A DNA stretch of 64,000 bases, taken from NCBI GenBank assembly GCA_965215275.1, contig OZ244044.1, forward strand, positions 1,056,001 to 1,120,000, in the 5' to 3' direction. Below the pieces are notes generated by a model. It worked only from the letters and a program-made list of their open reading frames with translations. It was not told the origin of the DNA and searched no databases. The translations under genes and the position numbers were made by a program. This document shows, piece after piece, positions 1-64,000 of this stretch. The first letter of the stretch is position 1. Every line of letters begins with the position of its first letter. This stretch comes from Thermodesulfobacteriota bacterium (GTDB lineage Bacteria > Desulfobacterota_D > UBA1144 > Nemesobacterales > JAJCZQ01).

Positions 1-1679
1 CCTTTCTTCTCAATGTGAACGGTTTTGTTTATATATATCTGTTGTCCTATTGATAAAATATTACTTACAGTCCAGTACAGTATCAACCCTGAAGGCAGTC
101 CCCAGAACATGACCGTAAATATGATCGGTAAAAACTGCATCATTTTCATCTGAAGTTCCATACTTTCACTTGCCGGAGCAACTCCCGTCGGGGTCATCTT
201 CTGCGATACAAACCACGATATACCCATTGCAAGAGGCAGTATCCTGAAGGGAATGGCAAAATCACCGAATATCGGTATATCGAACAGATGCTCGGGTTCG
301 GCCAGATCAGCTATCCATAAAAAGGCACTCTGCCTTAGATCTATCGAGTATAAAAGCACGTCGTACAACGCTACAAAAACAGGAAGCTGAAGCAGCAGGG
401 GAAAACAGCCTCCGAGACTGCTCAGAGGATTGACCCCGTGGCTGGTGTAGAGTTTCATAAGCTCCGCGTTCTGCTTTGTTTTGTCATCCTTATATTTTTC
501 CTTCATTGCATCGATCTTGGGCTTCAGGTCCGTCATCTTTACCTGCATCGCCTTCATGGACCTCATGCTCTTCAGGGTCAGAGGAAGGAACAGAACTCGT
601 AAGATCACGGTGATAGCTATTATGGAAATACCGTAATTGTGAAAGATGGAGTTTAACATTTTCAGGAACTTCAAAGCTACTTTTGCTAAAACTTCTATCC
701 ATCCGTAGTTTATTGCCTGCTCCAGACCATATCCGATCGATTGTAAGTTCTTTGGTTCTTTGGGCCCAAGGTAAAATTTCCACTTCGTCGTGCTGCTGTA
801 GCCGTCGTTGACCCTGCTCCTGGGATAAGAGAACTCTGCATTTATCAGATCGTTGTTTCCTATCGTGTTGATCAATACCGAACTGTTACTTCCGGTCCCT
901 GGTATGATAGCGGTCAGAAAGTACTTATCTCCGAAACCGAACCAGTTTACCTGTCCGCTCAGCCGTTCAGGCTGACTCGGAGGTTGAGACAGTTTCTTGA
1001 GTTCGTTGTTGATAAAAACGTAAAGTTCATTGTTACCCGTGCCTCTGATCCCTTCCGACTTAACTGCTCCAAAGGTCTGAAAGGCAATTCTGTATCTCTG
1101 CTGAACTCCGCTGCTGTTGCCAAGTGTGAGGGATTCGTCAATCGAGTAGTTTGCAGTATCGAACTCGATCGTCTTTATAATCTCCAGCCCGTCCTCGTTC
1201 TTGTACCTAAGCGTTATACCTTTGTTCTCATCACCAAGGCTTATATCGCTTCTGCCTTCATATCTGTATGGAACGAGAGAAGGAACGGCGGATTTTTCCA
1301 AATCAATGGTGGAAAAGACCCTGTTCCTGCCGTTAATCAGATTTACAGGTGGAGAATCATCGTCCGTGGTACTGGCGTAGTTTTTAAGTTCCCACTTTGT
1401 CACCCTGCCGCCAAGCGTGTCTATCTCCGCTCTGTAAAGCGGGGAATCGACCCTGATGATCGTTCCCTGCATATCGCTTTCCACCAGACTCTCGTATTTG
1501 CTGGTTGCATCAACGGGTGCAGCCTCCTCTTTTGTGGAAGCTGGAACTTCCCTGGAGATGGACTTCGGTCCTGTAGCTCCTTCTTCCTGCTTCGGTGCGA
1601 ACATATACTGAAATCCAAAAATGACCAGAAAGGAAAGAGCTAGAAAGATAATATAGTTAAATGTAAATCCACTTTTCAT
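1..1679 (-). CDS. yidC: Membrane protein insertase YidC (3' end runs off window)
   Basis: Not in ORF track. Starts MKSGFTFNYIIFLALSFLVIFGFQYMF at 1679 (ATGA overlap with yidD stop); same frame gives ...IGQQIYINKTV at the window edge; rpmH-rnpA-yidD-yidC synteny. Confidence 0.95.
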   Translation of the reverse strand, partial: MKSGFTFNYIIFLALSFLVIFGFQYMFAPKQEEGATGPKSISREVPASTKEEAAPVDATSKYESLVESDMQGTIIRVDSPLYRAEIDTLGGRVTKWELKNYASTTDDDSPPVNLINGRNRVFSTIDLEKSAVPSLVPYRYEGRSDISLGDENKGITLRYKNEDGLEIIKTIEFDTANYSIDESLTLGNSSGVQQRYRIAFQTFGAVKSEGIRGTGNNELYVFINNELKKLSQPPSQPERLSGQVNWFGFGDKYFLTAIIPGTGSNSSVLINTIGNNDLINAEFSYPRSRVNDGYSSTTKWKFYLGPKEPKNLQSIGYGLEQAINYGWIEVLAKVALKFLKMLNSIFHNYGISIIAITVILRVLFLPLTLKSMRSMKAMQVKMTDLKPKIDAMKEKYKDDKTKQNAELMKLYTSHGVNPLSSLGGCFPLLLQLPVFVALYDVLLYSIDLRQSAFLWIADLAEPEHLFDIPIFGDFAIPFRILPLAMGISWFVSQKMTPTGVAPASESMELQMKMMQFLPIIFTVMFWGLPSGLILYWTVSNILSIGQQIYINKTVHIEKK

Positions 1680-1930
1680 TTTTTCTCCCAAGGTTCTGCA
1701 GAACGTTTAATTACCGGATCATATCCGCCGGCACACATGGGATTGCACCTTAAAACCCTTTTAAAGGTCAGCCATATCCCACCTAAAACCCCATGCTCAA
1801 GCAACGACAGCCGGGAGTATTCAGAACAGGAAGGATAGAACCTGCAGGAATTTGGCAGCAAGGGAGAAAAAACCGTTTTATATATCCTGATAAGCAGCAG
1901 AAAAATCCTTAAGCAAACTTTCTCAATCAT
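1676..1930 (-). CDS. yidD: Membrane protein insertion efficiency factor
   Basis: SPLLPNSCRFYPSCSEY...RCNPMCAGGYDPV motif; likely start MIEKV at 1930. Confidence 0.95.
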   Translation of the reverse strand: MIEKVCLRIFLLLIRIYKTVFSPLLPNSCRFYPSCSEYSRLSLLEHGVLGGIWLTFKRVLRCNPMCAGGYDPVIKRSAEPWEKK

Positions 1931-2291
1931 ATTTATTAAATCGTCTGGAACTTCGTATGTTACTCTCGATCGTATCTGGCTTCCAGGTTGAAATATCTCT
2001 TTTGCATATAAATATAATGTCTTTGGAACCAAAAAGGGATTTGTTGTACCTGAAATACTCTCTGAACAGTCTTTTGACCCTGTTCCTTATAACGGACTTT
2101 TTTGAGATCTTCTTACTGACAATATAACCCACCCTAGAGTATCCGAAATCATTGGAACCATAAACTACGTCAAAACTTTCAAACCTGACCCTCTTTCCAC
2201 CTTTCAACAGACGCTCAAAGTCTTTACTTCTGCGTAAGACCCGTTCCTTCGAAAGGCGTCCGTCCAAAGCCCCTTCGTTTATTTTTTCCAT
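1923..2291 (-). CDS. rnpA: Ribonuclease P protein component
   Basis: [29 protein letters not shown] motif; synteny; exact start uncertain. Confidence 0.93.
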
Positions 2292-2428
2292 CTCTGCACA
2301 GTAAGGCTGTGCCTGCCTTTTGCCAACCTTCTTCTCAGAACTCGGCGACCTGCCTTGGTACTTATCCTCTCACGAAACCCGTGAGTCCTCATCCTTTTTT
2401 TTACGTGCGGCTGATATGTTCTTTTCAT
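2279..2428 (-). CDS. rpmH: 50S ribosomal protein L34
   Basis: Manual translation [49 protein letters not shown]. Confidence 0.97.
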
Positions 2429-2770
2429 CTCTATAAAAGGTGAAAATTTACATGATTTATTTCCCTGGTCAAGAATAATGTTACTTATTTTCTTCCGGTC
2501 AGGTTCTGCTCGCCGCGATCAGTACAGCTAAGTATGTGTCTAAACGGCAGATGGACAGCCGTGAACCGTCCTGTACAAGGACCGCAAACAGTATCAGACA
2601 AGAGATAACAGGACCAGCCTTATACACTTATCTTTAAGAACTATAGTCCACTTTCTCAACAGATGAACTGCAACGGCTGTATCACCAAAACCCGAAATTG
2701 ACTTTTACATAATCTGTAATACCGGTTAAACTGTCAGGAACTTATTAAAGTATAATTCAGGTTAAACGTT

Positions 2771-2992
2771 ATGATCATTGAGGGATTGAAATTAATGGTT
2801 CTGGGGATGGTGATAGTCTATGTTTTTTTAACGGTTCTGCTGGTGCTGGTCCGTCTTTCCGCAGATGTTATTAAAAAACGTATGCCGCTTCCGACCTCAG
2901 GTTCACGCTCTGCCTCTGCAAGGAACAACGATCTCATTGCTGTACTGTCTGCTGCAATATCCGCGTACAGAAGCAAGAACTCTAATAAATAA
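2771..2992 (+). CDS. oadG: Na+-translocating decarboxylase gamma subunit
   Basis: GMVIVYVFLTVL TM segment and IAVLSAAISAY tail; upstream of alpha and beta subunits. Confidence 0.88.
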   Translation: MIIEGLKLMVLGMVIVYVFLTVLLVLVRLSADVIKKRMPLPTSGSRSASARNNDLIAVLSAAISAYRSKNSNK

Positions 2993-3005
2993 AGGTCTAT
3001 AGCTT

Positions 3006-4820
3006 ATGAAAAAAATACTATTTCAGGATACATCTTTCAGAGATGGTTTTCAGTCGTTCTTTGGTGCAAGGGTACTGACGGAAGACTTTATACCCGCGGT
3101 AGAAGCCGCAGCCCATGCGGGCATTACCCATTTTGAAGCTGGTGGAGGTGCAAGGTTTCAAAGTCTCTTCCTGTACTGCGGCGAGTCAGCTTTCGATATG
3201 ATGGACAGGTTCCGCGAAGCCGCGGGACCTGACGCGAACCTGCAGACGCTTGCAAGAGGTATAAACGTCGTCGCTCTGTCACAGCAGCCTAAGGATATGA
3301 TAGACCTTCATGCAAAAATGTTTAAAAAACATGGCATTACCCATATAAGGAACTTTGATGCACTGAACGACGTCAGGAACCTTGAGTACTCGGGAAAGTG
3401 TATAAAAAGCTCCGGACTGCACCATCAGGCGGTCGTGACCCTTATGGAACTTCCTCCCGGATGTACGGGAGCACATGACGTTGATTTTTATATAAAGACC
3501 CTCAGAAAGATCCTGGATTCCGGCCTGCCGTTCGATTCTATCTGCTTCAAGGACGCTTCAGGAACGTCCAGTCAACACAAGATCTACGAAACCGTAAAAG
3601 CCGCAAGGAAGCTGGTGGGTAATGATACGATCCTGTGGATGCACACTCATGAAACGGCTTCTCAGGGAGTTTCTCAATACCTTGCCGCCATAAACGGCGG
3701 ATGCGACGGTATATGCGTGGCAAGAGCACCTGTTTCTGGCGGAACTTCGCAGCCCGATCTTATTTCAATGTGGAACGCCTTGAAAGGTACGGATTTCACA
3801 CTTGATATAGATGTGAACAAAATACTTGAAGCGAACGCAGTGTTCAGAGAACAGATGAAGGATTACTACTTTCCACCTGAAGCTCTGAAAGTTTCCTCGG
3901 AAGTGCTTCTGTCCCCAATGCCGGGAGGTGCGCTTACCGCTAACACGATGATGATGAGGGACACGGGAACTCTGCACCTGTACCCTCAGGTGATTGAGGC
4001 AATGTCCGAATGCGTTGCCAAAGGAGGATTTGGCACCTCGGTCACACCGGTTTCACAGTTTTACTTTCAGCAGGCCTATGCCAATGTAACACAGGGTGCA
4101 TGGAAGAAAATAACCGAAGGCTATGGGAATATGGTTCTTGGATATTTCGGTAAAACGCCGGTAAGTCCTGACCCGGAAGTTGTAAAGATCGCCGAAAAAC
4201 AGATGGAAAAACCCGTGTTTGACGGTAATCCGGTTGATATACTTGATCCTGGCATACCAAAGGCAAAAGCAGTGCTTGAAGAGAACGGACTGGAGATCAA
4301 CGACGAGAACGTATTCATAGTCGGTGCACTTGAAACCCCCGGTGGGAACAAGGGACTGGAGTTCCTTAAAGGTAACTTTACAGTTAACGTCAGAAAGGAA
4401 TCAGGAGATAAACAGCCTGAGGCAAAGCCAACTGCAAGAACTGCTTCCCCATCAGGACCGGAAAAATTCATAATCGCCGTCAATGGAAAGGACTACAGAG
4501 TAACGGTCAGAGAAGACGATCAGGAAATACAGGAAGTAAGTGAGGTAAAACCCAAACCTTCTGAACCAGCACCGAAAACCTCTCCTGACGTGTCAGGGGA
4601 CGTTGTGGAAGTTGCTGCAAACGTTCCTGGAAATATTTATAAAGTGGCGGTAAAAGCAGGAGATGAAGTAAACGAAAACGATACTTTAATAGTTCTTGAA
4701 GCTATGAAGATGGAAACTCCAGTAGCTTCCCCGTGCAGGGGAAGGGTGGATTCAGTTGAAGTGGAACAGGGGGACGTCGTGGAAACCGGACAGCTTCTGC
4801 TTACCATCAGTCCACAGTAA
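3006..4820 (+). CDS. oadA: Oxaloacetate decarboxylase alpha / pyruvate carboxyltransferase with biotinyl domain
   Basis: [25 protein letters not shown] motifs and C-terminal EAMKM biotin site. Confidence 0.9.
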
Positions 4821-4828
4821 ACCAGATA

Positions 4829-6127
4829 ATGAGAATTGTAGCCTGCCTGCTTTTTATAACGGTCCTGACCGGACTGTTCTCAAATGACCTTACACACGCC
4901 GCCGAGACGGTTTCATCCATTGAGATATCCCAGGCACAGGAAACTCCTTCCCTTCCCGGGTTTGGAGAACTTATATCCAATATAGCCGAAGCTACCGGTA
5001 TAAGCGGATTTATAGAAGGTAACAGGAACTCCTGGACGGACGGGCTGGGACGTCTGTTAATGATAATGATCGGGTTCCTGCTCCTTTATCTGGGAATTGC
5101 AAAAAAATTCGAACCTCTGCTTCTGGTAACCATTGCCTTCGGGTGTATCTTATCAAATATCCCCCTTGCCGGAATAAGTGAACCGGGGGGTATTATTTAC
5201 TATATTTACGATATAGGGATCAAAACGGGTATTTTCCCTCTGATAATCTTTATGGGAGTGGGAGCACTGACCGATTTCGGACCTCTTCTGGCAAACCCAA
5301 AGACCATCCTGCTTGGAGGAGCTGCACAGTTCGGTATCTTCACAACTGTGGTAGGTGCACTTGCACTTACGCAATACGTGCCGGGAATTGATTTTTCGTT
5401 CAAGGACGCCGCCTCTATCGGTATCATAGGAGGTGCGGATGGTCCCACTGCGATCTATCTGTCCTCTCAACTCTCACCCAGACTGCTGGGAGCGATCTCC
5501 ATAGCCGCTTATTCATATATGGCACTGGTGCCTATAATCCAGCCTCCTATAATGAAACTCCTGACAACAAAGGAAGAGAGAAAGATAAAAATGAGGCAGT
5601 TGAGACCGGTCGGAAAGACCGAAAAGATCATATTCCCTCTTATGGCGTTAACTCTTTGTACCCTTTTGCTGCCTTCGGCCGCACCACTTATCGGGTTTTT
5701 TATGTTCGGTAACCTGATGAGAGAATGCGGGGTCGTTGAAAGACTGTCCGACACGACGCGTAACGCACTGATAAATATAACGACCATATTTCTGGGGCTC
5801 GGAGTTGGTTCAAGACTGCTGGCTAATGAGTTCCTCACCCTGGAGACACTAGGGATATTACTGCTTGGAATCATTGCTTTCAGTATAGGTACGGCTTCAG
5901 GAGTGCTGATGGCAAAACTTATGAACCTGTTTTCCCCGACGAAACTCAATCCCCTGATCGGTTCAGCTGGCGTTTCTGCCGTTCCCATGGCCGCAAGGGT
6001 CTCTCAGGATATGGGAGCAAAGGAAGATCCCCAGAACATCCTTCTCATGCACGCAATGGGACCTAACGTTGCAGGCGTGGTGGGATCAGCGGTTGCCGCG
6101 GGTATGCTTCTTGCCGTTTTTCAGTAA
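4829..6127 (+). CDS. oadB: Na+-translocating decarboxylase beta subunit
   Basis: [39 protein letters not shown] motifs. Confidence 0.95.
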
Positions 6128-6139
6128 TATCAGATAAGT

Positions 6140-7594
6140 TCAGCCTGCCGCTTTGGCACCGTGTGAAGTTCTCCCGGTTAAAACCGTCATAACCGTAACC
6201 AGCGTGTTCACGCCAAGCAGTATGATATCCGTGCGCAGTCCCATAACCGCTTTTGGCACGATACCAAAGAGCGACATCAGGAACAACGCCAGACTGACCG
6301 TGGTAACGATCGGGATCAAAGCGTTGAACCTTCTTTGCTTGCAGAGAATGGACGTCATTATCATCGGAGACATAAGTGCCGTTCCCATAAATCCATGTAA
6401 AGCCAGCTGTATAAGGCTTTTGGAACTTTTAATGGCAACAATGAAAGAGGCAAAACAAAATACCAGTATAACCAGCTTTACAAACACTATCGGAGATATG
6501 TTCAGCCTTCTGCTGAACCTGGAAAAAGCATTGTTGATCTCCGACCCGAGGGCAAAGAACTGGGAGTCGGAAGTCGACATAGCAGCTGCCAGTATCCCTA
6601 TCAGGGCAATGGCACCTATAACGGCGTTCTGCTGCAGTATCAGTTTACCGATGAACTCGGGACCGCTCTCAGCAGATATGGCAACCGCACCGTAAAGTCC
6701 GATTATAAGTCCCGCTATAAGGAGAAGAAAAGTAAAGGAAGCATGCAGAACCGGAACTTTGCGCCTCTCGTCCAGCCCCTTGAGTATACTGAGCCTTGCA
6801 GTGAGCTGAGGCTGCGACAGTGGCAGCAGAACGATGGATATAAACCCCACTATAAGCCACTGCACTGAAAGAAGTCCCTTGGGACCGGGAGCTGACAGCA
6901 GTTCAGGGTTTGTTTCCGACACGGCCTGAACCAGTTTTCCGATCCCGCCAAAGTCAGACAGAACGATCGCTGCCATTATCCATATAACGATAAACAGCAT
7001 GACCCCCTGAAGTGCATCACAGTACATAATGCCCCTCAGACCACCTATGGACGAATAAAGATACATAAGCACCAGAATAATGACCGCCCAGCCCCATTGA
7101 GGAACGGGACCATTAAACAGGGAAACGTGAATATCAACTATACTGGCAAGAAGTCCAGACGCTCCCTTGATCTGAATAGCTATGTAGGGAACAAGAAATA
7201 TTACAAGTCCCACCACGTAGACGATGACCCCGTAGGAACCAAACGTTTCCCTGAGCAGGTCCGATATACTGCGAAACTCCCTCGCGGCTATCCTTTTTCT
7301 CAGCTTCAGCGAAAGCCATAACGTGAAGATGGCCAGCGCCATATCGGTTACTCCCAGGAATATCCACGTTGCAACTCCATGCACGCGGAAGAAGTTAGGC
7401 ATCCCTATAAGAATGAAAGTACTGTACAGGGTGGCAAAGAACGTCAGAAAACCGATTATCGTCCCCAGGTTGCCACCTGCGAGAAAGAACTGATGCTCAT
7501 CGCCCTTGTTCTTCCTGTTCCCCAGAACGGCAAGGCTTATGAGCACAACAAGGTATATCCCAGCAACTGCTATAAAAGTTATTCCCGTATTCAT
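6140..7594 (-). CDS. Sodium:solute symporter family protein
   Basis: Multi-TM; FFLAGGNLG, YSSIGGLRG, AAAMSTSDS SSS motifs. Confidence 0.88.
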   Translation of the reverse strand: MNTGITFIAVAGIYLVVLISLAVLGNRKNKGDEHQFFLAGGNLGTIIGFLTFFATLYSTFILIGMPNFFRVHGVATWIFLGVTDMALAIFTLWLSLKLRKRIAAREFRSISDLLRETFGSYGVIVYVVGLVIFLVPYIAIQIKGASGLLASIVDIHVSLFNGPVPQWGWAVIILVLMYLYSSIGGLRGIMYCDALQGVMLFIVIWIMAAIVLSDFGGIGKLVQAVSETNPELLSAPGPKGLLSVQWLIVGFISIVLLPLSQPQLTARLSILKGLDERRKVPVLHASFTFLLLIAGLIIGLYGAVAISAESGPEFIGKLILQQNAVIGAIALIGILAAAMSTSDSQFFALGSEINNAFSRFSRRLNISPIVFVKLVILVFCFASFIVAIKSSKSLIQLALHGFMGTALMSPMIMTSILCKQRRFNALIPIVTTVSLALFLMSLFGIVPKAVMGLRTDIILLGVNTLVTVMTVLTGRTSHGAKAAG

Positions 7595-7625
7595 GTACGT
7601 CTCTTTTTTAATGTAAGGGGGTCAG

Positions 7626-7841
7626 TTACTTTCTGTCACCATCCGTGGTCAGCATTGCCAGAACGAGTATCACGTATACAGAAAGTGATATAAGTATCCC
7701 GCTCCACAGGGTCCTTGGAAGTCCCAGAAAATACGGCTCTGACACTCCATAAGGAATTACCAGAGGAGTAAACGATATGACCGACAGGATTAATACGACC
7801 ACCCCGTAAAGTGTCCAACGGATTCGTATACTGTTTTTCAT
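7626..7841 (-). CDS. Small two-TM membrane protein, SSS partner type
   Basis: PYFLGLPRTLW between two TM helices, directly upstream of SSS gene. Confidence 0.65.
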   Translation of the reverse strand: MKNSIRIRWTLYGVVVLILSVISFTPLVIPYGVSEPYFLGLPRTLWSGILISLSVYVILVLAMLTTDGDRK

Positions 7842-8046
7842 ACTGGATTGAAAGCAGCTGATCACATACCGATATTAGTAATAAAGAGCATTTTACTTAA
7901 AATAATGAGCGAGTGTCAAGGTAAGCCGTGATAACGCCTGCTTTAAAGTCGGAGATACGGAAGTACATAACCCCATGAAACAAAGCGTCCTTGGTCGTTC
8001 TCTCTGTTGACTTAAAAAACCTTATCGTTAACATTAAAATCGTCCT

Positions 8047-9354
8047 ATGGAAAAAAAATACCTGTATTTAGAAACCTACGGCTGCCAGATGAACGAATAT
8101 GATTCAGATCGTATTCATAACGCACTTGACGCCGAACTTACTGACGACCCTGCAAGTGCCGACTGCATAATCGTAAATACCTGTGCAATAAGAGAAAAAG
8201 CGGATCAGAAAGCCTTGAGCAGCGTTGGGAGATTTAAACACATCAAGAGGAAAAACCCCGAGGTGATCATAGGCATTGCAGGATGTGTTGCACAGTTATA
8301 CGGAGACAAACTGCTGAAGAAGATACCGCATCTGGACTTTGTGCTCGGTCCAAGAGCGATCCCGAAACTGCCGGAGATCATATCCGATATAAAAACAAAG
8401 AGATCAAGACCAGTTGAAACCTCTTTTGACATAGAAGAGGTTTTTGAAGTTACTCCCTATCATGAGAGCGGTAAAGTGAACGGGTATGTATCCATCCAGC
8501 AGGGATGTAACAAAAGGTGCACCTACTGCGTGGTACCATCGGTCAGGGGCAGTGAACTTAACAGACCAACACAGGATATAATAAGAGAAACCGTTTATCT
8601 CCTGTCAAAAGGTGTCAGGGAGATCACTTTGATCGGACAGACGGTCAATTCATGGAAGTACGACAGGTATAAGTTCGGCGACCTGTTGAGGATCGTGGGA
8701 GAACTTGAAGGACTTGAAAGATTACGATTTACCACTTCCTACCCAAGGGATATAACAAAACGTATGATAGATGCAATGAAAGAGGTAAGAACGGTATGCA
8801 GGCACATTCACCTGCCCGTACAGTCAGGATCTAACAAAGTGCTGAAACTGATGAACAGAACCTACACAAGGGAATGGTTTTTAGACTGCGTCAGCAGGCT
8901 GAAGGACGCTATGCCGGACCTTGCCATCTCGTCCGATATAATAGTGGGTTTTCCGGGAGAGACCGACCCTGATTTTCAGCAAACGATAAGCCTTCTTGAG
9001 GAAGTAAGATTTGAAAGTTCGTTCTCCTTTAAATTTTCACCGAGGCCGGGAACCCCAGGTGAAGAACTCGCCCGGACAGATGCAGTTGATGACGAAGTCT
9101 CCGGACAGAGGCTGAAACGGTATCAGCAGCTGCAAAGACAGTACACCATGGAGCAGAACATGGAACGTACCGGTATGGTGGAGGAAGTTTTAGTGGAAGG
9201 TGAAAGCAGACAGAGCAGATCAGTTTTATCTGGCAGAACCACCCATAACAGAATTGTGAACTTTGAAGGCAGTAAAAACCTGATAGGCGACCTTGTATCG
9301 GTCAAGGTACAGGAAGGATTGCCTAATTCACTGAGAGGAGTAATAATAAACTGA
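8047..9354 (+). CDS. miaB: tRNA i6A37 methylthiotransferase
   Basis: TYGCQMN, NTCAIRE, GCVAQ, radical SAM CNKRCTYC, C-terminal TRAM domain. Confidence 0.96.
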   Translation: MEKKYLYLETYGCQMNEYDSDRIHNALDAELTDDPASADCIIVNTCAIREKADQKALSSVGRFKHIKRKNPEVIIGIAGCVAQLYGDKLLKKIPHLDFVLGPRAIPKLPEIISDIKTKRSRPVETSFDIEEVFEVTPYHESGKVNGYVSIQQGCNKRCTYCVVPSVRGSELNRPTQDIIRETVYLLSKGVREITLIGQTVNSWKYDRYKFGDLLRIVGELEGLERLRFTTSYPRDITKRMIDAMKEVRTVCRHIHLPVQSGSNKVLKLMNRTYTREWFLDCVSRLKDAMPDLAISSDIIVGFPGETDPDFQQTISLLEEVRFESSFSFKFSPRPGTPGEELARTDAVDDEVSGQRLKRYQQLQRQYTMEQNMERTGMVEEVLVEGESRQSRSVLSGRTTHNRIVNFEGSKNLIGDLVSVKVQEGLPNSLRGVIIN

Positions 9355-9365
9355 CTGGTGATAAA

Positions 9366-9842
9366 GTGCTTCAGGAAATGAAAGTTACGGGAATAGCAAT
9401 AGACCCACTTACGAACAGTCCCATAGTTATACTAAAGAGCGAAAATGGAGATAAGGTCCTTCCGATCTGGGTTGGCTATCTGGAGGCCAGTTCCATTGCA
9501 ATGGAACTGGAACAGGTCCAGCGTCCTCGCCCCGTAACCCATGATCTGATGAAAAACATGTTCGATAAGCTGAACTTCAAACTTTCCAGGATCGAGGTCA
9601 CAGAACTGAAGGAGAACACTTTTTACGCGAACATATACCTGCAGAACAATGGTAAGGAACACGTGTTCGACGCAAGGCCAAGTGACGCCATAGCAGTTGC
9701 CCTGAGGACCGGTGCTCCAATATACGTAAGCAAAGAGGTTATTGAGAACGCCCAGAACATTGAGATTGACGACGACAGGGAAAAAATAAGAGATATACTG
9801 TCTCAAATGTCGGATGAGGAGTTCGGTAAGTATAAAATGTAG
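9366..9842 (+). CDS. Bifunctional nuclease family (DUF151)
   Basis: LPIWVGYLEA, RPVTHDL, DARPSDAIAVAL motifs. Confidence 0.92.
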   Translation: MLQEMKVTGIAIDPLTNSPIVILKSENGDKVLPIWVGYLEASSIAMELEQVQRPRPVTHDLMKNMFDKLNFKLSRIEVTELKENTFYANIYLQNNGKEHVFDARPSDAIAVALRTGAPIYVSKEVIENAQNIEIDDDREKIRDILSQMSDEEFGKYKM

Positions 9843-9849
9843 TCAGGGT

Positions 9850-10062
9850 TTAATGATAGGCGTGACCCCTCAGTTCCTTTCTGTCCGTTATGACCTTAAG
9901 TACATCTCCGCATTTTTCACACTGAAGCCTGAGTTCGATCGGTGGATGGCTTATACCGATACTGACTATCATCAGACCCCAGAAGGAATGTATCGATTTG
10001 GGCACTACCCACGGGTCTCCCAGTTTATATCCGCATTTACATGATCTGCTTTCATCGCTCAT
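9850..10062 (-). CDS. Small Cys-containing hypothetical protein
   Basis: CKCG...CEKCG pairs around a hydrophobic segment. Confidence 0.55.
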   Translation of the reverse strand: MSDESRSCKCGYKLGDPWVVPKSIHSFWGLMIVSIGISHPPIELRLQCEKCGDVLKVITDRKELRGHAYH

Positions 10063-10107
10063 GGGCTTGAACTGCTGACCTTCACCTTTTACCTGACCGC
10101 CTTGAAA

Positions 10108-10139
10108 TTAAAGAACCTGCAACTTTGCAGGTTCTTTAA
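10108..10139. terminator. Hairpin downstream of amt (likely intrinsic terminator)
   Basis: Perfect inverted repeat TTAAAGAACCTGCAA-ct-TTGCAGGTTCTTTAA. Confidence 0.7.
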
Positions 10140-10169
10140 CGTTATGACAAGATCTTAATCTGAGCATAC

Positions 10170-11501
10170 TTACAGGTCGTACCCGACTTCACCATGGTCG
10201 GTAACGTCCAGACCCTCCAGTTCCTCAGCGTCTGTGACCTTAAGACCAACTATCCCGTCAACCACTTTAAGTATCACGTAACTTACTACAGCCGTATATA
10301 TTATAGCGAACGCGGCGGCATAGACCTGTATTCCGAACTGCTTTGCAATATTGAGCGACTCTTCCGACCCACCGAACTTGGACGAAGCAAATATCGAAAC
10401 CAGTATAATTCCCACAAATCCACCAATTCCGTGAACCCCGACAACGTCAAGTGCATCATCGTATTTGAACCTGAACTTTACTATCGTTGCAAAAATATAA
10501 GCCAGTACTGACGAAACAAATCCTATAACTAACGCACCCAGCGGTCCCACCGTACCTGAGGCTGGCGTAATGGCAGCCAATCCTGCTATTGCTCCCGTTG
10601 CAAAACCAAGAGCACTTGGTTTACCGTTCTTTATCCATTCTATGATTATCCAAGTAAGTGCAGCCGTACACGGCGATATCTGAGTTACCACGACCGCCAT
10701 TGCAGCCTGACCATTTGCAGCCAGGGCACTGCCACCGTTAAATCCAAACCATCCCACCCACAGCATTGCAGTTCCCACAAGCGTCATCGTAAGGTTGTGA
10801 GGCAAGGAGATATGACCAGGGAATCCCCTTCGTGCTCCAATGACCACAGCGGCAACAAGTGCAGCCACACCAGCGGTAATATGAACAACGATACCACCTG
10901 CAAAATCAAACACTCCCATATCCCCTAAATAGGAACCCTCTCCACCCCATACCATGTGAGCTATCGGGAAATAGCAGAACGTTACCCATAAAGCCGTAAA
11001 TATCAGCATTGCCGAGAATTTCATTCTTTCGGCAAAAGCACCCACGATAAGTCCAGGGGTTATGATCGCAAAAGTAAGCTGAAAGGCAAAGAAAAGTACC
11101 TCCGGTATCGTCCCGGAGAGAGAATCAGTACCAATTCCGCTCAAAAAGACCTTGTTCAGACCACCTATGAACGAATTCAGGGTAATCTCCCCTGCAACCA
11201 TGCCCACAGAGTCAAAGGTCAGGCTGTAGCCAAACAAAGTCCAGATGATCGTAACGACCGCAGTGATCGAAAGACACTGCATAAATACAGAAAGTACGTT
11301 CTTTTTAGCTACAAGTCCGCCATAGAACATTGCAAGCCCGGGGATCATCATAAAAAGCACAAGTCCGGTTGAGATCAATATCCATGCTGAATCTCCTGAA
11401 CTCAACTCATCGGCAAATGCGTTTTCAGATGATAAAAGAACAACACAAAGGATCAAACTTAACCTGAACAAAGCAGGTAAAACGCGTTTTAAACTCATCA
11501 T
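10170..11501 (-). CDS. amtB: Ammonium transporter
   Basis: PGLAMFYGG, DFAGGIVVH, LWVGWFGFNGGS, DDALDVVGVHG motifs. Confidence 0.96.
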   Translation of the reverse strand: MMSLKRVLPALFRLSLILCVVLLSSENAFADELSSGDSAWILISTGLVLFMMIPGLAMFYGGLVAKKNVLSVFMQCLSITAVVTIIWTLFGYSLTFDSVGMVAGEITLNSFIGGLNKVFLSGIGTDSLSGTIPEVLFFAFQLTFAIITPGLIVGAFAERMKFSAMLIFTALWVTFCYFPIAHMVWGGEGSYLGDMGVFDFAGGIVVHITAGVAALVAAVVIGARRGFPGHISLPHNLTMTLVGTAMLWVGWFGFNGGSALAANGQAAMAVVVTQISPCTAALTWIIIEWIKNGKPSALGFATGAIAGLAAITPASGTVGPLGALVIGFVSSVLAYIFATIVKFRFKYDDALDVVGVHGIGGFVGIILVSIFASSKFGGSEESLNIAKQFGIQVYAAAFAIIYTAVVSYVILKVVDGIVGLKVTDAEELEGLDVTDHGEVGYDL

Positions 11502-11846
11502 ATCCTTCCATCTCCTTTAAACTGTTTAAATTATCTTCATAATAATAAACCATAAAGAACTTTTTTAACAGATAAATTGCGGCCATACACCTTCAGCAGC
11601 TAAGTTAGCTCAGCCGCTTAACCTTCAGATCTTTTAGCCTTTCTGCTGAATTTAACTGACTGCTTTGTCTATCCGTGCTGACAACTTGTACAAGGTTATT
11701 TCAGCAAGTCCTCAGCTGTGAAAGACTTGCGGGATAAGTAAAGGTGTCTTTGGAATTTTCAAGAGGTTAAAAATCACCGGTCTTGTTTAATTATCATCTC
11801 AGCGTTCAAAGCATCCTTTTGCGTCTGGTCTTCAAGCTTCATCTTA

Positions 11847-13233
11847 TCAGGTCAGCAGCGTCCTGATCTCTGCCGGCAGTGTAACATTAAATCTTTTCTC
11901 GAATTCAGTGATGCTTTTATGCTTATCGTGAAAAAAGCAGGCAATATTGAACCATTTTCTAATAATGGTCAGGTCTGCTTTGGCACTTTCCCATTCACTC
12001 AGGCACAGTTCCATAATTGCCCGTTCATAGCAGTTGTGATATTCATCTGGATCAATTTCTACTGCCTTGTCAAATTCCTTAATTGCTTCTCTGTATTGCC
12101 AAAGTCGGGTTTTAGCAAATCCTCTTTCAGTATAGTATTTTGCATCTTGCGGGTCGGTTCTACTATTTTATCAAAGTCTGCAGTCGCTTCCTCATGTAAC
12201 CGTAAAAGTCCCAGGTCGCTTCTTTGTATTGTCCAAGTCTGTATTTGGCAGACCCTCTGTCATTATAAGCTATTACCAATTGCGGGTTGATCTCTATTGC
12301 CTTGTCAAAGTCTTCGACCGCTTCTTTATATTGCCCAAGGCTGACTTTAGCAAGTCCTCTGTTATAGTACTTTTTTGTAATTACTTTCTTGTAGTGTTTA
12401 AGTCTGTTTTTGGCAAGCTTTTTCTGATAGCGATCTTCTGATAATTGCTGGTTGGTATCTATTGCTTTGTTAAAGTATTCGATCGCTTCCCTGTATTGCC
12501 CAAGGCTGCATTTAGCACACCCTCTGTCATAGTAGGATCTTGCTTTATCAAAGTCTTTGGTTGCTTTCTTGTATTGCCCAAATTTAGTTCTGACAAACCC
12601 TCTTTGATAGGTAAGCCCTATAGGGTAGATCTCTATTGCTTTGTCAAAATCCTTGATTGCTTCTCTGTATTGCCTAAGTTCATAATTGGCAATCCCTCTG
12701 AGATAGTTAAGTCTCATATGCGTATATATCTGGTCTAAAACCACCGATTCATAATTGGTAATCCCTATCTGATAGATAAGCCCTATAGGGTAGATCTCCA
12801 TTGCTTTGTCATAGTCCTTGATTGCTTCTCTGTATTGCCTAATTTTATAATTAGCAATCCCTCTGTTACAGTAAGCTGCTGCAAATTGTGGATAGACCTC
12901 TATTGCTTTGTCAAAGTCCTTGACCGCTTCCTTGTATTGCCCAAATTTAGTTTTGCCAAGCCCTCTACGATAGTAGAACTCTGTATCTTGAGGGGGGGGG
13001 GAATTGGTTCCTATTGCTTGATACAAGTCCTTGAGCGCTTCCTTGTATTTCCCAAGCTCGTTTTTGGCAATCCCTCTATGATAGTAAGCTCTTGTAAATC
13101 GGGGATTGAGATGGATCGCCTCATCTAGATCATCAATAGCTTTTACGACCTCTCCTTTGTTCAAAAAGTCGTTTCCGCGTTCAAAGTATCCTTTTGCATC
13201 CTTTGGTTCTGATAAGGTATTTAATCTGTCCAT
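11847..13233 (-). pseudogene. Tetratricopeptide repeat protein with frameshifted C-terminal part
   Basis: 356-aa ORF of YYNRG..LGQYKEA..DFDKAI repeats; TPR text continues in other frames (LHEEATADFDK; DPQDAKYYTERGFAK...EWESAKADL; HDKHKSITEFEKRFNVTLPAEIRTLLT*) to a stop at 11847. Confidence 0.8.
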
Positions 13234-13447
13234 GTCTATTATCCGAAAGGTGTATTCTTTACCATCTAATAGAAGTTTCAGGTCACCGCTAGAGTCATAT
13301 TATTCCCAATACAGAATGAATAGCTGAAAGAGGTTTGCCCAGATTACTCTCTATATACATTAATGCCTTAGTAAGTATCTTTATCTTCAATACCCTTTAT
13401 AAACTTCTTTTTCAGGGACTAATACTTAAATTACCCAAAATATTCAT

Positions 13448-14251
13448 TCAAAACACATCATTTAATTTCTGCACATCCTGTTCTTCGATCAAGTCCCATC
13501 CAGAAGCACCGCAGTTTTCCTCCGTCCTTTCAACAGAGTTGGATTTTGGAATTACCACAACATTTTTATGTCTCAGACACCAGTTAAGTGATACCTGCCC
13601 TGGCGTTTTGTTATTGTTCCTGGCAATTTCATACAGGACTTTGTATTTTCCCGAGCCGTCTGGATCGGATGTTTCGCAAAGCCTGCCAGCATCAAGGGGC
13701 GTATAGGCAATGATAGTAACCTTATTATCAGCACAGTAAGGAAGAAGGTCCTCTTCTATTTCCCTTGCGTTTAGATTGTACAGAACCTGATTGGACTGAA
13801 TTTTATAATTCGGCAGGAAATGCTGCGCTTCCAACATCTCATCGAGGGAAAAATTACTTACCCCTACATACCTTACGACCCCCTCATCGACCAATCTCTC
13901 CATTGCCTTCATCGTCTCCTTTACTGGAAAAGACGGGTTAGGCCAATGTATTTGATAAAGATCAATAAAGTCCGTCTGCAGTTTTTCAAGGCTCTGTTCG
14001 CATGCTCGCAGAACGCCGTCATAATCAAGGTGCCTGCCCGAGACTTTGGTCGCAATTACCACCTCGTCCCTTATTTCACCCACGGCCTCACCCACCACGC
14101 CCTCCGTGTAATACCCTTCTGCCGTATCAATAAAGTTCACCCCGAGTCCCACTCCTCTTCTTAACGGACCAGGTCCTCCCTTGTAGTTCCAGGTGCCAAG
14201 GCCTACCTCGGAGATGTTCAGGTCAGTATCGCCCAGTTTCTTATATCTCAT
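13448..14251 (-). CDS. Aldo/keto reductase
   Basis: GLGTW, IDTAEGY, ATKV, DLYQIHWP, GVSNF, IPKS motifs. Confidence 0.95.
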   Translation of the reverse strand: MRYKKLGDTDLNISEVGLGTWNYKGGPGPLRRGVGLGVNFIDTAEGYYTEGVVGEAVGEIRDEVVIATKVSGRHLDYDGVLRACEQSLEKLQTDFIDLYQIHWPNPSFPVKETMKAMERLVDEGVVRYVGVSNFSLDEMLEAQHFLPNYKIQSNQVLYNLNAREIEEDLLPYCADNKVTIIAYTPLDAGRLCETSDPDGSGKYKVLYEIARNNNKTPGQVSLNWCLRHKNVVVIPKSNSVERTEENCGASGWDLIEEQDVQKLNDVF

Positions 14252-14358
14252 AATTGATATTTTACAGGTTTACACGGCTTTTCTGCAAAAAATCAGTCAT
14301 ACTGATTACAACGGTATTTAAATACTGTAAATTATTCAGGATTATACTTGTTCGGCAG

Positions 14359-14435
14359 GGGGATGTAGCTCAGTATGGGAGAGCGCTGCGTTCGCAACGC
14401 AGAGGTCGGGGGTTCGATTCCCCTCATCTCCACCA
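14359..14435 (+). tRNA. tRNA-Ala(CGC)
   Basis: GGGGATG/CATCTCC acceptor with G3:U70; CTGCG-tt-CGC-aa-CGCAG anticodon arm; GGTTCGATTCC; encoded CCA. Confidence 0.97.
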
Positions 14436-14466
14436 AATATATTTAACAAAGTTTTTAGTAAAATAG

Positions 14467-14676
14467 TTCATTATTATCAAATCGCTCAGAAGTAAGAAAG
14501 AAAAAGCTTTTACTCTTATAGTAGCAGCGATTATCGGTATTCTGGTCGCAACAGCAGTTCCTAAACTGCGTGGTGCTGGATCTTCTGCCAATAAGGCAAC
14601 AGACAAAAAAAGAAGTACAGGTTATCCGGGATGCGGAATCCCAGGAATCCCAGTTTTACGAACAGGATCTAGATGA
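14467..14676 (+). pseudogene. Remnant of a prepilin-type N-terminal cleavage protein
   Basis: Translation KKEKAFTLIVAAIIGILVATAVPK resembles GFTLIELLVVxAIIGILxAxAxP with the E5 segment deleted; no start codon. Confidence 0.6.
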
Positions 14677-14798
14677 CCCCGACGACAACATTGGAGATTA
14701 TACAAACAAGTAAGAGGCTTGTTAAAGGCAGTGTTCAGTAGACGAGTCCATTACAAAAGCCTCAAAGCCGTAAGACAATATCTCTGTAACAACAGATA

Positions 14799-16256
14799 TC
14801 ACTTTTGCTTATCTTCCAGCATTAGTACTTCTTCAGACAGTTCAAGTCCTTTGATTTCCGGGATTTCCCTTCCTGCAATTCCCTGGAGGTCACCGTACAT
14901 CCCAACCGTGGATTCTATCACGCCTCGAATCTGGGTCTCGCGCTTTGCCCATAGCTGGGTCATACGTGCCCGCTCTTTTTTAAGGTCATCCTGCATATCT
15001 GAAAATTTCTCGACAATAGCTTCAATACGATGCCGAAAATTAGGACCGGTCAAATATTTATAAACCAGCTCCGTCTTCGTTTGTTGACCTTCGGTTGCAA
15101 TTCTGGCTTTGTTAACTTCGATTAAAGATTGGCGAAGTGCAATAGCTAAAGGTACACAGTACTGAGGACCAGTAATCCATACACCTTTTACCGTACCAAA
15201 CGTCTTGATATCTTTAGGAAGTGCCTGAGAGACTATTATCGCGATCTCTGCTTTTGCGGCACGTTGGTCGTCCCGGAGTTTTGAAATCCACTTAGGACTC
15301 CACTTCTTTGTCCTTTTTGCTTCCCAAAGTATCAACCCACAATCCGTTCCTTCGGGAGACTTTACGCGTTGCAGAACATCACCACCTGATTTACCTTTGC
15401 GGACAGGTTCAATATTATCGGCAGGAAATGCGTTTTCCAGCGTTTCCTCTAATACTAATTCAAACGCTTCGCCCTGAAGTTGCTGTGAACCCTGTTCTGC
15501 TTTTCGCTTCAGATCATCAATTTGCTTGCTCATAGAGGTAATCTGTTCTTCTTTTTCGGTGAGTTTGATAGTTAAAGCCTGTTCAGCTTCGTCTTTAGCT
15601 TTTTCCCGGATGGCAGACACGGTTTCCTGAACTTGCTTTTCTACCGTTAAATCCAGTTCACGCTCCTTATCCTCAAACTCACGCTTTTTCCTTAACATCT
15701 CGGCCTCGGCTTTCTGTGCCCCCTTAAGTTTATCATTGCGTTCCTTGAGAAGTTGCTCAAGGTACGCAACTTCTTCGGATTTAGCGCTTAGTTCCTCATC
15801 AGCGGCAATTTTTGCCTTTTTTCTTTCCTCTTTTACTATTACTGCCTTTTCGGACTTGATCTTCTCAGCCACCTGCTCATCAATGTTTTCTCTATCCTTC
15901 TCGATCTCTCGCTGCTGCTGCTTTAGTTGTACTTCTCTTTTTGCAAATGATTTTTCCTTCGTTGCTAACTCGGCTTCGTATTTTTTTTGTTCGGACTTGA
16001 TCTTCTCAGCCACTTGCTCATCAATGTTTTCTCTATCCTTTTCGATCTCTCGCTGCTGCTGCTTTAGTTGTGCTTCCCTTTTCGCAAATGATTTTTCCTT
16101 CGTTGCTATTTCGGCTTCGTATTTTTTTTGTGTTGCCTGTATTAGCGGAGCAACTAAACTTTCCGTAAGTTTGATCTCTGTATTGCATTCAGGACAGATG
16201 ATCGTTGGGTCGTAACCGCCTAGTAGGATTTCTTTTGTGTCTTTATTGTCCGTCAT
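14799..16256 (-). CDS. DUF2130 domain coiled-coil protein
   Basis: N-terminal CPECN, long coiled coil, QGSQQLQGEAFEL, LWEAKRTKKWS motifs. Confidence 0.9.
   Translation of the reverse strand: MTDNKDTKEILLGGYDPTIICPECNTEIKLTESLVAPLIQATQKKYEAEIATKEKSFAKREAQLKQQQREIEKDRENIDEQVAEKIKSEQKKYEAELATKEKSFAKREVQLKQQQREIEKDRENIDEQVAEKIKSEKAVIVKEERKKAKIAADEELSAKSEEVAYLEQLLKERNDKLKGAQKAEAEMLRKKREFEDKERELDLTVEKQVQETVSAIREKAKDEAEQALTIKLTEKEEQITSMSKQIDDLKRKAEQGSQQLQGEAFELVLEETLENAFPADNIEPVRKGKSGGDVLQRVKSPEGTDCGLILWEAKRTKKWSPKWISKLRDDQRAAKAEIAIIVSQALPKDIKTFGTVKGVWITGPQYCVPLAIALRQSLIEVNKARIATEGQQTKTELVYKYLTGPNFRHRIEAIVEKFSDMQDDLKKERARMTQLWAKRETQIRGVIESTVGMYGDLQGIAGREIPEIKGLELSEEVLMLEDKQK
15849..16130. repeat. 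141-bp (47-aa) near-identical tandem duplication inside DUF2130 gene
   Basis: QKKYEAE(I/L)ATKEKSFAKRE(A/V)QLKQQQREIEKDRENIDEQVAEKIKSE twice. Confidence 0.95.
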
Positions 16257-16402
16257 TTTTATCTCCTTTGTATAAAATCTGGGATTTTACAGAGATAATT
16301 TAACAAACAAATTATCTCTACTGATCTTAATATAGTACCCCCCCCCTATTAAAATCAAGAAAATATTTTAATTATAAGTTGACAGTGAAAATCAAGAGAA
16401 AG

Positions 16403-16476
<74 letters not shown>

Positions 16477-16489
16477 TCGGCAGCGTTCT

Positions 16490-16912
16490 TTACGGCTTAT
16501 AGGTCTGAACGACTACAAGCTGAGGATCTTCTGGATCATTGCTGAAAAACAGTACTATCTCTGAACTGCTCGTTTTCCAGATGGTAACGATGTTATCTTC
16601 TTCATCCTTTTCAGTAGGCTTTGAAGGCTGGGTCTCCAGCCTTTTGCTCCAGCTGTCCTCAAGGGATTTACGATACAGTTCGAACTGCTTGAAAAGCCCT
16701 TCGTTAAAACTATAACCCGTGGATATTATAACAAGGCTGTCGTTGTGAAAACCGTAAGTTACTTCCTTCTGAGGCTGAAAATCCTGTTTAGGAGGAAAAA
16801 CATAGGTAATTTCCTCAAGCTCGCTCTGCTCGTTACTGCTTGTTGAATGCGGCTCACCAAGCTGTTCTATAACGTTTTCCTTTGTCGCTCCCCAGTATTC
16901 TGATTCCGACAT
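16490..16912 (-). CDS. Hypothetical protein
   Basis: 140-aa ORF with GGAGG upstream; WGATKENVIEQLGEP SmpA/BamE-like start. Confidence 0.7.
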   Translation of the reverse strand: MSESEYWGATKENVIEQLGEPHSTSSNEQSELEEITYVFPPKQDFQPQKEVTYGFHNDSLVIISTGYSFNEGLFKQFELYRKSLEDSWSKRLETQPSKPTEKDEEDNIVTIWKTSSSEIVLFFSNDPEDPQLVVVQTYKP

Positions 16913-17025
16913 CCGATGGTCCTCCGTTCAGTATCCACTTTGATAAGTCATTACGATACACGACAGAACGAACGGGGGCAAACATAATGACAAACACAAA
17001 ACAGCTGGTTATAATTTCGGTTTAC

Positions 17026-17994
17026 ATGGAAATGTCCTTGAAACACAACGGCGGGACCAGGTATCTGGAGTTTCATGATCCCGGGCTGGTAAAGCAGTTA
17101 TACGGCAGACTGAACGAAAATCTGAAGGAGATAGAAGGACTTTACCAGGTAAGGGTTCACTCAAAAGGTTCCAGATTGACCTTGGAAGGTCCTGCGGACA
17201 GGACTGCAAAAGCAGACAGACTGATACAGTCCATTTATTCCCTTTTGGCAAAAGATTATAAGCTCGACCCGTGCGATATAGAGCTTGCCTCCCGTATGCT
17301 GGAAGCAGATAAATCCCCTCTGGAAGAGATATTTCTGGATACGGTCTGCGTATCGATAAGGAAAAAACTCATTACTCCCAAGAGCATCAATCAGAAGGTG
17401 TACGTTGACGCTATAAGAAAGAACGACATCGTGTTCGGTATCGGTCCTGCCGGAACGGGAAAGACCTATCTGGCCATGTCCATGGCGGTTTCCGCTCTCT
17501 TAAATAAAACCGTCAGCAGAATAATCCTTGCCAGACCCGCGGTCGAAGCGGGAGAAAGGCTCGGATTCCTGCCGGGGGACCTTCATCAGAAGGTCGACCC
17601 CTACCTAAGGCCCCTGTTCGATGCCCTTTACGAAATGATGGATATAGACAGGGCTACAAGTCTGATAGAAAAAGGGGTTATAGAAATAGTTCCCCTTGCC
17701 TTTATGAGAGGAAGAACGCTGAACGATGCATTCGTGATACTTGACGAAGCTCAGAACACCACGGTAAATCAGATGAAGATGTTCTTAACAAGGCTGGGTT
17801 TCAGTTCAAAAACGGTAATAACGGGCGATAAAACCCAGGTCGACCTGTCAGAAGACAGCAGGTCGGGATTAAACGATGCAGAAACGCTGCTGAGAAGCAT
17901 TGACGGAATTGACTTTGTGTATTTTAACAAGAGCGACGTTATAAGACATCCTCTTGTAAAAAAAATAATCGAAGCGTATGAAAAACCTGAATAG
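17026..17994 (+). CDS. phoH: PhoH family ATPase
   Basis: GPAGTGKT, RPAVEAGERLGFLPGD, MRGRTL, DEAQN; start chosen at MEMSL. Confidence 0.93.
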   Translation: MEMSLKHNGGTRYLEFHDPGLVKQLYGRLNENLKEIEGLYQVRVHSKGSRLTLEGPADRTAKADRLIQSIYSLLAKDYKLDPCDIELASRMLEADKSPLEEIFLDTVCVSIRKKLITPKSINQKVYVDAIRKNDIVFGIGPAGTGKTYLAMSMAVSALLNKTVSRIILARPAVEAGERLGFLPGDLHQKVDPYLRPLFDALYEMMDIDRATSLIEKGVIEIVPLAFMRGRTLNDAFVILDEAQNTTVNQMKMFLTRLGFSSKTVITGDKTQVDLSEDSRSGLNDAETLLRSIDGIDFVYFNKSDVIRHPLVKKIIEAYEKPE

Positions 17995-18050
17995 GTCAGT
18001 TGCCTGAAGTTAACTTCAAGGGTAGTTTATTATCCGGAGAGATATCGACC

Positions 18051-18488
18051 ATGAAAACAGCCACTTTAGTCTTATCGTTAATTTTTCTTTTCCTTACAGC
18101 TTCCTGCAATAAAGGGTGGCAGGACCCGAACACGACGGTGCCGGCGTCGGAGCTTCCAGTTGCAACCATTGTGGCAGCCCCTAACGCGTTCAACGGAGCT
18201 GGGGTTATAGTCAAGGGAGTAGTGTGGAACATTGTAAACGACGAGTTTACCTATACGGACAATGGTGATGAGAGGACGGTAAGTTATTCCATGTTCAAGC
18301 TGGCGGATAAGAAAGGGAATTTTGTGACCGTATATACAGAGTCGCTGGAAGATGTAAAGGAAGGGGACCTGATAAAGGTCAGGGGTATTTACAGAAAAGA
18401 TATGAACACGCAGAAAAGATACTACGTTAACGAGATCGAAGCAGTGGACATTCAGGTGATAGAATCGCAGGTAAAAACAAAAGGATAA
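18051..18488 (+). CDS. Lipoprotein, OB-fold-like
   Basis: MKTATL...LTASC lipobox, GGAGA RBS, VKEGDLIKVRG OB-fold-like motif. Confidence 0.7.
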   Translation: MKTATLVLSLIFLFLTASCNKGWQDPNTTVPASELPVATIVAAPNAFNGAGVIVKGVVWNIVNDEFTYTDNGDERTVSYSMFKLADKKGNFVTVYTESLEDVKEGDLIKVRGIYRKDMNTQKRYYVNEIEAVDIQVIESQVKTKG

Positions 18489-18510
18489 AAACGGATAAAC
18501 CCCTGCCGAC

Positions 18511-21046
<2,536 letters not shown>

Positions 21047-21047
<1 letters not shown>

Positions 21048-22633
21048 CAGAATTTGACCTGCGTCAGGGAAATTATATCAGGGATCTTACGTATTTTGTC
21101 CATAAGTTCCTGTGGAACAGGGGAATCAACGTTCGTAAAAACAATAGCCCTTCCTCCGATCTTTTCCCTGCCAAGATGCATAAGACCGATATTTACCCCA
21201 TGCTCGCCAAGCAGGGAGGTCATTGAAGCGATAAATCCCGGCTTGTCATAGTTCTCACTGTAAAGCATATAACCTTGAGGCTTTACGTCAACTGATATAC
21301 CGTTCAGCAGGACAAATCTCGTCTCACCCCGGCCAAATATCGTTCCGGATACCCTGGTTTCCGCTTTCGAAGTAATAACGGTAACGTTTATAAGACTGGT
21401 AAATTCATTTGCAGTTTCCGTTTTTGATTCTATCACCTTAATACTGCGCTCCCTGGCTATGACCGGAGCATTAACGTAAGTGACGACCAGGTCCATCATG
21501 GGAGAAAGAAAACCCTTGAGCGCTGCCACGGTAAGGGGTTCGGTGTTCAGTTTTGATACTTCTCCTGCAAATTCTATCCGTATTTCCTTAACGGCACCTT
21601 TACATATCTGTCCATGAAGGCTTCCGATCTTTTCCGCAAGGTTCAGGTAGGGTTTTAAGGACTTTAGCTGCTCAAGGTTCAGTGACGGCATGTTCACGGC
21701 GTTCCTTACGACACCGTCCGTGGCAAAATCAACCATCTGCTCCGCGATAGCAACCCCGACCTTTTTCTGAGCTTCCTCGGTCGATGCTCCAAGATGAGGA
21801 GTGTGTACTATGTTGTCATCAACCGTGAGGAGCGGGTCCCTGCTTTCAAGTGGTTCAGAGGAGTAAACGTCCATACCGGCACCGGCTATTCTGCCCTTTT
21901 TCAGTGCATCGACCAGATCCCGTTCATTAACGATGCCTCCTCGTGCACAGTTGATTATAAGAACGCTCTCTTTCATTTTAGCTATACTGTCCGCATTTAT
22001 CAGATCTTTTGTGTCCGAAGTAAGGGGAGTATGTATGCTTATCACGTCGGATCTTTCCAGCAGTTCGTCAAGTGAGACAAGTTGAACGCCCAGTTTGGCA
22101 ACGGCTTCCCGGGTCAGAAAAGGATCATAGGCGATCGCCTTCATCTTTATTCCGATAGCACGTTCTGCAACCAGCTTGCCTATGTTGCCCAGACCTATGA
22201 ACCCAATTGTCTTTCCATACAGTTCAACTCCCTTGTACTTGCTCCTTTCCCATTTTCCCTTTGCAAGGGAGCAATGTGCCTGCGGTATGTTCCTTGCAAG
22301 TGAAAAAAGAAGGGCCAGGCTGTGCTCCGCCGTCGTGATAGCGTTTGCTTCCGGGGTGTTCATAACGACTATACCGTTCCTCGTGGCCGTTTCCACGTCA
22401 ACGTTATCCACACCGATGCCAGCTCTGCCTATTATCTGTAAATTACCCTCGGAGGCCTCTATTACTTCCTTTGTGACTTTTGTGGCACTTCTTACTATCA
22501 GTCCCTGATAGCTTTTTATCTCCGTCAGAAGTTCTTGTGGCGAAGTCTTCTTGTTTACGACCAGGTCTACGTTTGCCGCCCTGATGATATTCTCACCTTT
22601 CTCAGAAAGGCCGTCAGTGGCCAATATTCTCAA
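21047..22633 (-). CDS. serA: D-3-phosphoglycerate dehydrogenase
   Basis: GRAGIGVDNVD, GLGNIG, NCARGG, TPHLGAST, ACT domain; TTG start after GGAGGT. Confidence 0.96.
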
Positions 22634-22792
22634 ATTACACCTCCGGAACTGGTAGGTCTGATAAAACCTGTAAAATATATGCGAGACTGGGATTTTGTCA
22701 ATTGAAAAAACGGACACGGATAACGGTCGTTTGATCATTAAAAAACTCCGGGCTGGTTAATGCCCGGCGATTTAGTTAACATTCATAAAGCA

Positions 22793-23530
22793 ATGACAGA
22801 GCAGAAACTGATGAACTTTCTGGATCACGTTCAGGAACTCAGAAAAAGGGTCCTTTACGTGCTGATAGCTGTTTTTATATTTTTCATACCGGCTTATTTC
22901 TTCTCAAAGGAAATATTCTCTTTTCTTATGACCCCTATAATCGCAAACCTTCCCAGTGGCAGTTCGATGATATTCATCAGACCAGCTGAAGGGTTTATAA
23001 CTTATTTAAAAGTATCGATCTTTGCTGCCTTCGTTCTTGCCTTTCCCGTTGTTCTTTACCAGGTATGGAGCTTCATATCCCCTGCTCTGTATAAAAGAGA
23101 AAAGAGGATACTGCTTCCCTTTCTTCTGTTCGGAACGATATTTTTTCTCTCCGGCGGTCTGTTCTGCTACTACGTTGCGGCACCAAAGGGATTTGGATTT
23201 TTACTTGGCGAGTATTCAAGTGAATACGTAAAGGCATTTCCAACTATCAGGGAAGGATTATCTTTCCTGATGTCGCTTATGATAGGGTTCGGGCTGGTTT
23301 TTGAATATCCGGTCGTGGTGTTCATGCTGTCAAGATTTGGACTTATCACAGGCAGCTGGCTGAGAAAGCAGAGAAAGTACGCATGGCTTGTAAGTGCAGT
23401 TGTAGCAGCATTTATCACTCCGACGACCGATGCCGTATCAATGATGTTCATGCTCGTGCCCCTGTTCATCTTTTATGAACTGGGAATTTACGTTGCACTG
23501 ATATTCGGCAGAAAAGAACGGGCAGAATAA
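22793..23530 (+). CDS. tatC: Twin-arginine translocase subunit
   Basis: DHVQELRKR, YQVWSFISPALY, GLVFEYP, ITPTTD motifs. Confidence 0.95.
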   Translation: MTEQKLMNFLDHVQELRKRVLYVLIAVFIFFIPAYFFSKEIFSFLMTPIIANLPSGSSMIFIRPAEGFITYLKVSIFAAFVLAFPVVLYQVWSFISPALYKREKRILLPFLLFGTIFFLSGGLFCYYVAAPKGFGFLLGEYSSEYVKAFPTIREGLSFLMSLMIGFGLVFEYPVVVFMLSRFGLITGSWLRKQRKYAWLVSAVVAAFITPTTDAVSMMFMLVPLFIFYELGIYVALIFGRKERAE

Positions 23531-23587
23531 GTGATCCGGCAGAACCGGTCCACCCGTGATCCGAAGGACTGACCCAATGATATCAGA

Positions 23588-24595
23588 TCAGTTACCCAGC
23601 TTTTTTGGAGCAAGCCTGGTCAGGGTTTCCACTATCTGCTCTCTGGAGGCTTTGAACGGGAACATCAAGACAGGACAGTCAACTTCGGACCATAAAGCAT
23701 GCAGTTTTTCCAGAGCGTCTTCCTGCAGGCCGTTTACAGATACGGTATTTGTCAGTTCATCACTGACGCACTTTACCGCAGCCTCCATATCCCTCCTGCC
23801 CCATGCCTCCTTAACTCCGGAGGCGTCGGTCTCAAATCCGTAGCTGCTCACCAGTCTGTTGTAGTAAGGTCCCATTGCACCTACGTAAAACGCAATGAAC
23901 TCCTTCAACCTGTAATTTGCCTGTTCCTGATCATCCGATACCAAAGCCGGTACGTAGGGATAAACCGAAACGTCCTTCACGGCCCGCCCTGCCGTCAGGG
24001 AGGCTTTTTCAACTACATCCCTCAGCTTTATCAGATGACCCACGGGACAGAGGAACGGCAGCCATCCATCGGCGACCTCTCCGGTCATCTGCAGATTTTT
24101 AGGACCGAGCGAGGCAAGATATACGGGAACGTTCCTTCTTACAGGTTCGGACTGCAGCCTGAAGTTTCTGAGCCTGAATATCTCTCCCTCGTAATTTACC
24201 CGTTCACCGCTTAAAATAAGCCTTATTATCTCAACGTATTCCCTGGTCCTCTGAAGAGGTCTTTCATGCCTGGTTCCATGCCAGTTCTCATTTACCAGAC
24301 TGGTGCTTGAACCAAGTCCGAGCACGCTCCTTCCGCCTGATATCAGATCAAGCGTTGCTATGGTCTGTGCCATTACCGCGGGACTTCTGCTGTATATGGA
24401 AACTACACCACTTCCGAACTTTAAACTGTCCGTGTTATGAGCGATCGTTGCCAGTAACGTAAACGCGTCATTTCCCCAGGTTTCAGGAACCCATATGGAA
24501 TCGTAACCAAGCTCTTCTGCAAGTTTTGAGTAAAAAACGACCCCATCCCTGTCGATAGTAGCCCAGTTTGGAAGAACAAAGGCCAGTTTTGACAT
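23588..24595 (-). CDS. LLM-class flavin/F420-dependent oxidoreductase
   Basis: AEELGYDSIWVPE, TLDLISGGRSVLGLG, GEVADG motifs. Confidence 0.9.
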   Translation of the reverse strand: MSKLAFVLPNWATIDRDGVVFYSKLAEELGYDSIWVPETWGNDAFTLLATIAHNTDSLKFGSGVVSIYSRSPAVMAQTIATLDLISGGRSVLGLGSSTSLVNENWHGTRHERPLQRTREYVEIIRLILSGERVNYEGEIFRLRNFRLQSEPVRRNVPVYLASLGPKNLQMTGEVADGWLPFLCPVGHLIKLRDVVEKASLTAGRAVKDVSVYPYVPALVSDDQEQANYRLKEFIAFYVGAMGPYYNRLVSSYGFETDASGVKEAWGRRDMEAAVKCVSDELTNTVSVNGLQEDALEKLHALWSEVDCPVLMFPFKASREQIVETLTRLAPKKLGN

Positions 24596-24689
24596 ACAGG
24601 TACTCCTTTTTTTATTTGAATATCTTGCTGTAAAATAAGAACATAATCAAATTTGCCCGTTTATATGAATTAAAAACAAGGAGAGAAAG

Positions 24690-25901
24690 ATGAGAACGTT
24701 ACCTTCAAGGATGCAGGACAGACTGTACAACGATCAGTTCATCCCGAGCGAAACACTCAGGATGCGGAAAAAATACAGACGCTTTGCCGAAGAAGAGCTG
24801 TTCCCACAGGCATATCAGATCGGTCAGAGGACCGAGGATAATGATAACTTCCCATGGAAGCTTTTCAGATCAATGGCAGAAAAAGGTTTTTTCAAAGTGC
24901 CTTTTAAAAAATCGGAAGGAGGACTGGGATTAAAATATCCAGCCTGTGCAGCAGCAGTTCTTGCAGAGGAACTGGCCTACGTAAGTGCCAGTTTCGCAGG
25001 GTCTGTAAATGCTCATTTTCTGCTTGCGGGAAAAAGTATCAGTTTCGGTTCTGAACACATCAGGAAAAAATATCTAAAACCACTTCTGCAGTGCAGATCG
25101 GTGGGAGCTTTTGCAATGACGGAACCACAGTCGGGATCAGACGTAAGAGCGGATTCACTGATAACAAAAGGGATCAGAAAAGGAAAAAAATACATAATAA
25201 GCGGTCAGAAGAGATATATAACGAACGCAGGGATTGCAGATTACGTTTCAACGCTCGTAAACATTGAAGGCAAGTCCTGCATGCTTGTAATTGATCTGAA
25301 CTCCGAAGGATGCAGAGTAGGCAAGCCGGACAAAAAACTCGGTAACAGAGGGGAACTGACTTACGACATATATTTTAACAACGTTGAGGTTCCCAGGGAA
25401 AATCTGATCGGCAAGGAAGGGGATGGGCTTAAGGTCTGTATAGGTGCCCTGATGTACGGAAGGACGGGAATTGGAGCAAGCGGAACAGGAATGGCACAGT
25501 CGGCTTTTGACGAATGTTCTCAGTTTATGAATAAAAGGGAGGCTTTCGGAAAAAAGATAAACCAGTTCCAGCACTGGCAGTTCTTAATGGCAGAAAGGGC
25601 AATAGAGATCGAGAATGCCAGAAATCTGTATATTAAAAGTGCTCTTGCTATCGATCAGGGAAACAGCTTCCCCGTGATGCTGTCGTCGGGAGCAAAATTC
25701 TACGGTTCGGAGATATCGGTCACTATGGCAAGGGATGCCGTGCAGATATTTGGAGGGTTGGGACTGATGGTCGAACTGGGACATGACGACTCCACTTACA
25801 AGGTTGAAGAGATATACAGAGATTCAAAAGTCGGGGAGATATATGAAGGATCTAATGAAATTCATAAAATGCTTATCGCAAGGGAGATATTTAATTCCTG
25901 A
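24690..25901 (+). CDS. Acyl-CoA dehydrogenase family protein
   Basis: FAMTEPQSGSD, GQKRYITN, REAFGK, IYEGSNEI motifs. Confidence 0.93.
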   Translation: MRTLPSRMQDRLYNDQFIPSETLRMRKKYRRFAEEELFPQAYQIGQRTEDNDNFPWKLFRSMAEKGFFKVPFKKSEGGLGLKYPACAAAVLAEELAYVSASFAGSVNAHFLLAGKSISFGSEHIRKKYLKPLLQCRSVGAFAMTEPQSGSDVRADSLITKGIRKGKKYIISGQKRYITNAGIADYVSTLVNIEGKSCMLVIDLNSEGCRVGKPDKKLGNRGELTYDIYFNNVEVPRENLIGKEGDGLKVCIGALMYGRTGIGASGTGMAQSAFDECSQFMNKREAFGKKINQFQHWQFLMAERAIEIENARNLYIKSALAIDQGNSFPVMLSSGAKFYGSEISVTMARDAVQIFGGLGLMVELGHDDSTYKVEEIYRDSKVGEIYEGSNEIHKMLIAREIFNS

Positions 25902-25971
25902 TGTTGAACTGAAAAAACATTGACTGCCGCCGAAAAACGCTTTTTAAATAGGGAATTATATATTTATCCAC

Positions 25972-26001
25972 TTGACATTCGTTTATAATACGAAGTAAAA
26001 T
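25972..26001 (+). promoter_or_regulatory. Sigma70-type promoter of S8 copy 1
   Basis: TTGACA-18-TAAAAT; conserved at 46130-46159 and 62390-62418; ATG 9 nt after the -10 in all three. Confidence 0.75.
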
Positions 26002-26010
26002 ATAAATGTT

Positions 26011-29000
26011 ATGAAAAATTTCATGAAAAATTCAAACATAAAAACACGTAGTTCCATTACCCCCCCCCCGTGTATACGTGACCTTTCATCTGGATATAAG
26101 TATTTTTTAAGAACAATGTTTAAGATAACCCCCCCCCCCATCTAAGTCATTACTAACCTTAGTCTTATTTATTCTGTGTTTGATAGTAATAGCTGCAAGA
26201 GCAGAGAGCAGCCTGGAAGAAACATTATCTGAATGCAGAGGTATGAGTGCAGATGTGGAAGATCCGTTATACGGATGTCAGTGGCATCTGAAGAACACTG
26301 GGCAGTTTATTTATTCAGGAAAGGAAATAACAGCAGGAGAAGATATAAACATAGAAGGAGTGTGGAACGAAGACGTATACGGTACCGGAATTAACGTAGC
26401 AATAGTAAGTGACGGTATCGACCTTTCACATGAGGACCTTTCTGCAAACGTCCGTTCCGGACCGAACTATAGTTATTCTGAAAGAAATAATTCTGAAGAG
26501 AACAGTTCTGAAAAAGATAGTTCAGAAAGAGATGATCTTTCAGACGGTTCATCCTTTACCGGAACACGAGCGGCAGGTGTTATTGCAGCAACTGGATATA
26601 ACGGACTGGGAGTAAGAGGAACAGCACCGGGTGCGAGTATATACAGTTACAGGTTATCCGGTGATCTCAGGGAAGCGGACGCGGTGGTCCGTAATAAGGA
26701 AATAACAGCTGTATCGGTTAACGGCCTGGGATCTGAGGACGGAGCTTTTTTTCAGGAGGCTTCAACTTCCTGGGAAGAAGGAGTGGAACTTGGAATAAGT
26801 AAAGGGTTTTATGGTAAAGGAGTGTTTTACGTCTGGGGAGCAGGGGACGGTCATGAAAGAGGAGATCAGGCTAATTTTTCTGAATATTCTAATTACTACG
26901 GCGTAACTGCCGTTTGTTCAACTGACGGTTTTGGAAAAAAGAGTATTTTTTCAGAAGAGGGAGTAAATCTATGGGTATGTGCACCTGGTTCTGATATTGT
27001 AACTACTGATAACAAAAACGATTACGTTGTAACTTCCGGAACATTTCTATCAGCTTCACAGGTTGGAGGAGTGGCAGCACTGCTGAGAGAGATAAACGGG
27101 AATCTGAGCTGGAGGGATATAAAGCTTATACTTGCGGGTTCAGCACGGCAGAACGATTTTTTTGATCCGAGCTGGGAGACTGGAGCTGTTAAATACGGTT
27201 CTGATACGGAAAGATATAATTCTAATCCTAAGTATGGTTTTGGCGTGGTAGACGCAGAAGCAGCTGCAGAACTTGCAAAAAGCTGGAAAGGCGTTGGAGA
27301 GATGAGGACCATTACAGCTTCTTCAGATAATGAACTGACAATTCCTGATGGAGATGGAGAAGCGGACGGGGTCCTTGTTTCCAGACTTATGATACCGGAC
27401 CTTGAAGAGGTAACATTTACGGAGTTCGTTGAAGCTGAGCTTGTTCTTTCGTGTGACTGCTTACAGGACCTTAATATACAGATAACCTCTCCTTCCGGGA
27501 CAGTATCTGAACTTGTGCGGGAGGTTGTAAGGGGATCTTCGAATGAAGAAGAAAACTGCGTCAGTTACCTGAGAAGAACACATCGTTTCGGGTCGGCAAG
27601 ACACCTCGGAGAAGACCCTTCCGGAGAATGGATCCTTCATATAACTGATACTGCTTATGGAGATGAAGAAAATGAAGAAAACACCGTTACCCTGCACTCA
27701 TGGAGCGTTAAGGTGTATGGACATTTTTATCAGGGATCTGGCAGTGAGATCACTCCTAAAGCTTTAACCTTCGGCGGTGCGACGATCCCAACCCAGAATT
27801 ATTTTGTAGGAGAAGCAATAACACCAGTAATGCTGCCTGAGGCAACCGGGGCAAGCGACATAACATACAGTTTTAATCCTGCTTTAGCAAGAGGATTGGA
27901 ATTTGATCAGGATACCCGAACTATAAGCGGAACACCAGCTATTACTCATGTGTCAGGTCGTTTGTATTCATATGTTGCAAGAGGTGGCGGACGGATTGTA
28001 ACTATACCTTTTACTATTAGAATTAGCCCTCGACGAGTGCCGACCTTCGGCAATCAGACGGTAGAAAATCAGGTTTTTGTTAATGGTTCAGCAGTAACGT
28101 TAACTCTGCCTCAGGCTACCGGAGGTAACGGAACTTTAAATTACAGTTTAACTAATAGTATAGGTGATCCAATTAAAATTAATGGATTGGATTATAACGA
28201 AAACACCAGAACGTTAAGTGGAACGCTCAACGTTTCTCCAAGTGGATTACCTATAACTCAAACTTATACCTACAAGGTAACTGATGATGACGGTGATTCT
28301 GACAGTATTACTTTCTCTATTACTATAACGGACCTGGCCTTTGAACACTATCCTCTAACTCATCTGATTTTTGTAGCAGGGAGGCAAGTAACACCACAAG
28401 TAGAGCTACCTGAAGCAACTGGAGGGACTGCTCCATTAACTTACAGTTTAACTCCTGATTTACCTCTTGGATTGAGTTTTAATGAAGTTACGCGGGTTAT
28501 AAGTGGCACACCAACTATTGGGATATCTGATACTGATTATACATATACTGTTACTGACGCAGATGGAACTACGGTGGAGTTTACATTTATTGTTCAGATA
28601 AGAGCAAGTTTTGATAATGTAACGATAAATAATAAGGTGTATATAGTCGGTACAGCAGTAACGGAAGTGCTGCCTGAGGCAATTGGACATAATGAAACGG
28701 TAACCACCTACGGTTTAACCCCTACATTACCAGCTGGACTGGACTTTAACACGGCTACCCGAGAGATAAGAGGAACACCGACTACTGCAACGTCTGAGAC
28801 TATGTATACATACAGAGTAGATGACGGAAATGGATTCACTAATGACGATTTAACTTTCAGTATCACGGTAAGGGATGCAACTGTACCTACTTTCAGTGGT
28901 GAGACTATAGATGATCAGGAGCATACAGCAGGGGTTCAGATAACACCAGTAACGCTGCCTGAGGCAACTTCAGGAGATGCTCCGTTAACATACCGTTTAA

Positions 29001-29851
29001 CCCCTGCCTTGCCTGATGGATTGATCTATAACAATATCACCGGAGTTATAAGCGGAACACCGACTGCTGCAATGTCTGAGACTATGTATACATATACAGT
29101 AACGGATAATGATGGAGATACGGATGAACTGACGTTTAATATTGAGGTAGCAGCAAGCTTCAGCAACGTAACGATAGAAGATAAGGTGTATATAGCAGGT
29201 ACAGCAGTAACGGAAATGCTGCCTGAGGCAACTGGACATAATGGAACGGTAACCTACAGTTTAACCCCATCATTACCAGCTGGACTGGACTTTAACACAG
29301 CTACCCGGGAGATAAGTGGAACACCTTCTGCTGCAACGTCTCAGACTACTTATACATATACAGTTACTACTGGTGCAGGAGGACCTGCACGAACTTTGAC
29401 ATTCAGGATAACGATAGAAGAAGACAGCGAACCGGACTTCAGCGTGACGACGATAGAAGATCAGGTGTACATGGGGAGATCAATAAGGTTGCCGGTAGCA
29501 ACGGGAGGGAATGCACCGTTAGTATACAGTATAACGCCTCCCTTACCTCCTAGGTTGAGATTGGACAGAAACACAGGGGTCATAAGCGGGACGCCCGCGA
29601 GTGCGTCGTCTGAGAGGACCTACACGTACACGGTAACGGACAGGGACGGAGACATGAAAGAGTTGACCTTCAGGTTCAGTGCAGCGGCTCCGCCACCGAC
29701 AGGTAGTGATCCAGGCGGAGGTGGAGGAGGATGTGCTGTATCAGAGCAGAGCAGTGTTGATGAAGATATTCTCGGAGTAATGGCATGTCTGATGCTTATA
29801 CCTGTATCAGTAGTTATCAGAAGGAAAAGAAGAGCTCAGATAAAGATGTAG
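26011..29851 (+). CDS. Kexin/furin-like S8 pseudoprotease + P-domain + 7 Ig-like repeats + GGGGC-TM anchor, copy 1 (frameshifted at C11 tract 26129-26139)
   Basis: DPLYGCQWHL, LSWRDIK, YGFGVVDA, P-domain DL.I.ITSPSGT, LP.GL.F....ISGTP repeats; frame from ATG 26011/26116 stops at 26143 unless one C is lost. Confidence 0.88.
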
Positions 29852-30230
29852 TAATGCGGTCCTTTCTTAGGACACTTAACTAACTGAGATCTTTCCCATC
29901 AGAATATCTGCTGGCTGCTTATGGAAGAAGCTATATATCTTTGTTAAAGTCCTTTTTTGATATTCAATTTTCTTATTACCACAAGGATTTAACTACAAGG
30001 TTTTCCACCCGATACGAATATAATCTTGTTAAAAACATCTTTTTTATTCATTTGGCGCAGTTACATATATTATTCCCTTTTAAATAACTGTAATTCGTAA
30101 CGACCTTATTATCTGCCCACTGCTTCATTTACATAACTTTCTATATCGGGAATTTTCGTGCAATGTATAAAATATAATAAAATATTACAACTCTTGTAAT
30201 AAAATATTACACAGCTACAATACTGCCATT

Positions 30231-31040
30231 ATGATCCGGTCAAAGGAACTTGGGGAAAAAATAAGACGGTTAAGACAGGATAATGAGTTGTCTCAGGCAG
30301 AATTAGCCAGCGCTGTTGGTGTAAGCAGGGAAGTTATATCTAACCTTGAAAACGGTTTGAGAATGCCGAAGTTAAATGAGATAAACAGGTTGTCCGAACT
30401 TTTTAGCTGCTCCATTGATGATCTGATAAGTAACAGAGAGAGCGTAAAGATAATCGTAAAAAAAGACAATAAAAACAAGCAAAAGAAAGAGACTTTGAGA
30501 ATAAACGTGCCTCAGAAAAACCTCAGAAAGTTCAAAGAGGTGCTTCTGTACGTTCTGAGCAAGGTAGGTGCAAAACCAAACATAGGTGAGTCAGTTATAC
30601 AGAAGATGCTTTACTTTATTGACTTTGATCATTATGAAAAATACGAAGAGCAGTTGATAGGAGCAACTTACATAAAGAACAAATACGGACCCACACCGGT
30701 CGAGTTCCAGAAAGTCACAGGTTATATGATAGAACACAAAGATATAGTTAAACTTAAAAAAAATCATTTCAATTACGAACAGACAAAGTACCTTCCCTTG
30801 CGTAACGCCGACCTCACGGTTTTGAACGCAAACGAAGTGGAGACTATTAATAATGTCCTTGTAAGATTATCTGATATGAACGAAGATCAGATCTTACGGT
30901 ATTCACACAATGACATACCTTGGCTTGGAACCGAAGATGAAAAGACGATTGATTATGAAGCCGTTTTTTACAGAACTCCCGCATACTCAGTAAGACCACA
31001 TATTGAAGAAGATCAGAACGGAAGAGCTAACGGATTTTAA
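30231..31040 (+). CDS. XRE HTH + DUF4065 (Panacea/SocA-like) antitoxin
   Basis: LSQAELA..VGVSRE.ISNLENG HTH; QKMLYFIDF, YGPTP, SHNDIPW motifs. Confidence 0.85.
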   Translation: MIRSKELGEKIRRLRQDNELSQAELASAVGVSREVISNLENGLRMPKLNEINRLSELFSCSIDDLISNRESVKIIVKKDNKNKQKKETLRINVPQKNLRKFKEVLLYVLSKVGAKPNIGESVIQKMLYFIDFDHYEKYEEQLIGATYIKNKYGPTPVEFQKVTGYMIEHKDIVKLKKNHFNYEQTKYLPLRNADLTVLNANEVETINNVLVRLSDMNEDQILRYSHNDIPWLGTEDEKTIDYEAVFYRTPAYSVRPHIEEDQNGRANGF

Positions 31041-31369
31041 AAAAGACCTTAAAAAACTGATAAAAAGATTCCGAACGCTCGAAGAAGACCTGCAAATCTT
31101 TATCCAGTATCAGTTGAACCCGTTTCATCTTATGGGTCAGGACAGCAACGGTATAAAGCGCATAAGTGGTCTGGGGATCAAGAACCCTGAAATATACAAA
31201 ACAAGAAAGTTTGCATGTAAGTCGTTAAAAGGAAGGGGAAATAAATCTGGAATAAGAGTTGTTTACTCTTATCTTTAAAGACGAAGACAGGATCGAACTC
31301 GTTGAGGTCTACTTCAAGGGCGATAAAACATCAGAGGACAGAGATCGTATCAGAAAACTTTATGGTTAA
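31003..31369 (+). pseudogene. RelE-like toxin, frameshifted near 31273
   Basis: FKKDLKKL.KRFRTL..DL...CKSLKGRGNKSGIRVVY, then shifted frame FKDEDRIELVEVYFKGDKTSEDRDRIRKLYG*. Confidence 0.75.
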
Positions 31370-31422
31370 TCCCTGACGCAGTAAAGATAATGCAGATCGA
31401 AATTCTTTATTAAAGAATAAAG

Positions 31423-31448
31423 TCACCCCCTGAAAATACAGGGGGTGA
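31423..31448. terminator. Bidirectional intrinsic terminator between convergent genes
   Basis: TCACCCCCTG-aaaata-CAGGGGGTGA. Confidence 0.8.
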
Positions 31449-31458
31449 TATAATGATA

Positions 31459-32370
31459 TTAATTAGTTGGACAGGATGATCGACGCTCAGCAAATACAAC
31501 ACCAACAGCAGAACCTTCTAAACCATCCTCCAAGGTAATACTGTCTTCAAATGCCCCTCCCTAGGTACCTGCAAGGTATCCACCATTACTTCCAAAGAAC
31601 TGAGCTCCCCAATTCCCGGTAGCATTTGACCTAGTTCCTGGAATGTTTTCTATAGCAGTAGTTCCAGAATAAAGCAATTCGTTTCCACCTGATCCCGCTG
31701 TAGCTTGCTCAAGAATTACCCTAACTGTAGTTTGACCAGGAATTCCTTCTATACCGGTAATTAAACCACGTATAGTTCCATCATCTGCTAGGGTCAAAAC
31801 AGCCACTCCTTCCAGTCTTATATGATGAGAAGTCACTCCATTTGCACTAACGGTATAATATACTATAGCATCACCTGTATAACACGTGTCTGCATTTACA
31901 CTTGGAATATCTGTCTGTGGAGTTTCACTTTCAGTTAATTCATCTACAGCCATTCCCCAGACCTCGCCATAAGTCCATATACCAAATACTAATCGGTCGC
32001 CTATATTAAATTCAGGTACTCTATCAGAATTGAGACCTGTAAACATCTCCGCACGTGCAGGAGATGAATCATCTGATGAAAAACAACTACCTTCATTACA
32101 GGTCAGCGTTATATCACCATTATCAGTAGTAATGTCAACACTAATTGAACCACTGCTAATACTGACAGAAACTGTATCTTGCGTAATATTATTATTATCA
32201 GCTCTGCTGCCTTGTATAACGCTGCCGTAAACAGGTTTATTTTTAGCCACGTCTATAGCTGCTTCACTGGATGGCCTTAAAGACGTCAAAGATCCATCAT
32301 CTGAATCACATCCATAACCACCTGAAACTATTATAAGAAAACATAACAACACTATAAGTCTGTACTTCAT
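31459..32370 (-). pseudogene. Surface lipoprotein with TbpB/fHbp-like C-terminal barrel, premature TAG at 31561-31563
   Basis: Lipobox-like GYGC; GNWGAQFFGSNGGYLAGT*GGAF...AVGVFAERR reads through the stop to 31459. Confidence 0.65.
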
Positions 32371-32543
32371 TATTTAATACCTCCTTGCTCTTGATCTCAA
32401 TGTTTTCAGTACCAATCGGGAACCCATGTTCGTCCGTCCCGCCCGATACAGATAGAAATCTACTGAAATACCACCTCTATCTAATTCATAATTGTAAATT
32501 TTTGTCAAGCAATTTCCATATAATTCCCTTATTCAGACCAGCC

Positions 32544-33806
32544 TCATCTTAACTGCTTGATAAACTCGTCTTTGGGAACCATGTAGTAAAGCTTTCCCCA
32601 GTGTTTTAATACGCCGGCATGCTGGCCGGATTCTTCTCCCCTGCCCCAGAACAGATCAACCCGGTGAGGTCCTTTTATTGCCCCGCCAGTGTCCTGGTCC
32701 AGAACAAACCTTGACGTATTGTTCCACTTGCTGGGTACCTCTGAAAGTCTGTTGGGAAATACAGGCTTTGGAAATTCCATATACGCCAAGGCACCTTTGG
32801 GATAGAAACGCCTGTCGGTGGCTATGGTCCTGCCATCCACGACTTCCGTGCCAAAATGGGTGATAGGTCTGCCTTTTAATTTCCTGAAGAAAATATAGCT
32901 TGGGTTCTGATATAATATCTTCTTCATTTCTTCTTCCGGCAGACTTCTCAGATAGCTTTTGAGGTTATGTGCGGTCAGTTTATCCCTTGGTATCTTATCA
33001 TAAACCAGCCTGCCTATACTGACGTACCTGCGACCGTTCTGTGAGGCATATCCGAGTCTGAGTTCCTCACCGTTGCTGAACTTTACGGCACCTGAACCCT
33101 GTATCTGTAAAAAAAAGGCATCAATCGGGTCGACCCATGCCAGTTTGGTCGCCTTTCTTTCCAGAACCTTCCGCTCGTCTATCTCTTTCCTGGTGTAGTA
33201 GGGAACAATGTTCTTACTCGTTCCCTTATGATAAGAAGGAGCTATCCTGCCAGCCAGAATGGACAGATTATACTTGGGATTTATTATCTGTTCCCTGATC
33301 GGCTTCAGTCTGCTCAGCTGTTTCGCGTATTTCTTCAGGTGAACGTTCACAAGGTCGTCCGGAGTGGAATAAATTGGCTGAGTGTGTTTGGAGTTCCGCC
33401 TTTTTGAACCTTTCAGCACAGGTTCATAATATGAAGTTATAAAGACCTCTCCCCATTCTTTACTGCCGTAAACCTCATAAAAATCAAAACTGGAATTAAC
33501 TATCTCGTAAAATTCTTCCTTTGATATCCCAGAGCGTATCTCTCCGGCGAGGTAATTGAGCGAAAGAATGTAATCATCACGTGAGACCTTTTTCGGACCA
33601 AACGTTAAAGAGGAGGCCTTTGACCTGCGCAGGCGAGAGATGTTGTCCTTTATACCCTTTAACAGTCCATCAAGAGGAAGGTCGTCCACAAGGCTTGGCG
33701 GAACCGGTGCCTGCCTCATGGCCTGCTCAGCAGTTTCGGATGGTTTTCTCTCACATGAAACCGTCAGAAAGAAAATGACAAAAAGTGCAAGGATAACTTT
33801 CATCAT
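32544..33806 (-). CDS. mltA: Membrane-bound lytic murein transglycosylase A
   Basis: TSYYEP, LQIQGSG, NPSYIFF, QDTGGAIKG..RVDLFWG; lipoprotein start MMKVIL...VSC. Confidence 0.93.
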   Translation of the reverse strand: MMKVILALFVIFFLTVSCERKPSETAEQAMRQAPVPPSLVDDLPLDGLLKGIKDNISRLRRSKASSLTFGPKKVSRDDYILSLNYLAGEIRSGISKEEFYEIVNSSFDFYEVYGSKEWGEVFITSYYEPVLKGSKRRNSKHTQPIYSTPDDLVNVHLKKYAKQLSRLKPIREQIINPKYNLSILAGRIAPSYHKGTSKNIVPYYTRKEIDERKVLERKATKLAWVDPIDAFFLQIQGSGAVKFSNGEELRLGYASQNGRRYVSIGRLVYDKIPRDKLTAHNLKSYLRSLPEEEMKKILYQNPSYIFFRKLKGRPITHFGTEVVDGRTIATDRRFYPKGALAYMEFPKPVFPNRLSEVPSKWNNTSRFVLDQDTGGAIKGPHRVDLFWGRGEESGQHAGVLKHWGKLYYMVPKDEFIKQLR

Positions 33807-34085
33807 CTTTATTTTACAAACTACACCTGAATAGACAAGGGAAAACGGCATTTTCATCATAAAAAAACAACAGGACCTTATGAACAGAACGGTCAAAACC
33901 GGCTGCCAGGACCATTGACCATAAAATATGTAAGGGGTGCATTTAACGTTTAAATACCACACAAGGTTCCTTGATACCGACGCCGATCATTGAGCCTGGT
34001 TCACAGCAGCGTCTTGCTCGTCCCGTTCTTTACTTCATAAACAGGAAATTCTGAAAAACTTTCTCGATCATTTAAAATATCTTAA

Positions 34086-35900
34086 ATGATCGAACCAAAA
34101 AGATCCCTCCTTAAGGACCTCCCGAGAAAAACGGGTATATACCTGATGAAGAACGCGTCGGGTAAGCCTGTCTATATAGGTAAGGCAAAGAACATAAAGG
34201 CCAGAGCCACATCTTATTTCAATATGAGCGGGAGCGGCAGACCTCACATAGATCTTTTAATAAACGAACTTGAAACCATTGATTTTATCGTTACAAAAGA
34301 TGAAAGAGAGGCTCTCATACTTGAAAACTCACTGATTAAGACCTATAAACCAAAGTTCAACCTCAAACTTAAGGACGATAAGAACTATTCATTCCTGACA
34401 TTGACCGTAAAGGACAGGTTCCCAAAACTCATAACTACCAGAAGGGTGAAAGAGAACGGGGATATGTACTATGGACCGTTTGCGTACGGAGGTGCCCTGA
34501 AACAGACAAAAAGGCTCATTCACTCGCTGTTCGGTATCAGGGACTGCAGCGATGGGAAGTTCAGAAGATACAGGCAGAGACCCTGCCTGAACCACGACCT
34601 TGATCTCTGTCTCGGACCCTGTGCAAATAAAGTGGACAGGGAAACGTACCTTGATTCGGTAGAACGAGCCAAGACGTTTCTGAACGGAGATAAAAAGGCA
34701 CTTATAAAAACCTTAAAGAAAAATATGGAAAGAGCCTCAAGGGATGAAAGGTTCGAGCAGGCTATCGACCTTCGCGATAAGATCAGACTGCTCGAAAAGG
34801 ACCTTGAGGTGACCAAAGTGCTGTCATCCAGCCTTAATGACAGGGACATTATAGGACTTCATCAAAGTTCCGGTATTTACGCGGTCGTCGTTATGTCCTT
34901 CAGGTTCGGAGCAATGGCAGGCAGTCAGGAATATATGTTCTATAACCTGTATCATGACAAAAAGGAAGTGATGCAGCAGTTCTTAAGCCGCTTTTATCAG
35001 GGAGGCAGGTATATTCCAAAGGAAATACTTATAAACGTCAGAATTGACGGCACAGGTGCGTACAGGGACTGGCTTTGTGAAAAAGCAGGTAAAAAAGTAT
35101 CCGTTACCGTGCCAAAGCACGGAGCAAAACACAAACTCATCGAGCTTGCAGAAAAGAACGCAGAGGAGAACATCAGAAGGAAAACAGAGGCAAGAACAAA
35201 CAATTTAGCCATTCTGGAATCCTTGAAGAACTCCCTTTCTTTAAAACGCACGCCAAGGACCATTGAGTGCTATGACGTATCAAATATGCAGGTAAAGAAC
35301 GTCGTTGCTTCCCTTGTAAGGTTTCTGGATGGAGAACCTGACAAAAGCAGGTACAGAAAATATAAAATAAAGACCGTTACCGGACAGGACGACTATGCAA
35401 GTATGTCCGAGGTGCTGAGCAGACGCTTTAAAAGGATCGGACAGGACGGCTGGGAACTCCCGGACATGATAATGATAGACGGTGGCAAGGGACAGCTGGG
35501 CTCGGCGGCAAAGGCAATAAAAGAACTGGGTTATCTGGATAAGGTCGACCTTATATCGATAGCCAAGGGGAAAAAACAGGGAGAGATGGATAAAATATAC
35601 GTTCATGGTAAAAAAGAACCCTGCTTAATGAACCATAACAAGGACGGTCTGTACCTTCTGATGAGGATCAGGGACGAGGCTCACAGGTCAGCCATCACGT
35701 ACCATAAGCAGAGCAGGGCAAAAACGTTCACTTCCTCGGGTCTTGATAACGTGACCGGTATCGGCAAGAAACGAAGGACGCTGCTGCTGAACCGTTTTGG
35801 AGATTTAAACAAGATAAGGTCCGCCACACTTGAGGATATCGCATCTCTCCCCGGTATGAACGCAAAGATCGCCTCGGATATAAAGAAGATATTTCACTGA
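34086..35900 (+). CDS. uvrC: Excinuclease ABC subunit C
   Basis: GIY..YIGKA, IECYDVS, IDGGKGQL, RDEAHR, HhH motifs. Confidence 0.97.
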   Translation: MIEPKRSLLKDLPRKTGIYLMKNASGKPVYIGKAKNIKARATSYFNMSGSGRPHIDLLINELETIDFIVTKDEREALILENSLIKTYKPKFNLKLKDDKNYSFLTLTVKDRFPKLITTRRVKENGDMYYGPFAYGGALKQTKRLIHSLFGIRDCSDGKFRRYRQRPCLNHDLDLCLGPCANKVDRETYLDSVERAKTFLNGDKKALIKTLKKNMERASRDERFEQAIDLRDKIRLLEKDLEVTKVLSSSLNDRDIIGLHQSSGIYAVVVMSFRFGAMAGSQEYMFYNLYHDKKEVMQQFLSRFYQGGRYIPKEILINVRIDGTGAYRDWLCEKAGKKVSVTVPKHGAKHKLIELAEKNAEENIRRKTEARTNNLAILESLKNSLSLKRTPRTIECYDVSNMQVKNVVASLVRFLDGEPDKSRYRKYKIKTVTGQDDYASMSEVLSRRFKRIGQDGWELPDMIMIDGGKGQLGSAAKAIKELGYLDKVDLISIAKGKKQGEMDKIYVHGKKEPCLMNHNKDGLYLLMRIRDEAHRSAITYHKQSRAKTFTSSGLDNVTGIGKKRRTLLLNRFGDLNKIRSATLEDIASLPGMNAKIASDIKKIFH

Positions 35901-36814
35901 TCCGCAAGAAAATGTTCCAGAATGGCCTTGGCCGAATGCAGTTTGTTCTCAGCTTGGTCAAATACTATGGAGTTTTTGCTTCCTATGATCTCATCGGTGA
36001 TCTCCTCTCCCCTGTGAGCAGGCATGCAGTGCATTATCAGCACTTCCTTCTTGGCCGATCTCAGAAGTTCGGAGTTGATCTGAAAAGGTCTGAACTTTCT
36101 GATCTTTTCGTCCTTATCGTCATTGTCCTGCCCCATGCTGATCCAGACGTCGGTGTAGATCAGGTCCGCGTTCCTTACGGCCTTTCTCGGGTCGTCGGTA
36201 ATGTATATTTCCTTACCCCCGAACTTCCTGGACCTTTTCAATACAGTTTCGGCAGGTTCGAAACCAGCAGGACACGATACCGTCAGATCAAATCCCATTA
36301 TGGCAGAAGCCCCTATCAATGAGTTCGTAACGTTGTTGCCGTCCCCTATATATGCCAGATGGAAATCAGAAGGGTCAAATCCCTTTTCCTGTACCGTGTA
36401 CAGGTCGGATATTACCTGCGTCGGATGCTCCAGGTCCGTCAGTGCATTGATTACCGGTACACGGGAATGTCCGGCAAATTCGCTTATCATTCCCTGGTCG
36501 TAGGTCCTGATCACAACTCCGTCAAGGTAAGAGGATAGGACCCTTGCGGTGTCCGATATCGGTTCATTTCTGCCAAGCTGCGTATCCTTTGGGTTCAGAT
36601 AAATGGCGTTTGCACCAAGGTCGGATATCCCTACCTCAAAGGATACCCTCGTTCTGGTTGACGATTTTTCAAACATCATCCCTACCGTCATACCCCTCAG
36701 GCAGTCGTTGGTCTTCAGATGCTTCTTCTCCTGCTTAAGCTCCCCGCTGCGTCTGATGATCTTCAGTATATCGTCTTTGGACAGGTCGAAAATGGTTAAG
36801 AGGTCCCTGCTCAT
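35894..36814 (-). CDS. argF: Ornithine carbamoyltransferase
   Basis: SSTRTR, HPTQ, DVWISMG, HCMPAHRG motifs. Confidence 0.97.
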   Translation of the reverse strand: MSRDLLTIFDLSKDDILKIIRRSGELKQEKKHLKTNDCLRGMTVGMMFEKSSTRTRVSFEVGISDLGANAIYLNPKDTQLGRNEPISDTARVLSSYLDGVVIRTYDQGMISEFAGHSRVPVINALTDLEHPTQVISDLYTVQEKGFDPSDFHLAYIGDGNNVTNSLIGASAIMGFDLTVSCPAGFEPAETVLKRSRKFGGKEIYITDDPRKAVRNADLIYTDVWISMGQDNDDKDEKIRKFRPFQINSELLRSAKKEVLIMHCMPAHRGEEITDEIIGSKNSIVFDQAENKLHSAKAILEHFLADQ

Positions 36815-38016
36815 TTTTTCACAATCCCTTTAAGAGAATTATCAATGATCGTGACCGCGGCGTCTATCTCTTTTTCGGATACCGTCAAAGGAGGCAGGAT
36901 TCTCATTACCGTCCCGGCAGTATGAATGGTAAGAAGCCCGTTCTCAATACACTTTGCGATCACCTTGCCGGCGATCTCAGAAGATATGAACTCGATCCCG
37001 ATCATCAGGCCCATCCCCCTTGTATCCTTTATTATATCAGGATGCTCGGCCTGTATACGGTACAGGCCCTTAAGAAAGTAGCTGCCCATATCACGAACGC
37101 TGCGCAGCAGTTTCTCATCGTTTATCGTTTCCAGAACTGCCAGTGCACAACTGACGGCAAGTGGATTCCCACCAAACGTTGTACCGTGCGAACCAGAAGA
37201 TATGGTATCTGCAACCTTATCTTTCAGTAAAACCGCCCCGCATGGCACTCCGCCGCCAAGCGCCTTTGCAACCGTTATGATATCAGGTTCAATCCCTTCA
37301 TGCTCATACGCGAACAGTCTGCCCGTTCTTCCCATACCGGTCTGTATTTCATCAAGTATCAGTAAAACACCTTTTTCATCACATATTTTTCTGACTTCGT
37401 GCAGATACCCCGGCTCGGGTACGACCACCCCGTTTTCCCCCTGAACCGGTTCCACTATTACCGCACAGAACTCATCTTCTTTCAGACATTCTCTCATGTG
37501 GTCCGTTTCTCCGTAAGGTACGAATTCAAAACCTTCGAGCATGGGCTTAAAACCAGCCTGGTACTGTTTTGCCCCGGTTGCACTTAAAGCACCATAAGTC
37601 CGTCCGTGAAAAGAGCCGTGCATGGACACGATGTTATGTTTTTTACCATTGAGAGTGCCCCATTTTCTTGCAAACTTGATCGCACCTTCAACGGCTTCGG
37701 TACCCGTATTGCAGAAAAACACCTTGTCGCAGACGGAATTCTCAACCAGATCTCTGGCAAGCCTTGCCTGCGGTTCCATATAAAAGAGATTAGACCCGTG
37801 GATGATCTCCCTGCTCTGCGAAGCTATTACGCTCAGAAGGGCAGGATGGGAATGTCCGAGGCTCGTTACTGCAATACCCGTGGTAAAATCAAGCAGCCGC
37901 TTACCTTCACTGTTCCAGACCCAGCAGCCTTTACCTCTTTTGATCGCCAAGGGTATTCTTCTGTACGTCCCAAGAACATACTTATCTACCTCGGAGATGA
38001 TCTCATCGGAGTTCAC
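36811..38016 (-). CDS. argD: Acetylornithine aminotransferase
   Basis: FHGRT, DEIQTG, AKALGGG, HGTTFGGN; arg operon context. Confidence 0.93.
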   Translation of the reverse strand: MNSDEIISEVDKYVLGTYRRIPLAIKRGKGCWVWNSEGKRLLDFTTGIAVTSLGHSHPALLSVIASQSREIIHGSNLFYMEPQARLARDLVENSVCDKVFFCNTGTEAVEGAIKFARKWGTLNGKKHNIVSMHGSFHGRTYGALSATGAKQYQAGFKPMLEGFEFVPYGETDHMRECLKEDEFCAVIVEPVQGENGVVVPEPGYLHEVRKICDEKGVLLILDEIQTGMGRTGRLFAYEHEGIEPDIITVAKALGGGVPCGAVLLKDKVADTISSGSHGTTFGGNPLAVSCALAVLETINDEKLLRSVRDMGSYFLKGLYRIQAEHPDIIKDTRGMGLMIGIEFISSEIAGKVIAKCIENGLLTIHTAGTVMRILPPLTVSEKEIDAAVTIIDNSLKGIVKK

Positions 38017-38894
38017 AGCGTTATCTCCGTTCCTATTCCAGCATCGGTAAAAAGTTCAAGTATCAATGCCCGTTCCAACGTACCATCTATAATATGGGTC
38101 TTTTCAACCCCTTCATGAAGTGCTTCAAGAGCGCAGACCACTTTCGGTATCATGCCCTGCGAGATGATATTTTTTCCGATCAGGTTTCGTACCTCGGACT
38201 CGGTCAGAGAGGAAATAAGCTCCTTTTGTTCATCAAGTATCCCCGGAACGTTGGTAAGAAATATCAATCTCGTGGCATTTAAGGCACCTGCGATCTTACT
38301 TGCCACGTGGTCGGCGTTTATATTATACGTACTGCCTTCATCATCATATCCTACAGGAGCGATCACGGGAATGTAACCTTTATCTTCCAGTGTCCTTATC
38401 AAACCGGGGTTTATCTTCTCTACTTCCCCGACCATGCCAATATCCGCATCTGGAGGGATGTTTATTCCGTTCTTTTCAGCAAGCCTGTCAAGGTTTATTT
38501 TTTTAGCTGTTATTATCTTTCCTTCCTTACCTGAAAGTCCGACGGCTTTTCCGCCGTAATGATTTACGCAGGAGATAATCTCCTGATTTACCTTGCCCAC
38601 AAGGACCATCTCCACGATCTCCATGGTCTTTTCATCGGTAACCCTGAGACCCGCTATAAATTCAGACTCAATACCCTGCTGATTGAGATATTCAGCTATC
38701 TGCGGACCACCCCCATGTACGACTACGGGCTTGATCCCAACGTACTTCATAAGAATAAGGTCGTGAGCAAAACTGGACAGTTCCTTCCTGTCGATGCTCC
38801 CGCCGTATTTTATCACCACGGTCCTGCCATGAAAGATCTTTATATAAGGCAGGGCCTCGACTAGGATCTGTGCCTTGTTCATAAGCTGTTCCAT
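38013..38894 (-). CDS. argB: Acetylglutamate kinase
   Basis: VIKYGG, VHGGGP, NINAD, GMIPKV motifs. Confidence 0.97.
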   Translation of the reverse strand: MEQLMNKAQILVEALPYIKIFHGRTVVIKYGGSIDRKELSSFAHDLILMKYVGIKPVVVHGGGPQIAEYLNQQGIESEFIAGLRVTDEKTMEIVEMVLVGKVNQEIISCVNHYGGKAVGLSGKEGKIITAKKINLDRLAEKNGINIPPDADIGMVGEVEKINPGLIRTLEDKGYIPVIAPVGYDDEGSTYNINADHVASKIAGALNATRLIFLTNVPGILDEQKELISSLTESEVRNLIGKNIISQGMIPKVVCALEALHEGVEKTHIIDGTLERALILELFTDAGIGTEITL

Positions 38895-39018
38895 ATTTAT
38901 CCAGCCGCCTTTAATTGTGAAAAAGATGAATATATATTATGGGAATTATATACTCTGTTAGACAAAGACAGGCAAATAGCTTTGATAGTGCTGTAAAATT
39001 AGGGAATTATATATAGAT

Positions 39019-40473
39019 ATGGATAGTGAAGGAAGTGTGATCAGAAAGACGAGAGTAGACCTCAGGGCGGTTAAGTTGGATCCGTCTGCTCATAAGAAAC
39101 TGGAATCTATGTTAAACCAGCTTACCTATCTTTATAACCGAGCTCGTGAAGAAAGGATAAGATCATATGATAAATATGAGAAACTGATGAAATGGGGTTT
39201 ATCAGAAAAGAGATTTAAGACGTATTTCTATCCCCACTGGAAGTCTGGACTTTCTTATAATAAAGGTAATACAGTTAAACATATAGACAAGGTATATATA
39301 GCTCTTAACAGGGTTAGAAGTGAAGTCCGACCTTGTAACGACCCGTTAAACTGGAGAGAGTTATCAGAAAAAGAAATAGGAAAGAAGTCGATCAGTTACG
39401 AAGATCAGGCAAGATCACTGACGGAAATAAGGAACGACCTTTTACTGTCTGATGAGTTTAGTAAGGTTGACGCTCAAGCGCAACAGCGGACGTTACAAAG
39501 ACTGGATAAGGCTTATAAAGAATATCTAAAAGGGATACGTGGTCGTCCGAGATATAAGAACAGTAGCAGAAAGATAAAAAGTTTTGAAACTTACCAATGG
39601 AGTAGAGTTAAGAAACAAGACAGAAGAACTTCCTTGTCCGTAAAAGGAGCAGGCAGGATGAGTTTCAAAGGCAGGATACCGGAAGGAACTAAATACATAA
39701 GGATAGTAAGAACTGCTTTAAGAGTAGAGATACAGTTTGTATATGAAACAGTTGCAGGAGTGGACAGAGGGTCAGACAGACCGATAGGGATAGATCTCGG
39801 AGTGAAGAACAGAATTACCTTATCGGATGGAACTTTCTATAAAGGAACAGAAATAGACAGGAAGGAACTTAAAAGAAAGCAAAGAGCATTAAGCAGAGCT
39901 GAAAAAGGATCTAACAACAGAAACAAGAAGAAAACAGCTTATGCCAAAGAACGTGCAAGGACCACTGAAAGGGAACATAATAAAATACATGAATTAACTA
40001 CAGGGATAGTAAAGGGTCATGGTAATCATTTTATAGTAGAAGATCTGAAGTTAAAGAACATGACAAAGTCCGCTAAGGGGACATTGAAAGATCCTGGCAA
40101 GAAAGTAAAGCAGAAATCGGGATTGAACAGGTCTATACAGGAGCAGCAATTGGGAAAGGTCATTAGTCAGCTTACTTACAAGGTTGAGAGCACTGGAGGT
40201 AAGATAACTAAAGTTCCATCCCAATACACAAGCCAGACCTGTTCTGCATGCGGATACGTAGCTAAAAATAACAGAAAAGGAGAGTTATTTAAGTGCATGT
40301 CCTGTGGTTATACAGGCCATGCTGACTTAAACGCAGCTAATAACGTTCTCAAAAGAGGTTTATTCTTTTTGTCGGGTGGGAATAAGGACGAGAGTCTCCC
40401 GATGCAAGCTGGGAACATGATATCAAAAGAGAACGGGGTCAGAGGGACTCTGCTTGCAGAACAGTATATTTAG
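39019..40473 (+). CDS. tnpB: RNA-guided endonuclease TnpB family
   Basis: RuvC-I PIGIDLG, RuvC-II FIVEDL, zinc finger CSACG..CMSCG, RuvC-III HADLNAA; KQKSGLNR motif. Confidence 0.93.
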   Translation: MDSEGSVIRKTRVDLRAVKLDPSAHKKLESMLNQLTYLYNRAREERIRSYDKYEKLMKWGLSEKRFKTYFYPHWKSGLSYNKGNTVKHIDKVYIALNRVRSEVRPCNDPLNWRELSEKEIGKKSISYEDQARSLTEIRNDLLLSDEFSKVDAQAQQRTLQRLDKAYKEYLKGIRGRPRYKNSSRKIKSFETYQWSRVKKQDRRTSLSVKGAGRMSFKGRIPEGTKYIRIVRTALRVEIQFVYETVAGVDRGSDRPIGIDLGVKNRITLSDGTFYKGTEIDRKELKRKQRALSRAEKGSNNRNKKKTAYAKERARTTEREHNKIHELTTGIVKGHGNHFIVEDLKLKNMTKSAKGTLKDPGKKVKQKSGLNRSIQEQQLGKVISQLTYKVESTGGKITKVPSQYTSQTCSACGYVAKNNRKGELFKCMSCGYTGHADLNAANNVLKRGLFFLSGGNKDESLPMQAGNMISKENGVRGTLLAEQYI

Positions 40474-40501
40474 TATTTGTATAATAGAGTATATAATTCC
40501 C
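40371..40501 (+). ncRNA. Putative TnpB omega/reRNA scaffold overlapping tnpB 3' end
   Basis: Stems TCGGG/CCCGA (40372/40398), TGCAAGC/GCTTGCA (40403/40452), AGAGTC/GACTCT (40391/40446); position typical of TnpB guide scaffolds. Confidence 0.5.
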
Positions 40502-40647
40502 TTGCTTAATGACAAGGTTCAACGAACTTACGGTCTGAAAGGGATAAGGTCCGAGTAAACAGTTCATCTGCTGAAGCAAATTGCTACAAATGTCCTTTAT
40601 TTATAATTTAACTAAGGTGTACTTTTGTAACGGTTTTAGGAATTCCG

Positions 40648-42225
40648 ATGATTAAACTATCTTCTCTGGTTCCATTTTTGATATTTTCCACCTGGCTGAT
40701 GCTTTCAGGAGAGATGGCAATATCCCAGGAAAGGCTGACCCTGTCCTTGGAAGAAGCCAAGACGACCGCACTTGTAAACAACAGGAACATAGAACTGCAG
40801 AAACAGAGCATAGGCTATGCAGAAGGTGACATAATAAAAGAAAAAGGGGCTTTTGATCCATTTCTGAGACTGAATACATCCTATTCCAATATTGAATCCC
40901 CCGTGATAAGTGCCTTTAATGAGAGCGGCAGATTAACAGAAAAAAGATTTAATATTGAAAACAGCGTAACCGGCAGATTATCAACGGGTACCTTCTACGA
41001 CCTGTACAGTTTCTCCGTTTCCAGAGTAGAGTCCGACTCGCCGGTAGAATCCCTGAACCCGGAGCTTTTTACATCTCTCGGCTTTGGGATTGGTCAGGAA
41101 CTGCTGAAGAACTTCGGTGTAAGCGTGAACAGGGCACGGCTGTTCGTCGCCAGAAAAAATCTGGAGATATCGAGGGTGCGGTTCGAGAAAGTCGTATCGG
41201 ACGTTCTGTTCGAGACAGAACAGTATTACTGGGATCTGGTCGCTTCCATACAGAACGTAAAACTTGAAAAAAGTGCACTGGAACTGGCGGAAGACCTGGA
41301 ACAAAGAAACACCGTTGAAGTAGAGGTCGGCACTTTACCGTCAGTAGCAATAACTCAGGCAAAGTCGGAGGTTGCTTTCAGGAACGTAAGTCTTTTAAAT
41401 GAGAAAAATTTAATGGAAAGGGCCGAGGATAAGCTTAAAAACGCTCTTGGACTGGTCTACAGCATCAAAGTCGTGCCGACCGAAAAGCCCGAGATCTACA
41501 TCGAAGAGAACATAGATGAGAACGAGGCACTTGCAACCGCTTTTAAAAACAGACCTGAACTTGCCGAAGTTTTGCTTGATATAGAGAAAAGTAAAAGACT
41601 GGTGAGATTTTATTCCAATCAGAAGTTGCCGAACCTGACAGTGAACGCCTTTTTGCAATTCCAGGGGGTGGGAGGGGACGAAAGATCAGACAGGTTGTTC
41701 TTTAATGCACAAAAGGAACCTATACAGGACAGTTTTCTGGGAGAATCAAAGGCGTTCAATACGCTTGTAAACAGGGATTTTCCCGGCTGGTCGGTCATGG
41801 GTACTTTCACCTATCCATTGTTCAACAGAGATGCCAAGGGGGATCACATAAAGGCAGTTGCAGAAATGAACAGACAGATGATCAGCTACAAGAAGGTAAA
41901 AGAGCAGATAGAACTTGAGGTCAGGGACGCCATAAGGGAGGTCAGGAACGGCAGAAAGAGAATAGACGCGACCCAGAAGGCCGTGGAACTGGCTGAAGAA
42001 GTGGTTATGAACGATGAAGAAAGACTTAAGGTCGGGATCGCTACCACAAGGGAAGTGCTCGAAGCACAGCGGGACCTGATCTATGCACAAACGGCACGGG
42101 TAGAAGCGATCGCTCAGTACAATATCTCTATCGCCGCTCTTGAAAAAGCCAAGGGAACGTTGCTGTTGAAAAACAACGTAGTGATCAAAGATAACGGCAA
42201 CTTTAACGTAGGTCTGGTTCAGTAA
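40648..42225 (+). CDS. TolC-family outer membrane protein
   Basis: Signal peptide, LSLEEA, RPEL, LPNL, EVLEAQRDL repeats. Confidence 0.9.
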   Translation: MIKLSSLVPFLIFSTWLMLSGEMAISQERLTLSLEEAKTTALVNNRNIELQKQSIGYAEGDIIKEKGAFDPFLRLNTSYSNIESPVISAFNESGRLTEKRFNIENSVTGRLSTGTFYDLYSFSVSRVESDSPVESLNPELFTSLGFGIGQELLKNFGVSVNRARLFVARKNLEISRVRFEKVVSDVLFETEQYYWDLVASIQNVKLEKSALELAEDLEQRNTVEVEVGTLPSVAITQAKSEVAFRNVSLLNEKNLMERAEDKLKNALGLVYSIKVVPTEKPEIYIEENIDENEALATAFKNRPELAEVLLDIEKSKRLVRFYSNQKLPNLTVNAFLQFQGVGGDERSDRLFFNAQKEPIQDSFLGESKAFNTLVNRDFPGWSVMGTFTYPLFNRDAKGDHIKAVAEMNRQMISYKKVKEQIELEVRDAIREVRNGRKRIDATQKAVELAEEVVMNDEERLKVGIATTREVLEAQRDLIYAQTARVEAIAQYNISIAALEKAKGTLLLKNNVVIKDNGNFNVGLVQ

Positions 42226-42383
42226 AATATATAAAAGCAGATAAACAGTGTTCAGTCAGCACAAGCCGAATTATTTAATTTGGGAATTATATACAATAGT
42301 GACGAAGCCTCCAATAAATAGTTGACAAACTATAGATTTGTCATTATTACAGGTAAGAAAATTAAATAACTGGAGGAAGTTAT

Positions 42384-43325
42384 ATGTCAAAGAAAGCACC
42401 TGGGAAATCATACAGGAAAGGGATATCGTTAGTAAAGTTATTCAGGAAATTCCCTTCTGATGCTGTTGCAGAGGAATGGTTTGTAAAACAGAGGTGGGGA
42501 AAGGAACCCGTATGTCCGTATTGCGGGACAAGAAACGTTCAGACCGGGACTGGTCATAAGACAATGCCGTACAGGTACAGGGAAAAAGGACGTTCGAAAT
42601 GGTTCAGTGCAAGGAGCAGGACAGTTATGCAGTCTTCTAATATCAGGTATCAGGCTTGGGCAGTGGCAATATATCTTTTTGCCACGTCATTAAAGGGAGT
42701 ATCAAGTATGAAACTGCATAGAGATCTGGATATTACGCATAGGTCAGCATGGCATTTATCGCATCGTATCAGAGAGGCGTGGAACAGAGAAGAACTGCAA
42801 GTGTTTACAGGCTCCGTGGAGGCAGATGAGACGTTTACAGGTGGAAAGGAGAGAAACAAGCATAACAACAGGCGTAGTCATACACGAGGACCTGGAGGGA
42901 AGTCCATTGTTGCAGGAATGAAGAACAGAGAGACAAACAGGGTAACAGCACAACCGGTTTCTGAACGTAGTAAAGAGGAAATACAGGGTTTTACAGTTAA
43001 GAACGCAGGTAGTGGAGTAAAAACATATACCGATGATCATAAAAGCTATACAGGGTTGCCTTATGAGCATGAGAGCGTGGATCATAGTGTAAGGGAGTAC
43101 GTTAAAGAGCAGGCACATGTAAACGGAGTGGGATCGTTCCGGGCAATGTTAAAAAGAGGATATACCGGCACGTACCACAGAATGAGTAAAAAGCATTTAA
43201 ATCGTTATGTAAATGAGTTTTCGGGGAGGCATAATATAAGAAGACTGGACACGGAAGATCAGATGGGAACAACAGCAAGGGCAATGTATGGAAAGACCTT
43301 GCCTTATAAAGAACTGATAAGGTAA
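42384..43325 (+). CDS. IS1595 transposase, probably inactive
   Basis: VEADET, YTDD motifs present; third catalytic motif reads NGVGSFR instead of NxxESFW; second Cys pair of the zinc ribbon lost. Confidence 0.88.
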   Translation: MSKKAPGKSYRKGISLVKLFRKFPSDAVAEEWFVKQRWGKEPVCPYCGTRNVQTGTGHKTMPYRYREKGRSKWFSARSRTVMQSSNIRYQAWAVAIYLFATSLKGVSSMKLHRDLDITHRSAWHLSHRIREAWNREELQVFTGSVEADETFTGGKERNKHNNRRSHTRGPGGKSIVAGMKNRETNRVTAQPVSERSKEEIQGFTVKNAGSGVKTYTDDHKSYTGLPYEHESVDHSVREYVKEQAHVNGVGSFRAMLKRGYTGTYHRMSKKHLNRYVNEFSGRHNIRRLDTEDQMGTTARAMYGKTLPYKELIR

Positions 43326-43377
43326 TATGAATAATGTTACAGGATAAAAAACAGACCAAAAAACAAAGAAACTTGCA

Positions 43378-43566
43378 ATGACGAACAGGAAAAAAACAAT
43401 AGAGATCTTGCCAGGCAGTTATGAACCGACAGAAGAAGAGAAAGAGCATCCGTTTTCTATTGATACAACTCCGCAAAAGTCAGCAAAAGCTATCCTCCAG
43501 CCTGTCAACGTTAAAAAGAAGGATGTAAAGAAACACGTTGCTGAACGTTCAAAAAACAGGAAATGA
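43378..43566 (+). CDS. Small basic passenger protein in IS1595
   Basis: 62-aa ORF between transposase stop and right TIR. Confidence 0.55.
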   Translation: MTNRKKTIEILPGSYEPTEEEKEHPFSIDTTPQKSAKAILQPVNVKKKDVKKHVAERSKNRK

Positions 43567-43663
43567 TCCAGGTTTCGTCACTATTGTATATAATTCCCAT
43601 TTAATTTAACTGTCTCAAATACTTTTATTTTTGATATAACTTACTGAAATAATTTAGTTTTTA

Positions 43664-44185
43664 TTGACAAAATGGTTATTATATAATATACTTTTATACA
43701 TACTAATAATGAAACTTTTTAACAGACTGAATAAAAAAGTCACTAAGTTTTTGTCAAAAAAAGTCCTATTCAAAAGGTTTATCTCTAAAAAAAGAGATAA
43801 AAAAGACATATGTCAATTAATCCCTAATATAATAAATGCTGATAATAATTGCGCTCTTATTGCACTTCATCTTTTGTTTCCAAAAATTCCGGAAGATAAA
43901 ATATTAGACGCATTTTACCATTGTTGCGAAAAGTGGCCAAATGAGGGAGTTACAAACAAAGAGTTTAATATTGCTCTTAAATTTTTAAACCTGGACAAAA
44001 AAGTTTGTTATCACGGAAATGAAACAATTGTTCAATTACTATTAGCACATAAAGATAGAGCTTTTATAAGTTTAGTACACGGACACTTTTTGGTTATTTC
44101 GTTCGGTAGAATTTTAGAGTTTTTCAGTTGTTATTGGACTAACTGTAAAGAAGCAAAAGTCTATTGTTATTGGGAAAAACTTTAG
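43664..44185 (+). CDS. Hypothetical papain-like (C39-like) cysteine peptidase
   Basis: NNCALIAL...GVT..EF...GHFLVI Cys/His pattern; AT-rich; start uncertain. Confidence 0.5.
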   Translation: MTKWLLYNILLYILIMKLFNRLNKKVTKFLSKKVLFKRFISKKRDKKDICQLIPNIINADNNCALIALHLLFPKIPEDKILDAFYHCCEKWPNEGVTNKEFNIALKFLNLDKKVCYHGNETIVQLLLAHKDRAFISLVHGHFLVISFGRILEFFSCYWTNCKEAKVYCYWEKL

Positions 44186-44814
44186 CAAGGGGCATAGTTT
44201 CTGTATTTTTTATGACATTTGCGAAACTCTTTAGACTCTGGATTTTGCAAATGATGTAACAGCATCATAAATCCAACTGAAGTTGCCTCCATTATTATTG
44301 CTGTATATGAACCGTAATCGCCATAACCATCATCGCCGGCGTTTTCTAAACTTAGAGGCTTTGGGTTCCAAAAGCAGGTATATTCTGAAAAGTGTTTTTT
44401 GATACCAACACCAATAGAAAGCGTTTTAATGATTTCTCCTGCTCTGCCAACTTCATTGCACAACTCGCCACAAGTAATACGAGCATCATTGGTATCTGGA
44501 ACATTAATAACAATCTGAGAATCACTTACAGTATCCCTCGCCTTTATAGCTTCTGAAGGAATGTCTGGAGTGTGTCTTTTCAGATGATGGGGTATGATCT
44601 TGATTTCAATTTCTGAGTTAATAAGGTTTGTTAATTTATCTTTTAAAACATAAACTTTATATTTACCAATATCAGTCCGTATGAAATTTCCTCTGTTTAG
44701 GTTGCTTATATCAACTTTATCCCCATCTATAAGAGCTAAATGTTTAGCCCCAGTCCTTACTAACATTTCAGCAAATACACTTCCAACGGCACCGCAACCA
44801 ACAATACAAAATTT
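44182..44814 (-). pseudogene. ThiF/E1-like adenylyltransferase, 5' end replaced by IS1595
   Basis: IVGCGAVGS, IDGDKVDISNLNR, GKYKV; the first residues of the listed ORF come from the IS terminal repeat. Confidence 0.8.
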
Positions 44815-44855
44815 GGGAACTATATAGGAAAGTTGACAAAATCCCATAACTCCCT

Positions 44856-45041
44856 TTAATCATTAACTTCTTTTATAAGAGGATTTCCTTTAGGATCTAC
44901 TACTAATTTAAACCTTTTTTTCAGTTCTTCTTTGGTTGGTTTTTTAGGTCGTTTATGCGGGATCGAACCCATTTTTAACAACATCTTTGATGCTTTATCT
45001 ATTGCTTGTTCTTTTTCTTTTTTTGCTTTTAATCTTTTCAT
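44856..45041 (-). CDS. Small basic passenger protein in IS1595
   Basis: 61-aa Lys-rich ORF downstream of transposase, inside TIRs. Confidence 0.55.
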   Translation of the reverse strand: MKRLKAKKEKEQAIDKASKMLLKMGSIPHKRPKKPTKEELKKRFKLVVDPKGNPLIKEVND

Positions 45042-45095
45042 TATAAAACAAATAACTATTAAATATGATCAAGACTCCTCCATCATATGTCATCA

Positions 45096-46017
45096 TTACT
45101 GTGTTAACTCTTCAAAGGTTATAGTTTTTCCTGCCATATTTCTAAAAAGTGCATCCAGTTGATCTTGCGTGTCTGTTTTTACATTACCTTCATTTAACCT
45201 GAACGAAAACTCATCTATATATTTCTTAAGATGTTTTTTATTCCAATTGTGATATACACCTTTGTATCCACCCTTTAATACTGCCCAGACACTTTCAACC
45301 CCGTTTGTAGAAGCCATCGTATTTACAAACTCTTTTGCCCAATGATCGACCGTCTTATGCTCAAATTCTCTATCTGATAAACCTCTGTATCCTCTATGCT
45401 CATCTGTGTATATAATGGAACCTTCTGCAATGTTCTCTTTTATCTCTCTTGAAAGAGTTTCACTCTCTCTGTTCCGGATCACTTTTGCTCTGGTTCTGCC
45501 TCCCTTCTCCCTCATACCTGATATACAGACCTTTCCTGCAACTCCTCTGCCTTTATTTCGTTTCTTGCTCCCGTGCTTGTTCTTCTCAAGTCCACCTATG
45601 TATGTCTCGTCTATCTCTACTTCTCCTTTCAATAATACTTCCATATTACTTCCACAAGCAAGTCGCAACCTATGCAGCATATACCAGGCTGTTGTCTGGG
45701 TTACTTCTAACTCCTTGCTCAACTGTAAACTGCTTATTCCCTTTCGGGAAGTCATAAGCAAATATCCTGCAAATATCCACTTCCGCATACTCAAGTGGAG
45801 TGCCTGTTAAAGCAGTAAAATAACTCCGGCATTCCTTACACCAATACCTGCCATATGGTTTCTTCTGTCGTGTTATTTTCTTGCTGCTTCCACACTTTGT
45901 GCAGTTTATTTTCTTTCCCCAGCGTAATCCCTCAAAATACTTAATTACAGATTCTTTTGCAGGATACTTTTCCATTAACCCAAATAAACTGACCGTCTTC
46001 ACATGTCTTTTTTTCAT
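45096..46017 (-). pseudogene. IS1595 transposase, frameshift near 45790
   Basis: CTKCG/CKEC zinc ribbon in one frame; KGISS, EIDETY, YTDE, NGVESVW in another. Confidence 0.9.
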
Positions 46018-46168
46018 ACAATAAATATGATCTTCTATCATCTCTTGTCAACTCTTGTGTCAATATATCCCCTGTTTTGTCAACTTCCCTATATAGTTCC
46101 CTAAGAAAGGAAAGAGAAAGACGTTATACTTGACATTCGTTCATAATACCTGGTAAAATAAAAGAGTT

Positions 46169-49100
46169 ATGAAAAGTTCAAACATAAAAACACGTAGTTC
46201 CATTACCCCCCCCCCCCGTGTATACCTGACCTTTCAGCCTGGTATAAATATTTTGTAAGAACAATGTTTAAGATAATCCCCCCCCCATCTAAGTTATTAC
46301 TAACCTTAGTCTTTATTCTACTGAGTATCATGGTCATAGCTGCAAAAGGGCAGAGCAGCCTGGAAGAAACATTATCTGAATGCAGAGATATCAGTGCAGG
46401 TCTGGAAGATCCGTTATACGGATGTCAGTGGCATCTGAATAACACTGGACAGTTAAGTATTTCCGGAAAGAGAATAACAGCAGGAGAAGATATTAACGCA
46501 GAGGGAGTATGGAACGAAGAGGTATATGGTACTGGAATTAACGTAGCAGTTGTAAGTAATGGAATAGACCTTTCACATGAGGACCTTTCTGCTAAGGTCC
46601 GTTCGGAACTGAACTACAACTTTTCTGGAAAAGATAATTCAGACAGTTCAGAGTTAAGTGGTACACGAGCGGCAGGAGTAACGGCAGCGGCTGGATATAA
46701 CGGACTGGGAACAAGAGGAGTTGCACCTGGTGCGAGTATATACAGTAATAAGTTAACAGGAGATCTCAGGGAATCAGACGCAATGGAAGCAGGGGAAGCA
46801 ATGGTGCGTAATAAAGAAATAACTGCAGTATCCGTCAGCGACCGGGGATCTGAGGACGGAGTTTTTCTTCAGGGTGCTTCGGCTGAGTGGGAAGAGGGAG
46901 TGGAAGAGGGTATAAGGGAAGGGTTTTACGGCAGGGGAATATTTTACGTCCTGGGAGCAGGGGACGGACATGAGAGCGGAGATCAGGCTAATTTTTCTGA
47001 ATATTCCAATTACTACGGGGTAACAGCGGTGTGTTCAACGGACGGTTCTGGAAAGAAGAGCTTGTTTTCAGAAGAGGGAGTGAATCTGTGGGTATGTGCG
47101 CCTGGTCCTGATATAGCGACCACTGATAGCGACGACGATCACGCCGTGACGTCCGGAACTGTCCTTTCAGTTTCACGGGTCGCAGGTGTGGCGGCACTGC
47201 TGAGAGAGGTAAACGAAGACCTGAGCTGGAGGGATATAAAGCTTATACTTGCGGGTTCGGCACGGCAGAACGACGTTCCTGACATTAGCTGGGAGACTGG
47301 AGCGGTAAAATACGGTTCCGACGTGGAAAGATACAGATACAGTTCGAAATACGGTTTTGGCGTGGTGGACGCGGAGGCGGCCGCAGAGCTTGCCGGAAGC
47401 TGGAAAGGAGTGGGAGAAATGAGGACCGTTACAGCTTCCTCGGATAATGAACTGACGATCCCTGATGGAGAAGGAGAGGCGGACGGGGTCCTTACCTCCA
47501 GACTTATGATTTCGGACCTGGAGGAAATATTTACGGAGTTCGTTGAGGTAGAACTCGTTCTCTCGTGTGACTGCCTGCAGGACCTCAATATACGGATAAC
47601 CTCTCCTTCCGGGACAGTATCGGAACTTGTGCGGGAGTCTGCCAGTGAGTTTGTAAGGGGATCTTCGAATGAAGAAAACGACTGCGTCAGTTACCTGGGG
47701 AAAAAACATCGTTTCGGTTCGGCAAGACACCTCGGGGAAGACCCTTCCGGAGAATGGACCCTTAAGATATATAATACTGCTTCCGGAGATGAAGAAGATA
47801 CAGAAAATACCGTTACCCTGCACTCATGGAGCATCAGGGTATACGGGCACGGGAAGGAAGATACTTTAACGGACTTTGGCGGGGAGATCACTGCCAAGGC
47901 TTTAACTTTGGGTAATGTTCCTGGTGGTAGGCTGACCTGGACGCAACATAAGCTGGTAAACGCAAGGTTATTCGAGGCAGCCGGAGGCAGGCCGCCGTAT
48001 ACTTACAGTTTAGCTCCTTTACCTCCTGGATTGAATTTTAACGGAACCACCAGAATTATAAACGGGAGACCGACCGCTGCAGGTGACACCGACGTTCAGT
48101 ATACGGCAAGAGACGCAAATAACGATACGGCACGGAGTGACTTCGTTATAAGGATAACGGCGAACGCCGCGCCGGTTTTTGGCAGCAAGACGGTTGCTGC
48201 TCAGGTGTACACGGCAAGGAAAGCAATAGAACCATTGGAACTTCCCGAGGCAACGGGAGGGGATGGAACCTTGACTTACAATATAAGTGGTAACGTCAGG
48301 GGTATAGGGTTGAACTTTAACCGTAACACAAGGATACTGAGCGGAATGCCCACCAGTGTTACGCCTGGTATTACAGCCGTTTATACCGCCACTGACGCAG
48401 ATGGAGATACTGCCGAGCTGAGGTTCAATATACGGGTAAGACATCAGAACGACATACCGACCTTCGGCAGTCAGATGGTAGATGATCAGAATTGGGTTAA
48501 CGGCAGTGCGGTAAGGCTAACGCTGCCTCGTGCAAGAAACGGGAATGGAACGTTAACCTACGGTATAACCCCTGCTTTGCCTGATGGACTGGACTTTGAT
48601 CCTGGTACCAGAGTGCTGAGCGGAACACCGACCGCTGCGGCACCTGAGAACACTTACACGTATACGGTAACGGACAGTGATAACGATATTCATGAAAGTG
48701 ATTCTGACAGTCTGACCTTCAGGATAAGAATAAAAGCTGCAACTGAAGTCCCAAGTTTCGGCAGTCAGACGGTAGGTAATAAGATTTATACAGCAGGGGT
48801 TCAAATATCACCATTCACGTTACCTCTTGCAACGCAAGGAACTGGAATTACACTCAGGTTAACCCCTCGTTTACCTTCCGGATTGAATTTTAACCATGCT
48901 ACCGGAGAGATAAGTGGAATACCGACCACTGCAACGTCTGAGACTGATTATACATGGAGAGCAACGGACAGAGACGGATATACGGCTGAGATAACGTTCA
49001 GTATAACGATAAGAGCAGCAGACACGGAACCGACCTTCGGCGGTGAGACGACGGATGATCAGGAATACGTGGCAGGAAGTCAGATAACGCCGGTAACGCT

Positions 49101-50043
49101 GCCAGTGGCAACGGGAGGAAATGCTCCGTTAGCCTACGGTATAACCCCTGATCTGCCTGCTGGACTGGACTTTGATGAAAACGCCCGAGTGCTGAGCGGA
49201 ACACCTACTACTGCAACGAGTAAGAATACCTATACATATACTGTAACGGACGAAGATGGAGACACGGATGAAATTGAGTTCGGTATCACCGTGTCGGAGG
49301 ACACAATGCCGACCTTCGACGGTGAGACGATAGAAGACAAGGTGACCGTTAACGGCGTTACAGAAGTAATGGAAACGCTGCCTCTTGCAACAGGAGGGAA
49401 CGGAACGCTGACTTACAGTTTAACTGATGCCGGTTCAAATGCTTTGAATTTATTTGCCGGACTGGACTGGGATGACAACACCCGGGTGCTGAGCGGAACA
49501 CCCAATATCGGTTCAGCGCTGCTTCATCTGCTTCCTCGAACCGAGACTTACACGTGGACGGTAACGGACGAAGATGGAGATACAGCAGAGATAACGTTCA
49601 GTATAGTAATAGAAGAAGACAGCATGCCGGAATTCAGTGTGACGACGATAGAAGATCAGGTGTACAGGGGGAGATCAATAATGTTGCCGGTAGCAACGGG
49701 AGGGAATGCACCGTTAGTATACAGTATAACGCCTCCCTTACCTCCTGTATTGAGATTGAACGAAAACACCGGGGTAATAAGCGGGACGTCCGTCCGTGCG
49801 TCATCTGCTGCTACTTACAGGTATACGGTAACGGACAGGGACGGAGACATGAAAGAGTTGACCTTCAGGTTCAGTGCAGCGGCTCCGCCACCGACAAGTA
49901 GTAATTCAGGCGGAGGTGGAGGATGTGCTGTATCAGATCAGAGCATCGCCATTTTTGATATTCTCGGAGTAATGGCATGTCTGATACTTATACCCGTGTC
50001 TGTAATTATCAGAAGGAAAAGAAGATCTCAGATAAAGACTTAG
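46169..50043 (+). CDS. S8 pseudoprotease surface protein copy 2 (open from ATG 46264; leader from ATG 46169 out of frame at C12)
   Basis: 1259-aa ORF with signal peptide, S8, P-domain, 7 Ig-like repeats, GGGGGC-TM-RRKRR tail. Confidence 0.9.
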
Positions 50044-50554
50044 TAATGAGGTCCTTTCAAAGGTATTGAACTAACCAAGATATTTCCCATCAGAATATTT
50101 GCTGGTTGCTTACGGGAGAAGAAGTGGTATCTCCATAGTTAAAGTCCTCTTTTTCTTTTGATCTTCAATGTTCTTATTACCACAAGGTTTTCCACCCGAT
50201 ACAAATATGATACTGTTAAAAACGTCTTTTTTATTCATTTGGCGGAGTTAGCTATATAATTTCCTAAATAATGTTTACTGTAAGCTATTCAAGGCAGAAA
50301 TCAGTCCACAAATTACAGTTCCAATTATAAACACGCCTAGCCGGAGTGGAAAATCTTAAACAAATTGTGGAAAAAACATGTTGTAATAGTTTGCAAAGTG
50401 ATAGATTCATCACCTTCTCAACCCCTACATCAAAAACCAAAAACACAATAAAGGTCACTTATAGGAACGAACCTGTTTTTGACATATACCTGATGATCTT
50501 CCTGAAACTAAAAACTTAAATCCTGATATAAACCATCAAGGTCCATTACAACTC

Positions 50555-52117
50555 CTAATGCTTGAAATGCCTCGTTCCTGTAAACACCATGGACATACCG
50601 TGCTCGTCAGCGGAAGCTATGGTCTCCTCGTCCCTGATAGAACCCCCGGGCTGAACGATGGCAGTGATCCCGGCTTTTGCAGCTTCATCGATACCGTCCT
50701 TGAACGGGAAGAAGGCATCCGACGCCAACACGGATCCCTGAACGTCGACCTGTGCTTTCATCGTCGCGATCTTCACAGAGTCCACCCTGTTCATCTGACC
50801 AGCCCCTATACCAACGGTACGACCGTTCTTTGCAAAGATGATCGCATTTGATTTTACGTGTTTACAGACCTTCCAGGCAAACTTCATATCTTCTATCTCC
50901 TGCTCCGTGGGCTTGCGCTTTGAAGCAACGCTCAAACCCTTAAAATCCTGGTCCGACGTTGAATCGCTGTCCTGGATCAGCATACCTCCAACGACTTTCT
51001 TAAAATCAAACTCGGCAGAACTGGAAGCCTTCGACACGGGCACCTGCAATATTCTGACGTTCTTCTTGGACCTGAAGACCTGGAGTGCTTTTTCGTCATA
51101 TCCCGGGGCTATAACCACCTCCACGAACATGTTCCCTATCTCCTGTGCCGTAGGTTCGTCCACTTCCTCGTTGAAGGCGATTATTCCCCCAAACGCACTG
51201 ACGGGATCACATTCCTTGGCTTTGAGGAACGCCTGAAGGAGGACCTGATCGGTCGCCACGCCGCATGGATTGTTATGCTTTACGACCACGCACGCGGTCT
51301 CGCTGAACTCCTTGACCAGTTCAAGAGCAGAGTTGGCATCGTATATATTGTTCAATGAAAGTTCCTTGCCCCAGAGCTGTTTTGCATTCGATACGCAGGA
51401 GTAAGACAAGTCTGATCTTACATAAAAAGCCCCTTCCTGATGCGGATTTTCACCGTATCTGAGGTCCATCTTCTTTTCCAGATGCAGCGTATAGCTTCTC
51501 GGCAGTTTAGAACGCGTCCCATCTTCGTTCAGTACCGACAGGTAATTGGAAATTGCCGCATCGTAGCGGGCAACATAGGAAAATGCCTTCGTGGCAAGTC
51601 TTAAATTGGTCCGGCTGGTAACGGAACCTTCGTTGTTCCTAATCTCCTCTATTATATTTTCATAATCCTTCGGGTCGGTCACAATGGATACGTCTTTATA
51701 GTTCTTGGCAGCCGCCCTGAGCATTGTGGGACCACCAATGTCAATGTTCTCGATCGCCTCTTCCAGCGTAACGCCGTCCTTCTTTATCACCTCTTCAAAA
51801 GGGTAAAGGTTAACGACCACCATATCTATTGGTCTGATATTATTGTCCTTCATCTGTTTCTGATGCTCTTTATTGCTCCGCACCGCAAGGATACCACCGT
51901 GTACCATCGGATGAAGCGTCTTCACCCTGCCGTTCAATATCTCGCTTGAGCGGGTGTATTCAGATATATCTGACACCTTGACCCCGGCATCCCTGATATG
52001 TTTTGCCGTACCGCCCGTTGAAAGTATTTCCACGCCCATTTCATCAAGGCTTTTCGCAAGGTCCGTCACGCCTTCCTTATCGGAAACACTTATTATAACT
52101 CTGTTGATCTTTGCCAT
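50555..52117 (-). CDS. purH: Bifunctional AICAR transformylase/IMP cyclohydrolase
   Basis: [40 protein letters not shown] motifs. Confidence 0.98.
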
Positions 52118-52282
52118 TTCACGCTCCTTTTTTTTATAAACAGTTAAGATATAACTCAGTTAATCTGATCATCAAATATAAGGCATTTATAAAGCAGGTT
52201 CAAATTAACGCCCCTTTGAGAAAATCATAGTTTAACGTATAATCATCTCAAAGCTATAACTGTAAACGGGCTGGATTAGCTA

Positions 52283-53170
52283 ATGACATCTACGAGAGAT
52301 AAGAGTTCTTTATACATAAAGGTCGGACTGTTCGTCTTTATAACCATAATGATATTCTTCATCGGTATTTTTGTGGTTACCGGAGATAAGAAGTTCTTTG
52401 AAAAAGAGTATTATATAAAAACCCATTTTGAAAACACGTCAGGTCTTCTGCGGGGTGCCTACGTAAGGCTTTCGGGAGTGAAGATCGGTACCGTGCACTC
52501 GATCGATTTTCCAGGCAGTACGAAAGAAAACTTCATTGAGGTCACGCTCAAGGTAAACGAACAGGGAGCAAGACGTATCACCCCCGACTCCAAGGCCGTG
52601 ATCCAGACGGAAGGGCTGCTTGGTGCGAATTACATAGAAATCGTCCGGGGAAAGCTTCCTTCTTTTACCGATATTGACAGGGAAATGGTAATTGAAAGCC
52701 GTACCCCTCCAGAACTTCAGGAACTGATCGGAAGTTCGGATCAGCTGCTTACGAACCTGATAAAGATATCAGAAAATCTGAATAAGGTGTCCGGGATGTT
52801 AAGTGACAGACAGACCATGGATAAATTCAGCAAGACCCTTGATTCTGTCAAAAAAAGTACAGATGAACTCAGCAAGACCCTGTCCGCCATTGAAAAAGGT
52901 GGTGTGCTCCATAAACTGATATACGACGAGAAACTGGCACAAGAACTGACCGCTGTAATGAACGATATCAGCAAGACCTCAAGCAACTTAAAAGACATTT
53001 CAAAAAGCCTGAAAGACGGAGAGGGAACCCTGGGAGCACTTCTGATCGACCCATCCGTTCATGACAGGCTTAAAGGCGTTTTAGGAGAGGCGGAAAGAAG
53101 CAGATTTATAAGAGCTGGCGTTCGGTACCTGATGGAGAAACGTAAAAATGGAACGGACGACAAGCCGTGA
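52283..53170 (+). CDS. MCE/MlaD family protein
   Basis: N-terminal TM, GL..GA.VRLSGVKIGTV, GLLGANYIEI, GEGTLG. Confidence 0.9.
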   Translation: MTSTRDKSSLYIKVGLFVFITIMIFFIGIFVVTGDKKFFEKEYYIKTHFENTSGLLRGAYVRLSGVKIGTVHSIDFPGSTKENFIEVTLKVNEQGARRITPDSKAVIQTEGLLGANYIEIVRGKLPSFTDIDREMVIESRTPPELQELIGSSDQLLTNLIKISENLNKVSGMLSDRQTMDKFSKTLDSVKKSTDELSKTLSAIEKGGVLHKLIYDEKLAQELTAVMNDISKTSSNLKDISKSLKDGEGTLGALLIDPSVHDRLKGVLGEAERSRFIRAGVRYLMEKRKNGTDDKP

Positions 53171-53273
53171 CCCACACGGTTATAAATTTTTATGAATTGA
53201 CACTGTATACGATATCTTGCTACAGTATTCAGTAGATCGTAATAAAAAACCAATTATTAAGGAGGAAGAAAAA

Positions 53274-54059
53274 ATGAGATACTTAAACAGATCTTTAGTT
53301 ATTTTTGCCTTGTCGCTTTCGGTGTTGCTCGTAAGTGCGGCTGCGTCCTCAGCGGGTCACAAAAAACTGCCTGCTCCGCAGCTTGTGACCAACGCCTGGA
53401 TGTTCATTGCGGCCTACAAGGCGGACCCGAAAGCCCTTAAAGAACTCCTGCCACCAGGACTTGAACCAAGTCCGGACGGACAGGTGGTGATAAATATGTA
53501 CACCGTGCCGAAAGCGGATCAGACCTCGGGGTTCGGTTCATACACCCTGACCTATTTAACCATTGAACTGAAGGATCAGAACTCCTACGTCATGAATTCG
53601 GACATAACCTATCCCGGACGTTATTTCGTTCATTATTTCAACAGTTCCAAGGCTATGAGAAAGTTTACAAAAAAGATAGGTATTCCGGCACGAAAAGGTA
53701 AGACCACTACCGTGGTCAAAAACGGCAGGCTAACGGCAAAATTGACCGTCAAGGGAAAGCCTTTCATTGTGGCCAAGGCTGACGTGGGAAGCAAGCTCAG
53801 CCCCCCTAGCGGCGGACATCTGAACTACTTCGGTCTTCGCAAGGCACGCAGGATCGGAACGTCTAAAAGTAAGGTGGTAAAATATCCCATTCCCTTTGTC
53901 GGACGGGTTGCCCAGGTCTCCAATGCCAGGATAGAGTTCAAGGCACCCAAGAAACATCCGATATGGAAGATACAACCCACGGACCCATCTCCCGTCTGGG
54001 CAGTGTGGATGAAGGGAAGTTTCGTCTATCCTCAATATCAGGTCATAAAAGAGTTCTGA
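53274..54059 (+). CDS. Secreted acetoacetate-decarboxylase-fold-like protein
   Basis: AGGAGG RBS, signal peptide, Y.ADP.AL..LLPPGLEP, GSY, GIPARK motifs. Confidence 0.6.
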   Translation: MRYLNRSLVIFALSLSVLLVSAAASSAGHKKLPAPQLVTNAWMFIAAYKADPKALKELLPPGLEPSPDGQVVINMYTVPKADQTSGFGSYTLTYLTIELKDQNSYVMNSDITYPGRYFVHYFNSSKAMRKFTKKIGIPARKGKTTTVVKNGRLTAKLTVKGKPFIVAKADVGSKLSPPSGGHLNYFGLRKARRIGTSKSKVVKYPIPFVGRVAQVSNARIEFKAPKKHPIWKIQPTDPSPVWAVWMKGSFVYPQYQVIKEF

Positions 54060-54085
54060 CCCTGATACTATAAGCGTGATCTGCC

Positions 54086-54117
54086 AAAAGGCAGGTATTT
54101 TAAAGTACCTGCCTTTT
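54086..54117. terminator. Bidirectional intrinsic terminator
   Basis: AAAAGGCAGGTA...TACCTGCCTTTT between convergent genes. Confidence 0.85.
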
Positions 54118-54170
54118 CTCTAATATCTTCACTTTTAAAGCTGAAACGAACCAGGACTTACCGGAAAAGT

Positions 54171-56471
54171 TCAGACCGTGGGGCTTGAACCGCTGTTCTC
54201 ACCCTGTTTATCCTTTCTGCCGTAACTGAGAACGTCCATAGGGCACACGGTAACGCATATTCCACAACCGATACAGGAGCTTGTCGTATTATCAAGCGTT
54301 TTTTGCTTTAACGCATAGTTCATCACGTCAATGCCCACCTGGCAGTTCCTTGAGCATTCATTACACGCAATACACTTATTGTTCGCCTCTATTTTGAACT
54401 TACCTATTCCCAGTCTGGCAAAAAGTTGTGATTCCCACTGCATCAACTTTGCCAGCGGACACCAATAGCGACACCATACCTTACCTCCTAAAAACGGATA
54501 GAGGGTAACGGGCAGTATCCCCACCAGCCAGACATCCACCATTATTCTGTAAATATTGACCGACCAGTCCGCAGGGTTCCTGAATATCTCAATGGTGTTC
54601 CTGGAAATAAAGATAACGGTAACGACCGCGGCAAATATAAGCACCGCGGTATTCATCCATTCCCAGCTGATGGACCTTTTGCCTTTTGGCGCAAGATGTC
54701 TCCAGCGGTCCCCGAACGTTTCGGCCAAACCTCCGCATCCGCATATCCAGGAACAGTACCGCTTGCCATTGAATATCACGAACACGGGGATCACGACAAA
54801 GGTCAGTAATATACCCCAGATCACCCATATCTTGTTCGGGTCGTAAAAGAACGTATAGAAGAACAGGGGCCACGCATAAACGATCCCATAAGACCGCCAC
54901 CCCTGTTCAGCGAACGACGGGTCGCTCGCAAGCTGCTGTCCTACCCACTGGTAATTGATCGCCCATTGAAAGAGAAATTCAGGAACAATGAAGAAAAATA
55001 TCCATTGAAAGCTCAGCAGGCTCGCGTATCGCCATATCTGGTATTTATCCTTTCTGTCAAGTCCCCACCTTTTAAGTGCCTGTATTCCAAAAATGGTCAT
55101 GAGCGCGGTATACATGACCGTATACCAGAACGACCAGGGTCTGTCCGCAAAGGACAGTAATTTATATCCCCAGTCCTTATACGGCCAGAACTCCTGTCCT
55201 TCACCCACCTTGACGCCGTAGATCGTGTACCATACCAGAAAAGATATCCCCAGCCATGAATAACGGTCTCCCTTGATCCCCATCTTTACAAGGACCGCAA
55301 GGGGAACAGCTGCAACCCCAAGCCCCAGCAGACTCGGTATGCTGGTCAGGTCGTTCCCGAACAGCACCGCGTGTCCGCCAAACAACCACAGTCCGAACAT
55401 CGTCAGGAGCGTAAGCGTAAGGGAGTGCAACAAGCTGCCGTTCCATTCGTTCTCGAGTTTAATTCCAAGTGATTTTAAAAACCTCTTTGGAATATCGGCA
55501 CCGATCAGTACGAACGCGTGATCGTAAGGGACGTTCTCTGTCTGTTCATGTCCGCCCTTATCAACGGAAAGAACGGCTTCTGTTCTTCCAAACTCCTTTA
55601 CGGTGGAATTCAGTATCAACTTTACCCTTCCTGACGCGATCTTTTCGTTCAGTAATCTCTCATTGTCTTTAAATATCCGTGAGAACTCACCTTTTCTGTA
55701 TGAAAGATATACCGTATTAAGTTCGCTGAGGGTTATGGCTGCCTCGACCGCGCTGTTACCGCCACCAACTATCAGAACGTTCTCACCGCTGTATTCTTTC
55801 GGACTGTAAAGCTGATGGTAAACCTGCTCCATCTCTTCCCCGGGTACATTGAGCTTTCTTGGATTACCCCGCATTCCGGTCGCAAGGATAACTCTTCTGG
55901 CCTGATAACTGGACCTGGGGGTCTTTACCTCAAATACATCACCGTATCTTTCTATACTCTCAAGGGGTTCCGCCAATCGCACGTCAATACCGTTGGAGTC
56001 TATTATATCGTTCCACCTCCTGACGAGGTCTTCCTTTTGTGCACCATCAAGCCAGAGCTTGCCTTTTGAAGGAACCTTGTCAGGTTCGGCGTATACCCAC
56101 TTGCCTTCAGGAAAATTCTCTATCGTGTTGGCTATCTTGCCCTTTTCCAGAACTATACAGCTAAGCCCCAGGTCCTGAGCGGTCAAAGCGGCGTTCAATC
56201 CAGCCGCCCCTGCCCCAACTATCACAATATCAAAAACCCCCTTACGGTCATATTTCGCATCGGGTAAGGAGGCTATGTGATTTACAACGTTAAACCCCTG
56301 CTCCATTGCCAGTTTTATTACAGGTGCTCCAGCCAGGTCGCCAATTATATAGATCCCGTCAATGTTGCTCTCAAAGTTCCTGTTTATCCGCGGCCGCTGC
56401 CTCTCTCCCGTGCCGGTGATCAGTATCGCTTCTGCTTTGGATTCTATGAAATGCGTTACTCTGTTGATCAT
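54171..56471 (-). CDS. TrxB/YpdA-like FAD oxidoreductase fused to membrane 4Fe-4S (NapH/MauN-like) domain
   Basis: VGAGAAG and VGGGNSA motifs; TM helices; YCSWICGCG, WCRYWCP, two CxxCxxCxxxC. Confidence 0.82.
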   Translation of the reverse strand: MINRVTHFIESKAEAILITGTGERQRPRINRNFESNIDGIYIIGDLAGAPVIKLAMEQGFNVVNHIASLPDAKYDRKGVFDIVIVGAGAAGLNAALTAQDLGLSCIVLEKGKIANTIENFPEGKWVYAEPDKVPSKGKLWLDGAQKEDLVRRWNDIIDSNGIDVRLAEPLESIERYGDVFEVKTPRSSYQARRVILATGMRGNPRKLNVPGEEMEQVYHQLYSPKEYSGENVLIVGGGNSAVEAAITLSELNTVYLSYRKGEFSRIFKDNERLLNEKIASGRVKLILNSTVKEFGRTEAVLSVDKGGHEQTENVPYDHAFVLIGADIPKRFLKSLGIKLENEWNGSLLHSLTLTLLTMFGLWLFGGHAVLFGNDLTSIPSLLGLGVAAVPLAVLVKMGIKGDRYSWLGISFLVWYTIYGVKVGEGQEFWPYKDWGYKLLSFADRPWSFWYTVMYTALMTIFGIQALKRWGLDRKDKYQIWRYASLLSFQWIFFFIVPEFLFQWAINYQWVGQQLASDPSFAEQGWRSYGIVYAWPLFFYTFFYDPNKIWVIWGILLTFVVIPVFVIFNGKRYCSWICGCGGLAETFGDRWRHLAPKGKRSISWEWMNTAVLIFAAVVTVIFISRNTIEIFRNPADWSVNIYRIMVDVWLVGILPVTLYPFLGGKVWCRYWCPLAKLMQWESQLFARLGIGKFKIEANNKCIACNECSRNCQVGIDVMNYALKQKTLDNTTSSCIGCGICVTVCPMDVLSYGRKDKQGENSGSSPTV

Positions 56472-56501
56472 TGTTGTGATCCTCCTGCCTCTTCAGCTAA
56501 C

Positions 56502-57179
56502 TCACAGCCTCTCGATCTCAGAGGTCGTGCAGGGACTTAACACAGTACTGCAGCCTGAACAGTTCTTTGCCGAAGGATGGTTCTGATGTCCGCAGCTTCG
56601 GCAGACGTTCGGTTCCATGGTCAGAGGGACCTTTTCAAGTCCCCTGGGAATTTCGCCGTGGGCTTCTGACCTTTTAACGGCAACGACAATGTACCCAAAT
56701 ATATTAAGAAAAAACCCTGAAAAGAACCATGGAATTGGCTTCAGACCTTTCTCAACCGCGCAGTGAGAGGTTATTGCTCCAAAAACCAGACCTATAAGAA
56801 CGTAAATACCAAAAACAAACCATCCCATTGAAAGCCGTTCAGATAACGTTATATCTTCCGTGAATAACGCTCCTTTGGGTTCGAACTTTGAAAAATACTT
56901 ATCTCTGCTGTCTAAAAATATGCTTAAGGCTTCTTTCTTCATAGGAACCCTCCTTCCTTTGACCAGAAGAACTATATCGTCGTGATCCAGGGACAGACCT
57001 GACACTACACAGCGGTCCCCGGAGTGTACTTCAACAACAGGGTAGGGATTTTCAACACAGCTGGCCTTTTGAGGATGATAAAGAAATAAAGAACAGAACA
57101 CTAAAAGAAATACACCTGTCAGGAAACAGTTATTAAAACTTATAACATCAGACGGCATTGTTATCCCTTCTCTCATCAT
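56502..57179 (-). CDS. Membrane protein with C-terminal double zinc ribbon
   Basis: Two TM segments (WFFSGFFLNIFG), CRSCG...CSGC. Confidence 0.65.
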   Translation of the reverse strand: MMREGITMPSDVISFNNCFLTGVFLLVFCSLFLYHPQKASCVENPYPVVEVHSGDRCVVSGLSLDHDDIVLLVKGRRVPMKKEALSIFLDSRDKYFSKFEPKGALFTEDITLSERLSMGWFVFGIYVLIGLVFGAITSHCAVEKGLKPIPWFFSGFFLNIFGYIVVAVKRSEAHGEIPRGLEKVPLTMEPNVCRSCGHQNHPSAKNCSGCSTVLSPCTTSEIERL

Positions 57180-57915
57180 ACTGATTATAATTATATCAGC
57201 ATAAAGATTTACTTACATTTTTCGTTTTCTATAATTAGTTCCCCATATTGAGTATAATACAGAGAAAATTATATAATTCAGCAACGAAAGCGAGCAAAGA
57301 ACCTGATAGCACTATAAGTTTTGGTAATAATATATAGCAATATGTTAAACAAACAAGAACATACAGCTGAAATGAAAACTGATCGCAGAAAGGCTTGTCC
57401 GTACAGCTCAGCTTACAAGAGGTCAGACGGGTGTTTAAAATAACCTGTTTTTATAACCGTGCTTTACAAAAAATGAAGTTCACAGAATAACAAACAGTAT
57501 GATCAGACAGAGTAACAGCATGGTAATGGAAGATCTGCAGGCAGATAAGATGATTAAAAACGGACCTTTATCTGAAAGAGCATTTAACTGTGGTGATTCT
57601 GAAGATAAAGACATAAATGCCGATATAAATATCCTTAACGGGTATTTATCTGTATCGGGTGGGACAACTGAAGAACAGCTGCCGGCAGGTTCCAAGGATA
57701 TAATGGGTCAAAAGAAAACGGGGACAGAGCAGTCCTGCGATCAAAACAGTATAATCAGTTGCTGCGGGTAAAACTGATCGTATATCCCTACAATATTGCA
57801 TCTATGCAGGACACACGGGTGAAAGAAAAACAATAAGAACAGGTAACAGCATCCTTATCACGGTTGACTATAATCACGCGTTTTTAAACTTAAGACTTCT
57901 TTTGAGATAACTCTA

Positions 57916-58926
57916 TTGACCATTTTTACAGCAGTTGCGATCATATTATCGGTTTTTCTCGCATTGAACATCGGAGCCAATAATTCGGCTGCCTCAATGG
58001 CTACATCCTACGGGGCCGGGGTAAGGTCCAAAAGACAGGCCGTTATACTGATCGCGATATTCGCACTGCTTGGAGCCGTAGTTGCAGGTGCACCGGTAGT
58101 GCAGACGATCGGTAAGGGAATAGTCTCCACCGAAGTCCTGACCGCTAACTCGATCCTGATCCTGATCGTGCTTCTGGTAGCAATTATATTCACTACGTGG
58201 GCAAACGTCGTGAAAACCCCCATTGCCACAACCCATGCGATCGTTTGTGCACTTGTGGGAGTGGGCCTTTATGCAAATTCTCTGAATGAAGAGAAATTCC
58301 TCTACATCGTTGCCTGGTGGGTCCTGTGTCCCATTGTAGCTTTTTTAATTAATTTCCTTGTGGCAAAATTTTTCTATTTCAAAATAGTTCAGTACCTTGC
58401 AAACAATTTTGCCGAGAAGAAAGTCAATACGATACTCACGGTCTTTGTAACGATATCGGGAGTGTTCCTTGCCTTTTCAGGCGGGGCCAACAACTCCGCA
58501 AACGCCGTGGGACCACTGGTGGGACTCGGTCTGGTAACCTCTTCGGACGGTGCTATACTGGCGGGATTTGCAATGAGCATCGGGGCTCTGCTCCTGGGAG
58601 GAAGAGTACTTGAGACCGTCGGAAAGGAAATTACCGAAATATGTCTTACAAGGGCAATTTCAGTGGAATTTACCGGGGCAACTATAATCCTTATTTCGTC
58701 ACTTGCAGGAATTCCCGTCTCAATAGCTGAAATAATAACTTCCGGTATAATAGGTTTTTCATGTGCACAGCATGGATTTGGGGTCACAGCTAAGAACAGA
58801 CACGTTATGAAGATCGGATTTTTCTGGGTGGTAACTCCCTTTTTAGCTATCATATTAAGTTATGCCATGTCATTGTTATACTTTGACTACGGACTTGCAG
58901 AAGCTATCAATCTGGGACTCCCTTAG
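57916..58926 (+). CDS. PiT-family inorganic anion transporter
   Basis: Two GANN signature repeats; adjacent to cysH, so possibly a CysP-like sulfate permease. Confidence 0.88.
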   Translation: MTIFTAVAIILSVFLALNIGANNSAASMATSYGAGVRSKRQAVILIAIFALLGAVVAGAPVVQTIGKGIVSTEVLTANSILILIVLLVAIIFTTWANVVKTPIATTHAIVCALVGVGLYANSLNEEKFLYIVAWWVLCPIVAFLINFLVAKFFYFKIVQYLANNFAEKKVNTILTVFVTISGVFLAFSGGANNSANAVGPLVGLGLVTSSDGAILAGFAMSIGALLLGGRVLETVGKEITEICLTRAISVEFTGATIILISSLAGIPVSIAEIITSGIIGFSCAQHGFGVTAKNRHVMKIGFFWVVTPFLAIILSYAMSLLYFDYGLAEAINLGLP

Positions 58927-58940
58927 GCTGGATTAAAACA

Positions 58941-59666
58941 ATGGAACTGAACACAGAACACGTCAGACATTTGAACGACAGGTTTGCCAAAAGATCCCCT
59001 GAGAGCATTTTAAGCTGGTGTATTGACGAACTCCACCCCAAGGTTGCCCTTGCAACGAGTTTCCAGTCGCAGGGGATGGTACTTATCGACATGCTCATGA
59101 AAATAAACAAAGAAGCAAGGATATGCACAGTTGATACCGGAAGACTTAACCAGGAAACCTACAACATCATTGACGAGGTCAGAATTAAATACGGCACGGA
59201 CATAGAGGTGATCTTTCCCGATTATAACGAAGTGGAAAAAATGGTAAGTGAAAAAGGGATAAATCTTTTTTATAAAGGTATGGAGAACAGGCTTCTCTGC
59301 TGCAGGATCAGAAAAACCAATCCCATTAACAGATATCTTGAATCTCTTGACGGATGGATAACCGCGATCAGAGGAGAGCAGTCGGTTTCAAGGGCAAATA
59401 CCCAGAAATTCGAAATCGACACCATACATCATAACATGCTGAAAATTAATCCACTCGTGGAATGGACCGAGGAGATGATCTGGGACTATATTAAATCCAA
59501 TAACCTGCCTTATAACAAACTCTATGACAGGGGTTACAGAAGTATAGGATGTGAACCTTGTACAAGAGCGGTAAAAAAAGGAGAAGACGCCCGAGGTGGC
59601 AGATGGTGGTGGGAATCGGATTCCATCAAAGAATGCGGTATTCACTTTGATTACAACCAAGATTAG
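58941..59666 (+). CDS. cysH: (P)APS reductase
   Basis: VDTG, CCRIRK, GYRSIGCEPCT, GRWWWE, KECGIH; the CC/CxxC pair points to APS-type. Confidence 0.93.
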   Translation: MELNTEHVRHLNDRFAKRSPESILSWCIDELHPKVALATSFQSQGMVLIDMLMKINKEARICTVDTGRLNQETYNIIDEVRIKYGTDIEVIFPDYNEVEKMVSEKGINLFYKGMENRLLCCRIRKTNPINRYLESLDGWITAIRGEQSVSRANTQKFEIDTIHHNMLKINPLVEWTEEMIWDYIKSNNLPYNKLYDRGYRSIGCEPCTRAVKKGEDARGGRWWWESDSIKECGIHFDYNQD

Positions 59667-59711
59667 CCATTGGTCTATTTCAGATATTTAATGTAGACTG
59701 GGATACCTATT

Positions 59712-60293
59712 ATGAGCTTTGCTGAAAGTACAGCTATAGCCGGTGCGTTCTGGTCCCACTCTCCCGTTGTAGTTATAACAAGCAAGCACGACAAGGAGAT
59801 AAACGGACAGGTTGCCGTAACCGTCGTGACGTCATCGATCGTTAACAGTATACCGAGGCTCATTGTGGGTATATGGAAAGGAAATTATACCCACGGCTTT
59901 ATCTACAACAGTAAAAAGCTTAATATACACCTGCTAAGGCAGCAGCAGTTCGACCTTGTAAGGAATTTTGGATTCTACACGGGGAGAGAGGTGGAAAAAT
60001 TCAAAAGCATCGACTACGGATCTGGCAACAACGGCTGCCCTGTTCTGGAAAACGTTCATTCATACATGGAGTGTGAAGTGCTTAATGCAATGGATGGTGG
60101 CGATATGACAGCGTTTCTGGTCAGCGTGACGGATGGAAAGATATTTAACGATGATAACTGGATGACGCTGAGCGATTTTTATAACCTCGCACCCCAGGAA
60201 TGGATCGAAGAATACGGCAGGAAACTGGCACGGTCCGTACAGCATTCATTACCAATAATACACAACATCAATTACAATCCGTTCAAAATTTAA
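59712..60293 (+). CDS. Flavin reductase family protein
   Basis: VVVITS...NG, FG..TGR..EKF, GCPVL, MECEV motifs. Confidence 0.88.
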   Translation: MSFAESTAIAGAFWSHSPVVVITSKHDKEINGQVAVTVVTSSIVNSIPRLIVGIWKGNYTHGFIYNSKKLNIHLLRQQQFDLVRNFGFYTGREVEKFKSIDYGSGNNGCPVLENVHSYMECEVLNAMDGGDMTAFLVSVTDGKIFNDDNWMTLSDFYNLAPQEWIEEYGRKLARSVQHSLPIIHNINYNPFKI

Positions 60294-60528
60294 AAATAGA
60301 GCTTAAAAACCTCTAAAAACTAAATGCTCCGTAGAAAACTTATAGGTAAAAGTGGATATTAAACTGTCAATATATGGCTGTAAGAACGGAAATAGTCACT
60401 ATATATAGTAGTTTCTTACGTTTTTTAAAAAATTAAGTTAAAAATTTAATTTTCTCTTGACTTTTTGCTAAAACTGATTTATTTTTATAGTGAACATAAA
60501 CAACATCATCCTTAATCCTCCTTTAACT

Positions 60529-60575
60529 AAACGGGAGCGTTTTCCGCTGTTCTCACTTTTAAAACGCTCCCGTTT
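60529..60575. terminator. Strong intergenic hairpin
   Basis: 15-bp perfect inverted repeat AAACGGGAGCGTTTT...AAAACGCTCCCGTTT. Confidence 0.7.
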
Positions 60576-60720
60576 CTATTAACTCTGATAGACGTTCGGT
60601 GTAAATGTATCACCCGGCACTATGGTACTCACAACAGTAAATATCCGTAACGACCTTTAAAAATACCAGAAAATTATAGTAAAGTAATGCAAAGCACTAA
60701 ATCAATATTTGAGGATCTGC

Positions 60721-61443
60721 ATGAAGACTAGACCAAGGATAAAATTCGCCATTCTGTTATTTTCTCTGATCTTTCTGGTATCGGGTTGCAGGATCATAAA
60801 GCTTGCCAAAGTTAAGAACCAGATGGCAGATCCAAAAAATTTTAAAGTGACCGATGAGAACGGACTTTCTCTGACCTTCCTAAAACCACTTATGAATAAA
60901 AAAGACGTAGCCTGGATTATGTCAACTGAACCAACCATAAGAAGTTCCGACGTATGGATATATGAGATCAGAAAAAGGTACAGAGGAAACAGCAATGACA
61001 GAAATAACTTTGATATTCCCATCAAGCTGAACTTTACAAAAAACAAACTAAAGGTTGCAACCTTGCCTGAACGATTTGCACAACACATTCCAAAACCTGT
61101 GTTTACTAAGTTCATTCAGTCATTTGGTAAGGGACGGCTGATCAAAAGGAAAAAAACCCTGCACGCTGTATATAAGGTCAACGATAAGTCGGAATTTCTT
61201 TCAACTCAAGACATTGTTGCTTTTTTGGGACTGCCGTACTACACGAAGGTGAAAGGAGAAAAAGAGAGTTTTGTCTTTCTATATAAAATACTGTCACCAG
61301 ACGTTAATAAAAAGGTAGGGGTGAGATATGATTACCACTTCAACAGAAAAACTAAACTTCTGAGCAGTATCACTGCAAATATAAAGGGGTTTAACATCTT
61401 AATCGAATTCACTGAAGGTCAGGACGAAGGTATTTCGAAATGA
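60721..61443 (+). CDS. Hypothetical basic lipoprotein
   Basis: MKTRPR...LVSGC lipobox; ATGA overlap with ispE. Confidence 0.7.
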   Translation: MKTRPRIKFAILLFSLIFLVSGCRIIKLAKVKNQMADPKNFKVTDENGLSLTFLKPLMNKKDVAWIMSTEPTIRSSDVWIYEIRKRYRGNSNDRNNFDIPIKLNFTKNKLKVATLPERFAQHIPKPVFTKFIQSFGKGRLIKRKKTLHAVYKVNDKSEFLSTQDIVAFLGLPYYTKVKGEKESFVFLYKILSPDVNKKVGVRYDYHFNRKTKLLSSITANIKGFNILIEFTEGQDEGISK

Positions 61444-62321
61444 GTTTCGTAACCCTGCTGTCTCCTGCAAAAATCAATCTGACCCTCAGAGTGCACGGAA
61501 GAAGACCCGACGACGGATACCATGAGATCACTTCCGTAATACAACCGGTCAATCTCTTTGATACGGTTAAGATCGAGGCATCAGAAGGAAACGGCATTCT
61601 GCTGAATACACGGGGTATAGATATCCCGAGCGACAAAAGTAACCTGGCTTACAAAGCAGCAATGCTATACTTTAAAAAAGCCGATATACGGAAAAAAATA
61701 ACTATCTCGATCGACAAGTCGATCCCCACTGGGAGCGGCCTTGGAGGTGGGAGTTCCAACGCAGCGGCAGTGCTTGTCGGGCTTAACCGTCTGCTTAATG
61801 GATTAAGCGAAAATGAACTTATGAAAATATCTCCCAAGCTCGGTGCTGACGTGCCGTTTTTCATAAAATGCCGGTCCGCGGTCGTTGAAGGCATAGGCGA
61901 AAAAGTCACAATACTTAAAGACCTTCCACTGTTCCATTACGTGGTCATTTACCCTAAATTCGGAGTTTCAACCGTGGAAGTTTACAAAGAATGGGACAAA
62001 CTGAACAGTGGAATCAATGACCAAAAACCTGAACGTGAAAAGTTAGAGCAGGTTTTTCTGGGTCCCGAACTGGAACCGCTCGTGTTTAACGACCTGGAAA
62101 GGCCTTCTTTCAATGTATGTCCTGCTCTGAAAAAATACAAGGAGTTGATGCATTCCCTGGATACAAAGTTGGTAATGATCTCCGGGAGCGGTTCTTCCTT
62201 ATTTGCCTTATTCAGAAAAAATAAGCCGGCCGAAGATCTATACAAATATCTATCTTCAAGCAAGGAAATCGATACCTTCTTGCTAAAGGGAATATCAGGC
62301 TGGCACCGTTTGGCGTATTAA
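61440..62321 (+). CDS. ispE: 4-diphosphocytidyl-2-C-methyl-D-erythritol kinase
   Basis: PAKINL, GYHEI, IPTGSGLGGGSSNAA, LGADVPFF, SGSGS motifs. Confidence 0.96.
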   Translation: MSFVTLLSPAKINLTLRVHGRRPDDGYHEITSVIQPVNLFDTVKIEASEGNGILLNTRGIDIPSDKSNLAYKAAMLYFKKADIRKKITISIDKSIPTGSGLGGGSSNAAAVLVGLNRLLNGLSENELMKISPKLGADVPFFIKCRSAVVEGIGEKVTILKDLPLFHYVVIYPKFGVSTVEVYKEWDKLNSGINDQKPEREKLEQVFLGPELEPLVFNDLERPSFNVCPALKKYKELMHSLDTKLVMISGSGSSLFALFRKNKPAEDLYKYLSSSKEIDTFLLKGISGWHRLAY

Positions 62322-62427
62322 AAGGGGAAATACTCCCCACATCCTGATATCATTATCATTGTAAGAAAGGAAAGAGAAAGACATCACACTTGACATCCGT
62401 TCATAATACGAGTAAAATATCAATGTT

Positions 62428-64000
62428 ATGAAAAATCCAAACATAAAAACACGTAGTTCCATTACCCCCCCCCCCGTGTATACCTGAACTTTCAGTCTGG
62501 TATAAGTATTTTGTAAGAACAATGTTTAAGATAATACCCCCCCCCATCTAAGTCATTACTAACGTTAGTCTTATTTCTTCTGATTATTATGGTCATAGCT
62601 GCAAAAGGGCAGAGCAGTCTGGAAGAAACATTATCTGAATGCAGAGGTATGAGTTCAGACACGGAAGATCCGTTATACGGATGTCAGTGGCATCTGAAAA
62701 ACACGGGGCAGTTTGGTTTTTCCGGAAAGAGAATAACAGCAGGAGAAGATATAAACATAGAGGGAGTGTGGAACGAAGACGTATACGGTACCGGAATTAA
62801 CATAGCAATAGTAAGTAACGGCATTGACCTTTCACATGAGGACCTTTCTGCTAAGGTCCGTTCCGGACTGAACTATGATCTGTCTGACAGTTCATCTTTT
62901 AGTGGAACACGAGCGGCAGGTGTAATAGCAGCAACTGGATATAACGGACTGGGAGTAAGAGGAACAGCACCTGGTGCGAGTATATACAGTTACAGGTTAT
63001 CCGGTGATCTCAGTGAAGCGGACGCGGTGGTCCGTAATAAGGAAATAACTGCAGTATTGGTTAACGGCCGGGGATATGAGGAAGGAGCTTTTTTTCAGGA
63101 GGCTTTGGCTGAGTGGGAAGAAGGAGTGGAACTTGGAATAAGAGAAGGGTTTTATGGTAAAGGTGTGTTTTACGTCCGGGGAGCAGGGGACGGTCATGAG
63201 AATAACGATCAGGCTAATTTTTCTGAATATTCAAACTATTACGGAGTAACGGCTGTGTGTTCAACGGACGGTTCTGGAAAGAAGAGTTTATTTTCAGAAG
63301 AGGGAGTAAATCTATGGGTATGTGCACCTGGTTCTGATATTGTGACCACAGATAATAACGACGGCTACGTTGTAACTTCCGGAACATTTCTATCAGCTTC
63401 ACAGGTTGGAGGAGTGGCAGCACTGCTGAGAGAGATAAATGGACAGCTGAGCTGGAGGGATATAAAGCTTATACTTGCGGGTTCAGCACGGCAGAACGAT
63501 TTTTTTGATATGAGCTGGGAGACTGGAGCTGTTAAATACGGTTCTGATACGGAAAGATATAAATATAATCCTAAGTATGGTTTTGGCGTGGTAGACGCAG
63601 AAGCAGCTGCAGAACTTGCAAAAAGCTGGAAAGGCGTTGGAGAGATGAGGACCATTACAGCTTCTTCAGATAATGAACTGACAATTCCTGATGGAGAAGG
63701 AGAAGCAGACGGGGTCCTTGTTTCCAGACTTATGATCCCGGACCTGGAGGAAATATTTACGGAATTCGTTGAGGTAGAACTTGTTTTCTCTCATGACCGC
63801 TTACAGGACCTTGATATAAAAATAACCTCTCCTTCCGGGACAGTATCTGAACTTGTAAGGGAGTTTTCAGGGGAAGCGGAAGACGCTGATATCAGTTACC
63901 TGAGAAGAACACATCGTTTCGGGTCGGCAAAGCACCTCGGAGAAGACCCTTCCGGAGAATGAATCCTTAAAATATCCGATACTGCTTCCGGAGATGAAGA
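62428..64000 (+). pseudogene. S8 pseudoprotease surface protein copy 3 (both C tracts out of frame; TGG>TGA at 63960; runs off window)
   Basis: Close nucleotide paralogue of copies 1 and 2; C11 at 62465-62475, C9 at 62537-62545; GEDPSGE* where paralogues read GEDPSGEW. Confidence 0.85.

Follow-up and report, generated by a model that had tools for sequence, protein, structure and literature searches.

Background

A passenger gene that lies between the ends of an insertion sequence (IS) without a transposase constitutes a mobile insertion cassette, a class defined in the available text of PMC4337579 and PMC3129680. The closest parallel to the locus described here is the TALE-carrying mobile insertion cassettes of Xanthomonas. 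According to the available text of Ferreira et al. 2015 (PMC4337579), 55 TALE genes (45%) reside in cassettes with Tn3-family (TnXax1) ends, some with solo ends beside others, some with target duplications and some in tandem clusters, with duplication as a second route of multiplication. IS1595-family elements, in the accessible portion of PMC5704250, are described as having inverted ends of about 25 bp, inserting into AT-rich sites with duplication of 8 bp and passing through a circular intermediate, and replicative excision is suggested there as possible. The unit reported here is a mobile insertion cassette, an already known kind, and differs from the TALE cassettes in its IS family, very short ends, cargo, one-genome scale and frame gating.

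Structure of the focal cassette and of copy 2

The window, the whole 64,000-nucleotide stretch analysed (window position + 1,056,000 = genome position), contains a focal cassette of 4,127 bp (25951-30077) flanked on both sides by TTTTAAATA. Its features, and those of the related elements in the window, are as follows.

25942..25950, + strand: left copy of the target duplication, TTTTAAATA; the X1 and X2 contigs skip the element and one copy
25951..25966, + strand: left IS1595-type end, 16 bp only (GGGAATTATATATTTA), followed by the promoter region
25972..26001, + strand: sigma-70-like promoter TTGACA-18-TAAAAT, kept in many paralogues (consensus match only)
26060..26069, + strand: poly-C run 1 (C10), 5' of the likely start codon
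26116..26139, + strand: likely start ATG (26116) and C11 run (26129-26139), which puts the reading out of frame, with a stop at codon 10
26180..29851, + strand: cargo open reading frame (ORF), 1223 aa, with S8 and P domains, five He_PIG repeats and a C-terminal tail
29852..30053, + strand: 3' non-coding flank, common to the paralogues as far as the right end
30054..30077, - strand: right IS1595-type end, reading inward GGGAATAATATATGTAACTGCGCC; 18/24, its best match, against the ends of the intact transporter IS at genome 1812584-1815955
30078..30086, + strand: right copy of the target duplication, TTTTAAATA
42282..43598, + strand: IS1595 with 26-bp ends and a 9-bp duplication, ATTTAATTT; transposase (42384-43325) probably inactive
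44815..46101, - strand: second IS1595, transposase split into two ORFs, abutting copy 2; end family as in g32 and g46
46264..50264, + strand: copy 2 (g34), comprising an in-frame paralogue (46264-50043), the homologous 3' flank and a right end

Across its junctions the focal locus reads TTTTAAATA (25942-25950), GGGAATTATATATTTA from 25951, the cassette interior, TACATATATTATTCCC up to 30077 and again TTTTAAATA (30078-30086). The two ends agree at 14/16 of their first bases and at 16/24 over 24 bases, and the chance of a 9/9 duplication at two given ends is approximately 1e-5 at the local base composition; the word TTTTAAATA itself occurs 97 times in the whole genome. The window contains 15 occurrences of the end motif GGGAWTWATATA with at most one mismatch, compared with an average of 1.34 over 100 shuffles; promoter-like sites such as TTGACA-18-TAAAAT show no enrichment over shuffles. 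The left end is of a short form, 16 bases followed directly by the promoter, and resembles that of paralogue g44; the left ends of g24, g38 and g39 are longer, with about 44 extra bases between two TATATTTA words. A tblastn search with the 31 IS1595 transposase ORFs of the genome recovered no transposase remnant in the cassette (best E 0.16). The initial annotation had described a 9-bp-bracketed, transposase-free unit with a promoter, an S8/Ig gene and about 225 bp of 3' flank; this unit is real, the coordinates match, the flank measures 226 bp and the absence of a transposase held. The cassette adjoins an acyl-CoA dehydrogenase gene, with the insertion located 3' of that gene.

Copy 2 carries a 3' flank homologous to that of the focal cassette (183/239 aligned columns identical) and a right end at 50253-50264, both as had been noted at the outset. 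It has neither a left end of its own nor a duplication, and the IS1595 at 44815-46101 lies directly upstream, without a matching duplication. The copy 2 gene is in frame from the equivalent ATG, and its product starts with a hydrophobic leader.

The predicted product and its poly-C runs

The translated cargo ORF contains Peptidase_S8 and P_proprotein domains and five He_PIG matches, and terminates in a tail with Gly-rich, Cys, hydrophobic and basic parts. Its S8 and P region aligns to furin (E 5e-36) and kexin (E 8e-32), with Ser, Thr and Phe at the furin-aligned triad positions and Asp in place of the oxyanion Asn. The possibility that the cargo is an active S8B (kexin/furin-like) protease was considered and rejected, given that the Asp-His-Ser triad is absent and all predicted catalytic residues are replaced. 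Among the 57 paralogues the triad is kept in seven, none of which is a duplication-bearing copy. The domain content, with a leader, Ig-like repeats and a hydrophobic tail, suggests a surface location and a putative role towards a host.

Where the ATG is conserved, four of the 22 copies (copy 2 included) are in frame and 18 are not. Slippage at the poly-C runs would probably turn individual copies on or off, although homopolymer assembly error could also produce such a pattern. Consecutive 200-bp tiles of the focal gene (26751-28150) are 100% identical to g21, g32, g1, g27 and g0 in turn, and no single paralogue in the genome matches the whole focal unit as an identical donor. As the tiles match different paralogues and none matches throughout, the cargo is considered a mosaic formed by gene conversion.

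A 57-copy family with IS1595-type ends

A query with the S8 region gave 58 matches, corresponding to 57 genes, in the 1.99-Mb genome; together the paralogues occupy 172,746 bp, or 8.7% of it. The UvrC protein encoded in the window has its best named matches in Thermodesulfobacteriota (68%) and Ca. Dadabacteria (51-52%), and the host lineage is likely Ca. Dadabacteria. The same S8 query had no match in the four same-family genomes, of which G001, fragmented and 80% complete, may yet contain the family; elsewhere in the phylum it picked up one weak, partial match each in 3/119 genomes. Relatives of 37-44% identity, the nearest recovered, derive mostly from Dehalococcoidia genomes, while scans of JGI metagenomes and GTDB returned only relatives of 30-44% identity (24 and 6 loci, respectively). 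At 28 of these relative loci (L023-L050; the weakest, L051-L052, were omitted) there was no IS1595 transposase match and one isolated end-like match, a null result which says little because the end model was tailored to the genome under study.

The end model was built on 12 ends adjoining transposases, not on cassettes. The score thresholds (8, 10 and 12) were chosen after the scores had been seen, and results are given for all three; counts refer to 56 genes, g6 being omitted on account of its fusion with a 1.9-kb frame upstream. At score 8, a left end accompanies 30/56 family members and a right end 33/56, with both ends at 17/56, at least one at 46/56 and none at 10/56, compared with 114/784 (left), 64/784 (right) and 18/784 (both) for control ORFs. 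In the 17 two-ended copies the flanking words form a perfect duplication in one, a duplication with at most one mismatch in five and with at most two in eight, while nine show more than two mismatches; the corresponding null from 973 cross pairs is 0.0% perfect, 0.6% with at most one mismatch and 4.0% with at most two. The family counts were matched in 0/20,000 permutations. Duplications with at most one mismatch number 4/10 at score 10 and only 1/5 at score 12, the strictest threshold, and a wider end search (to 1.5 kb) gave a duplication in 7/72 end pairs against a null of 1.0%. The initial annotation had proposed a genome-wide check of the paralogues for the same ends and duplications, and IS1595-type ends do occur at many copies, with duplications far above chance.

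The duplicated words vary from copy to copy (TAAATTAA, AATTGTTG, CATCTTTT, TTTCTTTT and TAAGATTT), which fits the expectation for a DDE transposase, and among many paralogues flank homology ends at the end motif. Two twin cassettes, g32 and g46, have a second end family. Their right flanks are 98.9% identical over 760 bp and their targets differ, namely CATCTTTT/CATCTTTC for g32 and TTTCTTTT/TTTCTTTT, an 8/8 duplication, for g46. The last 207 bp of both show 84% identity to an end of the IS1595 element that starts at window position 44815, and their end family probably derives from that IS family. In the family tree, a quick version which is unreliable because of recombination, copies with duplications are spread over three distinct branches. 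Neighbouring copies start less than 8 kb apart in 11/56 pairs and more than 8 kb apart in 45/56.

Empty sites in a related strain and in related genomes

Six public runs contain the window stretch or part of it, and the contigs of four were compared over 22700-34100. Record 3 of X1 runs from 24405-25941 directly into 30078-34100 at consecutive record positions (1537/1538), and record 8 of X2 has the same join on the other strand (record positions 12121-8886 and 8885-4875). The skipped length is 4,136 bp, i.e. 4,127 + 9, and a single TTTTAAATA at the joint is deduced from the coordinates. The empty site proposed in the initial annotation is thus found in a related strain, with the flanks joined and this exact length missing. 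The X1 and X2 contigs, both from one study, differ from the window at 73/3,236 and 107/4,023 bases, and this identity of approximately 97.5% indicates a close strain or sister species. Contigs of X3 and X6 continue across each junction into the cassette without a single difference, and these samples may be the source of the window itself.

One X2 contig, at a depth of 2.4, covers 30047-30197 across the right junction; this single contig may represent a minority filled allele in the sample. Depth over the S8 core in X1 and X2 is approximately 10-35 times that of the flank, a value which does not equate to copy number but may be a hint of numerous family copies in the related strain as well.

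At the nucleotide level, no empty site for the focal locus was found in the same-family genomes, with no match in G001 and another downstream gene in G002 and G003. The gene upstream of the focal site is unmatched in G001 and the one downstream differs in G002 and G003, so that no outgroup is syntenic on both sides. Seven other loci, picked for having both ends, were compared with G001, a member of the same genus (~80% identity), and near-exact empty sites were observed at three of them. At g26 and g39 the flanks abut there with an overlap of ~7-10 bases, and at g51 they almost abut (gap of 56 versus 4,590). The g38 locus gives only an approximate empty site (170 versus 2,852), at g24 and g29 the gene is absent but other indels are present, and g36 coincides with a contig break. 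In G002, g39 is likewise absent (gap of 35), as is the whole 42282-50264 block.

IS1595 elements and the candidate transposase

The genome contains 28 IS1595 DDE family matches and 13 full-length transposases. The glutamate of the N-G-x-E motif is kept in eight of the 13, and seven of these also have the two cysteine pairs of the zinc ribbon intact, together with the conserved acidic motifs; the conservation of these residues, which have a catalytic role, is seen in the alignment. The transposase at 42384 has neither the N-G-x-E glutamate nor the full cysteine pairs, its second CxxC and third acidic residue having been lost. The initial annotation had matched the cassette to the IS at 42282. 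The 9-bp duplication is indeed common to both, but the ends are alike over the first 12 terminal bases only, since the 26-bp repeat of the IS goes on CAATAGTGACGAAG, which is absent from the cassette. With the second CxxC and third acidic residue gone, this element is probably not the mobiliser of the cassette and was rejected as such. Across the genome, the duplication at end pairs is best read as 8 bp in 25/28 and 9 bp in 3/28, so that a 9-bp duplication is the exception here; sister cassettes likewise show 8 bp.

The best candidate enzyme, judged by end similarity, is the intact-looking transposase encoded at 1814933-1815877 within the transporter IS at genome 1812584-1815955. This element is the best or tied-best match for 13/18 cassette ends over 24 bases, with up to 22/24 identities; sister copies reach 21-22/24, while the focal ends match at 17/24 (left) and 18/24 (right), and the focal ends have no identical counterpart among the elements of the genome (best 17-18/24). 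Other transposase-free cargo is found between the same kinds of ends, including TnpB (3/3 such ORFs scanned), TPR and ABC genes, and methylase genes occur between such ends together with a transposase.

Transposition, recombination and other explanations

That IS1595-type transposition inserted the focal copy is close to certain. With IS-type ends, no transposase, a target duplication and an empty site, the focal unit is a mobile insertion cassette. As it encodes no zinc-ribbon/DDE IS1595 transposase, it is regarded as a non-autonomous derivative rather than an IS or transporter IS (tIS), and the intact-looking transposases elsewhere in the genome are candidates for its mobilisation in trans. 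When compared with the end lengths of IS1595 elements, the right end fits over 24 bp (18/24 with the best IS) and the left over 16 bp only. Classification as a MITE was rejected, the unit being 4.1 kb in size with a 1223-aa ORF.

Two other accounts of the focal site carry little weight. Insertion by a site-specific integrase, with TTTTAAATA as an attachment core rather than a transposase duplication, is barely credible: direct repeats and an empty site with one copy are likewise expected of site-specific integration, but the duplicated word is different at every copy, which already contradicts it, and the repeats abut inverted ends common to IS1595 elements. It is also very improbable that the site carried the gene ancestrally, with a loss in the related strain by slippage between two chance 9-bp repeats, or that the locus is an assembly artefact. 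The lack of an outgroup syntenic on both sides (G001, G002/G003) and the 97 occurrences of TTTTAAATA leave some room for this, yet the repeats stand exactly at both IS-type ends (chance ~1e-5), searches of the four same-family genomes recovered no member of the family, and the X3 and X6 contigs cover both junctions, which argues against an artefact.

A more substantial alternative concerns the family as a whole, namely that transposition founded only some copies, whereas tandem duplication and homologous recombination made most of them and the ends are largely relics moved with the flanks. The consecutive tiles identical to five different paralogues, the close neighbours, the copies without ends and the recognisable duplication in only 5-8/17 two-ended copies all speak for it, and the same mix is described for the Xanthomonas TALEs in the available text of Ferreira et al. 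(PMC4337579). Nevertheless, we consider it unlikely, as most neighbour pairs (45/56) lie more than 8 kb apart, recombination alone makes no new sites with site-specific duplications, at least one end is kept in 46/56 copies and the focal copy is polymorphic between close strains.

We therefore favour, with a probability of about 0.86, the reading in which an IS1595 transposase acting in trans likely inserted the focal cassette and also likely spread much of the 57-copy family, alongside recombination. Insertion by a borrowed transposase is likely because a unit bounded by IS ends and a 9-base repeat is cleanly absent from a close strain. The amplification by IS1595 transposase on minimal ends envisaged in the initial annotation is supported by the empty sites and by the ends and duplications of the family, but it is not the sole route: with more than two mismatches in 9/17 two-ended copies, no ends in 10/56 and 11/56 neighbour pairs closer than 8 kb, tandem duplication and recombination also contribute.

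In such a process, an IS1595 transposase supplied in trans would bind the short terminal repeats, and a copy comprising the promoter, gene and 3' flank would be pasted into AT-rich intergenic DNA, with the duplication of 8 bases (9 at the focal site). Transposition would probably be replicative, as may be deduced from the available text of PMC5704250, and would in that case raise the copy number. After dispersal, homologous recombination would likely shuffle coding segments and ends among copies, and the outcome may be a surface coat that varies, built from protease folds, most of them inactive, which are borne on Ig-like stalks. A wider synthesis, which we put forward tentatively and at somewhat less than even odds, is that IS1595 ends have been co-opted as the standing engine of this coat. 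Transposition in trans would set copy number and position, still polymorphic between strains, gene conversion would shuffle domains and ends, and the poly-C runs would pick the few of the 57 mostly inactive furin-like proteins that are displayed. A 16-bp left end would suffice for a 4-kb jump, and in a sister species these ends may serve a different surface family (LRR/Ig).

Comparison with known systems

The reading proposed here provides a testable mechanism for a family that fills 8.7% of the DNA of a small-genome uncultured bacterium, on a scale not found in 119 other genomes of the phylum. It would furthermore carry the TALE-cassette model over from Tn3 to IS1595 ends, supported by empty sites at base-pair resolution. 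For the little-studied IS1595 mechanism it provides end variants that occur naturally (16 to 24 bp) and specific transposases as candidates. A search of largely open-access literature found no paper in which IS1595 cassettes spread a family of surface proteins, and none on the family of this lineage.

Among IS1595-family elements, the transporter ISs MTnSag1 (tISSag10) and tISCpe8 share inverted ends, AT-rich targets and passenger genes with the focal cassette, but encode their own transposase, whereas the latter has none and differs further in its left end, of 16 bp, and its duplication, of 9 bp (available text of PMC5704250). Transposase-free restriction-modification units have the same anatomy, with inverted ends, 8-bp duplications and empty-site evidence, yet those described in the accessible portion of PMC2853133 are single insertions rather than a dispersed paralogue family. 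MIC231/IS231 (IS4 family) of Bacillus cereus, as cited in the available text of PMC4337579 and PMC3129680, likewise consists of a passenger gene between IS ends with no transposase. It belongs to another IS family, its mobilisation in trans was shown experimentally, and a large single-family expansion is not described in those parts of the two accounts.

Like the TALE cassettes, as presented in the available text of PMC4337579, the focal cassette is transposase-free and appears to carry a member of a multigene family of host-facing, repeat-rich proteins. The TALE ends are of the Tn3 type, 33-97 bp in length and with 5-bp duplications, whereas the ends here are of the IS1595 type, 16-24 bp in length and with 8-9-bp duplications, and the TALE cargo is an injected effector rather than a predicted surface pseudo-protease. 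Unlike the TALE system in that account, the family described here comprises 57 copies in one 2-Mb genome and adds putative frame gating by poly-C runs.

Target-site duplications and cargo of the IS1595-type elements

Among 28 paired elements, perfect 9-bp target-site duplications are found only at the IS1595 at window positions 42282-43598 and at the transposase-free surface-protein cassette at 25951-30077, which are separated by 16 kb, and both elements are likely to require a transposase acting in trans. The 42282-43598 element has an intact sister at genome position 540452, where the duplication is 8 bp in length. Further units are bounded by IS1595-type ends:

Window 38941-40501: unit containing a TnpB gene (39019-40473)
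Genome 17470-21955: transposase-free unit (L136) carrying an ABC ATPase gene and two TPR genes
Genome 1897941-1900957: transposase-free unit (L137) carrying an ABC ATPase gene

L136 is flanked by a perfect 8-bp duplication, as are several sister TnpB-only elements across the genome, while no matching duplication was found at the ends of the TnpB unit in the window. The right-end motifs at window positions 13296-13307 and 32517-32528 are orphans, for which a partner end was not found.

Insertion site and distribution of the surface-protein family

The following gene lies a short distance to the right of the cassette insertion site:

Window 30231-31040: HTH and SocA/Panacea antitoxin-like gene

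It is followed by an unannotated stretch (approximately 31030-31280) which, by eye, appears RelE-like. In the public sequencing run of a related strain (X2), a contig of depth 2.4 (record 14; window 30047-30197) spans the right junction of the cassette, and this sample possibly contains a minority filled allele beside the main empty-site contig. Genome-wide, 43/57 paralogues are on the + strand, with those on the - strand clustered in the first 800 kb of the genome.

Elements in the same-genus genome G001

Two elements can be observed in this genome:

Contig C4, L128:337-3144: intact-looking IS1595 transporter element with methylase-like cargo
Contig C16, L130:1505-4689: surface gene of a different kind (946-aa frame)

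The former shares its end family with the IS1595 at window position 44815 and is flanked by an 8-bp duplication (CAAAATAA). The latter has a strong right and a weak left end, with a duplication matching at 7/8 positions (TTAAGTTA/TAAAGTTA), and a G8 run is located close to the start of its gene. The product has a Gly-rich lipoprotein-like start and repeats which, by eye, appear Ig-like and leucine-rich. Genes resembling this surface gene are also present on contigs C36 and C6.

Follow-up and report, generated by a model that had tools for sequence, protein, structure and literature searches.

A likely non-autonomous tnpB element with IS1595-type ends and a predicted guide RNA built around its right inverted repeat

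TnpB nucleases bounded by the ends of DDE transposons have been described before. Altae-Tran et al. (2023, PMC10691335) described six DDE-linked TnpB branches, DDE-1 to DDE-6, with inverted ends and with solo copies moved in trans, and the supplement of that paper places a TA motif 8 bp upstream of the element end in DDE-5. For these branches the main text names only IS630, and IS1595 occurs in the paper only in a profile list. A 2026 review (PMC13565253) gives ISL2, IS630 and IS1031 as DDE partners of TnpB and describes such pairing as rare. Target duplications made by IS1595 elements are usually 8 bp long (PMC8101967). For TnpBs of IS605 elements, homing has been shown as retention (10.1101/2023.03.14.532601) and drive has also been shown (10.1101/2025.02.20.638934), and in another TnpB a pseudoknot at the end of the RNA scaffold is needed for activity (PMC10711439).

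Here we analysed a tnpB locus in a window of 64,000 nucleotides (the whole stretch of DNA under study), which is part of a genome assembled as one contig (C1) of 1.99 Mb. A sequence-only reading of the window had proposed a non-canonical partnership between TnpB and a transposon. TnpB in DDE-type ends, also as solo copies, is known since 2023 (PMC10691335), so that what stands of the proposal is the partner: in the literature searched, which included few subscription papers, we found no paper with a TnpB in IS1595 ends, and the supplementary files of PMC10691335 may cover it. We think it probable that the element is a non-autonomous tnpB element in IS1595-type ends, moved in trans and kept by TnpB homing.

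The element, its ends and its copies

The element (38941-40501) is 1561 bp long and consists of a single long gene, tnpB, flanked by 29-bp IS1595-type inverted repeats (Table 1). The earlier description of an intact tnpB lacking tnpA between such repeats was borne out: the two arms are complementary at 26/29 positions, the D-E-D and zinc-finger residues are present, and an ORF listing of the element contained no transposase ORF. The left host gene we take to be argB-like, with arginine genes adjoining it.

Table 1. Features of the element and its surroundings, in window coordinates
Feature	Position	Strand	Basis or remark
Left host gene, amino-acid kinase family, presumably argB-like	38013..38894	-	PF00696
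Predicted target-adjacent motif, TA, just 5' of left duplication	38931..38932	+	Sequence; fits purine rule; putative function
Left copy of likely 8-bp target duplication, TATATTAT	38933..38940	+	Right copy missing in this genome; mismatch to right flank 4/8
Left terminal inverted repeat, IS1595 type	38941..38969	+	Arm comparison; boundaries common to sister copies
Inner copy of end motif	39002..39013	+	At promoter/5' leader position; not used as end
tnpB, 484 aa	39019..40473	+	Pfam and NCBIfam profiles; catalytic and C4 zinc-finger residues intact
Predicted guide-RNA scaffold, overlaps tnpB 3' end, includes right inverted repeat	40369..40501	+	Pair counts with compensatory changes; terminal hairpin
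Predicted pseudoknot	40378-40383 with 40496-40501	+	Covariation
Right terminal inverted repeat	40473..40501	+	Arm comparison
Predicted guide, flank read past right end	40502..40521	+	Scaffold boundary and position of purine motif
Right host gene, TolC/OEP-family outer membrane protein	40648..42225	+	Profile matches
Neighbouring IS1595, 9-bp duplication, separate element, same end family	42282..43598	+	Profiles, end comparison
Second IS1595, transposase split in two frames	44815..46101	-	ORFs, profiles, end comparison

The first 13 bases of the element are also those of the neighbouring IS1595, an identity that the sequence-only reading had taken to link the two. The identity is real, but the 12-base end motif GGGRAYTATATA has 117 exact matches in the genome (2 for the reversed control), and 13 shared bases therefore cannot single out this neighbour. 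Further copies of the motif lie at window 25951-30077 and 32528. The inner copy at 39002, read earlier as a sign of nested ends, is equally real; it occurs in three copies of the window subfamily and in one fragment and is absent from the sister subfamilies. It was accompanied by a duplication in none of these three copies, and nested ends were rejected on this ground. It overlaps a promoter-like match that is no commoner than chance, with the promoter scan giving 3 sites against 4.4 expected.

As had been noted, the window copy has no target duplication in this genome, its flanking 8-mers differing at 4/8 and its 9-mers at 5/9 positions. In run X7, which comes from another sample, 8 additional bases, TATTATTA, directly follow 40501 and match the left flank imperfectly. 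This resemblance makes it likely that the right duplication of the window copy was lost by deletion in this genome. An empty site between argB and tolC, which the sequence-only reading had advised looking for, was seen in none of four runs, two of them thinly covered.

Sister copies supply what this copy lacks. The genome holds 25 tnpB loci, of which six fragments were set aside, and end pairs of the GGGAATTATA type are found at all 19 near-complete loci that were counted (one pair was set by hand across a one-base gap). Two further full-length copies, 98.3% and 96.5% identical to the window element, share its exact boundaries, and both carry an 8-bp duplication, with 0 and 1 mismatch. Across the 19 loci the 8-bp duplication is exact in 9, within one mismatch in 12 and within two in 14, while one mismatch was reached in 67/8930 mismatched flank pairs used as control. 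The duplication is thus normally 8 bp long and not 9 bp as first expected. In addition, a contig of run X7 passes from the base before C1:1616480 straight on to the one after C1:1619604; it omits two adjacent tnpB elements and retains one copy of each duplication, making it an exact empty allele. These two elements lie back to back, 16 bp apart (L123:5481-8605), and the guides predicted for them would both be directed at one empty region, from opposite strands. Frameshifted copies persist in place.

Candidate transposases and the TnpB family

The genome contains 35 IS1595-like transposase loci, at least six of them full-length with the catalytic Glu motif (C1:540452, 675417, 1002026, 1304051, 1537614 and 1516018). 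The best autonomous match for the ends of the window element is the intact IS1595 at C1:1002026, with 22 and 20 of 26 positions. Different tnpB subfamilies match different autonomous ends, and another subfamily reaches 26/26 with C1:1516018. The neighbouring IS1595 was rejected as the best mover, since its transposase (42384-43325) has lost the catalytic Glu and its ends match those of the window element at only 18-19 of 26 positions. The ends of the second IS1595 in the window resemble those of another tnpB subfamily (22-24 of 26).

Several other features of the surroundings were recorded. The neighbouring IS1595 (42273-43607 with its flanks) has a 9-bp duplication, against 8 bp in its sisters. 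Both IS1595 copies of the window have a small second frame after the transposase, at 43378-43566 (62 aa) and 44856-45041 (61 aa), with no Pfam match. Between the two copies, AT-rich DNA (43664-44847) holds a 173-aa frame on one strand and a ThiF-family gene on the other, and at 46264-50043 lies a 1259-aa protein that, judged from its sequence, resembles a subtilase followed by Ig-like repeats. IS1595 elements of this genome also carry other cargo, of 2-4 kb; one of several such cargo elements, at window 25951-30077, contains a 1202-aa frame but no transposase within an end pair flanked by a 9-bp duplication.

The window element lacks the DDE transposase of its own that marks an autonomous IS1595, and it also differs from IS200/IS605 and IS607 elements, having inverted repeats, belonging to a family with duplications, and lying near no Y1 or serine tnpA. 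None of the elements examined contained both a transposase and tnpB, and none had a fused or adjacent transposase. The IS607 transposase (NF033518) was not found in the genome, and its single Y1 match (PF01797) is weak (26 bits) and about 48 kb from the nearest tnpB. It is therefore likely that the element is moved in trans by an IS1595 transposase encoded elsewhere. The sequence-only reading had proposed just such a non-autonomous, IS1595-derived element. The 8-bp duplications of the sisters, the exact empty site and the intact IS1595 transposases with the same end family agree with it, and movement in trans is the part that we infer.

The tnpB product scored 174 bits on NF040570 (cut-off 100) and has the RuvC residues D259, E341 and D436 and the zinc-finger cysteines C408, C411, C426 and C429. 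With its 484 aa it exceeds a typical TnpB by about 70-80 aa, owing to an insertion near residues 60-120 that has low confidence in the structure model (pLDDT 83.6 overall). The best Foldseek matches of the model are the TnpBs of ISFba1 and ISDra2 (8iaz, 8h1j). Among homologues, the catalytic and zinc residues were intact in 95/99 proteins. Judged from dN/dS, which was 0.05-0.24 in 11/12 pairs and 0.53 in the closest pair, tnpB is under purifying selection. We conclude that the element is real and recently mobile, a non-autonomous element of IS1595 type whose TnpB likely works.

Outside this genome, TnpB was found in 8/40 relatives. IS1595-type end pairs, a few of them doubtful, were present at 95 of 151 distinct tnpB loci (19 own and 132 others), a count that is not a frequency, as the genomes sampled had been selected for presence of the end motif. 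The bounded loci outside the own genome belong to a genus of the same order, to Rhodothermales records and to one gammaproteobacterial record. Homologues elsewhere thus keep the same ends; the sequence-only reading had named a lack of conserved repeats at their boundaries among the evidence that would speak against it. Distant homologues, at about 30-37% identity, end like IS605 elements. The best matches in a plasmid search were 33-35% identical, a metagenome pattern scan for the right end gave one match, which had no tnpB and was attributed to chance, and a viral scan with a pattern that proved too loose gave tnpB at 0/120 loci.

These canonical relatives, together with the fact that TnpB mostly travels with Y1 or serine enzymes in the described systems, would suit a different history, in which an ordinary IS605/IS1341 or IS607 tnpB element landed in a small IS1595 remnant, so that the repeats would have no part in it and its guide would be the fixed stretch after GAACAG. 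That history is hardly credible, and we regard it as largely refuted already: the spacing to the end is constant in all subfamilies, the duplications lie outside the repeats and the empty site is exact, the genome has no IS607 and only the one distant Y1 match, and the stretch after GAACAG pairs with the repeat itself.

In a tree of the TnpBs built with FastTree, those bounded by terminal inverted repeats (TIRs) formed two supported clades with canonical TnpBs between them. A single origin of all TIR-bounded TnpBs was rejected by the AU test (p-AU 0.0002, with the groups named after a first tree), so that on this phylogeny TIR-bounded TnpB has two origins. Nested in the other TIR clade, a 401-aa TnpB without inverted ends (L232:369-1753, G019:C4; also L041) precedes three repeats that measure about 37-39 nt and have a period of 66, and the repeat contains ATTCCC like the pseudoknot strand described below; this TnpB is possibly a young CRISPR-linked offshoot. 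A 597-aa frame (L043, G027:C13) has a weak TnpB-like C-terminal match and is likewise followed by repeats.

The one-sided purine and the predicted guide RNA

In order to compare insertion sites, we retained those of the 95 end pairs with a duplication of at most one mismatch and ends of at least 15/20. The filter passed 59 sites, or 57 after removal of two shared sites; the other 36/95 pairs did not pass, which counts against the homing reading set out below. The base 5' of the left duplication (position -1) was a purine in 57/57 sites, G in 44 of them, whereas the mirror position to the right of the element was a purine in only 24/57 (Fisher p 3e-13). A relaxed set added a purine in 16/17 further rows, two of which are the removed duplicates. 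Positions beyond -2 were near background. The bias is thus confined to -1 and -2, and general strand composition was rejected as its cause. The -2/-1 dinucleotide varied with the TnpB group, being GG in 7/8 members of one Rhodothermales group, TA in 3/3 of one own-genome subfamily and TG in 5/8 of the index clade in this genome. The duplicated 8-mers vary freely except for their AT richness, and the conserved base sits 5' of them; they show no TATAAT pattern, and a role of the purine in an extended -10 promoter made by the target was dismissed on this ground. We conclude that the one-sided purine is likely to be the target motif of TnpB.

If tnpB were passive cargo, the purine would instead stem from the IS1595 subtypes that mobilise these elements, as an asymmetry in their choice of target. 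Such a view gains from the other cargo that IS1595 carries here and from a slight difference between left and right ends. In control elements with an IS1595 transposase and 8-bp duplications, however, the purine was found in 9/18 sites on the left and 10/18 on the right, a set that is small and pools IS1595 subtypes, as this view could point out. The control is unbiased, the dinucleotide tracks the TnpB groups, the RNA structure tracks changes in the repeat, and dN/dS is low, all of which make passive cargo very improbable.

The right end of the element appears to be part of an RNA. A stem lies about 120 bases before the element end, and its loop, which begins with GGGAAU, can base-pair with the final six bases of the right repeat. 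Over 38 sequences, 89.9% of this pseudoknot helix is paired, and in two lineages two of its positions have changed from A-U to C-G; in a shuffle control, 130/500 shuffles reached the observed number of changed pairs, and the changes trace to two events only. For the whole structure, 16 clade members from the own genome were 95.8% paired with 37 doubly changed cells, in related sequences with few events. Stem 1 was judged on a second alignment (A2), being off by one column in part of the first (A1). The stretch before the right repeat pairs with the repeat, and IS1595 ends lack such pairing. Over the last 36 bases, right ends folded better than left ends in 84/93 cases and better than swapped pairs in 87/93. 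For the window copy taken alone, the RNA region had no folding advantage over shuffles (z -0.28), and the terminal hairpin is weak, at -3.6 kcal/mol where the left end reaches -4.5 kcal/mol. An Rfam search of the scaffold region matched no family. Taken over the family, the right inverted repeat is likely to be built into a predicted guide-RNA scaffold.

Since the pseudoknot closes at the last bases of the repeat, the terminal CCC is the likely end of the scaffold. The guide would begin with the duplication, which in an empty allele comes immediately after the purine. Where the site is occupied, the left junction matches only 0-5 of the 8 guide positions 9-16, and CCC stands before each right junction of the own genome. 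An arrangement resembling that of Fanzor RNAs, which take the repeat and the duplication into the scaffold (PMC10711439), would place the duplication within the scaffold or the motif and the guide after it; a related variant has TnpB bind without useful cutting. We consider both very doubtful, given that the 8-mers are free to vary apart from AT richness, with the conserved base on their 5' side, and that the pseudoknot closes at the very last base of the repeat.

Proposed homing and comparison with known systems

The preferred reading, homing by TnpB, may be set out as follows. An intact IS1595 transposase from elsewhere would insert the element at AT-rich 8-mers, ignoring the purine. A transcript across the right end would fold so that the inverted repeat forms the last hairpin and the terminal AUUCCC one strand of the pseudoknot, and its guide would begin at the first base of the right duplication. 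TnpB would recognise a very short motif (a purine at -1, in many cases with T or G before it at -2) and then the duplication and flank, an arrangement that is continuous only in the empty allele. It would cut empty alleles, and the element would be copied into them when the break is repaired from the filled allele. The occupied site would be spared because its left junction matches only 8 guide bases and its right junction is preceded by CCC. Only insertions beside a purine would be driven to fixation or restored after loss, which would explain why no non-purine sites were seen. The persistence of broken, frameshifted copies indicates that loss by excision is not fast; purely restorative homing is therefore strained, and drive at fixation fits better. 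In the literature searched, an account of how IS1595 leaves its donor site was not found.

The same purine rule, without exception in 57 sites, could arise if TnpB and its RNA helped to choose the site, binding the motif and positioning the transposase such that insertions fall exactly 8 bp away in one orientation; the broken copies are also awkward for any selection after insertion. At the time of a jump, however, the guide corresponds to the site being left; the nuclease has stayed intact and is maintained by selection; a fused or adjacent transposase is absent; and drive gives the same pattern with known chemistry. We consider a role in site choice unlikely. Similarly unlikely, in our estimate, is a more ambitious combination, in which IS1595 ends captured TnpB twice, the motif shrank to a single purine, the RNA was rebuilt around the repeat, TnpB and its RNA steer the DDE transposase (a guide-independent, motif-directed integration not described before), and in one offshoot a small CRISPR-like array arose from the RNA end that derives from the repeat.

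For the motif, the RNA boundary and the two origins, the genomic evidence is unusually clear. If homing is correct, the family is an example of an RNA-guided nuclease working for a transposase with which it has no target motif in common, in that the duplication becomes the start of the guide and the motif shrinks; pairing of TnpB with such transposases is considered rare in bacteria. Homing could be read out naturally from the insertion sites, which have their own control built in. The family also offers many compact nucleases with a predicted motif of 1-2 bases and a defined scaffold end, which could be useful for genome editing, and possibly a snapshot of the step from TnpB to a CRISPR effector.

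Among known systems, the DDE-1 to DDE-6 branches (PMC10691335) are similar in having TnpB between inverted ends, its 3' end near the element end, and solo copies thought to be moved in trans. Those branches are defined by a transposase within 1 kb, whereas none was found inside an element here. DDE-5 shares a motif 8 bp upstream of the end, which in our sites is a purine in 57/57 and TA itself in 5/57; from the published description, DDE-5 may or may not be IS1595. With the TnpBs of IS200/IS605 (IS1341) and IS607 elements, the family shares the protein family and fold and, as predictions, an RNA that overlaps the end of the gene, a scaffold closed by a pseudoknot, and homing. In contrast to the hairpin ends described there, it has inverted repeats and 8-bp duplications, and its predicted motif is of 1-2 bases instead of 4-5. 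TnpA and TnpB share a motif in IS605 (10.1101/2023.03.14.532601), whereas the transposase here would have no preference for it. IS1595 elements with passenger genes, as far as described, likewise have GG-ended repeats, 8-bp duplications and ends common to autonomous copies in the genome; unlike them, the present element lacks a transposase and carries an RNA-guided nuclease, and the RNA predicted for this nuclease makes use of the right end. Finally, Fanzor1 and Fanzor2* (Yoon et al. 2023, PMC10711439) resemble this family in placing a nuclease in elements with terminal inverted repeats and target duplications, some of them non-autonomous, with the repeat in the scaffold, as is predicted here. 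The Fanzors are eukaryotic and their duplication joins the scaffold, whereas here the host is bacterial and the duplication is the predicted start of the guide.
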